Part shown: in pieces, positions 1 to 58,900 of the stretch | Position numbering within the stretch: the first letter of the stretch is position 1 | Layout: each line of letters starts with the position of its first letter | Source: Nemertoderma westbladi | Taxonomy: Eukaryota > Animalia > Xenacoelomorpha | Direction: 5' to 3' | Length of the DNA: 58,900 bases | Assembly (NCBI GenBank): GCA_032718475.1 | Contig: JAUCBJ010008789.1 | Coordinates: 1-58,900, forward strand | The notes under the pieces: generated by a model | What the model saw: only the letters and a program-made list of their open reading frames with translations | The model's database searches: none | What the model was told of the DNA's origin: nothing | Translations under genes and position numbers: made by a program

Positions 1-555
1 CATGCTGGTTTCCGCACCATTGCAGGTGTATTATATTTCTATAGTGTTACCTCCTGAAATACTATACAATAGCGCCTACACCTGTGATACAATAGGCCTG
101 GTGTAATGGTGTTGGTGTACGTACGTATTTAATCTTTAATTTTTAATCCGCTACCGGTACTGGCTGACTGTTGTCTGGGTGTTTACCGCTTGTGTTTCCA
201 TCCACAATCGACATGTGCGTCGTAGTCCACCACGCAGTTGCCATTGGTTGGTGACTTGGTTTGTCTGTTGCCTGTCCGTCAACCTCACACTCTGACTACA
301 GGTCGAATGCGCAATGATCTGGCCATCTACCGGTACAAGGTGCCAGATGGGACGAGACAACATTGGGTTGATGAGAGGCGAGTCTGTGGTCTGTCTGCAC
401 GGATACCGGTCTGTCGTACCAAATATGTGTAAATATTGGTGTTTAGGTAATAATATAGTTGTGGACTGATCCTGTATAAATAACCGAATCCATCGATCAT
501 TTATTTAATTAAAAAATAAACCGGAATTTTGTTTCTTCTATTAATCAACCACATA

Positions 556-1290
556 ATGGCATCCAAAGACAAATTAGATATGAGTTTAGATGACATAATT
601 TCTACGAGTCGTGGTGGAGGGCGCGGCGGTGGTGGTGGTGGGCGTTGGAGGGGCGAGGGCGGTGGATTTAGGGGCGAGAGCGGTGGATTTAGGGGCGCGG
701 GGGGTGGAGGACGAGGCGGCTATGGTAGACCCACTCCCTACTCCCGTCCGCAGGCCCTCCCGGACCAATGGGAACACGATATGTTCTCGGATTCGGGGCC
801 CCCCGGTGCCAGCGCTCGTAGGTTCGGAGGTGGTTCCGACGGGACCGCTAAACTCCTTATCTCCAACCTCGATTGGGGCGTCAGCGACGCAGACGTGAAG
901 GAGTTGTTCTCCGAGTTCGGGGCGTTGCGTCGAGCAGCGATCCACTACGATAAATCGGGGAGGAGTTTGGGGACCGCGGAGGTTGTTTTCGAACGAAGAG
1001 GGGACGCAGTCCGAGCGATGAAGCAGTACAATGGGATCCCGTTGGATGGTCGAACCATGGAGATCCAGATGGCGTCCTCGGATGTCGGAGGATGGCGGGG
1101 CGGTGTGGGGGAAAAGGCCGCTAACGGGGGCTACGAGGATAATGGGGGGAGTGTTGGGGGTCGGTTAGGGGGAAGGGGCGGTCAGCGATATGGGGGCGAT
1201 CGATGGGGACGCGATAGGATCACGGCTGAGGATTTGGACGCCCAACTCGAAGCCTACACAGCCAATGCATCCCGATCCGCCTACACCTAG
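556..1290 (+). CDS. ALYREF: THO complex subunit 4 / Aly/REF mRNA export adaptor, single exon
   Basis: N-terminal UBM '[10 protein letters not shown]', RGG-rich arms, 'WEHDMF' motif, RRM ([23 protein letters not shown]...[16 protein letters not shown]...YNGIPLDGR) and C-terminal UBM '[12 protein letters not shown]'. First ATG at 556. Confidence 0.93.
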
Positions 1291-2989
1291 ATACATTTAC
1301 GTAACTGAACATCCGTTATAACTATGATTACGTAACTCCACTTCCGGTTTAACCATTAAAAACTATAGATCCGGCGGTTATTGGACGAGTTTCTGCAATA
1401 TATTTTTATGTTACTAAGGAGACGAACGGCATTTACTTTCAAATACTTTTAAAAGGCTTTGTAATACTATTCTGCGTTAAATACTTTTTTTATATTATAT
1501 AATAATATCAGGTTTTAGTATTATTTTGTTTGTCTAAGTTTTATCGTGACATTCAAAGAATCCATCCTTCAGGTTTATTATATACAATACAATGTTATTT
1601 AATATCCATAATATATATCAGGTGTTCATTTAATTGCACTGCTCTCATATTCAAGGCTACTTATATACTTTACAATATCAAAATGTCAAATTTCAGATAT
1701 TTGTTCGTTATTATTATAGTGATTTAGTGATACAACAGCGGCTTTACAAGGATTCCAAATCTGTAAAGACATCTTTTTATAAAGTGATTTAGACAGCAGA
1801 TTTGGAACCACCACAAAGGTATCCATAATAAAGTAAGTTAAGTATCACCCAATTAATATAACTATTGTGGGATATCGTGTCGTCTATATTGTATATAATA
1901 TATTATACCGTGACTCTGTATTCGGTGCGATTATTAATATTATACTGTGTCAATTAGGAATAACCAACCTATTTTATATACCGGTACCGGTAGGATATTA
2001 TATATACCGGTAGGATATTTTATTTAGTTCGCTGTCGATTTGGGTTCGTTATTTGTTGGTAAATGCAGTTCCGTTATTTGAGTTTTATGAGAAATATTAT
2101 TAATTGAAAGATTTTATATTCGTTTTAAGTTCCTCAGCATTCAAAAAACAAAGAACAAAAAACGCTTCGAACCAAATAAGATGTGGTAAATCAATGAGAA
2201 CATACATTTTAAAGTATGGAGTTAAATTTGAAAGCGAGAGATCATTTCTTGTCTATGGCATACTTTGGGTGTGTTGGGTATCAATATCGTTAAATATATC
2301 GCGACATAACTGGCCATACATTGCGTTCCTTCGGTCAATTTATGGTTTTATCGTGTCATTTAATGAATGATACTGACTAGCCACCACGTTTCCTATTGCC
2401 AGTCGGCTGCCATACAAAATGATCACGCACAGAGTGATCAGTTCTATGATAGTACTCGTCAGCAAGTCGCATCCGTCAGGACTGCAGGGTGGTGCTTGGT
2501 TTTGACATTAAGATGTTTAGTTACTTATGTTTTTCTCATACACTTGGCGTTATTATAACATTGAAAGGAATATATTATAATATAATAAGTAATTATTGTT
2601 AACAATGTTGTTCTAAATAGTAAAATTTGTTTTGAGTTTAGAGACAGCGGGGGAGGGGGGGGGGGGGACTTGACGCAGATCCAATCAATGTTAAATATCA
2701 ATTAATGGAAAGCGGCAGGTTACAGTGGCACGTTATTCTAACCAAAACAATAAAACAAAACAAGTCAGTAGAACAGGTTGTAGTTTTAGTTTCAGTTACA
2801 GTTGTTATTTGCGTTATGCCCTGGAGAGGGATGAATTGTGATTGCATCGAAAGTTCCCGATATCTGAATTTTATGATTGAAGTTATTAGCATTTTTCTTC
2901 CTCAAAATTAAAACAACTATGTGAAAGAATATTTGTAATAAAATCAGATTCATTCATAATTTGAAAACCCATGATCCAACAATAGGAAG

Positions 2990-3330
2990 GGGTTGTCCGC
3001 CTGATTTTTGCCTGTCTGTCTGTCCGGCCAGTGTGTGGTTGTGGGGGGGGGGGGGGGGGGGGGGTGTATATCTCAAAAACTCAAGCAGGTACACAAAAAT
3101 TTTAACGCAACTATTTATCAATTAGTATCTAGTTGTTGAATAAAGAAGTTGGGAACGATTCGATGTGCGATATTCGAAATATTAGCATATTATCAAGATT
3201 ATAGAACGCGAAATTAAATACACACAACTATACTTTGACAGCTGAACAACATTTCACTACTTTTATTGACAATTGGAGTTACGTAATAGCGTATTTACGC
3301 TATTAGAGTAAAAACGCTATTAGTTACGTA
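2990..3330. mobile_element. possible Helentron/DINE-like non-autonomous fragment
   Basis: (CTGT)n/GTCC microsatellite, G-run, 'tatctcaaaaact' motif and a downstream hairpin (taatagcgt...acgctatta). Boundaries unclear. Confidence 0.25.
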
Positions 3331-3656
3331 CATTAAGTATAATATTATTATTGTTCTATCCCTATTCAGTGAGTTTGTATAATGTCAAGAAGTACATCAT
3401 TTATATAACGTATGTATCTATAGGGCCTAGTTGCGGATATAGGGTTAACATTTCACACAGCGCAGTAATTGTAATCATTACTTGTTTATTACATTAGATG
3501 GGGGAGGCAGTTTTTTGGTTGATGCAAGTCATTCTTGGTTTGCATCTTCCAATCCCATATGTTTTTTGGAGGAGTCTGTTTAAGCCATCTTGATGTCGTT
3601 CTAGTAAATATTTGAATATTATTTATTTACGCAAATTAATATAAAAACCAATTAAA

Positions 3657-5009
3657 TTAAAACGGACTCGCCGTTAATATAACAGTATGGTCGACCCCTA
3701 AAGCCGCATCAATAACAGTCCGACCCATAATAACCCTCATGGGGAAACTGTGATCAGTTAGGTGTCCCAGACCCAGACAGCCACCAGTGTTGGTTCCCCA
3801 CATGTACAACTCCCCAGACGAGTTAATGGCACCGAAATGTTTCAAACCGCATCGGAGTTTAACAACCTTCGAGTCGTCGTCGTCGTTGGCTCGAAAAAAC
3901 ATCTCTGGAACTCGAGTAGGTACCGAGGATGACGTCACACGGGGCCCCAAGCCCAGGGTCCCGTGGCCCCAGGTGTAGACGCCGCCTCGGTCATCCACCA
4001 ACCCGCACACTGACTCGCCGCACGCTACATCCACCGCCGCCGCCGCTCCATGCGGCAACGGAATCCGCCGCGACCGAGGAAGTTGCGTCGACTCGGAAAC
4101 CGAACCGAACTGCCGGAACTCAGAGTTGCCCCATCCGAACAACTCGCCCGTCTCTGACACGGCGAGGTTACAATCCCCGAAGGTGGACACCTTGCAAACC
4201 CGATGTCCCACAATGTCCCCTACCACGTGAGTCGGGACGTAGTTCGTCGTGTAACCTCCATTACCAAGCTGTCCATCACCATTCCAACCAAAACAGAGAA
4301 CTTCGCGACTATCCGTTAGCAGTACAGTGTGATCTCTTCCGCAAACAATATCCTCAACCTTAAAATCGATATTAATCTTATGAATTAAACTATTTTCCGA
4401 GTACTTTTCTCCATCTATAATCGGTCTACCGCACTGTCCGAAAGTATTATTACCTAAAGTATAAACACTACCGTCTCCACACAGTACGACGGTATGAGAT
4501 CTACCGCACACAACCTTACGAATCTTCACCCCGGCGGGTAAACTTAACACGATCCGAGCGGGATTTATTGCAAAGTGTAGGTTATTTTCCCGGGAGTGTG
4601 GAGCAGGTTGGAAACCAAGTTGGCAGAATGTGTTTAGCCCCATTCCGTATAACTCACTCCTACTGCTTATTAAAGTAAACCCGTAACCAGCGGCGATGCT
4701 GCATACCTTGAGTTTAAGGTCCCGTAACACGTAGGGGGAACTCTGGTACTTGCGTGGTCTCAGGCGTTGTTTACGTTGGGGTTTAACGAACGTAGGGACC
4801 CCTAACGCCCCGGTGAAGGAATGCCCGCAGACGAATATTCGATAGATGGTGCGGTCTTGAGCTGGTTTGTTGGGGACGAATTCGTATGTGGGTATTTCTG
4901 TTGCTGAGGTGATATCCTTAGTCACAATGGTCCTGCCATCAGTGCCATGGAGTTTCCCATCAATATGAGTCAGGCGTGGGCGCCAAAGAATGTTAATATG
5001 ACGATACAT
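3657..5009 (-). CDS. RCC1L: RCC1-like protein (WBSCR16/RCC1L, mitochondrial), single exon
   Basis: Multiple RCC1 blades (VCGRSHTV, GNNTFGQCG, CGRDHT, GWNGDGQLG, WGNSEFRQ, WGHGTLGLG, CGLKHF, WGTN..GCLGLG, LGVDHT). 'G.S.TGALGVP' and 'AAGYGFTL' resemble RCC1L. Basic N-terminus is compatible with a transit peptide. Confidence 0.85.
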   Translation of the reverse strand: MYRHINILWRPRLTHIDGKLHGTDGRTIVTKDITSATEIPTYEFVPNKPAQDRTIYRIFVCGHSFTGALGVPTFVKPQRKQRLRPRKYQSSPYVLRDLKLKVCSIAAGYGFTLISSRSELYGMGLNTFCQLGFQPAPHSRENNLHFAINPARIVLSLPAGVKIRKVVCGRSHTVVLCGDGSVYTLGNNTFGQCGRPIIDGEKYSENSLIHKINIDFKVEDIVCGRDHTVLLTDSREVLCFGWNGDGQLGNGGYTTNYVPTHVVGDIVGHRVCKVSTFGDCNLAVSETGELFGWGNSEFRQFGSVSESTQLPRSRRIPLPHGAAAAVDVACGESVCGLVDDRGGVYTWGHGTLGLGPRVTSSSVPTRVPEMFFRANDDDDSKVVKLRCGLKHFGAINSSGELYMWGTNTGGCLGLGHLTDHSFPMRVIMGRTVIDAALGVDHTVILTASPF

Positions 5010-5504
5010 AATTTCTTAAGAAGCTGATTCCAACTGGATTCACATATTATTGTTTTGTAAAATGATTTACAAAAGCAATTTGAGTAGAGTGTAGAGAGCA
5101 ACTTGGCTGAGACTCAACTGCAACTTCGGTATACAATTCCCATTTCAAATCTCCCGCCATACAGCCATACATTTTATGGCTAGGAAATTAATTATATACA
5201 CCTACTATACACCTGCTGCCAGGTGCAGATGGCCGTGAAGTGCACATGAGAACACTCTACTCCTGACCAGCCATCGGTAGATCAACATCTGCCTGGCCAG
5301 GCCATATACAGATATACCCCTGCAGCCAAGTATATGGGTCCTTAATCCAGGACCAAGGGCGTCCTTCCTTATCACAGAATGTAGGGGGTCCTAGTTACAC
5401 GACCAGATTAGCCCTAGTAAGAGGGTCTATGCAGCCACAGGTGGCACCTCCTTAATGCTGCATGGAGGTTGCAAGTTTTCTTGTTAAATGACCTAGAATT
5501 TTAT

Positions 5505-5770
5505 TAAAAGCCGTATAAAAATTCTTAAAAGGTTGTATCAAAATTTCAAAAAGTTATGGAAAGTCATCCGATTGTATATTATCATCCTGATGATGTAGGC
5601 CTATTCTAGAATATTTATAAACGCAGTACTGTAGTTAATTAACTTTTACGAATTTTCATATAACTTTTACGAATTTTTATATAACTTTTACGAATTTTTA
5701 TATAACTTTTAATTTAGTATATGTTTTGAAAATTTCTATATAACTTTTAAGAATATTTATACAGCTTTTG
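5505..5770. repeat. AT-rich ~21-bp tandem repeat with inverted copy
   Basis: ATAACTTTTACGAATTTTTAT repeated 3-4 times at about 5640-5710, with loosely complementary sequence at about 5510-5560. Confidence 0.45.
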
Positions 5771-5877
5771 CTAACGAAAATGGTGCTTAAAGTACTATTA
5801 TGAAATTTGTAGTAGTGTAGTAGGTCGAATAATAGTAGTAATTCTATAATTCCATGTCACCCAGTTATTTATTACTA

Positions 5878-6585
5878 TAGTGGGGTCGCTTAAGGCTGAA
5901 ATATAGCAAAATCGTTAATTGCTGGACAAAAGCATGAAAATGTGACTATATATGTAAAAAAATGTGTAGATTAATCTGAGCCTGTGTACCAAAAAAATTG
6001 ACTACTTCCCTAGCAACAGGGTGACTTTTTCATAGCAACCGGATACTTTTGGTCGTATCTGTTATTGAAACTCGCCATATAGAAAAATTACGATTATATT
6101 ACTGGGTTGGTTTAAAAATAGAAGTCGAGTACACGTTTCCATAGCAACAAGGTGACCTTTCCCTAGCAACCGTTGTATATTTAATGTAATTATGATTGAA
6201 ACTTGGACACGTGTATCAGAGCCAATGTTATTACTAACAATCTTCTATTGCTAGACAGGTTGATTATCCCAAGTTTCAATCATAATTTCATTAAATATAC
6301 AGCGGTTGCTAGGGAAAGGTCTCCTTGTTGCTATGGAAACGTGTACAAACTTATATTATAAACTAACCCAGTTATATAATCGTAATTTTTGTTTATGGCG
6401 AGTTTCAATAACAGAAACGATAAATTTTACCCGGTTGCTATGAAAAAGTCACCCTGTTGCTAGGGAAGTAGTCAATTTTTTTGGTACACAGGCTCAGATT
6501 AATCTACACATTTTTTTACATATATAGTCACATTTTCATGCTTTTGTCCGGCAATTAACGATTTTCACCTTAAGCGACCCCACTA
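5878..6585. mobile_element. foldback MITE with long TIRs, Academ-like
   Basis: Ends TAGTGGGGTCGCTTAAGG / CCTTAAGCGACCCCACTA, arms complementary for about 330 bp, CTA on both flanks (5875-5877, 6586-6588). TAG termini with a 3-bp TSD fit Academ. Confidence 0.75.
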
Positions 6586-6624
6586 CTACTGTAGGGTAAC
6601 ATACGGAAGCCCATAGCGGCCAGG

Positions 6625-7632
6625 AAACAAACATTAATGTGGGATACAAACATTAATGAGGAGCACATTAATGAGGGACACAAACATTAATGAGGGACAC
6701 AAACATTAATGAGGGACACAAACATTAATGAGGGGCACATTATTGAGGGACACAAACATTAATGAGGGACACAAACATTAATGAGGGACACAAACATTAA
6801 TGAAGGACACAAACATTAATGAGATACACAAACATTAATGAGGGGCACATTAATGAGGGACACAAACATTAATGAGGGACACAAACATTAATGAGGGACA
6901 CAAACATTAATGAAGGACACAAACATTAATGAGATACACAAACATTAATGAGGGACACAAACATTAATGAGGGACACAAACATTAATAAGGGACACAAAC
7001 ATTAATGTGGACACAAACATTGATGTGGGACACAAACATTAATGAAGGACACAAACATTAATGAGATACACAAACATTAATGAGGGACACAAACATTAAT
7101 GAGGGACACAAACATTAATGAGGGACACAAACATTAATGAGGGACACAAACATTAATGAGGGACACAAACATTAATGAGGGACACAAACATTAATGAGGG
7201 ACACAAACATTAATGAGGGACACAAACATTAATGAGGGACACAAACATTAATGAGGGACACAAACATTAATGAGGGACACAAACATTAATGAGGGACACA
7301 AACATTAATGAGGGACACAAACATTAATGAGGGACACAAACATTAATGAGGGACACAAACATTAATGAGGGACACAAACATTAATGAGGGACACAAACAT
7401 TAATGAGGGACACAAACATTAATGAGGGACACAAACATTAATGAGGGACACAAACATTAATGAGTGACACAAACATTAATGAAGGACACAAACATTAATG
7501 AGGGACACAAACATTAATGAGTGACACAAACATTAATGAAGGACACAAACATTAATGAGGGACACAAACATTAATGAGGGACACAAACATTAATGAGGGA
7601 CACAAACATTTATAAGGGACACATTAATGGGG
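6625..7632. repeat. 19-bp minisatellite (GGGACACAAACATTAATGA)n, roughly 50 units
   Basis: Direct head-to-tail repeats with no spacers and occasional variant units. Confidence 0.95.
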
Positions 7633-7679
7633 ACTGTGAGGTCCACAAAGAATGAACAAATCTCGTTCACACATTGTTG

Positions 7680-7935
7680 ACCCGTTGGGTCGTTTTACCA
7701 CTCCACTACTACGGGGTAACCCGATAACTGATCTGAGTATACAAGGAAGTGGCGTCCCGCGAGTTGGAACAAATCCAAAGGGGAGGATTGAAATGGACGC
7801 ATGGGGATGGAGTCATCCATAAACTTATCCTTGGGGTGGCTGCGAAGTAGACCCTGGCACGTGTCGCACTGCCCTACGAGGCGCTTGATGTCGGCGTTAA
7901 TGCTGGGCCAGTAAAGTAAACAGCAGTTCACGCCC
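7680..7935 (-). pseudogene. Ty3/Gypsy integrase relic
   Basis: 'YWPSINADIKRLVGQCDTCQ' (H2C2 zinc finger end) and 'RPFQ...DLFQLAGRHFLVYSDQLSGYP' (start of the rve core). Confidence 0.75.
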
Positions 7936-9479
7936 GCTGTTTTGTGCGGGTGATTCCCAAGTGAGACTCTCCCTTCCCATGAGGGGGTATGTAGAAGTCT
8001 ACCAGTACGACTGGTCTACCTTTATTGCTCCACTGTTCTTTGGTTCCTTAGTCGCTCCGGTTGCAATACAGTGGCGTTTGTTTATACAGTATAACTGGTA
8101 ACTGTTTATTACCTATGCTACAGTAATATCCCTTTTTATGCATCGTATGTCGGCTGCCTTCCAAGCGCCACAATGCGGCAGTTTGTCTCCAAATTTATGC
8201 ACTGTCCCATCTCATATTCCTCTTCCTTTGCACATCTATAGGCTTCACGGCTTACGGAAGGAAGGCCCGTGTTGATGCAATTGTGTACTTTGCTATTTTA
8301 GATTACTTATTTTACTAAATTTAAGTTCAAAAAACACCACTTTTATTGATAAAGCCGATTGCGTCATAATATTATATATTCCTTACTAGAAATCGTCTAC
8401 TCTGGCATATTTTAACATTTGACGCCATCTAGTGCCATTATCTGCATATCCAACTTGTTTCGGTGTCCCATTGGTTCTAAGCTCCTCGCTGTTCAACCTG
8501 TATATAACACGATTGGTTCTATGGTTTATTCACTTGTTATTGTTATTCTTTGAAAGTAAAATCACATGCCCATGCAGGGCTGTTAATCCCAGTCAGATTT
8601 TGATGACTGGCGATTATTACAAGTCGAAGTTTAAAGTCAAAGTCCTAAGTCGAAGTCTGAATTGTTTATAATAATTAATAATTGAATTGTTTATTGTTAT
8701 ATTTGATATTCTACTGGTAAACTCAATTTGTTATTATTTGGTTAATATATTGCCGATATTACAAAATCAAGGGAGTTTTACACGCGCCACAACCAGGTAG
8801 GTCTAAGCATTATTGATAACCTGGACAATTGTATCAGATCCACGTGTGCTGCCTTATCTCTAACCTGATAAATAAATAAATATATGGCGACATTTCAGTC
8901 TCATTCTAAGCGAAGCTCTTATTATTAATTACATCACGATTGAGAGTTGTCACAAATTGAATACTGTAGTGATATCAATATAATTAGACCAAAGACTTGT
9001 AACAATACGTTTCCCCTAAAGGGAAACACAATCACCAGACTTGAGTCCTTACAGAATTAATTAGTCAGACATTTACTTGTTATATCGTGTTGTCACACAC
9101 TATCGGTACTGTATACCAGCGAAATATAATAGATGATCAAATACCGTATTAGATTGACTGAAACACAGAGCAAATCAATTCATCGTGGGAAAAAGGGGAA
9201 ACAAATCGATACACAAGAGCGGCCTTCGTTGAAGGTACACAAGCGCCATTACCGTTCAGTGTTTCAGACCGGACATTCAGCCCTCGTTTTTGCATGGTTT
9301 ATCAAGTAACAAGAAGAAGTCACAATATATGAATATTGAGATTAGAAAACATATTTTTTATCAAATGCGCTAACAGCGCGTGCCCTGTGCTATGCCCCGA
9401 CTTACTTCGCTGGTACTGGGATTTTACTCTTCAATCGGTATTGGGGGACGCTGCATTACAGTGGTTGGTTATTTTGACT

Positions 9480-9772
9480 AATCGGGTGTAGATTGCGCTG
9501 TAGTCGCTGTGTTTCCTTAATTGCGAGTTCCCTAGCCTGGCAGAATTCCACTGTGTCTGCCAGGTCGAGTCTCGGCTTTTTAGCGAAGACTTCCTCCCTT
9601 GGTTTTTTATTGGTGAGTCCGCATACCAGGAGGGTAAATTTCCAGTCGCCCAGCGTAATATCGGTAACGTGGGCATCATCAAAGGCTTCTTGGAGTCACA
9701 CCCAGTATTCGTTGAATGTTTGTCGCTCCACCTGTCAGTTTTTTAGTAATTGGTACCAGTCCACCATAATGT
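9480..9772 (-). pseudogene. LTR retrotransposon gag relic, interrupted by the LINE insertion
   Basis: Minus strand reads WYQLLKN*QVERQTFNEYWV*LQEAFDD...FTLLVCGLTNKKPREEVFAKKPRLDLADTVEFCQARE, a Gypsy gag-like pattern. Same strand as the integrase relic. Confidence 0.5.
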
Positions 9773-9784
9773 TATGCTGGGCGC

Positions 9785-10983
9785 TTTTTGGCACTTTTGA
9801 AGAATTATCAAAAAAGAAAGACAGGCATCTGGCTGTTATCTTTGTTGACTTCTTTAAGGCCTTTGATTCAGTCTCTCGCTCACGTATGTTTAGCATCCTT
9901 TCATTATATGGGATTCCTGATGAAATTATTGCAGCAATCAGATCAGTATACTGTACGATGGTTCGACAACATTTGTGTCTACTGTTGACGGTGATACAGA
10001 ACCATTTGAAGTGTTTGGGGCGTCCTCCAGGGAGACACACTTGCACCATACTTGTTCATAATTGTGGTTGACTATGTTCTACGCATGTCCTTATGATAAC
10101 TCCACCTACTGGCTCCAGAAGTCGAGGAAATCCTGCAAAGTACCTAAGCTAACTGATCTAGACTTTGCTGATGACTTAGGAGTACTCTCAGAATCACTAG
10201 AGGAGCCCAACGGCTCCTCAGCTCATTAGAACATGCTGCTTTTAGTGTTGGTCTTTTTTTAACTCCAGAAAGACCAAAATTTTGACAGTTAACTTTGAAA
10301 GTCCTCAGCAAGTCTCTGATCGGATGAGCATACGCTCAAAGGATGGTATGCTTGAGCATGTGGACGACTTCTGTTACCTGGGATCATGGATCCGGAAGTC
10401 AGGTGAGGACCTTCGAATACGTAAGGGAAAGGCATGGGCAGCCTTGAATAGGCTTTCCAGGATTTGGAAGTCACAGAGAATTAATCGGAAACTTAAGGTC
10501 CGATTATTTAGAGCAGCAGTAGTTCCAGTACTCCTCTACGGAAGTCCATGCTGGACTCTAACTGCTGAGGACACCAAATCTCTGGATAGCACATTCACAA
10601 GAATGCTACGCCGGGTTCATTGTGTCAAGTACAATGCACACATCTCCAACCAGACACTATATAACATTGGAGGTGTCTCATTGGTTCCCCCAAGCTTGAC
10701 ACTAGAACAAAATCGCCTCCGCTTTGCAGGACATTGCTTTCGCCGTGAGGACCAGCCAGTGCATAATCTTGTACTTTGGCAGCCTCATGGAGTTAATAAG
10801 TATGGTGAACAGCCCATGACTTTCTTGAGACGCATCTTAAAGGACACTGGCCTTGAAGATGCGGATGATCTAGCAAATGTCATGGGTGATAGGGAGTTGT
10901 GGCGGCGCAATTTTGTTGACAAGCCGGCACAGCATTCTTAAAAATGCAGCAGCAATGCAGCATTCCGATCCTAGTAGTAGTAG
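9785..10983 (+). mobile_element. 5'-truncated RTE-like LINE (degenerate RT), (TAG)n tail
   Basis: RT motifs 'FVDFFKAFDSV', 'GVLQGDTLAP' (frameshifted), 'DFADDL', 'FCYLGS', 'LLYG...W', 'RLRFAGHC'. Tail tagtagtagtag. 12-bp TSD TATGCTGGGCGC at 9773-9784 and 10984-10995. Confidence 0.9.
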
Positions 10984-11057
10984 TATGCTGGGCGCGTATG
11001 TGATCGTGGATACACATCAAGATTTTGTTTGACATATTTTGACAATTTTGATTGACA

Positions 11058-11530
11058 ATTTTGTACTCATTTTTTTTTATAAGAGTAACATTAATTCAAT
11101 GTAATATGTATGCCTACTCATTTTAAAATGAGTACCCCATTAATTCAGAAAATCTTGCAATTTTGTACTCATATTTTAGCCAATCGCGAATTTGCCATTC
11201 ATCTTTGAATAATTGACACCCATCTTCTAGCCAATCGCGAATTTGCGCCTCATCTTCGAATAATTGCTACCCATCTTTTAGCCAATCGCGAATTTGCCCC
11301 TCATCTTTGAAAATATTCAAACATCTTTTAGCCAATCATTGATAAGGCCTTTTCCAAATAAGGCCTTATCAATATAAGGCAATATTTTCCGAATTAATGG
11401 TGTACTCATTTTAAAATGCGAACATAATTCATTGAATTAGTGACTCTTATAAAAATATGAGTATAAAATTGGTGTACTTATTTTAAAATGAGAACATAAT
11501 GCTATCGAATTAGTTACACATATAAAAAAT
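11058..11530. mobile_element. palindromic MITE-like element with internal TAGCCAATCGCGAATTTGC repeats
   Basis: 11058-11150 is inversely complementary to 11385-11470. Four internal ~51-bp repeats start TAGCCAATC. Confidence 0.55.
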
Positions 11531-11574
11531 AATTATTTATAATAATTAATAATAATAATTATTATTATTTTCTT

Positions 11575-11950
11575 CTGCCTTAGCGCAGTTGGTATTCAAG
11601 AGCACCGAATGCAGACTGGACAGACTACTAATGAGGTTCTGATTAAGGATATGGGAGGCAGTTGGCGACTCGCCCTCGCGTCAGCAGATGATAATGGCAA
11701 TGGTGGAATTGGTCTATTGATGAATCCAACTGCACAATGCACATGCAGCATTGGACAAAATAGACCAAATCTCTAACCGCATCATCCGTTGCCACTTCTC
11801 ATGTTCTGGAAGACTGGCTAAGAAGTTTCCTAAGGTGGTTCTGATTGTGTGCTACTCTCCAACTAGTGTGTTGCCCATGTAGAGGAGGTGGTAAATTTCT
11901 ACTAGAATCTACAAGCAGCTACTGATGGAGTGGATCAGCATTCTTAACTT
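11575..11950 (+). pseudogene. LINE apurinic endonuclease (APE) fragment, RTE-like
   Basis: 'VFKSTE/QEHR', 'GNGGIGLLMN', 'ISNRIIRCHF' and 'VLIVCYSPTS' motifs spread across frameshifts. Confidence 0.6.
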
Positions 11951-12004
11951 CCTTTCCATGCATGCATTAACGTGTAACATCAGATACTTCCTGTTTGTCG
12001 TGTG

Positions 12005-13280
12005 GGGCGAGCCACGAAGTTGGCGGAGCCTTAGCGAATTGACACTGTTAGGGGGTGGGTCAATTTATGCAAATAGTTGTCGTCGTCGTCGTCGTCGTCG
12101 TTGTCGTCGTCGTCGTTGTCGTCGTCGTCGTTGTCGTCGTCGTTACGATTTTGACATGCTAATAACTTTGTCGGATTTAAAGCTGCCAAGTTGAAAATTT
12201 GTAGGTATCAATATAAGCAAAAGTTGAGATTTTTGAGAGACTTTCAGACACCATCAGTGCAATGGTCTCCCGCTAGAGGGCCACATGTCTAAACATTAAA
12301 TGGCCACCCATTTCTTTGCTTTTAATCCGTTTAAGCTGAAACTTGGGAAGTATGTACTAGACCATTAGCTGTAAATTTCAAAGGAGGCTAATCTGTCTGC
12401 AGTTCTCCAGTCTGCCGCTAGAGGGCGAAATGTCCCGAATGTGAAATTATTCTTCCATTTAGTTGTTTATGATCTGATTACGCTGAAACTTGTCATATAT
12501 GTACTAGATGACATCCTGAGTCTTTGTGTGGATTGTAATCGGTCCGAAGTTTTCCAGTCTCCCGCTAGAGGGCCACATGTCTAAACATTAAATGGCCACC
12601 CATTTCTTTGCTTTTAATCCGTTTAAGCTGAAACTTGGGAAGTATGTACTAGACCATTAGCTGTAAATTTCAAAGGAGGCTAATCTGTCTGCAGTTCTCC
12701 AGTCTGCCGCTAGAGGGCGAAATGTCCCGAATGTGAAATTATTCTTCCATTTAGTTGTTTATGATCTGATTACGCTGAAACTTGTCATATATGTACTAGA
12801 AGACATCCTAAGTCTTTGTGTGGACAGTAATCGGTCCGGAGTTTTCGAGTCTGCCGCTAGAGGGCGAAATGTAGGAAAGTGATAACCTTTGCGAATTCCT
12901 TGATCTTAATCTATTTAAGCTGAATTTTGGAATATACAGTACCGGTATGTACTAGACCACATGCCTCGTCTTTGTGAGGAAGGTGATCGATCCGTAGTTC
13001 TTTAATATGCCGCTAGAGGGCTAAATGTATGAAAGTGAAAACCTTCCAACATTTCGTTATTTATGATCCGTCAATCGGAAACTTGGTAGATATGTAATAG
13101 ACCATAGGCTGTGGCTTTGTAGGGAAACTAATCCTTCCTTCTTCAGTTACCCAGTCTCCCGCTAGAGGGTTAACGTTTTCCGGGAAAATCTTCTCCTATG
13201 TTTTTATAATCCTTTCGAGTTGATACTTAGCATTAACTCATTTCACGTGCTGCGCGAAGGCCCCACTTCGTGTTCCGTTT
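12005..13280. mobile_element. Helentron/HINE-like element with (GTC)n microsatellite and ~146-bp tandem array
   Basis: Sub-terminal inverted match CACGAAGT...GCCTT.GCG / CGCGAAGGCCCCACTTCGTG, (GTC)n at 12079-12143, seven CCGCTAGAGGG anchors at 145-156 bp spacing. Confidence 0.55.
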
Positions 13281-13647
13281 ATATATCGTAGGGTGAGTGA
13301 GGGAGACTTGAACCCCAAAAGTTATAATCGCTCTAAAGAACAGATAAATGAATTTTTCGATGCCCTTTTAACTTTTTTACATTACATTTATGATTGCTAT
13401 CATTATGTTAGAGTTTGAGAATTTCAAATCTTAAACTTTTTTAATTAAACCAATTATTCGTATTTTCGAAAAAGCGTCCAGTCTCCCTCAATGGGGGGAG
13501 ACTTGACACCTAGGGTGGGAGACTTGAACCCCATCTCACATTCTTGTAAATTCGTTCAAAAATGCATAAGAAGTGTAATAATTACATGTTCAACATGTCG
13601 ATTTTCTAGTAGAGCAGAAAAATTTCAAGAAATGCGAATGTTAAATT

Positions 13648-14482
13648 GTGGCTGGCCACGAGAAAAGGGACCTTATGTCGCAAAACCTGATACTGAGATA
13701 ATCGCGTTTAAAGTTTCCCTCTATTTTTGGACAAATTTAATTGGATTATCAATTTAGAAATGTATAAAACGATGAGGGAAATTCAAATTGGTTCTGATAT
13801 TCAATATACCTAGGAAATAACTAATTACAAGAAGCAATATAAGATGTTGCAGTGTTGTATATAACACTGTCTTAGGGTTTTCATGTCTTAATTTAGGACT
13901 GTAATAAATTGTAATTGTACTACTGTAATATGTAGCTGTACTGTAGGCCTACAGTTATTTTTTAAATGCAATATGGCTGTCATTTTCTTAATTTATCTTC
14001 GTTAGTTCTTAAATTTTGTAATCCCAATAAAGAATTCAAAATACAAATAATTTTAAATTTTGTTAAAAAAATTTATCTTTTTGAAAAAATTTTAAATTAA
14101 AAAAAAATTTTTTTGGTTACATGTTTTTTTGGAAATTTTGCAAAATTTTGTTAAAATAGTTCATAAACAATATTAGTTTCAAAGTGTTAAAAGTTCTATA
14201 AAATGCCGAATAACATTGAGCTGCCTAACTATATAGTAAGAATTGGTATGATATAATTAATATTTTCAATTTTTTTAAATAATCGCTTATTATAACCGCT
14301 ATTAATAAATTTTTTTTGCTACCCGATTCACCTTCACATAAATCGCTATAACTTTTTTTGGAAATAGATATTGAGACACCGTTTTTTTTGTTAAAATCTC
14401 TGGAAAATTCTGCATCTCATATGCCTAATAACTCAAAATCGACCTCCGGTGACATAAGGTCCCTTTTCTCGTGGCCAGCCAC
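13648..14482 (+). mobile_element. MITE, Sola1-like (copy 1)
   Basis: 32-bp perfect TIR GTGGCTGGCCACGAGAAAAGGGACCTTATGTC; 4-bp TSD AATT. An AWWT target is typical of Sola1. Confidence 0.85.
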
Positions 14483-15336
14483 AATTGTTAAATTATTATC
14501 CCAAATTTTATAAAAATTTAGGTGGTCGTTCACATGGTTCTCCCAAAAAGAACTGAATAAATAATAGATCATTAAAACCGCATTAAAATTTAACGCGGGA
14601 AGGTACTTTTTATTAATGAATATTTTGTATAATTTTCAATCCAGGCACATATTAATTTTTTTCCTGTAATTCTATTGATGTGTGCCGCTTTCTGACGAAG
14701 TGGCATCTTGTTTAATCTGTCAATCACACAGTTGGCGGGCTACTAACTACATTGCAAAGAGGGAAGGCAGAGTTGGTTGGCTTGGCTGGGTTTATCAAGG
14801 CCTCTCTCTCTCTGGCCACTCCATTGTATTCACATTCCATTCATAGCTTGGTCTGTGTAAGTGCCGATCAACTAGTTGGAGTGCTCTGGTGTAATGGTTC
14901 TCTACGTGGGTGTATCTCTAGGTAGACGTCAGCATTGAAGGCTTCAAGTCTCCATCACACTCGGGCGTAATGTCTCCCCACATAGGCTTTTTTATATTAA
15001 TTGATATAATTTCAAAACGGCTGAACCAAAACTGGAAAACAATATATGGCAGGATAGTGCAATAATTAGTCAACACATGTTGTGAATTACAATTAACATA
15101 CAGTAAAATAAGGATGCGAATTTTCATTAGTTGTAAAGGGCAAAAATTTACTTTTGAACCCAGAAAAAGTTTATTGACAATAAAACAAAAAATAACCAAA
15201 AGGTAATAAAACATTGTTGCGCGGGTGTAGCCTACATGTATTTTACATATTTTTGAGCGGTATTTTTAAATAATTTACAATAGTTTTCGAGTTATTAAAA
15301 AAAATCAAGTCTCCCCTAAAGTCAAGTCTCCCTCAC

Positions 15337-16519
15337 TGTAAAAGCTTTTGCGGATTTAACCGGTTATTTTCCCCGCAAAGTACTCTGTAGTTGGTTTAAC
15401 AGGCAAAAAAGGCCGTGTCCTTACTGTACTGGTGTTTTAAGGGAAATAAAAAGCTATTTCTTCTGTATGTGTACTTTAGCGGACATAATTAGCAATTCTA
15501 TGACGCAATGCGCTGGATCCTCTTGAAACAGTGTAGTTACGACAGCTAACAGCTGAGCTGTACACGTGTAGATTTTCCCTTGTTCTCTGGTGTTTCTTTG
15601 TTCGGTCAACCAATCAGATCGATTCTCCTGCTTTTGTACAGAAACCTCCGAGAAATCGTGCAATGCATTATGGGTCAATGTTTACATTTTTGTCCTGAGC
15701 CTAGAAGACCGGCTTTTGGAATCTCTGTGTTTTTCAGTCTTTAGCCCAACATTAGTAGGCTTAATTATAGAACGTATATCTGTTATCATAACAAACCATA
15801 TCAAACAAACTTAACTTATCATACCAATTCATAACCATTCATACCTTAACATTTGTACTGCTGTTTACTGTCGGTTATTCATTATATCTGTTGATGGAAT
15901 ATTATATTTGGAATACTGATAAATAATTACAAACCCTCGATCTTCTTGATATACTGAAGGTTAGAGAGACCGGTTACATATAACGATTGCGACTTACATT
16001 AAAGTGGTTTGAAGTGAATCTAATGCTATTTCATAGGCACTACATGTATTGTCTGTTGTTCTCTTTATATGTGACTAAAATTAGTGAAGGTCGGCAGATC
16101 AGTGTGCAGCATTGTGCAGTATTGTGTATGATTGTGACTGATAAAAAAGCATCTCCTAAAGAATGCGCCATATACGTGAATCTATAGCCATCCCGTTGTG
16201 TCTAGTTTAAGTCATAACTCTGTTTACATATTTAGAGCGCCACGTCCTAAAGGAACTGTTAATATTTCCCGAAAGTGAATAATATTTGTCAGAGATTATA
16301 TATTACGATCAGTCGAATAATACAGTAGGCCTACACCGCAATACGGTTAAGCTTCCGAATCCAGTCTCCCGGGTATATCCAGCGGGTGAATGATCGCGCA
16401 TAGACTGGCTTCGGCTAATGTAGTGTATCAAATACTTGTCAGAGGCTAAAGACGATCTATTATCTAAAAGACATCCCAATTTGGCAGGTTAAACTGCTAA
16501 AGGTCTGAAAGCGCGAACA
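15337..16519 (+). repeat. 5' LTR of outer element
   Basis: TGTAAAAG...GCGCGAACA. Nearly identical to 52310-53491 (about 7-8 substitutions and 2 small indels seen by eye). Confidence 0.95.
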
Positions 16520-16531
16520 ATAACAGATATA
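16520..16531 (+). promoter_or_regulatory. non-tRNA primer-binding site (self-complementary to LTR 15775-15786)
   Basis: ATAACAGATATA directly follows the LTR and is the exact reverse complement of TATATCTGTTAT inside the LTR. No TGG start. Confidence 0.75.
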
Positions 16532-16799
16532 GCTTCTGTATTGCAGTAGGAAATAACGCTGAAGTACCGGTTAACCGGTACCTAGTAGGCCTGACTACCT
16601 AACCACCCGGACCGGTACCTACAGCAGTACAGGTACAGCAGTATTATTCGATTTGATAATTATATACCGGTAGGCCTTAATATTGAATCAGGGAGGGCCC
16701 GCCCTGGTTTTTTATTGAGATTTTACTTATTTCTGTCAGTTTTATTTATTTGTAGGCCAATATTGAGCAGAAGGCGTGTAAGCCTGCTCAGATTGTACA

Positions 16800-17377
16800 G
16801 ATAATTTGTAGGCCGGACTGTTGTCTGACTGTCGTTAAGTCTGAAGAGACTGTAGTGTGTGTAGAGCGTATGTCCGAAAAAGTACTAGTTAGGAAAGTAG
16901 GGGCTGCCAGTGCTGTGAGGTGAACCCCCTCGAAAGAATAAGTCGTACTACTCGGTTAGAACGCATACTAACTAACCATTTCGGAGTCTGCATATACTGT
17001 AGTGTATTTAGGCTTGATAGTAGTCTGCCAGCGTTTGGTCTGTACTTTGTTTGTGTAGTCTGTACGGGTAGCGTAATATTTCTTATTTAGATAATTTGTA
17101 GGCTGTAATTTGCCTGGCTGTTGTTAGGTCTGAAGAGATTTCGGTGTGTGTAGAGTGTATGTCCGATAAAGTGCCAGTTGGGAACGTAGGGGCTTCCAGA
17201 GCTGTGAGGTAAACCCCCTCGAAAGAATAAGTCGTACTACTCGGTTAGAACGCATACTAACTAACCATTTCGGAGTCTGCATATACCGTAGTTTGTTTAG
17301 GCTTGATAGTAGTCTGTCAGTATTTGGTCTGCATTTTGTTTGAGTGGTCTGTACGCGTAGCGTAATATTTATTATTC
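16800..17377 (+). repeat. ~289-bp tandem duplication in outer 5' leader
   Basis: Two diverged copies starting GATAATTTGTAGGC at about 16800 and 17090, sharing AACCCCCTCGAAAGAATAAGTCGTACTACTCGGTTAGAACGCATAC. Confidence 0.85.
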
Positions 17378-18395
17378 AGAGTTTATGCGATTATTCGCAA
17401 CATTCATATCCCCAAGTTTATTCCTACAGTAATTGTGCTTGTTATATATACCGTTATAGTTAAACTAACCCCGGTACTACATCAGGGCTGCTTGGCGTAG
17501 GTAAAGACTGGTGATTTTGTGCCCCAGTCACTCCAGCAGATGCCGTGGTTCTTTTAGCTGTTCAAGTATTTTTAACTACTGATTATTTGTTGTATAAGTA
17601 CTTGTACCTAATTTAGGGTTTAGTGTACAGTGCTTTCCGAAGGTGATTAGTGTGTAGGCAGTATATTTGTGTTGTAAAGTGGTTAATAGGCACGTTGGTT
17701 CTGGTAGACCGCGGTAATTAACTTCTAGGTAGGAACACTCCGTGATACATAACGTAGTACTTATAGCGATACGGCTATAAGTCGTCAGACGGTGGTATTT
17801 TTCCTATCTGGACAACGCAGTATATTTACTACTACTTATTATTTTCAAATACCGTAGTACCCTGTCCGTTGTAATAACCAGATAATCTAACCCTTTGTTA
17901 GGCTGGTTTGTAGACTTCTTGTAAAATTACCCTAAAAATTCGTACGTGTAATTTTTGTGTTTATTTAGAGATTGTAATCTCACCCGAATTGTATGTAATT
18001 TGTAGTATTAAGTAACTTAGGTAAATTAGAATTATTTGTTTTAGTGTCCAACAGGTAGCACTCCACTGAGAGCGCACAGCTTCTGTGTAGTGACTCCCCC
18101 CAGAAATAATAACATTTATTTCAAATATTGACAAAAACCCATTTTAACGGGTATATATATTATAAATCAACTCAAATGATTTATAAATAGTAGGCCTGCC
18201 ATACAATAATTCGGTCTTAATATCAGTTGGACTACTGCTTAAAGAACGGTAATAAAGTAAGTTAAAGTATAGAATTATATTCCCTAAATGCCGTGGATTT
18301 TCAAAATTTGTATTTATTCGAATTAACTTTGTTAAAAGATTACTTTGAGTCCTCATTTGCATTTGTTATATCTATTGTACGATGTTTAGTCAAGT

Positions 18396-18482
18396 GGTTC
18401 AGTAGCTCAGTCGGTAGAGCGTTGGAAATTATATGTGTAGTAGGTATTGAGTTCGAATCCTAGTAAGTGCGAATTATTTTTT
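18396..18482 (+). ncRNA. tRNA-derived Pol III-like unit inside inner LTR
   Basis: Box A TAGCTCAGTCGG with intact D-stem GCTC/GAGC, box B GTTCGAATCC, then a T-run. Acceptor and anticodon stems do not pair, so this is not a functional tRNA. Confidence 0.6.
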
Positions 18483-18550
18483 GTGCAGAATTTCAACTCA
18501 TTTAAATTGACCGCTACAAATTAAATTGCATTTGTCTGTACCTAGATTAA

Positions 18551-18696
18551 CCAATGAGACTGTAGTTATTAGATTGTAACCAATGTCGTACAAGTTATAT
18601 ATTAGCTGGACCAATAGCTATCTTTAAAAACCTGTTAGAACCTATAGAACAATCGAGAATTTTCTCGATTGATTGCGGCACTAATTTGGTATAAAA
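18551..18696 (+). promoter_or_regulatory. triple CCAAT plus TATA promoter module in inner LTR
   Basis: CCAAT at 18551, 18580 and 18611 (about 30-bp spacing) and TATAAAA at 18690. Confidence 0.55.
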
Positions 18697-20175
18697 GGTG
18701 CGATTTCGTTCATTAGTTATATATCTTATATCAATCTCTCTTCTGTATTACTCAATATTTCAATCTTGTTTATTCTGTCATTAGTTTTCAGATTACATTT
18801 TGTATTATTATCTGCAATAAATTCAGAAATACCGCTACCTGCTTTTCTTTTCACCATGATTCACTACGGTGAACACACTTAGGAACAGGATGGCCGGCTA
18901 GAGATCGGGCCGCAGCAATGAACGGGAACATCAAGGGAATGTAGACAGGAGACAACCCGCAATACCATCTCAGTTATTCGCCCATCGCCTGAAAGGTTAG
19001 ACAGCGTTCGATGCCTTGCTACCTAAGCGTAAGACCAAAGATCAAAGGTAGAAGTAGTGACACGCTGTACGCCAAAAATTACATTTAGGGACTGTACTGT
19101 CTTAATTCAGGAAAACCCACAGTAGACCTTCATATTCCTACGGGGGGGGGGGGGGGGGGGAGAAAGAGCAGGCAGATACTAGTACGCAGATAGGACGTAG
19201 GCACACCGGTACGAAGCATACACATTGGTAGGGTGCAGCAAACTGTACGCCTAACTCTTGCTAAGTACAGGTGCGTTTGCGACTATTTGTAGTACAACGG
19301 TGTTCATTGCATTAGAACTTGTAGGCTAGGAGGGTTGCTGTGTTTCACCTGAATTGGGATTGTACCGTTCAGGCGGTAGGGCAGTTTACGACTAGGCGCA
19401 AATAAATTGAGGCTATTAGGGATATACTAACATCTACCGTGTCCCCGCCAACGTCCTGATAGGAAGTTACCCAGCCTACCTAGGTGACTAAAATTCTAGA
19501 TAAGAGCCAGGATAGCTATTTGTAACCGCACGCCTACAGCAGTAAACTAACACATTTCTTCTTAGTATTAGGGGCCTGGTAAATTAAAAATTGCCGAATT
19601 CTGGGTGTAGCATTAACCTTATGCCTGAATTTGAGTCCTGGAAATACGCAAGAGGGGAAGGAACCTTATCATTCGTGAGTATTGGACCTACAAGTTACAA
19701 AATTAGAATATTTGTAAAATGCACACCGTACCCAGTAATTATATATATGAAGGAGCTAAACTGCTTTGACTGTTCAGAATTAAAACACGCGCGTTAGAAA
19801 TTATTTACACCTCAAAATATATAAAATTAACTTTTGTCCGTACTGTGCTTTGCCCGCTAGTTAGACATCTCCAAATCTCTGCCCCTAGCTAGCGTCTCTT
19901 TCGCCCAACCATATAAATCACACCGCGGCAAAGTATACGAGCCTCTTAGTCCGTCAGTGAGTCAGCCTGATTTTAGGATTCGCTGCGCGGGATTTTGTTT
20001 TATCGAAGTTTGTCTGCTCGTAGACTGTTTTCTGCCTCACCGGTTATAAGAGATCGATACTGCAATATATTCGCTTACTTAGAGTTTACTGTTTTGGTGA
20101 GAAGGTCGGATTTATGATTTGATTCACAAACTTTACAGTAGGATATTGCAGGTATTGTTACTGTCTCTTCTAATA

Positions 20176-20186
20176 GTAGGAATATG
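20176..20186 (+). promoter_or_regulatory. non-tRNA primer-binding site (self-complementary to LTR 19131-19141)
   Basis: GTAGGAATATG directly follows the LTR and is the exact reverse complement of CATATTCCTAC in the LTR. Confidence 0.75.
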
Positions 20187-20815
20187 TGATTATTTTAACA
20201 TATTTCCTAAAATAGTAGGAATATGTTTTACTGAACTACGGTTCGGTAGGACTAAAGTTATTTGAAAATTTTGTATTTTGAGGTAAAAGTTTATATTTGA
20301 TTAGCTAAGTGCTAATTTTTTGAAATAAAATTTGATTTGAACCGCGTGTAAAATATTTTGGAATTGAATACCGGTGTTTAAAAGGGTTTAAATACCATAT
20401 TGTACCGGTACAAAATTTTTCGTAAAAGTAAAACCTAACTCTTTTGTTTTTCAGGATTCAGAACTCATTTCTAGACTGTAACGGGAGCAAGACCGTGTTT
20501 AGCAAGTTTGGGAGATAGATAACTCAACAACTTTGGTTGGGAAAATCGCGCTTCGTCCGCAACGTTAAAAACGGAAAGGTTCACGTTCGGTTTGTATCTG
20601 GGAATCTGTTTTTCTGGAGAATTATTGGAGTGGGTGAGTTCGAAAAGTTGCATAAATAAGTTAGGCATTACCGTATTAGTTAAAATTATTGTGGGTTCCA
20701 CTGTCTCAAGTATTTATGCATTCCGTATGATTTCTTTGTTCATTGCTGAATTAGTCCGTATTATTGTATTTAATTTACCTTTTGATAACGCATATCGTTA
20801 TCCGATTTAATTGTT

Positions 20816-20940
20816 ATAAAATTGGCCGCTAGGCTAATTTTATTATATACTTATTCCGTGACATTTATTTGCTGTAAAATTGGCCGTCTAGGCTAATTTT
20901 ATCCATCTGCTATAAAATCGGCCGGTAGGCTAATTTTATA
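20816..20940 (+). repeat. three hairpin repeats TAAAATTGGCC-loop-GGCTAATTTTA upstream of gag
   Basis: Copies at about 20816, 20875 and 20911; each is self-complementary with a variable loop. Confidence 0.8.
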
Positions 20941-22792
20941 TGACTGTAATTAGTACCGTTTAGATATAAATACGGTAAATTTGATACTTTGACACTCACA
21001 TTTTACTTGACTTACAACTACCGAAATGAGTGACAAACAAGACTATACGAAGAATACATCTACCGACTATGACTCATGTGACGCGGATAAGTCAGCAGCG
21101 GAAGAACTACAGGGGAAGACTCGCGAGCCTACCGAACCTACACCGTGTGCGTCACCAGTACATCCAACGGGAGTACCGGATGCCGTAGTACGAGGCGACG
21201 GCAGGACCGAGGACTTTCTAACTGTTCCGCAACCTAGATACAGGGAAACGGACATGGTAAGTTCAGCAGGAAGCCAGGAGAGTGTGGTTAGAAGCGTCGG
21301 CGGTTACATGGCGCATATTACCAGGAGTATTGGAGAAGGCCAACGCATATTAGACGAGTTGACCGCTCCGATGTCTCGATTCGAGTTCTACACCCTCCAG
21401 GTTAGAGTACAAAGTAGAGTACATAAGTCCGTAGATAACCTTATCAGTCTACAAGATCTAGCTAGACAGAGACAGGACATGGATACTCAACTTAGAATCC
21501 TCGAGAAACTAATGATCGCTAGAGAGAAACTGATTCAGTTTAAGTCGACGATTAGGCAGATACAACAGGAACAAGCAGACCAGTTGTTAGGTGAGTCAGT
21601 TTCGGACGAATTATTACAACCCGAGGAAGAACAGGAACTGTACCGACTGGATGGACAATTGAAACATCTGACGGACCACTTACGCATGTGCGGCGAGGAT
21701 GTCGGAGATTGGGAAACCGTGCCGGAGGCTACGAGGGAAACTTCACTCGCACAAATCGAATTAGTACCAGGAATACTAAATCAATCGTTGGTAAGTATTC
21801 GTAGCAAAATCGGCGAGGGAAGTATGGTCACGTCAGAAGTTGCTCGACAACAACAAGAGTTCTACCGACAACGACGAGAAATGGAAGAACAAGCTCAACT
21901 TCTAGTGATGCAGGCAGCAGTAGAGGAAGAGAAGCTACGCGTTGCGAATGTAGCGAGAATCTCTCATCTACAGGAACAAGCTGAATTAGAAGCAGCTGAA
22001 GTAGAAAGGTTAGAGGTAGACATTTCCCAACGAACGGCAGCGGCTGATTTAGCGCAACGAAACGCAGCGGCAGAATTAGAGCGACAAACGGCAGCGGCGG
22101 AATTAGAGCGAGAAAGGTTAGTTTCGGAAGCACGGGCCGAAATGAAAACACGGCAAATAAAAGCTCAATCAGCGATACGACAAGCAGAGTTTGAGGCGCA
22201 ACGACAACAAACGGAACAACGAGAGAAGACAGCTAAACTTCATTTCGAACTCGAGAAGAAGGCGAGAGAATTAGCGAACGCCGAGGAAGATCTGGATCAA
22301 AAGGCCTGCGATCGATCAATGAGATCTCGAGACGGACATGACTTGGACCAGATAGAGGTAAGACATCGCCAAATTCAGGAACGGAAGAAGGAAGGAAGCG
22401 TAGGAGCACCCGGACGGGAGCGACAATTAGTAAAAGACTTGTGTCAACGATTCCCACAAGTAACTCCTATGTTTGCACCAATTATGACTAAGGAACCTGT
22501 TTCGATTGCGGGTAGTAGTGATATTTCTCCTATCCATGGTGCGACGGAACACAGGTTGGTTATTCCGGACAAATTGATACCGTCAAGAGCAACGTCGTCG
22601 CCTATTTTGAAAGTCAAGGTAAGTAACCCACCGACTACCGATCGTAGTAGTTTATTGACCGGACCAGCACTACTAACGACAAAACAGGTGAGTCCACCTT
22701 TGACACCTAAACCGGTTACGCACTACGAATACCCAATGACGTTTAGGCCTACAAGGCCTTTGGATTCAAACGCTGTCGTCCGACCACCGTTC

Positions 22793-22945
22793 AACCAGTT
22801 TACATCGCAATCTACGACTTCGAGGAAGACTTGTGAGCCTACCGAACAACGGAGACCAGTGGATACGCGACCGAACCAGTTTACATCGCAATCTACGACT
22901 TCGAGGAAGACTTGTGAGCCTACCGAATAACGGAGACCAGTGGAT
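22793..22945 (+). repeat. 81-bp tandem duplication in gag
   Basis: AACCAGTTTACATCGCAATCTACGACTTCGAGGAAGACTTGTGAGCCTACCGAA(C/T)AACGGAGACCAGTGGAT twice. Copy 2 has CAA>TAA. Confidence 0.9.
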
Positions 22946-25900
22946 GATGTTCCGAAACGAAACGTCAGAATTCGTACGACGCAACGGACGCGAGCACGTC
23001 GACCACCATATCCAGATGATAGTAGTACTTCGAGCGAATCGGATTACCCGAAACGCGAGGTATTTAGAACAGGGGCGGCCGATGAATATAAACGCGAGCG
23101 TTCAGACAACTCCTTTGTAGACAATCCTCCACGAAATACACCAACACAGAAGGCGTTACAACCAACGGACGCAATCAGTACACAACAGTTCGCCGACATC
23201 CTGCGACCAGTTGTTAACAAGTTGGCTCAGATTGAGGAACGTCTGGATGAAGCTCAAACCGATAGTTCGAGGAACACTGAATTCGAACACAATAGACACC
23301 CGAAGGAACCACAAAGACCGGTACCTTCAAAGAACGCATCGTATCAGGGAACAGCGCCAAGAAGGGACATCAACCAGATTACCAACCAAGGACGCGAAAC
23401 TCTGAACGTTGCCGAGGAGATAGCGAAATTCGCAGCTAGACAAGGACTACCGGTGCAACAACCACCTAAGTTTTCCGGTAGCTCAAAACACTGGCACACT
23501 TTCGTAGACTATATCGAATCTCAGATCGCCGTGTGCGCCTTTACATCACGGGAGAAGTTTAATTACCTGCTTCAAACGTTGTCGGGAGAACCTAAACGTT
23601 TGGCGGAGACCTTCGTTGGTGTACCGGACACCTTTGAACTAGCGTACGATCGTTTAACTTCGATCTACGGAGGTACAGTCAGCATGGCCAGGTCAGTGAT
23701 AGAGGAACTCTGTAAGGGAGGGGCTATTACTAAACCCGTCGACTTATTGAAACTGGCTGACGAAATAAAGAACGCTATCACTACTTTGAGATCCATTGGA
23801 CAACTTGACTACGGGAATACCCCTACAGTCCTATTAAAGATCATAGGACGACTCCACCATCGACTTCGTCGGGAGTGGAGGAAGATCGAATACCAGCGGG
23901 AAGAGCGGGGTGGATTCTTAAAACTGGAAGATGTGTACCTTTTGATATCCAGGGAAGCAGTGGTAGAAACTCGATCCAACTACACTGACCAGCACATCGT
24001 AGCAGAAGGAATCACCTTGCCATCCTCAAACCGACAAAAACCCCAGACAACATCCACCAAGACGGCCACTTACGCCACACCGACGAAAACATGACAATTC
24101 TCGGACGGTAGTAGGGTATCTGCGCCCATTGGGATAAAACAGACTAGACAGCAACTCAGTACAGACTTCAGCGGCTGCCAATACTGCGAGCATTTAGGCA
24201 AGCGGTATATCGGTCACAAGTTGAGAGGTTGTCGACAGTTTCGCGAGTTAAACTCGGAAGAACGACGGCTGCAGATACGGCCATTGGACTCTTGTTGGCG
24301 GTGTACGCGACACGGACACATCCGCAAAGATTGCCCAAATACCGACACTTGTCCATCCTGTGGACGCAACCACGACGGTCTGCTCCACACAGACAGCCAC
24401 ACGCCGACAAAACGCTTCGCCAGGGAACACCCGGAAGCAGCAGCGAAATGTAATACGGCCTACAAGAATCGAGAATCGAAAACGACTCCAACCTTCGTGA
24501 CACATATTAAGGATTGCTTCTCAGAACAATCCGGATCGTCGGACGAAGAGTCGGAAGACGACGACGTATATTCCGATGGAGACGAACAACCATCAATCGC
24601 GCTTCTGACGACTGACCAACTAAAGGGATTCAGCGTAATTCCGATTAAGATTACTGGCACAAAAGGAAGCAAGAGAATCTATGCTATCCTGGATTCAGCC
24701 TCATCTCACAGCTACGTGGATGAGCAGATAGCTGACGTCGTGACGGATCTCAGACAAGGTAAGCGCGTCAGTTACACCGTAAGTAGTATGCACGGACAAC
24801 GTGCAATACCGGTGACACAAGTTAAGTTAAACTTAGACACTCTTCTTCCAAAATCGCAACACAGCGAAAAGGAGAGGTCTGTGTTACCCTTTAAGGATTT
24901 GACTTTTGCGGCCACCAAGGACTTTAGTAACCTACTAGGTCCTGTCCCAGAACAATCCTTGGAGGACCGTAAGTATTTCAGACACCTTGGTGTACCTGAA
25001 TGTCCTGTCAATTATAGATCGGTAGCAATGCTGATCGGGACAGACCAATTCAACCTACATCAAGTGTGGGAAACCAGACCATCGGCAGTCGTAGCGGGAA
25101 ACGCATACGCCTGTAGAACGCCGATAGGGTGGTATACTCGAGCGCCTGTGCGCACACTGGACATAAGTGACGAGGAAGACGATATACAAAGTACATGTAG
25201 TTTATTAACTACAACGTCGACTCATTCCTTTTCACACGAAGTAGACTATACTACCTTACATACAAAACATGACAGACGTGTAACTAGTATGATAAGTCAC
25301 AAGGAGCAGCTAATCCACCAGGTGAGTTTAGAACTTGGGGAGAAGACGAGTCAGCCAGAGATTCCATCGACGACAGATGATAACGCCGGAAGGCTTGCGA
25401 GTCTACCTACCCCAATAACCTCAACAATACCCGTCGATATCGATGATGACGCGTTAAGAAATCATCAAGTGGAACAAGCTGCATTGGACAAAGAATTAAC
25501 GGAGAAGACTATCAGGTGGTTAGAACAAGATACAGCTGAACCTGGTAGCTACGAACCATGTATGCCGGAACAGGAGAAACAATCTTTGAAGATCATGGAA
25601 GATACTATCCGCCAGACGAAAGACGGACATTATGAGGTAGGGATGTTATGGCGTAGCCAAAGTCCTAAACTTATAAATAACTATCCACTAGCTTTAAGAC
25701 GACTACACTCAATACGACAACGTCTATTAAAGGACGAGAAAGCCCATCTGCAGTACAACACTCAGATGGAGACGTATTTGTCCAAGGGATACGCTATCCG
25801 AATGACTAACCCAGAGAGAGTGACTGACCAGACATACTACTTGCCACATCACTTCGTGAGACACCCCGACAAACCAGACAAAGTACGTGTAGTCAATGAC

Positions 25901-27439
25901 TGTGCGGCTCTGTTTGAGGGAATGTCCCTCAATAGCGAGTTGATGGATGGACCAAACATGAATAATTATCTTATGGGGGTGATTATGCGCTTCCGTCAGC
26001 GTCAAGTAGCTTTTACTTGCGACGTCGAAGCTATGATTCACCAAGTGAGAGCGTTAGAGCGAGACAGAGACAGTTTGAGGTTCCTCTGGTATCCGAAAGG
26101 AGACTTAAGTCTACCACCGGCGACTTACCAAATGCAAGTTCGCGTTTTCGGTGCCAGGGACAGCCCAAACTGTACGATGTACGCCCTAAAGCAAGCCGCT
26201 AAGGATCAGAAACACATGTATGACCCAGAGATAATTAAGATTGTGGAACGTGACTTTTACGTCGACGACGGTTTACAGAGTTGTGACACAGTAGAACGTG
26301 CTATAACAGTAGCACATCAATTACGGGACTGCTTAGCGGGCGGAGGTTTTAACCTCACCAAATTCGCCTCAAACAGTGCCGAATTAGTAGACTCATTCGG
26401 AACGACTGAGCGTGGAGGTGGTGACATAGACCTAGAGTTCGAACCACTACCGACGACCAAGGTGTTGGGGCTCTTTTGGGACCCAAACACGGACAACTTT
26501 CGAGTGAAGGTGAGACTGGACAGTCAAGAAAACACACTGACAAAGAGATCATGCTTGTCAAAATTGAGCCGATTGTTTGATCCATTAGGATTCATCAGTC
26601 CAATAATACTGCAAGCCCGCATTTATATGCGCAGTATTTGGAAGGATGGACTGACATGGGACGAGCCGATCTCATCAGACCAAGTGGACTTATGGAAGAC
26701 CTGGGAGGCAGAATTATCTTCGCTAGAGGATTATTCCATACCCAGAGTCTACTTTCCATTACAAACAACATTTCCTGACAACTTGGAATTACATTGTTTT
26801 TCCGACGCCAGTGACAACAGCTTTGGTGTGGCAGCGTACTTGCGCAGACAAGTAGACTCAGAAGAATTCGATGTTTCACTCATTACTTCTAAGGCAAAAA
26901 CAATGCCTACTAAGTATATGACGACACCACGAGCTGAGCTACAAGCCGCAACCCTGTCAACCACAATCGTGAACCTTATACAGACGGAACTACAGTCAAG
27001 TTTACAGATATTTTATTGGACTGACGCGACGTTGGTTTTATTTTACATAAACAACGACACACTTGAATTCAAGACATTCGTAGCTAACCGTCGCGCAGAA
27101 ATTCTAGACCGTTCAATAAAGGAAGATTGGCGACATTGTCCCGGACCACAAAACCCAGCCGATATTGCGTCAAGAGGAATGATGCCTGAGGAATTCTGTA
27201 AACCGGAGAACAAAGAATTTTGGCAACACGGACCACAATTCTTACAAAGATCAACACTAAATTGGCCACCACTATATGACAACAAGTCTAACACTATCCC
27301 TAAAGACGCGGAAATCAAAAAACCAAAGAAAGGGAAAGCAAAGAAAAGGACGGCGGCTAAACTCAAGAAAAAACCGAAGGCGAAATGGAAAGATATAACT
27401 TCAAAGGTCAAGAACGGAAGACTTGCGAGCCTTTCTACA

Positions 27440-27962
27440 CCAGACATATCGCCAGACGGTCAACCAGACACGTTACTAGACGGTCAACCAGACGTTTTGC
27501 CAGACATGTCACAAAATGTTCTACCAGACACTAGTAACATACTGACAAATAGTAAAGCCGCAGTTTCTCTATTGGAGCGGCCTTCTATTGACAAACAACC
27601 AGATACGTTACTAGACGGTCAACCAGACGTTTTGCCAGACACGTCACTAGATATTTCGCCGGATGTTCCGCGAAACATTTTACCAGACATGTCACAAAAT
27701 GTTCTACCAGACACTAGTAACGTATTGACAAATAGTAAAGCCGCAGTTTCTCTATTGGAGCGGCCTTCTATTGACAAACAACCAGATATGTTACCAGACG
27801 GTCAACCAGACGTTTTGCCAGACACGTCACTAGATATTTCGCCGGATGTTCCGCGAAACATTTTACCAGACATGTCACAAAATGTTCTACCAGACACTAG
27901 TAACGTATTGACAAATAGTAAAGCCGCAGTTTCTCTATTGGAGCGGCCTTGTATTGACAAAC
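27440..27962 (+). repeat. in-frame coding tandem repeat (135/183/183-bp units built from xxPD tetrapeptides) between RNase H and integrase
   Basis: QPDTLLDGQPDVLPD...SNVLTNSKAAVSLLERPSIDK occurs three times. Confidence 0.9.
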
Positions 27963-30537
27963 TACCAATTTTGACACACTTGAGCAACCATAAGCACGGT
28001 GAAACCTCATGTATTACAGATGTGGGTAGTACCTACGCTAATGTAAATACAGGTGTTACTCTGCGCTCAAGAGACATACCAAACTTGCAACCTATGGTGA
28101 GACCCGGGATTAATATCGGCAGAAAATTAAGTTTACCGAAACCCACCGACCCCATAGAGTTCAAACCACCATTAACGATCGACTTACAAAGTACTGACAA
28201 CCAGGGTAAGAAGACGAAGAAGGACAAATTACTTGTAGACCCGGACGGATCAACAGTCAACAAGGGAATACCTACCGGCGGACCCGTGGGCCCTTCTAGT
28301 AAATCAAAACCTTCCAAATTCTCCATTGACTTACCTGATGACGTCACAAATACTCACGTCGACCGTATTGTAAACTTAACAGACTCTTGGACAAACGCTT
28401 GCCGAAAATTAGCGTGGATTGTACGTTTTGTACAATACGTTAAAGGCAAACGCGACTTTACACGTCGACTTACATTGGCTGAGATTGACAGGTGTGAGAT
28501 TAAATTAATTCGCCATTACCAACTGCGATATTTCGCACGCGAATTCACATCTATAAATCAAGGTCAACCAATCAAGTCGTCACCAATATTGAGTTGGAGT
28601 CCGATAATTTATAATGGCTTAATTTGTCATAAATCTCGGCTTCAAAACATTGACTTTAACACAAACTTTAGATACCCAATAATAATACCGCAGCATCACG
28701 AACTACAACGTGCAATGATACTGGACGCACATTTACATCTGAAACACGCTGGAAGACACCACTGTCTTTCCTACTTACGTACAAGATTTGTATTAATTAG
28801 ACCCAGTAAAGCATTAAGTTCAGTGACACGTACGTGTATTATTTGTAAAAAGGTACATTCTAGAATAGGTACCCAAGAAATGAGTGAACTTCCACAAGCA
28901 CGACTTCAAGCATTCAGACCACCTTTTACAGAGACTGGAATTGATTGCTTTGGTCCCATACATACGAAACGTGGACGTATACTAGTAAAACGCTGGGGAC
29001 TGATTTTCACATGTATGTCCAGTAGGGCAGTTCATATTGAACGTGTGATGGATCTTTCCACCAACGCGTTTATACTAGCATTGCGGCGATTTATCGCTAG
29101 ACGCGGACTAGTAAAATGCTTGTACTCAGACCAAGGGACAAACTTTGTTGGTGCTCGAAATGAGATTGCTAGAGCCTTTAAGAAATTAGATCATGATCAA
29201 ATCTCAAACGAACTACGTCCTTACAAGATTGTTTGGAAGTTTAATCCTCCAGATAGTCCATGGAGAGGCAGAGTCTGGGAGAGATTGATTAGATCTATAA
29301 AGACAGCCATGGCAAAGGTCATTCCAGTAAACCACTTATTGACAGACGACCAACTGACAACACTGTTTGTTGAAATCGAGGCAATACTAAATACTAGACC
29401 AATAGTATTAGTACCCGATGACAAACAATCTCAGTTTGCTTTGACACCGGCACACCTGCTAATGCAGGCACCGACCACATTGACGCCTATTTCTATTCCA
29501 ATAGAAGGCGATAGCTACGGTAGAAAAGCGTGGAAAATCACGCAACTACTAGCTAACAAATTCTGGGAAATATGGCAAAACCATTATTTGCCCTCTATTT
29601 CTGCCAGAACAACTTGGTACAATAACACCCGCGCATTAAAGCCGGGAGATCACGTGCTGTTAGCGGAAGTGAATCTAAAAAGACGCTTCTGGATAACAGG
29701 TGTAATTTTAACCACACATCCATCTATGGATGGAGTGACAAGAACTGTGACGGTACGGACAATTGACGGTCGTACAGTAGACAGACCGACTCAACGTCTC
29801 GTACTTCTTGAAGAGACTCGTAACGAATCTGGAGATTACAAATCTCCACCTAATATTAGTAAATAATTAGGAGTTTACAAATAGATTTCCACGTACCTGT
29901 ACACTGTAGTAAGGACAGCGGTAGAATTCCATTGTCTTTATATGTGAACATTGAGGGTAGTACCCTTATGTGTCACATAGGAGCGGGATTTGTAGGTATA
30001 AGAAATGGAATTCTACTTGGAACTCACAATATTGAGACATTTTCGAAATTTTAGACAATCCATTTGGATTTGAAAAATTTTTAAAATTTTCTCCAGTGAA
30101 TAGATTTCAGGGTACAGTCGGGTGGAACTTAAAATTAGAGAAACAAGAGAGGCCAAGAGAGGCCTCTTGCGAGCCTTTCTTAAAATTTTAATTAAATTTT
30201 ACACGGTCTTGTTTCAATAAGTTACGTCAATAAATAGACTCCCCTATATTTATTACTAATTCTTGATTGCTTATTTTCTGATAATAGTTTGGGATCAAAA
30301 AGTGAGTATTTTAGACTCACAGCCAGTTTAGCCCAAATTCGTTTTTTATTTCGGCAAAAAATTTTAGATAAGAAGCAGCGTGTCATTAAAGAAACCCTAG
30401 ATCTTAGGCTATGGGTAGGAGGTTAGAGCGTTGTCGAGCCAAAAGGGCAGACGAAACTCTCACGTCTCCTCACAACTAACTACAAACTCTGTTGTATTCC
30501 CTCTAGTAGTAATGATTATGTAACTACACCTCTAATT

Positions 30538-33500
30538 ATGGAAAAGGGGATACAAGGAGAGCCGAGATGGGGATATGATATCCAAGAGGAGGCAGCAGCG
30601 CCATTTGAAAGATTTGGAGCCAAAGACTACACTATATTTGGTATAAAAGAATTATCAGAAAGTACTGCGAAACTCGCGAGAACTAAATATGACTCAAATG
30701 TATTAAAGAGAAGGCAAAATGCATTAAACGAAAGAATCGAAAGTTTGCGCAAAACCTTCAATGAACTGTACCCGTACGACGCTTTGTGTGATACGGGAGA
30801 CATTAGCAAAGACCCTGATACTGAAATTAGTCGTTTGTATCATACCATGCAATACCTAAAGGCGCACGAACCTATGCCCGCGGTACGCGATGAATTCGAT
30901 GGAATGCATCTTTACAGACGAACTCGAGGGGATGATAGAGAAACCAAGGAAGCATTTTCAGTTTATAAACTTTATTATCAATGCGGTTCTTGTATGCGCG
31001 AACAACGAAATGCGATTCCAATGCGTTTGAATAAGGAAAATCCCGAACCGATATTGGCGAGGTGTTCGAACCATCAACAACTACGCTACCAGGAAGGAGG
31101 GTATCCTTTATCGAATCCATATCATTCATTTGCTATGACCGGACCAAAGGCGGGAGAAACTGTCGTTTACCCACCTAAGGTTGTTGAACCCGATGTATTT
31201 GAACTTACGCTGGACGAGGCAAATCAGTCAACCCGCGAAAAGAAAGAAGCTCTTAGCCTATACAGAGCCTACAAGGCTTTCGAGAAAGGTGAGATGGAAG
31301 AATGGGGCGGAAGACTCGCGAGCCTACCTTACCATTGGACGTCACACGATCAAACTCCAGCTAAGGAGATGACACCGGAAGTTTTCGAGAGCATAAACTT
31401 TGCTCAAAACGTTATTCAGAGACTACAAATTGCATCCCCGGAGAGGACAAGAGAAATGCAACCATATAGTACTTCAACTACGAAACCATTGAGTACGACA
31501 CTCAATTTTCCTATTAGTATACCAGTCCGACAGGATACGACATACGAAATACCCATCGTGGATCATCCAGAAATCATTTCAAACTTGGAGTTTCTTCCTG
31601 CAGTTGTTTTCAGCGATATGAGTAAGATATATGATTTACGTAGACATATTACTCAAAAGGTCGTGTACAACGTTCCACCTCATATTCAAGACTTTAAGGA
31701 ACTGGATAGAGCTGGTGCCGATATAGCTCCGAGTAATTTGAAAGGATATTTAACCAAGACGATTCGTTTATGGATTGGAACCGGAACCTTCGAGTCGGAT
31801 ACAGATATTGCCGCGGATTGGCGAGGTAAGGTTATTCGTTTCGAAGATGATAAGGACATAGAGAAGATTTGGCAACCTTCGGAAGAATTGTTGGATGAAT
31901 GGAATAGAACGTTTAGATCGTTTCAGGAAAACGGTTACATGTTTTACGATAACGAGGGCGGCAGTCATCAACAGAGTTTGACTTCTAAGACTATACAAAT
32001 TAGAGCGGCGGACGGAGTCCTGCACGTTTTCAGTAGACAGAGGAGCGACAAACGAATGCCGATACCTCCAGCAAATACAAAGCGACACCATCTTATCACT
32101 GACATAGTAAAGAAGATGGACCAAGCTTGTAATATCGACGCTAGAATGCTACCGAAGATGGTAAGAAACATGATTTTAGATAAAACTGTTGTAAAGATTG
32201 GATCAGGAGTAAGGGAGGACTTAATTAGCGACTTCGCCGGCATGACGGACAGAGATGACCGACTACCGACACCTTACGTCGACACTCGACCTCTTATTTT
32301 GTGGTCTATAGAACAGGGATATTTTCGTGAGTACAATACTCAGAAGACTGGAACTGGATACATTTCCTACCTGTTATTCAATTGGGATTATAAGGAAAGT
32401 AAGAGAACCAAGTATATTGAGACTTATGGAGAAGGTGATACTCCAGATATGAGTGAGTTTGAATCACAGCTTAAATGGAGAGGATGCGTGTATTGGGCTA
32501 TTACGTCACCTCCAAGAGCGGTCTTACAATATTATTTAGCAATAGAGTCGTCAGTGAATGTTTGCCTAATCGCCGACATTGTGTCTCGGACTCTCAAAAG
32601 ACATCCACTTTGTCTCGGAGAAGATCATACGTTCTACATGGAAGGGAGAATTCATACCGACGTGTTTAGACGATTCCTTGAACCCCTCTACAACTCCGAC
32701 GCTCAGTGTAATGCCTTTACTCGAGCAGGATTTAGTATATTTCGAGACGTGTATCTTCGCTGTGCGGGATCTCTTATCGAAAGACCATCTATGTTTACAT
32801 TGTTACCCTATGAAGGAGAACGTATCGTGGAGATTACCGATGAATCACGGCAGACGCGCGCGCCTATCGGTCACCTTGGTGATGATTTCGAAGTAACTAC
32901 TACGATCACTGACGATCCTTTAGAGGAACTTCTTGAGATAGAAAGGAACCTCCCGAAGAAATCTCAGACGTAGATTCGGCAACTTGAAGCAACAGATGCT
33001 ATAGTTTGTATCCAACCCTCAGAAACCTACCAACCCATAGATCCAGATGATTACGATTATAGTGTGGGAGGAAGCGCTCGACCGATTGGAGATCTTATAT
33101 ACGAACGAGTGTGGTACCCTGCCAATACGATGTGTGGTAAATGTGGCGTCGCTGGACATCATTCGACCAAGTGCAGTGGAAAGCACATTACTACGACTCA
33201 GCTAATCTGTGGATGGTGTGGAGATCAAGGGTCTCATACCTTTTATACTTGCTGGAGATTTATGGCTCAATGTACTTGTTGCAATATAAAAGGGCATCGA
33301 GCATCTGAATGCCAACTAAGAGACATACCTTATGAACACGAATCTGTAAAACTCGTGAGAAAATTATTCGATGAGTGGGAAGATTTAGCCGACGAACATG
33401 TATCGGCACAAAGAAGACGATTTCCGATGAGGGCGCATCTTGGATTTTGGGCGGTAAATCCCCAAACGATGATGTCGGAAGGATACATCTCCGCTATGCC

Positions 33501-34263
33501 CCAATATGACGAACTTATCGAGGTAGTCGATATTTTGCCCCACGACAGTGGATTCCGAGTAGTGCGCGAGTATCTATTACAGATTCACCCGGATAACAAA
33601 AACACGTGGAATTTTCAGAAAGTCGTTAATCGCATCACGTATGGTAAATTCGATCGTTTCCGAACTGAAAAGCGGAATAAAGGAGCTTGGTTAACCGTCG
33701 CATGGGCGTACCGAGCCGCGTTTTACCATAAACGTATATGAGCGAGCGTATTCGAGGAAGAGGAGGTCCTAGAGGCGACAAATATACCAGCCACTCCGGT
33801 TGCGCCGTCTGCACGTCACCCTCGGGAGGACGGACAGGGTAGGATCATACGGGTCCAGAAAGTGGGCCAACAGTTAAAGAAGTCTATTAATATAGAAGAA
33901 CGCAAGGGAGCTGAGCCGACCATTCGAATTACTCGGGATACGGTATCGCTTCCTAGAGAACCAACAGGAGGATCGGGACACACACCAGCTGATCAGAAGG
34001 GGGCGCAAGCTACTCTTGGGTCTGCGTCGTCCGCTTCTCGCGCGTTCCCAGACGTTCTACCAACTGTAGTGACAACTGATCGGTCACGAGGAATCGGTCG
34101 AGGTTTTGGGATGCCAAATAGACGAATTTGCGAGGAAATAGTCGCACCGTCTCTCAACGTCCAAACGAAACCAGTGACTCGCCCCACGAGTCCCATATCG
34201 CGAGCAAAGTCACCTGTGCGCAGTTTTCGAGGACGCGGCAGGGCTCGATCAACAAAGCGATAA
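30538..34263 (+). pseudogene. inner ORF3: zinc-finger region, DEDDy-like 3'-5' exonuclease, three CCHC knuckles, basic tail; in-frame stops at 32971 and 33739
   Basis: ORFs 30538, 33064 and 33862 share a frame. ExoI 'FYDNEG', 'IQIRAADGVLHVF', 'LPKMVRNMILDKTVVKIGSGVREDL' (ExoII), 'YVDT', ExoIII-like 'YLAIE'. Knuckles CGKC..GH...C, CGWC..SH...C, CTCC..GH...C. Colinear with the outer ORF3. Confidence 0.75.
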
Positions 34264-35075
34264 AAGGGAGGGCAAGGGTGGACGGAAGACTCGTGAGCCT
34301 TTCTTGTGAATTTGTGATTTATTTTGAATTATATGTTTTATATTTAATTAGTAAGTTTTGTATTCTGGAAAACTCATATTTAGTAAGATTTATATTTAGT
34401 AAGATTTATATTTAGTAAGAATTTATATTTAGTAAGATTTATATTTGCAAGATTTATATTTTATATTTGTGATTATTCCGAACTTATGCAATTTATATTG
34501 TTCCGAATATTTTGCAATTTATATCTTATAAGCAGTATTTGTATTTACAGTGAAATAGAAAGTAAGAGTAGATGGAAGACTCGTGGGCCTTTCTTATAGT
34601 TTCATTTGTAAAGTGTTATATTTTGTATTTAGAAAGTTTTATAGTTAGAAAGTTTTGTGCTTAGAAAGACTCATATTTGTAATTATTGCGAACTTATGCA
34701 ATCTACATTTAGGCACGAAAGTATTTGTAATTATTTGAATTTATGCAATATTTGAGATGCAATAGTAGATGGAAGACTCGCGAGCCTTTCTTATGATTTT
34801 CATTTATTTGTATTTGTAATTGTTTGAATTTATGCAATATTGAGATGCAATAGATTTATATTTGTGAATTTAATTTAGATTTATATTGTACTTACTTAGT
34901 AAAGCCTTAAATACGTAAAGTTTGAATTTGTAATTATTTTGTATCGAATCATTATGTAGAAAGGAAGTATTGTTTGAAATTTAATTGTAAATATGTAAGT
35001 ACGCCCTAAGTATTCTATAGTTTGATTGATTATTGGTGAAAACCGTATATTTTATGCACGGTAATATCCTGTTTT

Positions 35076-35085
35076 CATGGAGCGG
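35076..35085 (+). promoter_or_regulatory. short polypurine tract of inner element
   Basis: ATGGAGCGG abuts the 3' LTR; the same GGAGCGG abuts the outer 3' LTR. Confidence 0.6.
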
Positions 35086-37840
35086 TATAGAATTATATTC
35101 CCTAAATGCCGTGGATTTTCAAAATTTGTGGCTGGCCACGAGAAAAGGGACCTTATGTCACCGGAGGTCGATTTTGAGTTATTAGGCCTATGAGATGCAG
35201 AATTTTCCAGAGATTTTAACAAAAAAAACAGTGTCTCAGTATCTATTTCCAAAAAAAAGTTATAGCGATTTATGTCAAGGTGAATCGGGTAGCAAAAAAA
35301 ATATTATTAATAGCGGTTATAATAAGCGATTATTTAAAAAAATGGAAAATATTAATAATATCATAGCAATTCTTACTATATAGTTAGGCAGCTCAATGTT
35401 ATTCGGCTTTTTATACAACTTTTAACAATTTGAAACTAATATTGTTCATGAACTATTTTAACACAAATTTTGCAAAATTTTCAAAAAAACATGAAACCAA
35501 AAAATTTTTTTTTTAATTTAAAATTTTTTCAAAAAGATAAATTTTTTTAACGAAATTTAAAATTATTTGTATTTTGAATTCTTTATTGGGATTACAAAAT
35601 TTAAGAACTAACGAAGATTAATTAAGAAAATGACAGCCATATTGCATTTAAAAAATAACTGTAGGCCTACAGTACCTACATAATACAGTAGTACAATTAC
35701 AGTACAATTTATTACAGTCCTAAATTAAGACATGAAAACCCTAAGACAGTGTTATATACAACACTGCAACATCATATATTGCTTCCTGTAATTAGTTATT
35801 TCCTAGGTATATTGAATATCAGAACCAATTTGAATTTCCCTCATCGTTTTATACATTTCTAAATTGATAATCCAATTAAATTTGTTCAAAAATAGAGGGA
35901 AACTTTAAACGCGATTATCTCAGAATCAGGTTTTGCGACATAAGGTCCCTTTTCTCGTGGCCAGCCACATTTGTATTTATTCGAATTAACTTTGTTAAAA
36001 GATTACTTTGAGTCCTCATTTGCATTTGTTATATCTATTGTACGATGTTTAGTCAAGTGGTTCAGTAGCTCAGTCGGTAGAGCGTTGGAAATTATATGTG
36101 TAGTAGGTATTGAGTTCGAATCCTAGTAAGTGCGAATTATTTTTTGTGCAGAATTTCAACTCATTTAAATTGACCGCTACAAATTAAATTGCATTTGTCT
36201 GTACCTAGATTAACCAATGAGACTGTAGTTATTAGATTGTAACCAATGTCGTACAAGTTATATATTAGCTGGACCAATAGCTATCTTTAAAAACCTGTTA
36301 GAACCTATAGAACAATCGAGAATTTTCTCGATTGATTGCGGCACTAATTTGGTATAAAAGGTGCGATTTCGTTCATTAGTTATATATCTTATATCAATCT
36401 CTCTTCTGTATTACTCAATATTTCAATCTTGTTTATTCTGTCATTAGTTTTCAGATTACATTTTGTATTATTATCTGCAATAAATTCAGAAATACCTCTA
36501 CCTGCTTTTCTTTTCACCATGATTCACTACGGTGAACACACTTAGGAACAGGATGGCCGGCTAGAGATCGGGCCGCAGCAATGAACGGGAACATCAAGGG
36601 AATGTAGACAGGAGACAACCCGCAATACCATCTCAGTTATTCGCCCATCGCCTGAAAGGTTAGACAGCGTTCGATGCCTTGCTACCTAAGCGTAAGACCA
36701 AAGATCAAAGGTAGAAGTAGTGACACGCTGTACGCCAAAAATTACATTTAGGGACTGTACTGTCTTAATTCAGGAAAACCCACAGTAGACCTTCATATTC
36801 CTACGGGGGGGGGGGGGGGGGGAGAAAGAGCAGGCAGATACTAGTACGCAGATAGGACGTAGGCACACCGGTACGAAGCATACACATTGGTAGGGTGCAG
36901 CAAACTGTACGCCTAACTCTTGCTAAGTACAGGTGCGTTTGCGACTATTTGTAGTACAACGGTGTTCATTGCATTAGAACTTGTAGGCTAGGAGGGTTGC
37001 TGTGTTTCACCTGAATTGGGATTGTACCGTTCAGGCGGTAGGGCAGTTTACGACTAGGCGCAAATAAATTGAGGCTATTAGGGATATACTAACATCTACC
37101 GTGTCCCCGCCAACATCCTTAGCCGGCCAGGTTACCCAGCCTACCTAGGTGACTAAAATTCTAGATAAGAGCCAGGATAGCTATTTGTAACCGTACGCCT
37201 ACAGTAGTAAACTAACACATTTCTTCTTAGTATTAGGGGCCTGGTAAATTAAAAATTGCCGAATTCTGGGCGTAGCATTAACCTTATGCCTGAATTTGAG
37301 TCCTGGAAATACGCAAGAGGGGAAGGAACCTTATCATTCGTGAGTATTGGACCTACAAGTTACAAAATTAGAATATTTGTAAAATGCACACCGTACCCAG
37401 TAATTATATATATGAAGGAGCAAAACTGCTTTGACTGTTCAGAATTAAAACACGCGCGTTAGAAATTATTTACACCTCAAAATATATAAAATTAACTTTT
37501 GTCCGTACTGTGCTTTGCCCGCTAGTTAGACATCTCCAAATCTCTGCCCCTAGCTAGCGTCTCTTTCGCCCAACCATATAAATCACACCGCGGCAAAGTA
37601 TACGAGCCTCTTAGTCCATCAGTGAGTCAGCCTGATTTTAGGATTCGCTGCGCGGGATTTTGTTTTATCGAAGTTTGTCTGCTCGTAGACTGTTTTCTGC
37701 CTCACCGGTTATAAGAGATCGATACTGCAATATATTCGCTTACTTAGAGTTTACTGTTTTGGTGAGAAGGTCGGATTTATGATTTGATTCACAAACTTTA
37801 CAGTAGGATATTGCAGGTATTGTTACTGTCTCTTCTAATA
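35086..37840 (+). repeat. 3' LTR of inner element, interrupted by a MITE
   Basis: Matches 18268-20175. Contains the second copy of the tRNA-like unit (about 36059-36145). Confidence 0.93.
35128..35968 (-). mobile_element. MITE, Sola1-like (copy 2, inverted relative to copy 1)
   Basis: Same 32-bp TIRs; TSD ATTT (35124-35127, 35969-35972). The empty site AAAATTTGTATTT is seen in the 5' LTR at about 18303. Confidence 0.92.
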
Positions 37841-38284
37841 TAAAGTAACCAAGTAACCCCTAAAATTCAGAAATTAAATTATTCCAAAATAATTGACATA
37901 CCGGTATTTACCATAGGCTTATTAAATTTATATTTATAAATTTAGGCTGAAATCATACCGGTATTCTGTAATTAATTCTAGTCCATAATTATACTTATAT
38001 ATACTATAAGTGTAAGTTGCATACCGGTATTCACGATAGGCCTATTATATATTTATATATATTTGTGCTGAAATTATATACCGGTATTCTGTGACAAATC
38101 TAGTCTGTAATAAAACTTATATATATACTATAAGCATACCGGTATTCTAATATATTATATATATATATCAAGTTACATTTAGTGACGATATCGGTAATTA
38201 ATTACTAGGCTATCAGTTGATACTGAATTACTAGATTTGCTTTAACTGTAACATAGCAGTAGGCATTCAACTGTACAAGCAAAC

Positions 38285-41200
38285 ATGTCTGACACCAAGC
38301 AAAACCTGTCAGACAGTCTCTTAGATACAACCATCTGTTGTGTGGAGTGTGGAACGTGTGAGACCGAAGTTCAACTCACCTCCTACTGTAAGAAAGATCA
38401 TTCCCCCAGTAGTAATATCAGAACCTAGGCTGGTCCAACACCGTAGGTCTGTCATAGGCACTAGAGCTCAGGTCAAGCGGGACCAAGAAGCAGCAGAACA
38501 GCAACCACCCGCGAGCCGAGAACTTATTTCTCAGCGGCCCGACAGTTCCAGTAGTGCGGATACTGTAGAGCTGACACCCAAGCACGAAGCAAAGATGACA
38601 GATGCGGTTTATTCGGACCCCCTTCTCATCCTTCCTGCAGCCGTACTCACTAGGTTATTGATTGCGGTGGAGGAACACCAGATTGATTGGGCGAGAAGTA
38701 AGCGATCGACTAAGGATAGTTATGCGGGATATGCAAGGGAAGAACCGAAGTCTATTGTTGAGTCGCAATGGAACTTCCCCGGACCCGAACTCCCGTCTGA
38801 TTTATCGGAAGCTGCCTGGGAAGACATACACAGGATGGGAGTAACCAAGGAAACCATCGATCCAGCTGTGTGGAAGAGGTCCGCAGCCGGATACGTACAG
38901 GGATTCTTCAGCTCCATGGAGCGATTAGAAGAACAATTGTTTGGACAACCACAAGGACCTCAAGAGCAGGGAGATCTGCTTTATCAAGTTCGAGAAAGAA
39001 TTCTAAGAATCAGACTAATCCTATCGGCCTTTGAGGAGGCTTCGAAAAGAAGACAAGACACGTCGTTGCAAGTTGCCGTAAAGACTTGGTTACAGCGGGT
39101 GAGTCTCCAAGTTCAAAGAACTGCCCCGTGGAAATCTCAGTTATCTGAGCGCTCAACCCATGAAGAATCCACAGACGCTACATTTTCCCAAGTGGAAAGG
39201 GAAGCGACGGTAGAGAAACCGCATAAGAGGGATGCTATTGATATCTATCTGTCGGACTATCAACGTTTTATAGGAGATGAAGAGTTGAGGAGAAGGTTAG
39301 ATGGACTTAGCCCTAACAGTGAAGGAACCAAGCTTGTGTTGGACGCAATCGATGTGGATATGAGAGCTGCGAACCAAGCTAAATTTGATGAACGCCTCCG
39401 CATCACTAGAGTCCAAGAAGAACAAGTAAAGAAAAAACGTATAGAAGACAGAAAGATAGCAGCAGCGGCAGCAGCAGAGGCAGAGGCAGAAAGAAAAGCG
39501 GCAGAAGTGGAAAGAAAAGCGGCAGAAGTGGAAAGAAAAGCAGTAGAAGCAGAAAGAAAGGGAGCAGTGGCAAAAGCAGAACGAAGAGCAGCTGAAGAGA
39601 CCACCCAACTGGAATTGGAGGATATTCAGGAGAGTCGGGACTGCATAAATCAACAGTTAACAGCTAGTCAAATGCAGATGATGAGTCGATCTACTCCCAA
39701 AAGACAGGGATATACATCATCTGAGGAAGGCGATACCACCGATACTGAAGGTGGAGGAAATAGATCTCGTCTCAGCAGACGTAGAAGAATGTCCCACCGT
39801 CAGAAATTGCCTGATTTGCCTCCAGCTGTTCGAAAACAACTAGTTAGCACAGACTTAGGTAGTACAGAACCCACAGACCAAATTATTAAAATAGACAGAC
39901 TCCCTACTATAGTAGATGAGCCTGAAATAATTAGGCCTGTTCTCGAATCCACCCCTTCGGTGATAGAGACACCTGTACTCCCAGAACCTACCTCTAGATT
40001 CCCTTTGCATAGCACTAAGCTACCTGTGCCCAGCAGAACAGCCCAGGAGACAGTTCATGTTCTGGACTCCGAGCGAAATATTAATGATTTGTCGCCCGTT
40101 GTCCCTCGTCCGCCCGCTACAACGTTGGCGGCTCCCGCTTCGGCGGTCGAGTGGGTGGATGAGAGACGGCGGGGGATGGATCTCCTGCTCGGGCAGATGC
40201 AGGAGACAGTTAAGCAGTTCAAGGGCACAGTAAGGGAAAGTAGGTTAGAGTTGCAAGAAGTGCAGCAAAGTATCGCATTAGAACGCGATAAATTAGTAAA
40301 TACACAAAAGGGTATACCACCACCCCCGGTAACAATGTGTCAACCTGTTAGGTCTGAAATATCTCATGCGCAAGGTGTTGAGCCTACACGCATCTATACT
40401 GCTAGCGAAGTAGAAACTCCTATAGTGAACCCTATTAAGGGCAATTATTAACCTGTTGACAATGATATTCCCTATAGACTTGATCATAATCCGAGAAATT
40501 TATATACCGATAACTCGATATTAAATAACACGATGGCCCAAGAAAGTTTTACGCGTCAAATGGCTAGAACCGAAGCCCGTCAAGCGGTAAAGGTGAGAGA
40601 GATAGTCAAGTTCAATGGAGATGAGATGAAATGGTTACCTTTTAATGAATATTACAAAGATAACATACAGAACTCCGTGCTATCTAATGGAGAGAAACTT
40701 AGATTCCTCATCGAGTGCTTGGAAGGATCTCCCAAGTTAATGGCGTTAAAATTTATTGGACATCCAGACGGATTAAGACAAGTTTGGGATACACTAAACA
40801 TCAGGTATGGTAATAGGAATAACATAGCTAAATATTTGTATGCAAAATTAGTAGCGCCCCGAAAGTTCATTAGCAGCGGGATAATAGAGTTTTCCGATGA
40901 GATTCAAGAGATCTGTAGACAATTAGATTGGTTAGGTAAGTCTCATGAATATCAGAGTTCTATGGTTATTGGAGCCGGGGCTTCTACTTTACCGAAGGGT
41001 GGAGTAGGTACACGCTGGGATAAGAAAGTGTTATATATGATGGAACAGCAACGACGAGACCCTACCATGGCTGATCTCATGTCATTCTTAGATGGATAAG
41101 TGAAATTACAGCTCCTAAAGCAGTCCAGAGAGAAGACACCGGAAAACAAGGTAAGTGAGAAACCCGTTTCTAGGAGAAAGGTAACACCAGTGTGTTATAC

Positions 41201-44200
41201 AGACGACGGCGAAAGCCAGACTTCTCAAGGAGAGGATAGCGGGAAAGACACTGAAAGATCTTATTATGTCAATAAAACGCCTAAAGAACAGGTAAGTAAA
41301 TTCAAGTCTCGAACCAATGACAGGAGAGAACAGGTAAGAAAAACTCCTCCTACGTCCCCCAAGAGAATTCAGGTGAGAAAGCCCGAAGAAAGAACGAGTG
41401 TGCACAATGTTATTCAAAATAAGGTAAGTAACATCAAACCGAAATGTGCGCTATGTGACGGGACCCACCGTTTGAATATGTGTGATGAATTCCTGAAGAA
41501 ATCATTAACGGAGAGACGGGAAGTCATGTGGGATAAGCGGTTGTGTTATAATTGCCTCAGACAAGGACACCAACGGCGGACCTGTTACTCCGACACAAGG
41601 TGTGCAAAGTGCAGTGCGAAACATCATATCATGTTGCACACTGAATTCGAACGAAACAGCCCGAGTCAGGTAAGTTATTCCGAACTACATGTCCAATTCA
41701 GTGATGTGAACGACACTGACCAAAGTTCTGAGATGGAAGGATTCTATACGGATGAATTCTCAGACGAAGATGAATCCTGTTACATGATAAATACCGCAGT
41801 GTATCGAGCACTTACGTATGAAAAAGACACAGACAGCGACCTCACCCTAACTACTTCTGATCGACAACCATTTTGGAAAGCGCCAACTTCCCATGTAGGA
41901 ATCCGAGAATTTCCTGTAGTACAGTTAAGGCTTCACGGACCTAAAAGGAGTTATATAGTGAACGCCCTTCTCGACTCCGGTAGTACAGGAACATTCATCG
42001 ACAAAGAACTAGCTGAAGACATCTTTGCTGGACAACCCAAGTTCCGAACTAAGCTAAACATGTCAGGAATTATGCAGGTTTGGAAATCTACAGTAATAGC
42101 GGATTATTATGTAGGTGCATTGTCCACCCCCCAAGATGAACTAGGAGAACATAGTATAAGGTCAGTAAAAATGGTTGCGATAAAGAACTTCGCTACCAGC
42201 CAAGTGGAACCTTATAACTGGGATGAGGACGATTTCACCCAGCAGCTCGAAATACCTAGTTTCAACACCGATTATCCTGGAGTGCAAATACTCATCGGTC
42301 AAAACGCGCATGAAGCGCTCGAGACATTGGAGAAACGGCCTGCTCAACCGCAACCACTACAAGCTTATGCGGGAAGAACTAGAGTGGGTTGGTACTTTAC
42401 TGGCCCTTCCCGTAGAACTCTCATAGAAAGATTACCGAAAGATCAGGTATATCAGGTAAGAGAATGGGAAGTTGAGAGCAGTGAGTTAGACGATCCAACT
42501 GAGGGAACACCATACTCCTCAGATAATGACGATGTCCACCAACTCTTCGATGAGGAGAATACCATTGATCTCCTTAAGGAAAACGAGACTTGGCAAAACC
42601 AAGTGAACTTATGTCAGCTACTCCGTCCATCAGACCGAGACGACTATAACGACGAACTGAATGACGTCATTGAACGTTGTAATGCCAAGACTCGGGATGA
42701 ACACGCCATACGATTCTTTACTCAAGAGGCTGTAGAGCCCAATTCCTACGATAAGGCCCTATCGGTAGAAGAAGAAAGAGCCAAGCAGATCCAAGAGACA
42801 ACTACACGTTTTCTTAAAGATCAAGGTAGATATGAAATCGGTCTACCTTTCCGAAAGCGAGAACCAAAGTTCATAAACAACATACCCTTGGCGGAGAAAA
42901 TAATTGCTCAACTACATCGACGCCTTACGGCAAATTCTTCAGCTAAAGAAATGTATCAAACGCAGTTGAGGAAATTTATTAGCAAGGGATATGCGGAGCG
43001 AGTGCCGGAAGAAACACCTATAACTGAGAGAACGTATTATTTAACTCACCATTACGTTCCCAAACCCGGTAAACCCCATGAGGTACGAGTGGTGTTTGAC
43101 GGCTCCGCCCTCTATATGGGCCAATCCCTTAATTCCGAATTGTTACCCGGACCCAACTTACTCCAATCCTTGTTGGGAATACTTTTAAGATTAAGACAAT
43201 ATTCAATCGCTTTCGCCTCAGATTTAGAAGGCATGTTCTTACAAGTCAAGGCGCTAGATAGGGATCGAGATAGCCTACGATTTCTGTGCTGGCCTGAAGG
43301 AGACCTTAACCAGAAACCGTTGGAGTACTGGATGACCATCCAGGCTTTTGGGATAATCTCAAGCCCTTCAAACGCCTGTTCAGTGGTACGCACCACTGCG
43401 GATGACAACCGAGAAGCCTTCTCTAAAGAGGTGATTGACAACATCAAACGAGATATATACATGAACGATAATCTAAAGTCCCTTCCATCAGTCGAAGAAG
43501 CCATTGATGTCGCTAAAGGAACGGTAGAGTGCTTAAAAAGAGGTGGATTTCGATTAACTAAATTCACCAGCAACTCCCGTGAGTTTCTGGAGTCGATCCC
43601 AGTAGAAGATCGAGGAGCGAAAGACCTGGATCTAATCAAAGATGATCTTCCAGAAACCAAGACACTTGGTTTGAAATGGGACACAGAGAGAGATATCCTG
43701 TTTTTCCAGCTAAAACAGCGAGATAATCCAGTTCGGACTAAACGGATTTGTTTAAGTATCCTGAGCACTTATTTCGATCCATTGGGATTTATTAGCCCAG
43801 TTATATTGATTGCTCGGAGTTTAGTACAACAAATGTGGCTTGAAAACCACTCATGGGACGATCCACTTAAGGGAGAATTATTAAAGAAGTGGATGAAATG
43901 GGAAGATTCTCTACCAGCCATCGAGAACTTTATAATTTCCCGTTCATATTTTGGTCATGTTCTCCCTACGTATTCCTATCAACTCCATGTGTTTGGAGAC
44001 GCCAGCGATATGGGAATAGGTATAGTAGCCTACCTAAGAGTGGAAACTCCGGATGGAATCAAGGTCGCCTTGGTTACCTCTAAGGCATTGATAAACAACA
44101 AGTTGAAAGTTCCTCGAGCGGAGTTAAAAGCGGCTCTATATGCTACAGCCATCGGCCGGAATGTAACAGAACAGATCGATTATCCGTTGGAGAAAACTGT

Positions 44201-46338
44201 CTATTGGACCGACGCTTTACTCGTGTTGGAGTATATAACCAATGAAGTCTGTCAGTTCAGCGTCTTCGTTACCAACAGAGTAGCTATTATACTCAGTCGC
44301 ACAACGATGGATCAATGGAGACATTGCCCCGGAACGATCAATCCAGCAGACATCGCCTCCAGAGGAGCTACTCCACAAGAACTGGTAGATACTCCAGACT
44401 GGTTAGGTGGACCCGACTTCCTCTACAAAGAAGAAGAAGAATGGCCTCCTCATCTTACTACGGCAGAGATCAGACAGGCCAAGGGAGCGGAGAAAGTCAA
44501 ACCTAAAACTCAGGCGAGTAAATCGAAGTTATTTAAACCTATGGTAGATCTGTCTGTACTGCAGACTTCCGGAGATGACGCTTTGGATCAGAAACCCACA
44601 GCCACAAATAAGTTTGTTGTGGAAATCCGTGAGAAGGATTGGAAATCTGGAATACCAGACGTCTCGCAAGGACTCTCACCTCTCCTGCAGAGAGCGATAC
44701 ATCACTACAGTTCCTGGAATCGGCTCTGTAAGGACATATTTAAAAAGATGTTTTCACCATCACTACTCCGGGATGAAGACCAATAGTGATACCGCTCCGC
44801 TGACATCGGTGCAGGTCCATGTTGTTAAAGATCTTCCCAAATATAAGATATCCGACAGGTTTCTGAAGGAGAAGATCAGTTATCAGGAGCATGAAGAAAC
44901 CAACAAGCAGATGCTGAGACTCCTGCAATGCTATGATGATTCCGATAAGTATTTCCTGTTGTTGAGAAATCCACAAATGCGCTTAAAGGATCGTTTCTCT
45001 AGCACAATGATAGATGGGTTGATACGTGTTGGAGGAAGATTAACAAATGCTCCATTATCCTTTGACACTAAGTTTCCCATACTCATTAGAAATCTTGAGA
45101 TACAAGTCAAGATGATTGTAGATGTTCACAGCAAACTTTATCATGCTGGTAGAGAACGAGTTCTTAGCGAAATTCGAACTCGCTATTATTTTTATAAACC
45201 CCGTAGAGCTCTGAACCAAGTTCTTAGGAACTGCATACCCTGTAGGAAAGCATTCAGTAGGCCTTTAACACAGCGAGAGGCAGAATTACCTAGGGAACGA
45301 GTAAGCTTCTATGAACCACCCTTTACTAATACCGGTGTGGATTTATTTGGCCCTATTGAAGTATATCGTGCTAGGACTATAGTCAAGAGATGGTGTGTCA
45401 TCTTTGTTTGTATGACTTGTAGAGCTATCCATCTCGATATGGTGAACGATTTATCTACCAACAGCTTCCTATTAAGCTTACGACGACAGATCGCTCGCTT
45501 TGGAACTAGTAACACGATGAGATCTGATAAGGGAACAAACTTCATTGGTGCCAACAATGAAATCAAAGCTTACGTCAAAGATTGGAACCAAAGACAGGTG
45601 GACGATCAGCTACGAATAACAGCGTCTAGCTGGACCTTCAACGCCGCCGACGCCCCTTGGTGGGGAGGAAGTTGGGAGAGATTAATAAGAAGTGTGAAGA
45701 CCGCATTTCACTTTATAGTGCCGTGCCGCGCGTATCTCACCGACGAACTTTTGCGGACGTTAATGGAGGAAATCGCCGCCTATCTTAACGAGAGACCGCT
45801 TATGCCAGTCTCATCGAGTCCCGATTCCCTGGAAGCGCTAACACCCGCGCACTTCCTACTGAAGAAACCTGTAGCCATGCTCCCACAATCGGAAATCACA
45901 GACGGAGACGAATACTGCCGGCAAACTTGGCAACTTATGCAGTTGTTATCCCGTCGTTTCGCTGACCATTTCGAAAAGCACTATCTGCCCATGCTACAAC
46001 TTCGAACGAAGTGGTTTGCGCAGCAAGAAAACGTCAGCGCTGGAGACATGGTCCTTATTGTGGATTCAGATCTTCCACGTAAGCGGTGGCAGACAGGTCG
46101 TATCATCGAGACTCACATCTCGGATGACGGTTTGGTGCGATCGGTAGAACTCGTCGTCATGCGACGTAACTTCAAGAAACCGGGAATTGTCTTCGAGACA
46201 CAGCAGCTCAATCGCCCAGTTGGTCGTTTATGTTTACTGGAAAGAGACAGAGAACTCTCCGGAAACTATGGAAGGCAAGATACTCTTCCCACGACCACCT
46301 CCCTAATCCAACAAACATCTAGGGACTCCCCAGCTTAG
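38285..46338 (+). pseudogene. outer BEL/Pao gag-pol, disrupted
   Basis: Likely start ATG at 38285 (MSDTKQ, compare inner MSDKQ) followed by a frameshift. In-frame stops at 40449 and 41097, frameshift near 44730-44786. Motifs KFNGDEMKW, triple CCHC, LLDSGS, RT YMND (DD mutated), FGDAS, VPRAEL, NPADIASRG, DLFGP, SDKGTNF, WWGGSWERL. Confidence 0.92.
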
Positions 46339-46890
46339 CAGCGGCTGGAGTGGGTGTGTGACCATATTTATATTTGTATTCTTATCATTTTATATTTATG
46401 TATATATTATTATGTAATTTTATTATAATCGTTTTCTTTAATTTTATTTAGCAGAATGTTATTTTAGCGATTATTTAGTAGATTAGTGCAATATATATTC
46501 GCGTTTATTACTTAATTACTTATATATTATATATTTAGTGCGACGGCGAGAAATAATTCTTTTTCTCCTTCCTTACTGTCCGTATTACATTACAAATACG
46601 TAACTACAGTAAGATGAAATGTCCGTACTTATTAAAGTACAATAAAGCTCCTACTATATTCAAGTATTATTGGTAAAGTAGAGTATTAGGAATGCAAAAT
46701 TCAGATCCTCGTGTCTCGGCTAAACCAAGCTCTGGGTAGACCTTGGAAACGACTTGCCTCTTCTCACTGACATTGCTTCGTGCGATATTGCTCTCATACC
46801 GTATATTAAATAATACATATAGTAGCGTGATGTCCCTTTAACAGTAGCGTATAACGCAAAATAAATCTGTTTAACTCCTTTGACCATCTG

Positions 46891-47157
46891 CAATTCTAGT
46901 CGATTAAGATATCGCGGCACCCACCGATATACTTGAAAGACAAAATTCTAGAATCAGTGGTTAACGTCCCCAGACAAGTTCTGGAATAAACTGGTGCCCA
47001 TCCTAAATATTAATTATTAATATTTACAAAATCTGTCAAATTTTAGATCCTTTTAAATTCTAGTCTATTAAGATATCGTAGCACTTACCGATATTCTTAA
47101 AAAGACCAATTTCCTAGAATCAAGGATCCCAGTCCCCAGACATGTTCTGGAATAAAA
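46891..47157 (+). repeat. duplicated ~100-bp hairpin unit in outer pol-ORF3 spacer
   Basis: ATTCTAGTC..AAGATATCG...CGATAT.CTT..GAC...CTAGAAT plus CCAGA..TCTGG, present at about 46891 and 47056. Confidence 0.75.
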
Positions 47158-47717
47158 TTGTGTCTATTCAACATTAAATAATAAAATTTACGGGAATAAA
47201 TTTAAATTCATATTTTTAATGAATTTAATAAATTGTCATTTTTATACAATTTATAACATTCCCAAAATTCCTTTAATTAATAGATCATGGGAGCGGAGAT
47301 TCACTCTATTAAGTGTATTAGTGTGCGAGAATCTCCAATATATAGTCAATAGCCGATAAAATTCATAAAATCATGTATAGAGAGGATATTGACCATTAAA
47401 GAATTACTATTATATAGCATCCCAGATCTGTATGCATGAGAATTACCCTAATTCTACCGCTAGCTTTCCATAATGTCACCATGGCAACAACCACGCTAGA
47501 ATTAGAAGTGAGTTAAAAGAACAATAGAAAGCTTGCCCCATTGAATAGCATAGGGAATAAATAGCGCACTGCTAGTATCCAAGGATACATAATAAATAAA
47601 GTGACATTCTGGAAGGCACTGACTAACGGACAAATGGCCCGAATGTGTACAGTTTGTGACAGTTGTGTTGAATTTGTGCGTTTATAGGTGAATGTTACTG
47701 CTAAAGTGTGTTTACAG

Positions 47718-47930
47718 TAGCGAGTCGCAATTGTGAAAGTAGCCCTAACTCTCCAGAAAGAACCTGAAGTACATCTAAGCCTTTGGGACAGGCAGTGGAG
47801 TGACTTGTGCCGGTTATCGTTGTCGTTGTGTAGCTACATCGTTGGCGAAAGCACAGCGACGACGGTACATCGGCGCTGAGGATCTTGCACTGTCCGGGGG
47901 CAAAAGAGGGGTAGGCAGCGACGCCCGCTA
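47718..47930 (+). ncRNA. structured RNA element upstream of outer ORF3 (IRES-like candidate)
   Basis: Four nested stems. The central stem 47807-47830/47852-47876 has mismatches that are all G-U wobbles, plus one bulge. Confidence 0.55.
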
Positions 47931-47978
47931 GCCTAATATATAAACTCATTATAATATTGATAAACTCATATAGCAGAT

Positions 47979-50900
47979 ATGACTGAGTTGATAGAAGATG
48001 ATCTTGGTATCAGGGAGCGATATACTCTACCTTTACAAGCGTTTGTCGATAGCTTGATACGCGGCGACGCTGGTCCAACTACTATGGAGGACGATGGCCG
48101 TTATATCGAACCGCCAATGTCCCAGGAGCAACTTAAGCGTGAATTGGATTATAGAAAGTTCACCGCTCGCTATACGCATCGTAATGGTACGTATATGGAC
48201 TTCTTAACTACTGGCCATCATATCGATTTACACGATACGGACGATGTAGACACCGAAAGGGAAATGGTTTTATTTAAATATCATACCCAGCGGAGTCGGA
48301 ACGATACACCGAGAATAGAACACGAGAACTCTATTCGAAACAGACTCGCAAGGGAAGACGTTGAAGAACCGGATAAACGCAGCGACTTCAACGATTATCT
48401 GGAATTCCTGAGAGAGACATATCTCAATATTGCCAGCCAACAAAATCTCGAAACTCGATATCCTCAAGGTATACATCATGATCCTATGATAGAACTCAAA
48501 CGACTCTATTTCACCATGATGTATCTTACCACCAATCGACCGCTACCTGTCGTCCCAGATAGCTTCGAACAGATGGAAGAATATTGTAAAACTGGAGAAT
48601 GATCACCCGCGTTTCCCCTGCAGGACGTGCGTCTTTGGTATTACTGCGACGAATGCCCTAGACCCAATCAGCAAACGGAAAGACATAAACATCCGCGGAG
48701 ACGTTGCGCTAAACACAGTTTTACACGATATACTTATGGGAGTTTCGAGCGAAACCTGTTCGACGTATCACCTACGGTCGCTCGGCTCAAACGATCCTTG
48801 AATAAACCAATGATCAGAGTTCCGGAGTACTCGGTCAGACCTCCTCATTCCTCAGTTAGACCTCAGACTCTTGATCCTAATAGTATCACGGATCCTCCCG
48901 AACTGTACTCACTGTTCAAAGATCTAGTGTTACCCGAACAGTTGATCGGTGGCACTCCGGTAGTAGGCTCGCTAGATATTCGCCAACCCTAACTAGCCGG
49001 ATTAGGACGCGGTCATATGATATCGCCGTTTAACCCGTACAACCGTCCCGGCTTAACCCCAATACAACCCGTTACGGAAGTCGAAGAGAGCATCGTACGA
49101 AACGCGTTAGACGCTATTCGGCAGAAAATCGGAAAGGGAACTTACGATTGTTTGGAGAAACGTAAATTGCAGCAACAAGTCCAAGCGGTGAAGGAATTAG
49201 CTTTATCCCAGTTCGATAGAGAAATACAAAATCTCGAGGAGGACATCGAACGTGGACGAACCTACTCTTTACAAGAGTTCCTAGATGAGCGTCTACAACA
49301 ACAAGCGGAGGAAAATCAGCTCGAGGGGAGACATATAGAACTAGATGAGAGAGAAGAAGCAGCTTTAGCTCAACCCGAAGCTCAAATCCTTATGACGGAT
49401 CTCTACTCTAAAACCATCCTTCATCCCTCGATGGTTCCCCATTTCGGAGACAAACTCTTTGCGACGGTACAACCCCAACCGGTTGATATCAACCTAAGAT
49501 CTCGAGATCTTATAGCTGACGCTCCCATGTTGCAACGTCCGCCCATCGAAGCCGCTCGTGTCGATGGTATACTCGTTGAACCTCCGGACAATAGAGCGGA
49601 TCTTGTCCGTCGCATGGTACACGATGTTAACATACGCGCTAGACCTTTACCGGACTCGTTTTATGGGATCAAAGATCACCCTTATTACGTCAATCTAACG
49701 CAATATTACATGGTAAAACCAGAAGATCCTACACATAGTCTGAGGTTTCTACCACTCATAAATCCTCTCGATCTTGTCGAACTCGAACAACTGCAGAAAC
49801 ATCTGGATCAGTTAGTTAAAATAAACTCATTTCGAAAACCATACAATGTTTCCAGAATAGAGAAAGAAACAATACCTCCGTATAATCTTGATGGATTCAT
49901 CAAAACTCGATTAGTACACTGGAATCTTGACGTGTTATTCGAGGAGGAAAGAATACAACGATATGGAGATGTGGAAACATATACTACACAATATTTAAAG
50001 TATAGAGACCTACCTAATGCTAGCGAATGCGCTACCTTGTGGCATCCAGTGGGAATGACCCTCGAAAACGCCACTAAAGAGTGGAACGAAACTCTTAACG
50101 TTATCGAGATGTATGGAGTTGTCACTTACGATAACGAAGGTAGCGTTCCGGTTGGAGAACTGGGAACTACGCGGATGATACACATACGAGGACTCGCTGG
50201 TTCTACCCACGTATTTACTCGAGCGTGTTCCGATGTGATTGATTATTCTTTTGAGACTCTTACTGAGACACAAAAGAAACTCCGACATGGACAATTCGAA
50301 CTCGCGCAGCGTTACGTCACCGACACCGAGCGCAAACCGGCCATGGGTATCGATGGATCGATGTTACCCCAGCCCGTGCTGGAGATGTTGTTTAACGAAA
50401 GAATCCTTAAAATTGGCTCAGCTGTTTATGGAGATTTACAAAACGACTTTCGGAATATGGAGAACATTCCATACCCTTTCGTTGATACTCAGCTGATTGC
50501 TCCCTGGGCAGAAGGCCGAGGTTTCTTCCGCACTATGTATGCCAATACACCCAGTGGCATTACTAAAGTACAACGAACCTCCATCGGACATCTTGCCTTT
50601 CAAGAATACGGATGGAATTTCAAGGTTGGAAATCCCATCAATTACCAACAAGTATATGGAGATCATTATTCTCGTTTATACTTTGATGGACCATTGACCG
50701 CACCTGGCGCCGTGTATAGCTTTATGAGTGTTCCACTTCGTCCCTCCTTAGCTATATACACGATCTTTGAAAACGCAGCACTTGCCGGTTGGCTAGCCGA
50801 TGTGTGCAGTCGTACCATATGCGCCCATCCCTTAATACTTGGAACCAAACTCGCCAAGTTAGATGAACACAATAAATTCATCCGCTTCGAATGTTTCAGG

Positions 50901-52232
50901 TGTTTTCTGACTCCGTTCCATAACGTTGATAGTCAGTTCAAGGACCGCGCTCTGACCAAACTCAGCCTTAGAGACTCAGCTGCGGAGAAGCTTAACAGCG
51001 CGGGATTTGCCCTCTTTCAGGACGTTTGTATACAGAACTTACATTCATCTGTTATACAAAGACCCCGAATACCCACAGGTTATTCTGTCGTGGAAGTTCA
51101 GACAGTGGGTCCGCTTGCGGAGACAGCCGCACCTACCTCAGCTATGCAATTGGAAGACGAACCAATATGCTTAGAATCTGAGGCGATTCAGCCTACAGCG
51201 CCCCGGAGCAGCGATAACGATTACGTCTTAGAGTGGTATCAAGGTCCACAATGTCTCACCGCATACGATTATCGACACGCCAACTATGTTTCTCGAAAAC
51301 GTTGTCGATTATGCTCATCGAGAGACCATTTCACCCCTATGGACTCAGACGTACCCTGCTCCTATTTCCACAAACAACCGATGATGGAGATCTATTGTGC
51401 GTATTGCAGACTTAATAACTCGCATATTTTTGCAGTCTGCCCCCAATTTATGACCCAATGCCACCACTGTCAACTTAAAGGACATGCCAGTTATAATTGC
51501 CCCTTTAACCGCGATTTAGAAAGCGTAGATGAGATGATTACCCTGCGCTACATCCGAGCTTGGGAAGCGAACGCGGATTTACATTGTGAGTCCCGCCATC
51601 GCTATTACCCTGGACGCTCTTACGAGGGAGTTTACGCGTTCCATCCTTATTTATTCGCGTCTGTGGAACAAAAAACACGCACACCGAGTTACGAACTAAT
51701 GAAGCGTGTTGGTGAGTGTATTTCCACCAAATTTGTTCGAAAATATCTTAGGAACGTCAATCCTAACGATATTACTTCATACCATTTGATCAATTTCATC
51801 CGTCAAGACCCTGAGTATGGCGATTTATTTATCAACTCGCACCCTGAGTTACAGGAAGTATCTCGACGGCCCTACGAATATCGAGCCCGAGAACGTGAGC
51901 TGGAAAGAACCATTAAACTGAGGAAGTTTCTCACCACTCACGGTCCACCTACCGCCATTGTCCAGACGACCCGTCAAGGACCCGTAGGAGCTGCTGTCCT
52001 AAGACGCGCCCTAAAGGCCGTTAGACCTCGCTCCACTGAAGTTGATATCGATCAACCAGGTACCTCGACCGGCGGATACACCGATCGTAATCCTAAACCT
52101 TCTAATGCAATTGTATTGCACCCTTCACCCAGGAGTTACAGCCCTCCTAGTAAAGTGGCTCGCCCCAAAGAGAAAAGGACTCTTGCTAGCCTCAAAAAAC
52201 TGCGTAAACGCCGTCCGCGTAAGAAAGACTAA
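47979..52232 (+). pseudogene. outer ORF3: zinc-finger region, DEDDy-like exonuclease, three CCHC knuckles, basic tail; in-frame stops at 48600 and 48990
   Basis: ORFs 47979, 48627 and 49017 share a frame. 'TYDNEG', 'IHIRGLAGSTHVF', 'LPQPVLEMLFNERILKIGSAVYGDL', 'FVDT', 'SIGHLAFQEYGWNFK', 'PLRPSLAIYTIFE'. Knuckles CRLC..H..C, CAYC..SH...C, CHHC..GH...C. Confidence 0.78.
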
Positions 52233-52309
52233 CTGTTTAGTGTATTTTTATATTTTAGAAACTGTGATTTTTATATTTTATAGACTTAAATCCCATTTTC
52301 TGGGAGCGG

Positions 52310-53491
52310 TGTAAAAGCTTTTGCGGAATTAACCGGTTATTTTCCCTGCAAAGTACTCTGTAGTTGGTTTAACAGGCAAAAAAGGCCGTGTCCTTACTGT
52401 ACTGGTGTTTTAAGGGACATAAAAAGCTATTTCTTCTGTATGTGTACTTTAGCGGACATAATTAGCAATTCTATGACGCAATGCGCTGGATCCTCTTGAA
52501 ACAGTGTAGTTACTATGACGACAGCTAACAGCTGAGCTGTACACGTGTAGATTTTCCCTTGTTCTCTGGTGTTTCTTTGTTCGGTCAACCAATCAGAGCG
52601 ATTCTCCTGCTTTTGTACAGAAACCTCCGAGAAATCGTGCAATGCATTATGGGTCAATGTTTACATTTTTGTCTTGAGCCTAGAAGACCGGCTTTTGGAA
52701 TCTCTGTGTTTTTCAGTCTTTAGCCCAACATTAGTAGGCTTAATTATAGAACGTATATCTGTTATCATAACAAACCATATCAAACAAACTTAACTTATCA
52801 TACCAATTCATAACCATTCATACCTTAACATTTGTACTGCTGTTTACTGTCGGTTATTCATTATATCTGTTGATGGAATATTATATTTGGAATACTGATA
52901 AATAATTACAAACCCTCGATCTTCTTGATATACTGAAGGTTAGAGAGACCGGTTACATATAACGATTGCGACTTACATTAAAGTGGTTTGAAGTGAATCT
53001 AATGCTATTTCATAGGCACTACATGTATTGTCTGTTGTTCTCTTTATATGTGACTAAAATTAGTGAAGGTCGGCAGATCAGTGTGCAGCATTGTGCAGTA
53101 TTGTGTATGATTGTGACTGATAACAAAGCATCTCCTAAAGAATGCGCCATATACGTGAATCTATAGCCATCCTGTTGTGTCTAGTTTAAGTCATAACTCT
53201 GTTTACATATTTAGAGCGCCACGTCCTAAAGGAACTGTTAATATTTCCCGAAAGTGAATAATATTTGTCAGAGATTATATATTACGATCAGTCGAATAAT
53301 ACAGTAGGCCTACACCGCAATACGGTTAAGCTTCCGAATCCCGGGTATATCCAGCGGGTGAATGATCGCGCATAGACTGGCTTCGGCTAATGTAGTGTAT
53401 CAAATACTTGTCAGAGGCTAAAGACGATCTATTATCTAAAAGACATCCCAATTTGGCAGGTTAAACTGCTAAAGGTCTGAAAGCGCGAACA
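52310..53491 (+). repeat. 3' LTR of outer element
   Basis: Preceded by TGGGAGCGG; TGTAAAAG...GAACA, followed by TSD CTCAC. Confidence 0.95.
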
Positions 53492-54404
53492 CTCACTCAC
53501 CCTACTCGTATTGCGAGTGATTCTGATTTACTATAAATAAATTCAGGTGTAGGGCCTACTGTACTTTCTGTTTGTCGAAGTAGGCCTACTATTGTAGATG
53601 TAGATACAGTGTAGATCAGTTGCTATTAATTAGACCTACAGTGGCCTACTACACTATATTGTAGGCCTAAACATTGTGCGCGGAAGTTACTGTATGATGT
53701 CTACTTGTTAGTAACCGCGTATGGCTATTATTATACTACGGCTATTTTAAATACTTTTAACGTTGCTAGGCTTCCATGTACTGTTTACAACAAGGGCTCC
53801 TTTATCAGACAGCCATAGACGCAGACAAGTTGCCACCCTCTATATAGGAAATAACTGATAAGATAAAACTATATAGTACTGTATTCCCCTCTACCAATCT
53901 TTATGTACTTTCTGCAGCACCATCGCCAATATAATAAAATAAACTTTGAACCTCGGAAATATAGACCTACTTTATATTGTCAATTAATAAAATAGATACT
54001 GTAGACAATACAAGACATATTGGCGACAAAATTGTCACTCGGTTTGCCATTGTCCTTTCTTAGAGTCTGTGTGGCGAGTCATAACTATGAACTATCACTA
54101 AGATTTAGACCTTCTGAGATTATAAAAGGTCTCGAGCCTGACTGGTAAACTATGTTTCACATAAGTGCACAAAAATATTAAATTAAATTCGTACCATAAA
54201 ATTTTGGTGGATTTTGTGATTAATTAAGTTGTCGTTATCATTCAAAATCCTTTTGAATTTAATTCGTTCCAACTGAATCAAAAGATTGCAAAAGACTGCA
54301 CTCTGGTAATCGATAGCACGGTGGAGGATCGAGGAACAAACATCCCTTAAGGTCGACACAACATTCCATATCTTTCTATACTCTAGTTCTGGTTCTAGTT
54401 CTCA

Positions 54405-54725
54405 GGCCCACCTGGTTGAATTGGATTCACATCTCACGAGGTCGTGGATTCAACCCCCGCGTGGGGGCGAAGGCAGTTTTCGTTTCAGCACGAATGCTTT
54501 GAAGGGTCTAGCCAGGGCCCATCGCTGCCTTGCTTTCTTAAATGATAGCGAAATGAGTACTGCCGTTTCCTCTGGGGAGTATTATACTCCCCATTATACA
54601 ACTTATTTCCAGTGCGGTCCCCCCAGAACTATAATACTGTAGTTCTGGGGGGACCGCACTGTAAAGAAGTTGTCAGACTTTTAGCGTAATCCCTGGCCTA
54701 ATGGCCGACGAAAATTTACTTCCTA
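54405..54725 (+). mobile_element. possible degenerate SINE containing a perfect hairpin
   Basis: Box-B-like GGATTCAACCCC, 'AAATGAGTAC' and a 22-bp perfect inverted repeat at 54610-54661. Confidence 0.3.
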
Positions 54726-55329
54726 CGTTTTTTTACTTTAATTTAGGTTGAAAACTTGTTGATGGACGAGATACTACAAAAACTACGCAATCAACTATAC
54801 TGTAGGCTACTGTACAGTGTTGTCCATTCAATGCAAGATCAGCTTGTAATAAACTAGCTGAACTAGATAACTTAGTCCGCAGCTCGGTAGGGGCCTATGT
54901 GATAATCTAGACAACTCAGTCCGCACCTCGGAATGTGATGCCGGGGGGGGGGGGGGGGGGGGGGGGTCTTTTCAAGTTTTCAGACATGCTCGTTCTGATA
55001 CAGTCAGTGGTGCGTTAAGTAAGGTATTGGTGCGTAATCAAGTGTGTCCCAGTAGAAATTAGTTGGCTTAACAACTCTTTAAACTGCGTGAGTTAAAATG
55101 GTCTGTCTCGCATTCTACTCACCCTCATAATGATAGAAGGTATGCTTTTACTGTATTTTGGAAAATGATCTCACTCAAAAAAATTAAATACTTAAGTACA
55201 GTAGGCACTGAGATTATTATTACAGTAGACCTTGTTTTTTCCATTTAAGAATCTAGTATTTTCAACGTAGAAAGAAGGTCATTTTTATCAATTTATTCTA
55301 TTCGGTTAAAATATGTTTGTTATGGTTGT

Positions 55330-55545
55330 GTTTTGCATTCTGTTGTTGACATTCGACACATTTTTTTTACAAACAGTAGGAGCCGTGACCGGGCTTCGAG
55401 AACATGGTTCGAATTGTTTACTAAATGTTCACGTTTAGTCATTTCTAAGAATGGTTTTAGTAACAGGATCGTCCCTATCTGGAATTCCTTGCCCGCGTAA
55501 GTTGAAAAAGCTCGGACGCAAATTTCTTTCAAAAAAACTATTTGT
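55330..55545 (+). pseudogene. CR1/L2-type LINE ORF2 C-terminal relic
   Basis: 'GFSNRIVPIWNSLPA*VEKA...SFKK' matches the F..R.V..WN.LP motif. Confidence 0.6.
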
Positions 55546-56317
55546 CGTCAGTGCTGTAGATTTGTGGCAGTTTGAGCAATTTAACCGCCACATCAACAAA
55601 GTAAAAGTAAGCCTGGTTTAATTGTAATTTCGATAATATTAATTTTCTACTGTACAGTATGTACAGATTTGGCACACCTTTTGTACACTGTACAGTAATG
55701 TACAATATTACCTTTAGTTAGTCCCTCTCGACGCACGCACCCTAAGTTCAGTCAGTCAGTTTGTCTGTCTGGTGGGTCTCCTCCCCCACTCTTATTCTAC
55801 TTTTCCAGTATGCGGAACCACTGTTGTGTGCCGAAGGAAACTTTTACTTATTTCAGTTGGGTATTCTCAGCGAGATTTCGCTGCTTTGTGAAACCAAATC
55901 TCGCTGCCTATTTCCTCACAATTGCAGCCAAATCGGGTTGCCTTTGAGATCTCCGAACATCAAAGGATGCCCGACTTGCTACTTGAGATCTGCTAGACAT
56001 ACCTGCTGGGATATGAGTGACATCTTTCTGAGTCTCAATTGCCTAACTACAAACTTCCCCAAGCCGTAGGTATCACGTACCTAATAATAGCAACAGACTC
56101 AGACTCCCAAATGGCCACTGGGCTTTAGTCAGATTGATGAATAGGATGGCCGCATCTATACCTACAGTAGGTCCAGAGCTATAGAGCTGTGATGTAACTC
56201 CTACATGTCTTACTACCAGCGAGGCTTTGTATTCACTTTCACAGGTTTCGTATATCAGTATAATCCTATTATATCGCTTAACAATCATGCATTAATATGC
56301 TAATATGCAGTATGCAC

Positions 56318-56632
56318 TACTACTAGGATCGGCATGCTGCATTGCAGCTGCATTTTTAAGAATGCTGTGCCGGCTTGTCAACAAAATTGCACCGCCACAA
56401 CTCCCTATCACCCATGACATTTGCTAGATCATCCGCATCTTTAAGGCCAGTGTCCTTTAAGATGCGTCTCAAGAAAGTCATGGGCTGTCCACCATGCTTA
56501 TTCACTCCATGAGGCTGCCAAAGTACAAGATTATGCACTGGCTGGTCCTCACGGCGAAAGCAATGTCCTGCAAAGCGGAGGCGATTTTGTTCTAGTGTCA
56601 AGCTTGGGGGAACCAATGAGACACCTCCAATG
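56318..56632 (-). mobile_element. short 5'-truncated copy of the RTE-like LINE at 9785-10983
   Basis: Near-identical to about 10664-10980, (TAG)n tail, flanking duplication ATGCAGTATGCAC at 56305-56317 and 56630-56642. Confidence 0.92.
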
Positions 56633-57053
56633 CAGTATGCACACTTCAGCACTTACAGTAGAGAATCAGAAATTGAATACATATCTGTATAAGTAAGTGA
56701 ATAAGCGTGTATGTATAGATGTGTTCGGTACGTTATATTGAAATTTATATCATTAGATAGAGCATATCGAAATACATATTTTGTATGTACAAAAATAAAT
56801 TTCTATGTATAGAAAAAGTTTTATTAGCAAATGAAGATGATCCACCCCGTTTCGCAGTGGACAGTCACTTTTTTAACAGCACACAAAAGCCAAGCGGCAC
56901 TGCCTTTCAACTAGTCTGGAGAAGTGTGTAGTGGAGATAGAGATGCCTGATAATTGACAGATGCAGTTCTGGCAGAGAGCCCTCTTTATATTTAGGCTAT
57001 TGAGGTATTGAGCTGTTTAATGGATTGGTTGTTGGAGACAATTAAATTGAACC

Positions 57054-58152
57054 CAGGGCCGGATTAAGGTTATCAGGGCTGTGGGCTGAGTAATAAAAAG
57101 GGCCATTTCCGACGGCTGAAAAATAACATGAAAACTATACTGTATACAGTAATATGTAGGCCCTACTGTAATTTAGTACACCGGTTAGCAAGTTAATGTT
57201 ACTGACTAAAACTAAACTAAAAAAAACTAAAACAAAAATGAAACTAAAAATACTGACTTTAAGTCCTTTAATTGTCATTAATTGTCCGTCCAGCGGGGGT
57301 CAATATTATTGGATGGTTTCAATACAATCAGGGCTGCTTTAACCTTTTCAAGTCCTCTGGGCAGTAAATTTCAAATTTTGACCAAAATTTCTAACATTCT
57401 TAATTCCGAATTTGCGACAGTTAGTTGACGGGAAACAGTAATTTTAAGTGGTACCGGTATTAAACGAACCTTTGAATCAACTTTCGAGTCATTTTAGTAT
57501 CCATCCATGTTTATAGTGAACATAGCCGAAATTTTACTGAAATATCGTCAAATGGCCCGTATTCTTAACCAAATTATAAACGTATTAGTCCCACCCTGGC
57601 ATATTATCAGTTTAATTTGGCAATTTGAACGAATTGAATTTCTATCAAATTCTCCTAACAATAAACGATAACGTAAACGAACACATATTTAGGGCTTCCT
57701 TCCTTCCGTTTATGAGGCTTTGCACAGCAGTTAAATTAGTGGAACTACTGTAAATCATTCCTCCTAGCGGCTGACAGAGGAAATATAGATGTCTGTCAGT
57801 GAGTAGAATTTCTAAACCTCTGATAGACTAATTATACCGCTACACAAAACGTTTATCTAGACTATATAGCTCGTTATATATTGTAAACGCGAGCGAAGCG
57901 TGCGGAAATTTTTTATAAACCTGTTTATAACTTTGTGATTTAAAATGGAATTTAGGTACCGAGTTGGGCTTTTCTTTTAAAGATTACCTTCAGATTGTAT
58001 TACTCAGCCACTCATCAGTTACTGTATTTTCGAATTTGGGGCCCCTTTCAAGACAGGGCCCCTAGGCTACAGTAGTAAGTTTTTGAGGGGCCGGTACAGT
58101 CGCTTGGGCCGTGGGCTTCAGCCCACACAGCCTCCCCCTTAATCCAGGCCTG
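57054..58152. mobile_element. non-autonomous hAT element
   Basis: TIRs CAGGGCCGGATTAAGG / CCTTAATCCAGGCCTG; 8-bp TSD ATTGAACC (57046-57053, 58153-58160). Confidence 0.88.
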
Positions 58153-58699
58153 ATTGAACCAGTACACTGTTGCATTACATTACATAAAATACTGCTGCTA
58201 CTACCAAGACCCACTCTGCTACTAATAACACAAAACACCTCACCATCCCGCCATGCCCATGACTAAGAACCAAAGAGACTAAAAGATGGGACTGCAATTA
58301 AAGAGTTTATTGATTGCTATTAACTGATTAACTGATTAAGTTAAGGAATATTTATGCTACAATTTCCAGGAAATGGAATACGGTATAGCCTACATTATTT
58401 ATTTTGATAAATGATTATATATGCAGATAGGCCTATGTGACATATTGTTACTTAAATTATTTATTTATTTTAATAAAATTGAATGGAAGAATGGGGGGTG
58501 GGGGATGATCAAGGGGAGGGGGGGGGGGGGTGGGGGGGGGGGGGAGACTCGACGCAATCAAAATTAAATCATCTCCAGGGGAAAATCGATGCAAATGACA
58601 GCTTATTACGCAATTGCACATATGACGCAATTCCTTGGCGAATTTGAATATTGTCTCCGCGAATTAACAATGTTAATTATTTTGTTCGACATTAAATAA

Positions 58700-58900
58700 T
58701 CAGGGGGGACAATAAATTGCCAATGACACTTACCCACAAATGATAAGATATTGTGGGGGGTAATTGCCCAGGGGGCAATTGTCCTCAGGGGGTAATGGTC
58801 CTCGGGGGCAATTGTCCGGGGGGCAATTGTCCTCAGGGCAATTATCCCTGGGGAACAATTGTCCTCCCTCACAGCCTCAGGGTGCAATTGTCTGCGGGGG
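58700..58900. repeat. GGGGCAATTGTCC tandem repeat array, truncated by window edge
   Basis: About 8 degenerate 15-17-bp units centred on CAATTG. Confidence 0.7.

Follow-up and report, generated by a model that had tools for sequence, protein, structure and literature searches.

How do BEL/Pao retrotransposons begin minus-strand DNA synthesis when the 5′ LTR is not followed by a tRNA primer-binding site? The question is raised by two such elements, one lying within the other, in a 58,900-nucleotide stretch of Nemertoderma westbladi DNA (contig JAUCBJ010008789.1; hereafter the window). The ICTV profile of the Belpaoviridae describes BEL/Pao replication as poorly understood and states that priming is by tRNA (PMC8742986), and our literature search found no paper on BEL/Pao self-priming. 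An original prediction from the sequence held that both elements had replaced the tRNA site with a site complementary to their own LTR and were candidates for self-priming.

Results

Both elements contain DUF1759, Peptidase_A17, Integrase_H2C2 and DUF5641 domains in the order PR-RT-RH-IN, which places them in BEL/Pao. Their best 120 homologues have Peptidase_A17, and the top ones are ~43% identical. All features described here are on the + strand. The outer element is bounded by LTRs with TG..CA ends at 15337..16519 (1183 bp) and 52310..53491, which are 98.3% identical and flanked on both sides by a 5-bp target site duplication (TSD); a purine tract precedes the 3′ LTR. Its gag-pol (38325..46338) is interrupted by in-frame stops (40449, 41097), changes frame near 44548–44786, and is followed by an extra 3′ ORF of 1079 codons (48993..52232). 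The inner 5′ LTR (18268..20175; 1908 bp; TA..TA ends) sits inside the leader of the outer element, and its start at 18268 is also backed by a loose end in family contig set X4. The inner 3′ LTR (35086..37840; TA..TA) carries an inverted-repeat element of ~840 bp inserted near 35128–35970. The inner LTR pair is 99.1% identical over 1873 bp, with 5-bp TSDs at 18263–18267 and 37841–37845. The inner gag-pol, at 21011..29866, contains the same domains, the integrase zinc finger among them, with in-frame stops at 22928 and 24092, and its extra 3′ ORF (30427..33741) has one at 32971. The final seven bases of the two elements' purine tracts are identical.

Neither 5′ LTR is followed by a TGG-type tRNA site, as the original prediction had noted; no TGG occurs within 180 nt, and the first lies at +186 in the outer element and +184 in the inner. 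On re-checking the coordinates, we found that the outer primer-binding position (16520..16531) is the exact reverse complement of 12 nt of its LTR (15775..15786) and that the inner position (20176..20186) is likewise the exact reverse complement of 11 nt (19131..19141). Both sites begin at the first base past the 5′ LTR, in register with the LTR end. The LTRs are unrelated, each site matching the other element's LTR over merely 6 and 5 nt, and ATAT occupies positions 2–5 of both predicted self-primer segments, all of which agrees with the earlier description. The inner segment lies in an Inr-like context (TCATATT at 19130–19136) and is followed by a G run. The same letters recur in the 3′ LTRs, at 52754 for the outer segment and 36794 for the inner, and poly(A)-like hexamers lie downstream of the segments at 15998 (outer) and 19401 (inner). 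No TATA box was found 30 nt upstream of either segment, and no motif of note was common to both LTR-leader regions (best E 0.36). In both elements, a near-complement of the site lies just downstream of it and gives rise to local hairpins. In the inner element, this near-complement is followed by an exact second copy of the site (20199..20225, with the copy at 20215–20225), a duplication that is absent from some family contigs (joint 20170–20212 in set X3).

When each LTR was resampled 20,000 times under a second-order Markov model, the outer 12-mer was recovered in 30 resamplings and the inner 11-mer in 15. Among 600 offsets past the outer LTR, offset 0 alone reaches 12 nt. For the inner element, 11 nt is reached at 5 of 600 offsets: offset 0, the duplicate at +39 and three unrelated positions.

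The complementarity recurs among related elements. In a comparison set of eight relatives whose LTR ends are fixed by repeats, a self-match is present in all six that lack a TGG-type site and in neither of the two that have one. One of the six has a contiguous 10-nt match at offset 0. In the other five, a match of 11–15 nt at offset 2–3 exists only across a predicted GT-AG intron in the LTR, which points to pairing at the level of RNA. Among 90 cross pairs that served as a control, the contiguous match peaked at 10 nt, once, and a spliced 11-nt match occurred only between two relatives with a shared site. A blind search for self-pairing found it in 12 of 51 loci, compared with 7 of 510 shuffles. 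The 16 tabulated predicted sites all start with purine-T (14 GT, 2 AT). A spliced primer was rejected for the window elements themselves, as their best spliced matches are 0 and 7 nt and they have contiguous matches instead. Scanning without an anchor for inverted repeats that follow any CA gave too much noise to be of use, and among viral contigs no loci were recovered by protein search, by alignment or by the pattern of LTR ends.

A TGG site is present in relatives L010, L040, L051 and L052. In the RT tree, a branch supported at 100/99 has four TGG-type rows, one of them on a very long branch, on one side and the window pair on the other, and the nearest non-window row to the window pair is L073, which is of the contiguous type. 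The window pair forms its own long-branched clade in the RT trees; its placement in a 94-row FastTree is poorly supported (0.275), and a label shuffle on the RT tree gave 73/500 but counted only the 6 labelled rows and so carries no information. Self-pairing tracks the absence of TGG across the relatives and across the split in the RT tree.

The original prediction had proposed covariation between site and segment as a check. Covariation is seen between families; within the outer family, two of the site's paired positions, 16524 and 16525, vary, and the 40 of 202 rows covered do not include their partners, 15782 and 15781. In sets X1 and X3, position 16524 differs in 37–43% of depth and 16525 in 70–81%. 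The change at 16525 retains a G-U pair, and that at 16524 would create a mismatch unless compensated. G>T occurs at a level of at least 12% in X1 and X3 at only two places, one of which is 16442, so the required compensations at 15782 and 16538 cannot both exist at that level. A sister family shows up as a loose end after 16506 in set X5.

The outer helix has a probability of 0.0 in an 826-nt fold, and forcing it costs 4.2 kcal/mol. A second site in the outer LTR, at 15883 (10 nt), is weaker, with a forcing cost of 7.9 kcal/mol, and was set aside. The inner helix forms with a probability of 0.93–1.0 in RNA folded as far as 20200; with folding extended to 20260, the inner segment favors the second copy (0.87–0.97, with 10 of 11 pairs) over the LTR-adjacent copy (0.03). 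In the outer element, an LTR stretch at 16329..16353 is predicted to pair with the leader at 16532–16551 in a pretzel-like side duplex of −22.6 kcal/mol, a value as low in 1 of 200 shuffles (p 0.005); position 16344 within the stretch varies in the outer family. A second, weaker side duplex was equaled in 12 of 200 shuffles (p 0.06). Such duplexes were found neither in the inner element (p 0.66, 0.96) nor in L073 (p 0.88, 0.31).

The extra 3′ ORFs of the two elements are 28% identical (E 1e-42), and both have Cys/His clusters and DEDDy acidic motifs (ExoI–III) that align by eye. Pfam gave no match for either window protein, env-like domains included, and E 0.2 for a homologue, P0121, which was the one homologue in a representative search (E 1e-4). 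A word-index search found no homologue, and there was no PDB match. Against the Atlas, the ORF scored 0.91 to a cluster that is 41% DNA_pol_A_exo1, and two structure models, with pLDDT values of 29 and 33, were too poor to use. The ORF is a weak candidate for a DEDDy-like 3′-5′ exonuclease.

Discussion

We think that both BEL/Pao elements probably prime minus-strand DNA as Tf1 does, from an LTR segment of their own RNA. The self-priming part of the original prediction gains comparative support from the relatives and the split in the RT tree, although it is still an interpretation. Weighing against it are the disfavored outer helix, the inner segment's preference for the second copy in the longer fold, the lack of a TATA box 30 nt upstream of either segment, the missing side duplexes in the inner element and L073, the polymorphic outer site, the low FastTree support and the very long branch of one TGG-type row. 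Transcription would begin with the segment or just ahead of it. As the segment is upstream of the poly(A)-like hexamers, it would form the 5′ terminus of R. The RNA would loop back over ~730 nt (outer) or ~1030 nt (inner) to pair the segment with the site. On the model of Tf1, the RNA would then be cut immediately 3′ of the segment, with the element's RNase H the likeliest nuclease, and the 3′ OH set free would be paired with the first post-LTR base. RT would then extend the primer through U5 and R, and extension from that 3′ OH would place the DNA end exactly at the LTR end.

Could the pairing have been selected for a structural or regulatory role, such as packaging, dimerization or a hairpin switch, with another RNA as the primer? 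We consider this unlikely. In its favor, each site can pair instead with a local hairpin partner, and the inner site also exists in a second copy; moreover, the fungal GalEa Copia elements, which lack a tRNA site, have a hairpin at this position and a primer that is not known, as given in the accessible part of PMC5445492. However, nothing obliges a structural helix to start exactly at the first post-LTR base in two unrelated LTRs, or within 0–3 nt of the LTR in six relatives. Nor would it have to be incompatible with TGG sites across a split in the tree, and the first 180 nt show no other primer site.

A variant within the self-priming reading, rather than an addition to it, is that the primer comes from an internal or in-trans short LTR transcript whose 3′ end is trimmed, possibly by the DEDDy-like ORF. 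The loops, at 730–1030 nt, are long, folding disfavors the outer helix in cis, and both elements have a homologous extra ORF resembling 3′-5′ exonucleases. Against this, DEDDy ORFs also occur in unrelated retroelements, according to the portion of PMC5408684 that was available, and the nuclease assignment is weak. In self-pairing relatives, for example L073 and L014, pol ends only a few hundred bases short of the 3′ LTR, which leaves no room for such an extra ORF. We regard the variant as unlikely.

It is also conceivable, but very unlikely, that an internal piece of a host tRNA anneals to the sites and the LTR matches are secondary. In favor of such half-tRNA priming, the last seven bases of both segments, as RNA, fit what we take, post hoc, to be the anticodon-loop pattern (pyrimidine-U-NNN-A). 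Priming of this kind exists in Osser, Bryco and Bianca, as described in the accessible text of PMC6317226. However, it leaves the exact LTR matches unexplained, the 16 tabulated sites are too diverse for one or two tRNAs, and the region has no tRNA or Rfam match. Chance, or a functionless relic of an inverted duplication, is scarcely credible: AT-rich LTRs as long as these (1.2 and 1.9 kb) do yield 10–11-nt matches at a few offsets in 600, but the product of the two nulls is ~1e-6, or ~1e-5 with the offset control, and relatives show the pattern again.

The candidate self-priming lineage extends beyond these two elements, and most of its self-pairing relatives here would use a splice-assembled segment. 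We lean, with less confidence, toward the view that a large BEL/Pao branch abandoned tRNA priming entirely and has two interconvertible forms of self-primer, one contiguous in the LTR (the window pair and L073) and one assembled when the host splices out an intron within the LTR (most relatives). Were this true, self-priming would be the rule for much of a third LTR superfamily, beyond the Tf1/sushi group. If the Tf1-like reading holds, self-priming is found in each of the three LTR superfamilies and marks one side of a deep split within BEL/Pao, which would bear on whether tRNA priming or self-priming arose first. Neither the supply of tRNA nor its fragments would then control these elements, and annotation pipelines that insist on a tRNA site would overlook one branch of the animal retrotransposons or label it wrongly.

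How do these elements compare with known systems? Like the Belpaoviridae, both have Pao-type domains in a gypsy-like order, LTRs, a purine tract and a 5-bp TSD. The ICTV description has a primer-binding site of 18 nt that fits tRNA-Arg or tRNA-Gly, genomes of 4.2–10 kb and LTRs of 0.2–1.2 kb (PMC8742986); in contrast, the window elements lack a tRNA-Arg/Gly site and each span ~18.6–18.7 kb. The inner LTR, with its TA..TA ends, is 1.9 kb long, and Pfam finds nothing env-like in the third ORF. The extra 3′ ORF recalls that of the bdelloid Juno and Vesta elements, which resembles DEDDy 3′-5′ exonucleases; these belong to other lineages, and the accessible part of their description makes no mention of a primer-binding site or priming (PMC5408684).

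With Tf1, Tf2, Tj1, Tosmo, the Tf1/sushi group and Tcn1, all Ty3/gypsy chromoviruses, the window elements share the lack of a tRNA site and ~11 post-LTR nucleotides that complement an LTR segment. Since they have BEL/Pao domains and no chromodomain match, they are not members of the Tf1/sushi group and resemble it in mechanism only, and their LTRs and loop are much longer than in the Tf1 group. For the window elements, both the transcription start and the cleavage are predictions. The Tf1 pretzel of three duplexes, as presented in the accessible portion of its preprint (bioRxiv 10.1101/2022.12.06.519325), is suggested only for the outer element. For the plant Ty1/copia elements TAR, Houba and Osr-1, where self-priming is also a prediction only, the criterion, as given in the available text, is a match of at least 10 nt starting 0–5 bp past the LTR (PMC6317226); the window elements have 12 and 11 nt at offset 0. 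Finally, they differ from their splice-assembled relatives in that the match is contiguous, and as two young, abundant families they offer the simple, unspliced form with exact coordinates.

Results

The original prediction was that, in both BEL/Pao elements, the place of the tRNA primer-binding site is taken by a sequence complementary to the element's own LTR. Our check of the sequence agrees: the 12 nt that follow the outer 5′ LTR (16520-16531) are exactly complementary to an LTR segment at 15775-15786, and the 11 nt that follow the inner 5′ LTR (20176-20186) are exactly complementary to a segment at 19131-19141. A TGG-type tRNA site is likewise absent after either 5′ LTR, as the nearest TGG lies over 180 nt downstream, leaving no site for a primer ending in CCA. 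Both matches start with the base immediately 3′ of the LTR and extend no further, and the matches between each site and the other element's LTR are 6 and 5 nt long. When the LTRs were resampled with a Markov-2 model, the same word arose in 30 of 20,000 trials (outer) and 15 of 20,000 trials (inner). Among 600 downstream offsets, offset 0 gives the sole 12-nt match of the outer element; for the inner element, five offsets reach 11 nt, one being offset 0 and another a duplicate of the site. The site-segment match is real and non-random. A run of ~20 G residues lies immediately 3′ of the inner segment (19142-19161) and is one residue shorter in the 3′ LTR.

Relatives came from a scan of metagenome contigs that confirmed 572 loci, of which we took the best 80 (RT 33-44% identical). 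A repeat flanks the RT in 24 of these 80 and fixes the LTR end in 9 of the 24; with L053 left out as a duplicate of L051, eight relatives were compared. The two TGG-type relatives lack a self-match (5 nt contiguous, 0 spliced). In L073, 10 contiguous nt match at offset 0, and five others (L014, L015, L032, L035 and L071) match over 11-15 nt at offset 2-3 only after removal of a predicted GT-AG intron of 72-164 nt within the LTR, the 3′ LTR copy having been used for four of these five. Among the 90 cross pairs, no contiguous match exceeded 10 nt, a length seen in one pair, and two pairs, those of two relatives with a common site, gave a spliced 11-nt match. For a blind search ahead of gag, upstream DNA was long enough in 51 of the 80 loci and too short in 29; spliced matches occurred in 12 of the 51 versus 7 of 510 shuffles, where several matches are copies of one family and the misses include contigs that lack a 5′ LTR. 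Complements of the post-LTR site, again 11-15 nt long and formed solely across a predicted LTR GT-AG intron, were also seen in L013, L019, L025, L028, L045, L059 and L063. All 16 tabulated predicted sites start with purine-T. In L032, a TATA box ~30 nt upstream of the match start would make the first exon about 5 nt long.

The site types also separate by RT phylogeny. In an unrooted IQ-TREE analysis of 20 site-labelled rows, in which L051 has a very long branch, a branch with 100/99 support places four TGG-type rows (two of them, L040 and L057, labelled by their TGG motif, their LTR ends not being fixed by a repeat) opposite the window pair and 14 self-pairing rows. L073 is the closest non-window row to the window pair. 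The pair also forms a clade (1.0) in a 94-row FastTree, where its position has weak support (0.275).

Sequencing runs whose contigs aligned to the window reveal variation in the outer site. Contigs of four runs carry other letters at 16524 and 16525, which in X1 and X3 account for 37-43% and 70-81% of depth, respectively. The change at 16525 retains a G-U pair; without compensation, the one at 16524 would put a mismatch five bases away from the predicted 3′ end. Positions 15782 and 15781, with which these two would pair, fall outside the 40 variants listed of 202, and alignments may clip just after 15787, where the window copy diverges from most others. As G>T changes reach 12% in X1 and X3 at only two places, one of which is 16442, the two compensations required could not both be present at that level. 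This variation is the weakest point in the case for self-priming. The A/C-rich stretch adjoining the outer segment (15787-15860) is hypervariable, with a ~250-fold drop in depth and letters that differ between copies. The inner sites have no variant among the 40 listed of 800, which is uninformative either way. A loose end in run X5, from 16506 onward, represents a sister family; its LTR end is similar, and the primer-site position after it carries other letters.

Predicted RNA folds, which span 800-1100 nt, are weak evidence for or against pairing. For inner RNA folded to 20200, the segment pairs with the site with a probability of 0.93-1.0; when folded to 20260, the segment shifts to the site duplicate at 20215-20225 and the first copy enters a local hairpin. 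In the outer element, the probability of the segment-site helix is 0.0, forcing it costs 4.2 kcal/mol, and the fold as a whole does not outperform shuffled sequences (z -0.70). According to the available text of a preprint, Tf1 requires two side duplexes (bioRxiv 10.1101/2022.12.06.519325). The outer leader is predicted to pair with 16329-16353 (1 of 200 shuffles equally low) and the outer LTR end with 16390-16407 (12 of 200); position 16344, in an outer side duplex, varies (68-93%). The same shuffle comparison detected no side duplexes in the inner element or L073.

The outer element (15337-53491) has 1183-bp, TG..CA LTRs that are 98.3% identical and a 5-bp target-site duplication (TSD). The inner element (18268-37840), which lies within the outer leader, has 1908-bp LTRs (18268-20175 and 35086-37840; 99.1% identical over 1873 bp) with TA at both ends, not TG..CA, and a clean 5-bp TSD. 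Its 3′ LTR is split by an inverted-repeat element of ~840 bp. The window has two copies of this element (35128-35970 and 13644-14492; 95.9% identical), which ends in inverted repeats and has an apparent 2-bp TSD; one copy jumped into the inner 3′ LTR. Both retrotransposons encode BEL/Pao Gag-Pol domains and contain in-frame stops. Their RT-RH regions are about 44% identical to each other, and their best database relatives, with named sources that are mostly marine invertebrates, are about 43% identical. In the runs that contain them, both families are abundant by depth, which is not a copy number. Between its RNase H and integrase, the inner element carries three in-frame copies of a 183-bp repeat (27439-27987).

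Each element also has an extra 3′ ORF (inner, 30427-33741; outer, 48993-52232). These ORFs are homologous (28% identical), contain Cys/His clusters and weakly resemble DEDDy 3′-5′ exonucleases, with a third acidic motif that is apparently Glu, not Asp; the database protein P0121 is the only relative found.

Elsewhere in the window, domain matches identify a plus-strand host gene for an RRM and FoP protein (520-1290), which we take to be ALYREF-like, and a minus-strand gene for an RCC1-repeat protein (3657-5015). Tandem arrays of 19-bp (about 6600-7700) and 146-bp units (12265-13169) are also present.

Discussion

The pairing, its register, the lack of a TGG-type site, the recurrence in relatives and the split in the tree are established, and we consider it likely that both elements self-prime. 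How might priming occur? The likeliest form is a Tf1-like route that uses the RNA 5′ end and RNase H. Transcription would start at the segment, the RNA would loop back to pair the segment with the site, a cut would be made at the duplex edge and reverse transcriptase would extend the freed segment. The inner segment lies in an Inr-like context, poly(A)-like hexamers occur downstream of the segments (15998 and 19401), and no TATA box is found at -30 of either segment. A role for the extra ORF in forming the primer end is speculative, since the exonuclease likeness is weak and self-pairing relatives such as L073 and L014 lack room for the ORF.

The ICTV profile gives BEL/Pao elements a tRNA-Arg or tRNA-Gly site and describes their replication as poorly understood (PMC8742986). 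In a literature search that covered few subscription papers and did not extend to Repbase, we found no report of BEL/Pao self-priming, and an earlier description is possible. The available sections of the sources consulted do not report it (PMC6317226, PMC4600332, PMC7175516, PMC3601003, PMC5408684, PMC5445492, PMC6934838, PMC4558846, PMC8220671; bioRxiv 10.1101/2022.12.06.519325), and term searches within four BEL/Pao papers returned no tRNA or PBS text (PMC554778, PMC3118150, PMC2774666, PMC6238403). Free of insertions, each window element is ~18.6-18.7 kb long by coordinate arithmetic, about double the maximum that ICTV lists for the family. In a superfamily for which we found no description of it, what we predict here is a known mechanism.

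What the first reader, a model, noticed from the sequence alone, without database searches (positions are those of the whole stretch)
47979..52232. Non-env ORF3 encoding a DEDDy-like 3'-5' exonuclease with zinc knuckles (outer element)
Seen: a ~1400-codon frame after pol with no obvious signal peptide or transmembrane segment. It has D-x-E (YDNEG, 50130-50138), a 'LP..V.EML....ILKIGS....DL' block, VDT, 'SIGHLA...GWNFK' and 'PL...LAIYTIFE'. This motif order matches the WRN/EXD/RNase D (DnaQ, DEDDy) family, with YxxxE in place of YxxxD. Three CCHC knuckles follow (the first pair loosely nanos-like), then a Lys/Arg tail. Established: the ORF3 slot normally holds env. From memory, DEDDy ORF3s have been reported in bdelloid rotifer LTR elements (needs verification), so the novelty would be this large multi-domain architecture. 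Inference: roles in RNA trimming, primer maturation, proofreading or anti-silencing.
Basis: partly seen in the sequence, partly recalled or inferred. Interest (0 to 1): 0.85.

Follow-up and report, generated by a model that had tools for sequence, protein, structure and literature searches.

The report
Exonuclease gene in giant BEL/Pao retrotransposons
Two unusually long BEL/Pao jumping genes, one nested inside the other, each carry a third gene predicted to encode a 3'-end-trimming nuclease with three zinc knuckles where an envelope gene would sit; both copies are broken by stop codons, and the nuclease likely serves the element's own copying.

Summary
The observation mostly holds. The 1417-codon frame follows pol, lacks a membrane segment and has the listed motifs, but it is broken by two in-frame stops (48600, 48990); the nuclease and knuckle part is stop-free. 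The host element is BEL/Pao, not gypsy. A second BEL/Pao element nested in it carries a homologous ORF3 (26% identity over 744 columns, saturated silent sites), and one database protein shares the layout. All three keep D-x-E, D and Y-x-x-x-E, so the fourth acidic residue is a family trait. Several weak but concordant profile results point to the RNase D/EXD2/WRN (DEDDy) group; both folds were too poor to confirm it. The knuckles are nucleocapsid-type, not nanos-type. Both elements are about 18.6 kb and lack a tRNA-type primer site; the bases after the 5' LTR pair with their own LTR (Tf1-like), but ORF3-less relatives show a shorter form of this too. DEDDy ORF3s are published for rotifer gypsy-like elements; I found none for BEL/Pao. 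Verdict: new variant of a known kind. Likely an RNA 3'-end trimmer used in replication; counter-silencing is a close rival; activity is untested.

The parts
47979..52232 (+). ORF3 of the outer element, 1417 codons, broken by in-frame stops at 48600-48602 and 48990-48992
48366..48752 (+). N-terminal domain of unknown family shared with the inner ORF3, ending in C-x2-C ... C-x2-H (possible zinc site); spans the first stop
   Evidence: 30% identity, E 8e-12; alignment with X at the break; no Pfam or PDB match of note
50073..50840 (+). DEDDy-like 3'-5' exonuclease domain: D718 (50130), E720 (50136), D819 (50433), Y927 (50757), E931 (50769); about 35 extra residues between motifs I and II and about 30 before motif III
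   Evidence: joint alignment with 10 bacterial and phage DEDDy domains and hhalign with shuffles
51303..51500 (+). three zinc knuckles (CX2CX4HX10C, CX2CX5HX4C, CX2CX4HX4C), followed by a conserved W..A..H....R.R.P.R block
   Evidence: zf-CCHC_3 E 0.084 only
52173..52229 (+). Lys/Arg-rich tail (NLS-like by eye); inner ORF3 and P0001 also end basic
15337..16519 (+). 5' LTR of the outer element (TG...CA), 5-bp target-site duplication CTCAC
52310..53491 (+). 3' LTR of the outer element; 7 substitutions in 1176 aligned bases against the 5' LTR
16520..16531 (+). primer-site position of the outer element: no TGG; 12 nt perfectly complementary to 15775-15786 in its own LTR (21 nt at 86%)
38325..46338 (+). 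gag-pol of the outer BEL/Pao element (DUF1759, Peptidase_A17, integrase, DUF5641); stops at 40449 and 41097, frame change near 44550-44790
47290..47296 (+). GGAGCGG in the pol-ORF3 spacer, the same 7-mer that abuts the 3' LTR (52303-52309); candidate second plus-strand primer site
18268..37840 (+). nested inner BEL/Pao element (TAT...ATA ends, target-site duplication TAAAG; LTRs 18268-20175 and 35086-37840)
30538..34263 (+). ORF3 of the inner element, 1241 codons, same domains and D-E-D-Y-E residues; in-frame stops at 32971-32973 and 33739-33741
20176..20186 (+). primer-site position of the inner element: no TGG; 11 nt perfectly complementary to 19131-19141 in its own LTR

Best explanation
The frame is the third gene of a BEL/Pao LTR retrotransposon, broken in this copy by two stop codons, and is predicted to encode an RNase D/EXD2-like 3'-5' exonuclease with three zinc knuckles that would likely trim 3' ends of the element's own RNA during replication. 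Shown: the element's class and limits, the stops, a homologous ORF3 in the nested element, long-term protein-level conservation, and the same D-E-D-Y-E residues in three sequences. Predicted (about 0.85): DnaQ/DEDDy fold. Inferred (about 0.7): intact relatives are active, the Glu of motif III binding metal as Asp does. Inferred (about 0.45 among the possible substrates): the knuckles and basic tail load the enzyme on element RNA, where it removes unpaired 3' tails up to a duplex, as RNase D does on tRNA precursors (established knowledge), for example finishing the self-primer or clearing host-added tails from the template.
For: BEL/Pao domains: DUF1759 E 1.2e-11, Peptidase_A17 E 3e-36, DUF5641 E 3e-20; LTRs and target-site duplication. 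Outer against inner ORF3: 26% over 744 columns; nuclease core 35% amino-acid identity, codon positions 0.50/0.55/0.31, four-fold sites 0.26 against 0.27 expected at random, a pattern like integrase (44%; 0.49/0.64/0.29). The two elements group together on integrase (SH-aLRT 99) and RT-RNase H (96). Nuclease family: ESM Atlas 0.92, with 23 of 30 hits in PF01612 clusters plus a PF01612/PF13482 row; P0001 0.94, 25 of 30; the only PDB hit of the 3-sequence profile is human EXD2, E 0.12; RNase D TIGR01388 E 0.005; hhalign to E. coli RNase D E 1.9e-5; hhalign score 37.1 against 10 DEDDy domains (highest of 100 column shuffles 19.1) and 12.9 against 5 DEDDh domains. P0001 knuckles match HIV nucleocapsid at E 1e-4 and Air2 at 0.064. 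Both elements lack TGG after the 5' LTR and meet the published self-primer criterion (at least 10 nt starting 0-5 nt after the LTR; PMC6317226, passages): 12 and 11 nt from +1, reached by 0 and 1 of 1000 shuffles.
Against: No Pfam exonuclease match for either window protein at E<=1; P0001 only E 0.2. Significant profile alignments cover only motif II (47-48 columns); motifs I and III rest on one MAFFT mode (E-INS-i), while the other modes and the alignment tool misplaced motif I of P0001. Window-only profile scored 24.3 against a shuffle maximum of 20.1. Atlas shared features 155-156 of 256 for the window domain, under the 170 usual within a family. Folds failed: pLDDT 34.6 and 43.4, no Foldseek E<=0.001, no VIA Z>=5. 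The canonical motif III Asp is absent. 5 of 7 examined BEL/Pao relatives without room for an ORF3 also show a 7-9 nt self-pairing run from +1, and Tf1 makes its primer with RNase H alone (PMC7175516, passages), so self-priming does not need this enzyme. ORF3 is separate from Gag-Pol, so packaging is not shown. The tree program warns that long branches meet. No expression or copy data. Both window copies are broken.
Confidence: 0.4

Rival explanations
1. Counter-silencing nuclease: an active DEDDy-like enzyme that over-trims host piRNA/siRNA, or destroys the element's own RNA or DNA by-products, so that the host does not silence or sense the element.
For: Nearest solved relatives in the weak hits are EXD2, Egalitarian, WRN and RNase D; Mut-7/Nibbler-type members trim small RNAs (established knowledge; Mut-7 role raised in PMC5408684). 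Arenavirus ExoN is suggested to suppress innate signalling (PMC7968707, passages). A stand-alone ORF with a basic tail suits a host-facing protein. Self-pairing primer sites occur without ORF3.
Against: No direct data. Nucleocapsid-type knuckles fit binding of element RNA equally well. Mature piRNAs carry a 2'-O-methyl end that resists such enzymes (recalled).
Confidence: 0.3
2. Pseudo-nuclease: the Asp-to-Glu change and the insertions have disabled catalysis, and the protein works as an RNA-binding adaptor, as Egalitarian, EXD1 or Maelstrom do.
For: Motif III has Glu in all three sequences; PMC5408684 names EXD1 and Maelstrom as inactive derivatives; Egalitarian is among the weak Foldseek rows; earlier scan notes report dead exonuclease cargo (unchecked).
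Against: Four carboxylates and the Tyr are kept in three sequences that share only 24-35% identity. I recall that the matching Klenow change D501E keeps much activity, but a search did not retrieve it, so this is recalled only.
Confidence: 0.15
3. Proofreader: the enzyme removes mispaired or untemplated 3' bases from nascent cDNA, which lets this lineage keep an 18-19 kb RNA genome, as ExoN does for large nidoviruses.
For: Both elements are 18.6-18.7 kb without their insertions, against 6.6-6.7 kb for two annelid BEL/Pao elements (PMC8220671, passages) and about 7-8 kb for the ORF3-less relatives with both ends. ExoN goes with genomes of 20 kb or more (PMC7968707). Weak hits include polymerase proofreading domains.
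Against: Much of the extra length is ORF3 itself, long LTRs and AT-rich spacers. No link to RT is shown. Only two elements, of one clade.
Confidence: 0.1
4. Passenger: a host gene captured recently and decaying, with no role for the element.
For: Both copies have two in-frame stops; 8 stops are seen in the four coding regions against about 3 expected from LTR divergence.
Against: Gag-pol carries the same load of stops (4 of the 8). Silent sites are saturated while the protein is conserved. Same slot in two deeply diverged elements; no close host gene found among 1.84 billion representatives.
Confidence: 0.05

Closest known systems
DEDDy ORF3 of bdelloid rotifer LTR retrotransposons Juno1/2 and Vesta2/5, shared with Athena/Terminons (Rodriguez, Kenefick and Arkhipova 2017, PMC5408684; parts 1-3 of 5 read, figures not seen)
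   Same: Non-env ORF3 after pol; RNase D-like DEDDy domain; no TM segment; an Asp-to-Glu change in the DEDD set; function untested.
   Different: The paper's families are Juno, Vesta, TelKA and Mag and it never mentions Pao, whereas these are BEL/Pao. Its motif is DEED, here D-E-D-E. It describes no knuckles in ORF3. Here the ORF is 1241-1417 codons with an N-terminal domain and three knuckles; LTRs are 1.2-1.9 kb against 159-551 bp. Sequence kinship could not be tested.
Cellular DEDDy exonucleases RNase D, EXD2, WRN, Mut-7/Nibbler, Rrp6, Egalitarian (PF01612)
   Same: Motif order and spacing; the LP...L.D..I.K.G...D block and the P..DTQ block.
   Different: YxxxE; two insertions; no HRDC match; fused knuckles; below every curated cut-off.
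env-like ORF3s of BEL/Pao elements: Drosophila roo F-like protein, mosquito Chuviridae/gB-like glycoproteins (PMC13524379, passages)
   Same: Third ORF between pol and the 3' LTR of a BEL/Pao element.
   Different: No hydrophobic segment, no glycoprotein match; an enzyme-like domain instead.
Tf1/sushi self-priming (PMC7175516, PMC6317226, passages)
   Same: 11-12 nt just after the 5' LTR pair with a site in the own LTR; no tRNA-type site.
   Different: BEL/Pao rather than Ty3/gypsy; the site lies 733 and 1034 nt before the LTR end; transcript start unknown.
P0001 (unnamed 648-aa protein, 9449-base contig)
   Same: D-x-E, D, YxxxE, three knuckles, post-knuckle W/G/R block, basic tail.
   Different: Lacks the long N-terminal part and the motif I-II insertion; genomic context unknown, so it is not shown to belong to a BEL/Pao element.

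Membership tests
BEL/Pao (Belpaoviridae) LTR retrotransposon | Gag DUF1759, Pao-type Peptidase_A17 region, integrase after RNase H with DUF5641 | tested here: met
   both elements
BEL/Pao (Belpaoviridae) LTR retrotransposon | Two LTRs and a short target-site duplication around gag-pol | tested here: met
   5-bp duplications; inner ends are TA...TA, not TG...CA
DEDDy 3'-5' exonuclease (PF01612 group) | Motif I D-x-E at the end of the first strand | tested here: met
   D718/E720 align with D-x-E of 10 reference domains in E-INS-i; inner protein hits DnaQ motif I at E 0.039; other alignment modes disagreed for P0001
DEDDy 3'-5' exonuclease (PF01612 group) | Motif II Asp after the K-x-G/H block | tested here: met
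   D819
DEDDy 3'-5' exonuclease (PF01612 group) | Motif III Y-x-x-x-D | tested here: not met
   Y-x-x-x-E in all three sequences; therefore filed as DEDDy-like, not as a canonical member
DEDDy 3'-5' exonuclease (PF01612 group) | RNase H-like fold with clustered carboxylates | tested here: inconclusive
   models pLDDT 34.6 and 43.4; 5 of the top 14 Foldseek rows are DEDDy nucleases but all E>1; no VIA Z>=5
DEDDy 3'-5' exonuclease (PF01612 group) | Metal-dependent 3'-5' exonuclease activity | not testable with these tools
   needs a bench assay
Rotifer Juno/Vesta DEDDy ORF3 | Carried by Juno/Vesta or Athena elements | tested here: not met
   carrier is BEL/Pao
Rotifer Juno/Vesta DEDDy ORF3 | DEED motif | tested here: not met
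   paper text says DEED; here D-E-D-E; the figure was not seen
Rotifer Juno/Vesta DEDDy ORF3 | Falls in the same clade of retroelement nucleases | not testable with these tools
   no rotifer sequence was returned by any search
env / fusion glycoprotein | Signal peptide and C-terminal transmembrane anchor | tested here: not met
   highest 19-residue hydropathy 1.19 and 1.38; no Pfam env match
Nanos zinc finger | zf-nanos double CCHC with its long spacings | tested here: not met
   no Pfam match at E<=1; first knuckle is CX2CX4HX4C in the inner element and CX2CX3HX4C in P0001
Rrp6/RNase D with HRDC | HRDC domain after the nuclease | tested here: inconclusive
   no HRDC match in Pfam, but the protein is divergent throughout
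Tf1-type self-priming | At least 10 nt starting 0-5 nt after the 5' LTR complementary to the own LTR; no tRNA-type site | tested here: met
   12 and 11 nt from +1; criterion from PMC6317226; a half-tRNA primer could not be excluded
Tf1-type self-priming | The complementary site is the first bases of the transcript and is released by RNase H | not testable with these tools
   no transcript data

The most novel reading that the evidence does not exclude
A deep clade of 18-19 kb self-priming BEL/Pao retrotransposons encodes its own active D-E-D-E exonuclease as a replication enzyme: it trims the element's RNA or cDNA 3' ends back to a paired end, finishing the primer across a 0.7-1 kb loop or proofreading, and so lets a reverse-transcribing element more than double its genome, as ExoN did for nidoviruses.
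Probability: 0.2. Interest if true: 0.85.

Novelty: new variant of a known kind. Interest (0 to 1): 0.55.

Why it matters
The one paper I found on nuclease ORF3s in LTR elements covers rotifer gypsy-like families and leaves activity and role open (PMC5408684). This extends the cargo to a second LTR superfamily, with a different motif change and an RNA-binding module, and shows it is old and conserved rather than a recent capture. The stop-free nuclease domain and P0001 give a direct handle on that open question: is it active, on what, and does it act on the element or on host defence. If it is a replication enzyme, it would be a proofreading or end-processing activity in a reverse-transcribing element, which I did not find described.

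Tried and rejected
Homologue searches: the search for homologous proteins gave 0 hits for the outer ORF3 (593-1889 aa range), only P0001 for alignment A3 and 0 at E<=10 for A4; phmmer of 1.84 billion representatives gave 1 hit. The search for related loci with ORF3 alignments: none in viral contigs, metagenome contigs or prokaryote genomes; integrase: none in viral contigs. 0 of 79 metagenome BEL/Pao loci carry an ORF3 relative, but only 12 of 79 have 3 kb or more downstream of integrase. A4 rang in neither E. coli nor the phage genome although both hold PF01612 domains, which shows how weak the profile is. A DNA pattern scan for WRN-like viral nucleases gave 66 of 66 chance matches. Phage and plasmid tblastn gave only E 3-10 rows; one of them lies on a phage PolA exonuclease domain, one was a chance hit, one unrelated. 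Both AlphaFold jobs failed for lack of depth; fold searches are not evidence either way. Rfam: nothing in the window at gathering score or in 15300-20800 at E<=1; ARAGORN found no tRNA. No genome is held and no sequencing runs were available, so copy number, dN/dS among close copies and expression are open. Rejected: env; nanos finger; an alternative genetic code as the cause of the stops (they are TAA, TAG and TGA); the idea that ORF3 is needed for self-priming. Paper searches: DEDDy+retrotransposon+exonuclease+ORF3; 'BEL Pao' with exonuclease or DEDD (this spelling matched no paper, so these two are weak); Pao+LTR retrotransposon+exonuclease+ORF3; Belpaoviridae; BEL-Pao+third ORF; DEDDy+LTR+Pao since 2017; self-priming. 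I saw listings and abstract starts only, except for the papers cited as read. None listed a BEL/Pao exonuclease ORF or BEL/Pao self-priming; subscription journals, Repbase and supplements were not seen.
Full report
What is there. The frame 47979-52232 translates to 1417 codons and a terminal stop, with in-frame stops at 48600-48602 and 48990-48992. The highest 19-residue hydropathy is 1.19, so there is no membrane segment.

The carrier. Self-comparison shows two nested LTR elements. The outer one runs from 15337 to 53491, with TG...CA ends and a 5-base target duplication. The inner one runs from 18268 to 37840, with TA...TA ends and its own 5-base duplication. Both have DUF1759, Peptidase_A17, an integrase and DUF5641, that is BEL/Pao. 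LTR pairs differ by 7 of 1176 and 9 of 1861 bases, so both insertions are young. Without their insertions they measure 18,577 and 18,718 bases; two annelid BEL/Pao elements measure 6.6-6.7 kb (PMC8220671, passages).

ORF3 is a family trait. The inner element has a 1241-codon frame in the same slot (30538-34263, also with two stops) that aligns with the outer one at 26% over 744 columns, E 8e-58, plus an N-terminal block at E 8e-12. In the nuclease core, identity is 35% for residues and 0.50/0.55/0.31 for codon positions; four-fold sites are at the random level (0.26 against 0.27), as in integrase and RT. The gene has therefore been conserved as protein for as long as pol. The two elements group together against 79 metagenome BEL/Pao integrases (SH-aLRT 99, quick tree; the careful search did not finish) and against 44 RT-RNase H rows (96, FastTree); both runs warn of long branches. 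None of the 79 loci has an ORF3 relative, though only 12 of 79 extend 3 kb past integrase. Among 1.84 billion representatives one protein matched, P0001 (E 8.7e-5), a singleton on a 9449-base contig with the same nuclease motifs, three knuckles and a basic tail; its context is unknown. The stops look like decay after or shortly before insertion: gag-pol carries 4 of the 8, and they are of all three kinds. Their number exceeds the roughly 3 expected from LTR divergence, which I cannot explain.

Is it a DEDDy nuclease? No single strong hit says so. Pfam finds nothing in the window domains and gives P0001 E 0.2 for DNA_pol_A_exo1. But the weak results agree: Atlas 0.92 with 23 of 30 hits in PF01612 clusters and 0.94 with 25 of 30 for P0001; EXD2 as the only PDB hit of the three-sequence profile, E 0.12; RNase D E 0.005 and 0.032 for the outer domain and DnaQ E 0.039 for the inner; hhalign to E. 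coli RNase D E 1.9e-5 over 47 columns and to a phage PolA domain E 0.001. Against 10 bacterial and phage DEDDy domains the profile scores 37.1 (highest of 100 shuffles 19.1) and against 5 DEDDh domains 12.9; the window-only pair scores 24.3 (shuffle maximum 20.1); the DEDDy HMM's best hit in the six frames of the window is this domain, E 0.037. In the joint alignment D718, E720, D819, Y927 and E931 sit on motifs I, II and III, with Glu for the last Asp in all three family members. Against: only motif II is covered by a scored alignment, other MAFFT modes misplace motif I of P0001, and the profile did not ring in two genomes known to hold PF01612. Both AlphaFold models were poor (34.6, 43.4). 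I put the fold at about 0.85 and call the domain DEDDy-like, since YxxxD is not met.

Knuckles. Spacings are CX2CX4HX10C, CX2CX5HX4C and CX2CX4HX4C in the outer protein; the first is canonical in the inner one. P0001's pair matches HIV nucleocapsid at E 1e-4 and Air2 at 0.064; the outer region matched Air2 only at E 7.5. 'Nanos-like' is a feature of one degenerate copy.

Context that bears on mechanism. Neither element has TGG after the 5' LTR. In both, the bases from +1 pair perfectly with a site in the own LTR: 12 nt (21 nt at 86%, the top inverted repeat of the region) and 11 nt, reached by 0 and 1 of 1000 shuffles; 1 of 1499 and 6 of 1499 leader positions do as well. This meets a published self-primer criterion (PMC6317226, passages) and resembles Tf1, where RNase H releases an 11-base primer (PMC7175516, passages). 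As a control, 23 loci showed a long direct repeat pair, most cut by contig ends; I examined 7 of the 23 whose repeat end looked real. Five (four families) have a 7-9 nt run from +1 (5-56 of 1000 shuffles), two have none, and those five have only 433-726 bases from integrase to LTR end, so no ORF3. Self-priming thus seems common in BEL/Pao, as unchecked notes of this scan also say, and does not require the nuclease. What is special here is the long loop (733 and 1034 nt), the element size and a repeat of the 3'-LTR-abutting 7-mer in both pol-ORF3 spacers.

Mechanism. I commit to an RNA 3'-end trimmer that works on the element's own RNA (0.4 overall): a DEDDy-like site, nucleocapsid-type knuckles, conservation on a par with pol, and a replication cycle with exposed RNA ends. 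Each step after the fold is inferred. Counter-silencing (0.3), a catalytically dead binder (0.15), cDNA proofreading (0.1) and a passenger (0.05) are the rivals. That Glu can stand in for the motif III Asp is recalled from Klenow mutagenesis and was not retrieved.

Comparison with print. PMC5408684 (parts 1-3 of 5 read; passages; figures and supplement not seen) describes DEDDy ORF3s in rotifer Juno and Vesta and in Athena elements, with DEDD changed to DEED and activity untested. Two reviews repeat this (PMC5718144, PMC6431247, passages; PMC6338049, passages). Third ORFs reported for BEL/Pao are fusion glycoproteins (PMC13524379, passages); a mollusc survey has no mention of exonuclease (PMC6238403, passages). 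Searches listed no BEL/Pao exonuclease. Unchecked scan notes report Rrp6-like nuclease-plus-knuckle ORF3s in gypsy elements and none holding all the BEL/Pao words, which suggests repeated capture of this module and lowers the surprise somewhat.

Verdict. Real, conserved, broken in these two copies; a new variant of a known kind: new superfamily, new motif form, new architecture, in giant self-priming-type elements. Interest 0.55.

Noticed in passing
window 16520-16540 with 15766-15786; 20176-20186 with 19131-19141: Neither element has a TGG primer site; the bases from +1 after the 5' LTR pair with the own LTR (Tf1-like self-priming signature). The inner primer-site 11-mer is repeated at 20215, and its LTR partner is followed by an 18-G run.
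   Followed up: yes
L021, L025, L023, L038, L075 (LTR ends): ORF3-less BEL/Pao relatives begin GT after the LTR and pair 7-9 nt with their own LTR 76-119 nt before its end; in some the site follows a pyrimidine-rich AG, which could be an initiator or a splice acceptor.
   Followed up: partly
window 29980 and 47290 against 35079 and 52303: The 7-mer that abuts the 3' LTR recurs in the pol-ORF3 spacer of both elements: candidate central plus-strand primer. 11 matches in the window against 2.8 expected, but three lie in one tandem repeat in pol.
   Followed up: partly
window 18268-20175: Inner LTR has TAT...ATA ends rather than TG...CA, and tRNA-like A and B boxes by eye at about 18400-18465; ARAGORN and Rfam call nothing.
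   Followed up: partly
window 35118-35972 and 13644-14492: An 855-base non-coding element interrupts the inner 3' LTR only; an inverted copy at 96% identity lies outside the elements.
   Followed up: no
four coding regions of the two elements: 8 in-frame stops against about 3 expected from LTR divergence (Poisson P about 0.01 by hand) but few frame changes: copies may have been mobilised while already defective, or the LTRs understate age.
   Followed up: partly
window 27439-27987; 22793-22945; about 46890-47160: In-frame 183-base triple repeat between RNase H and integrase of the inner pol; an 81-base duplication in the inner gag; an imperfect duplication of about 165 bases in the outer pol-ORF3 spacer (by eye).
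   Followed up: no
window 30166, 34291, 34777: A motif beginning CT(T/C)G(C/T)GAGCCTTTCTT recurs in the non-coding DNA on both sides of the inner ORF3.
   Followed up: no
window 520-1290 (+), 3657-5015 (-), 6615-8000, 9478-10941: Host side: uninterrupted RRM/FoP (ALYREF-like) frame, RCC1-repeat frame, a 19-base minisatellite, and fragments with weak RT and DUF6451 matches.
   Followed up: no
ESM Atlas and BFVD rows: The nearest look-alikes of the window domain are 357-506 aa exonucleases of giant DNA viruses; those of P0001 are fungal and plant clusters. Too weak to name a donor.
   Followed up: no
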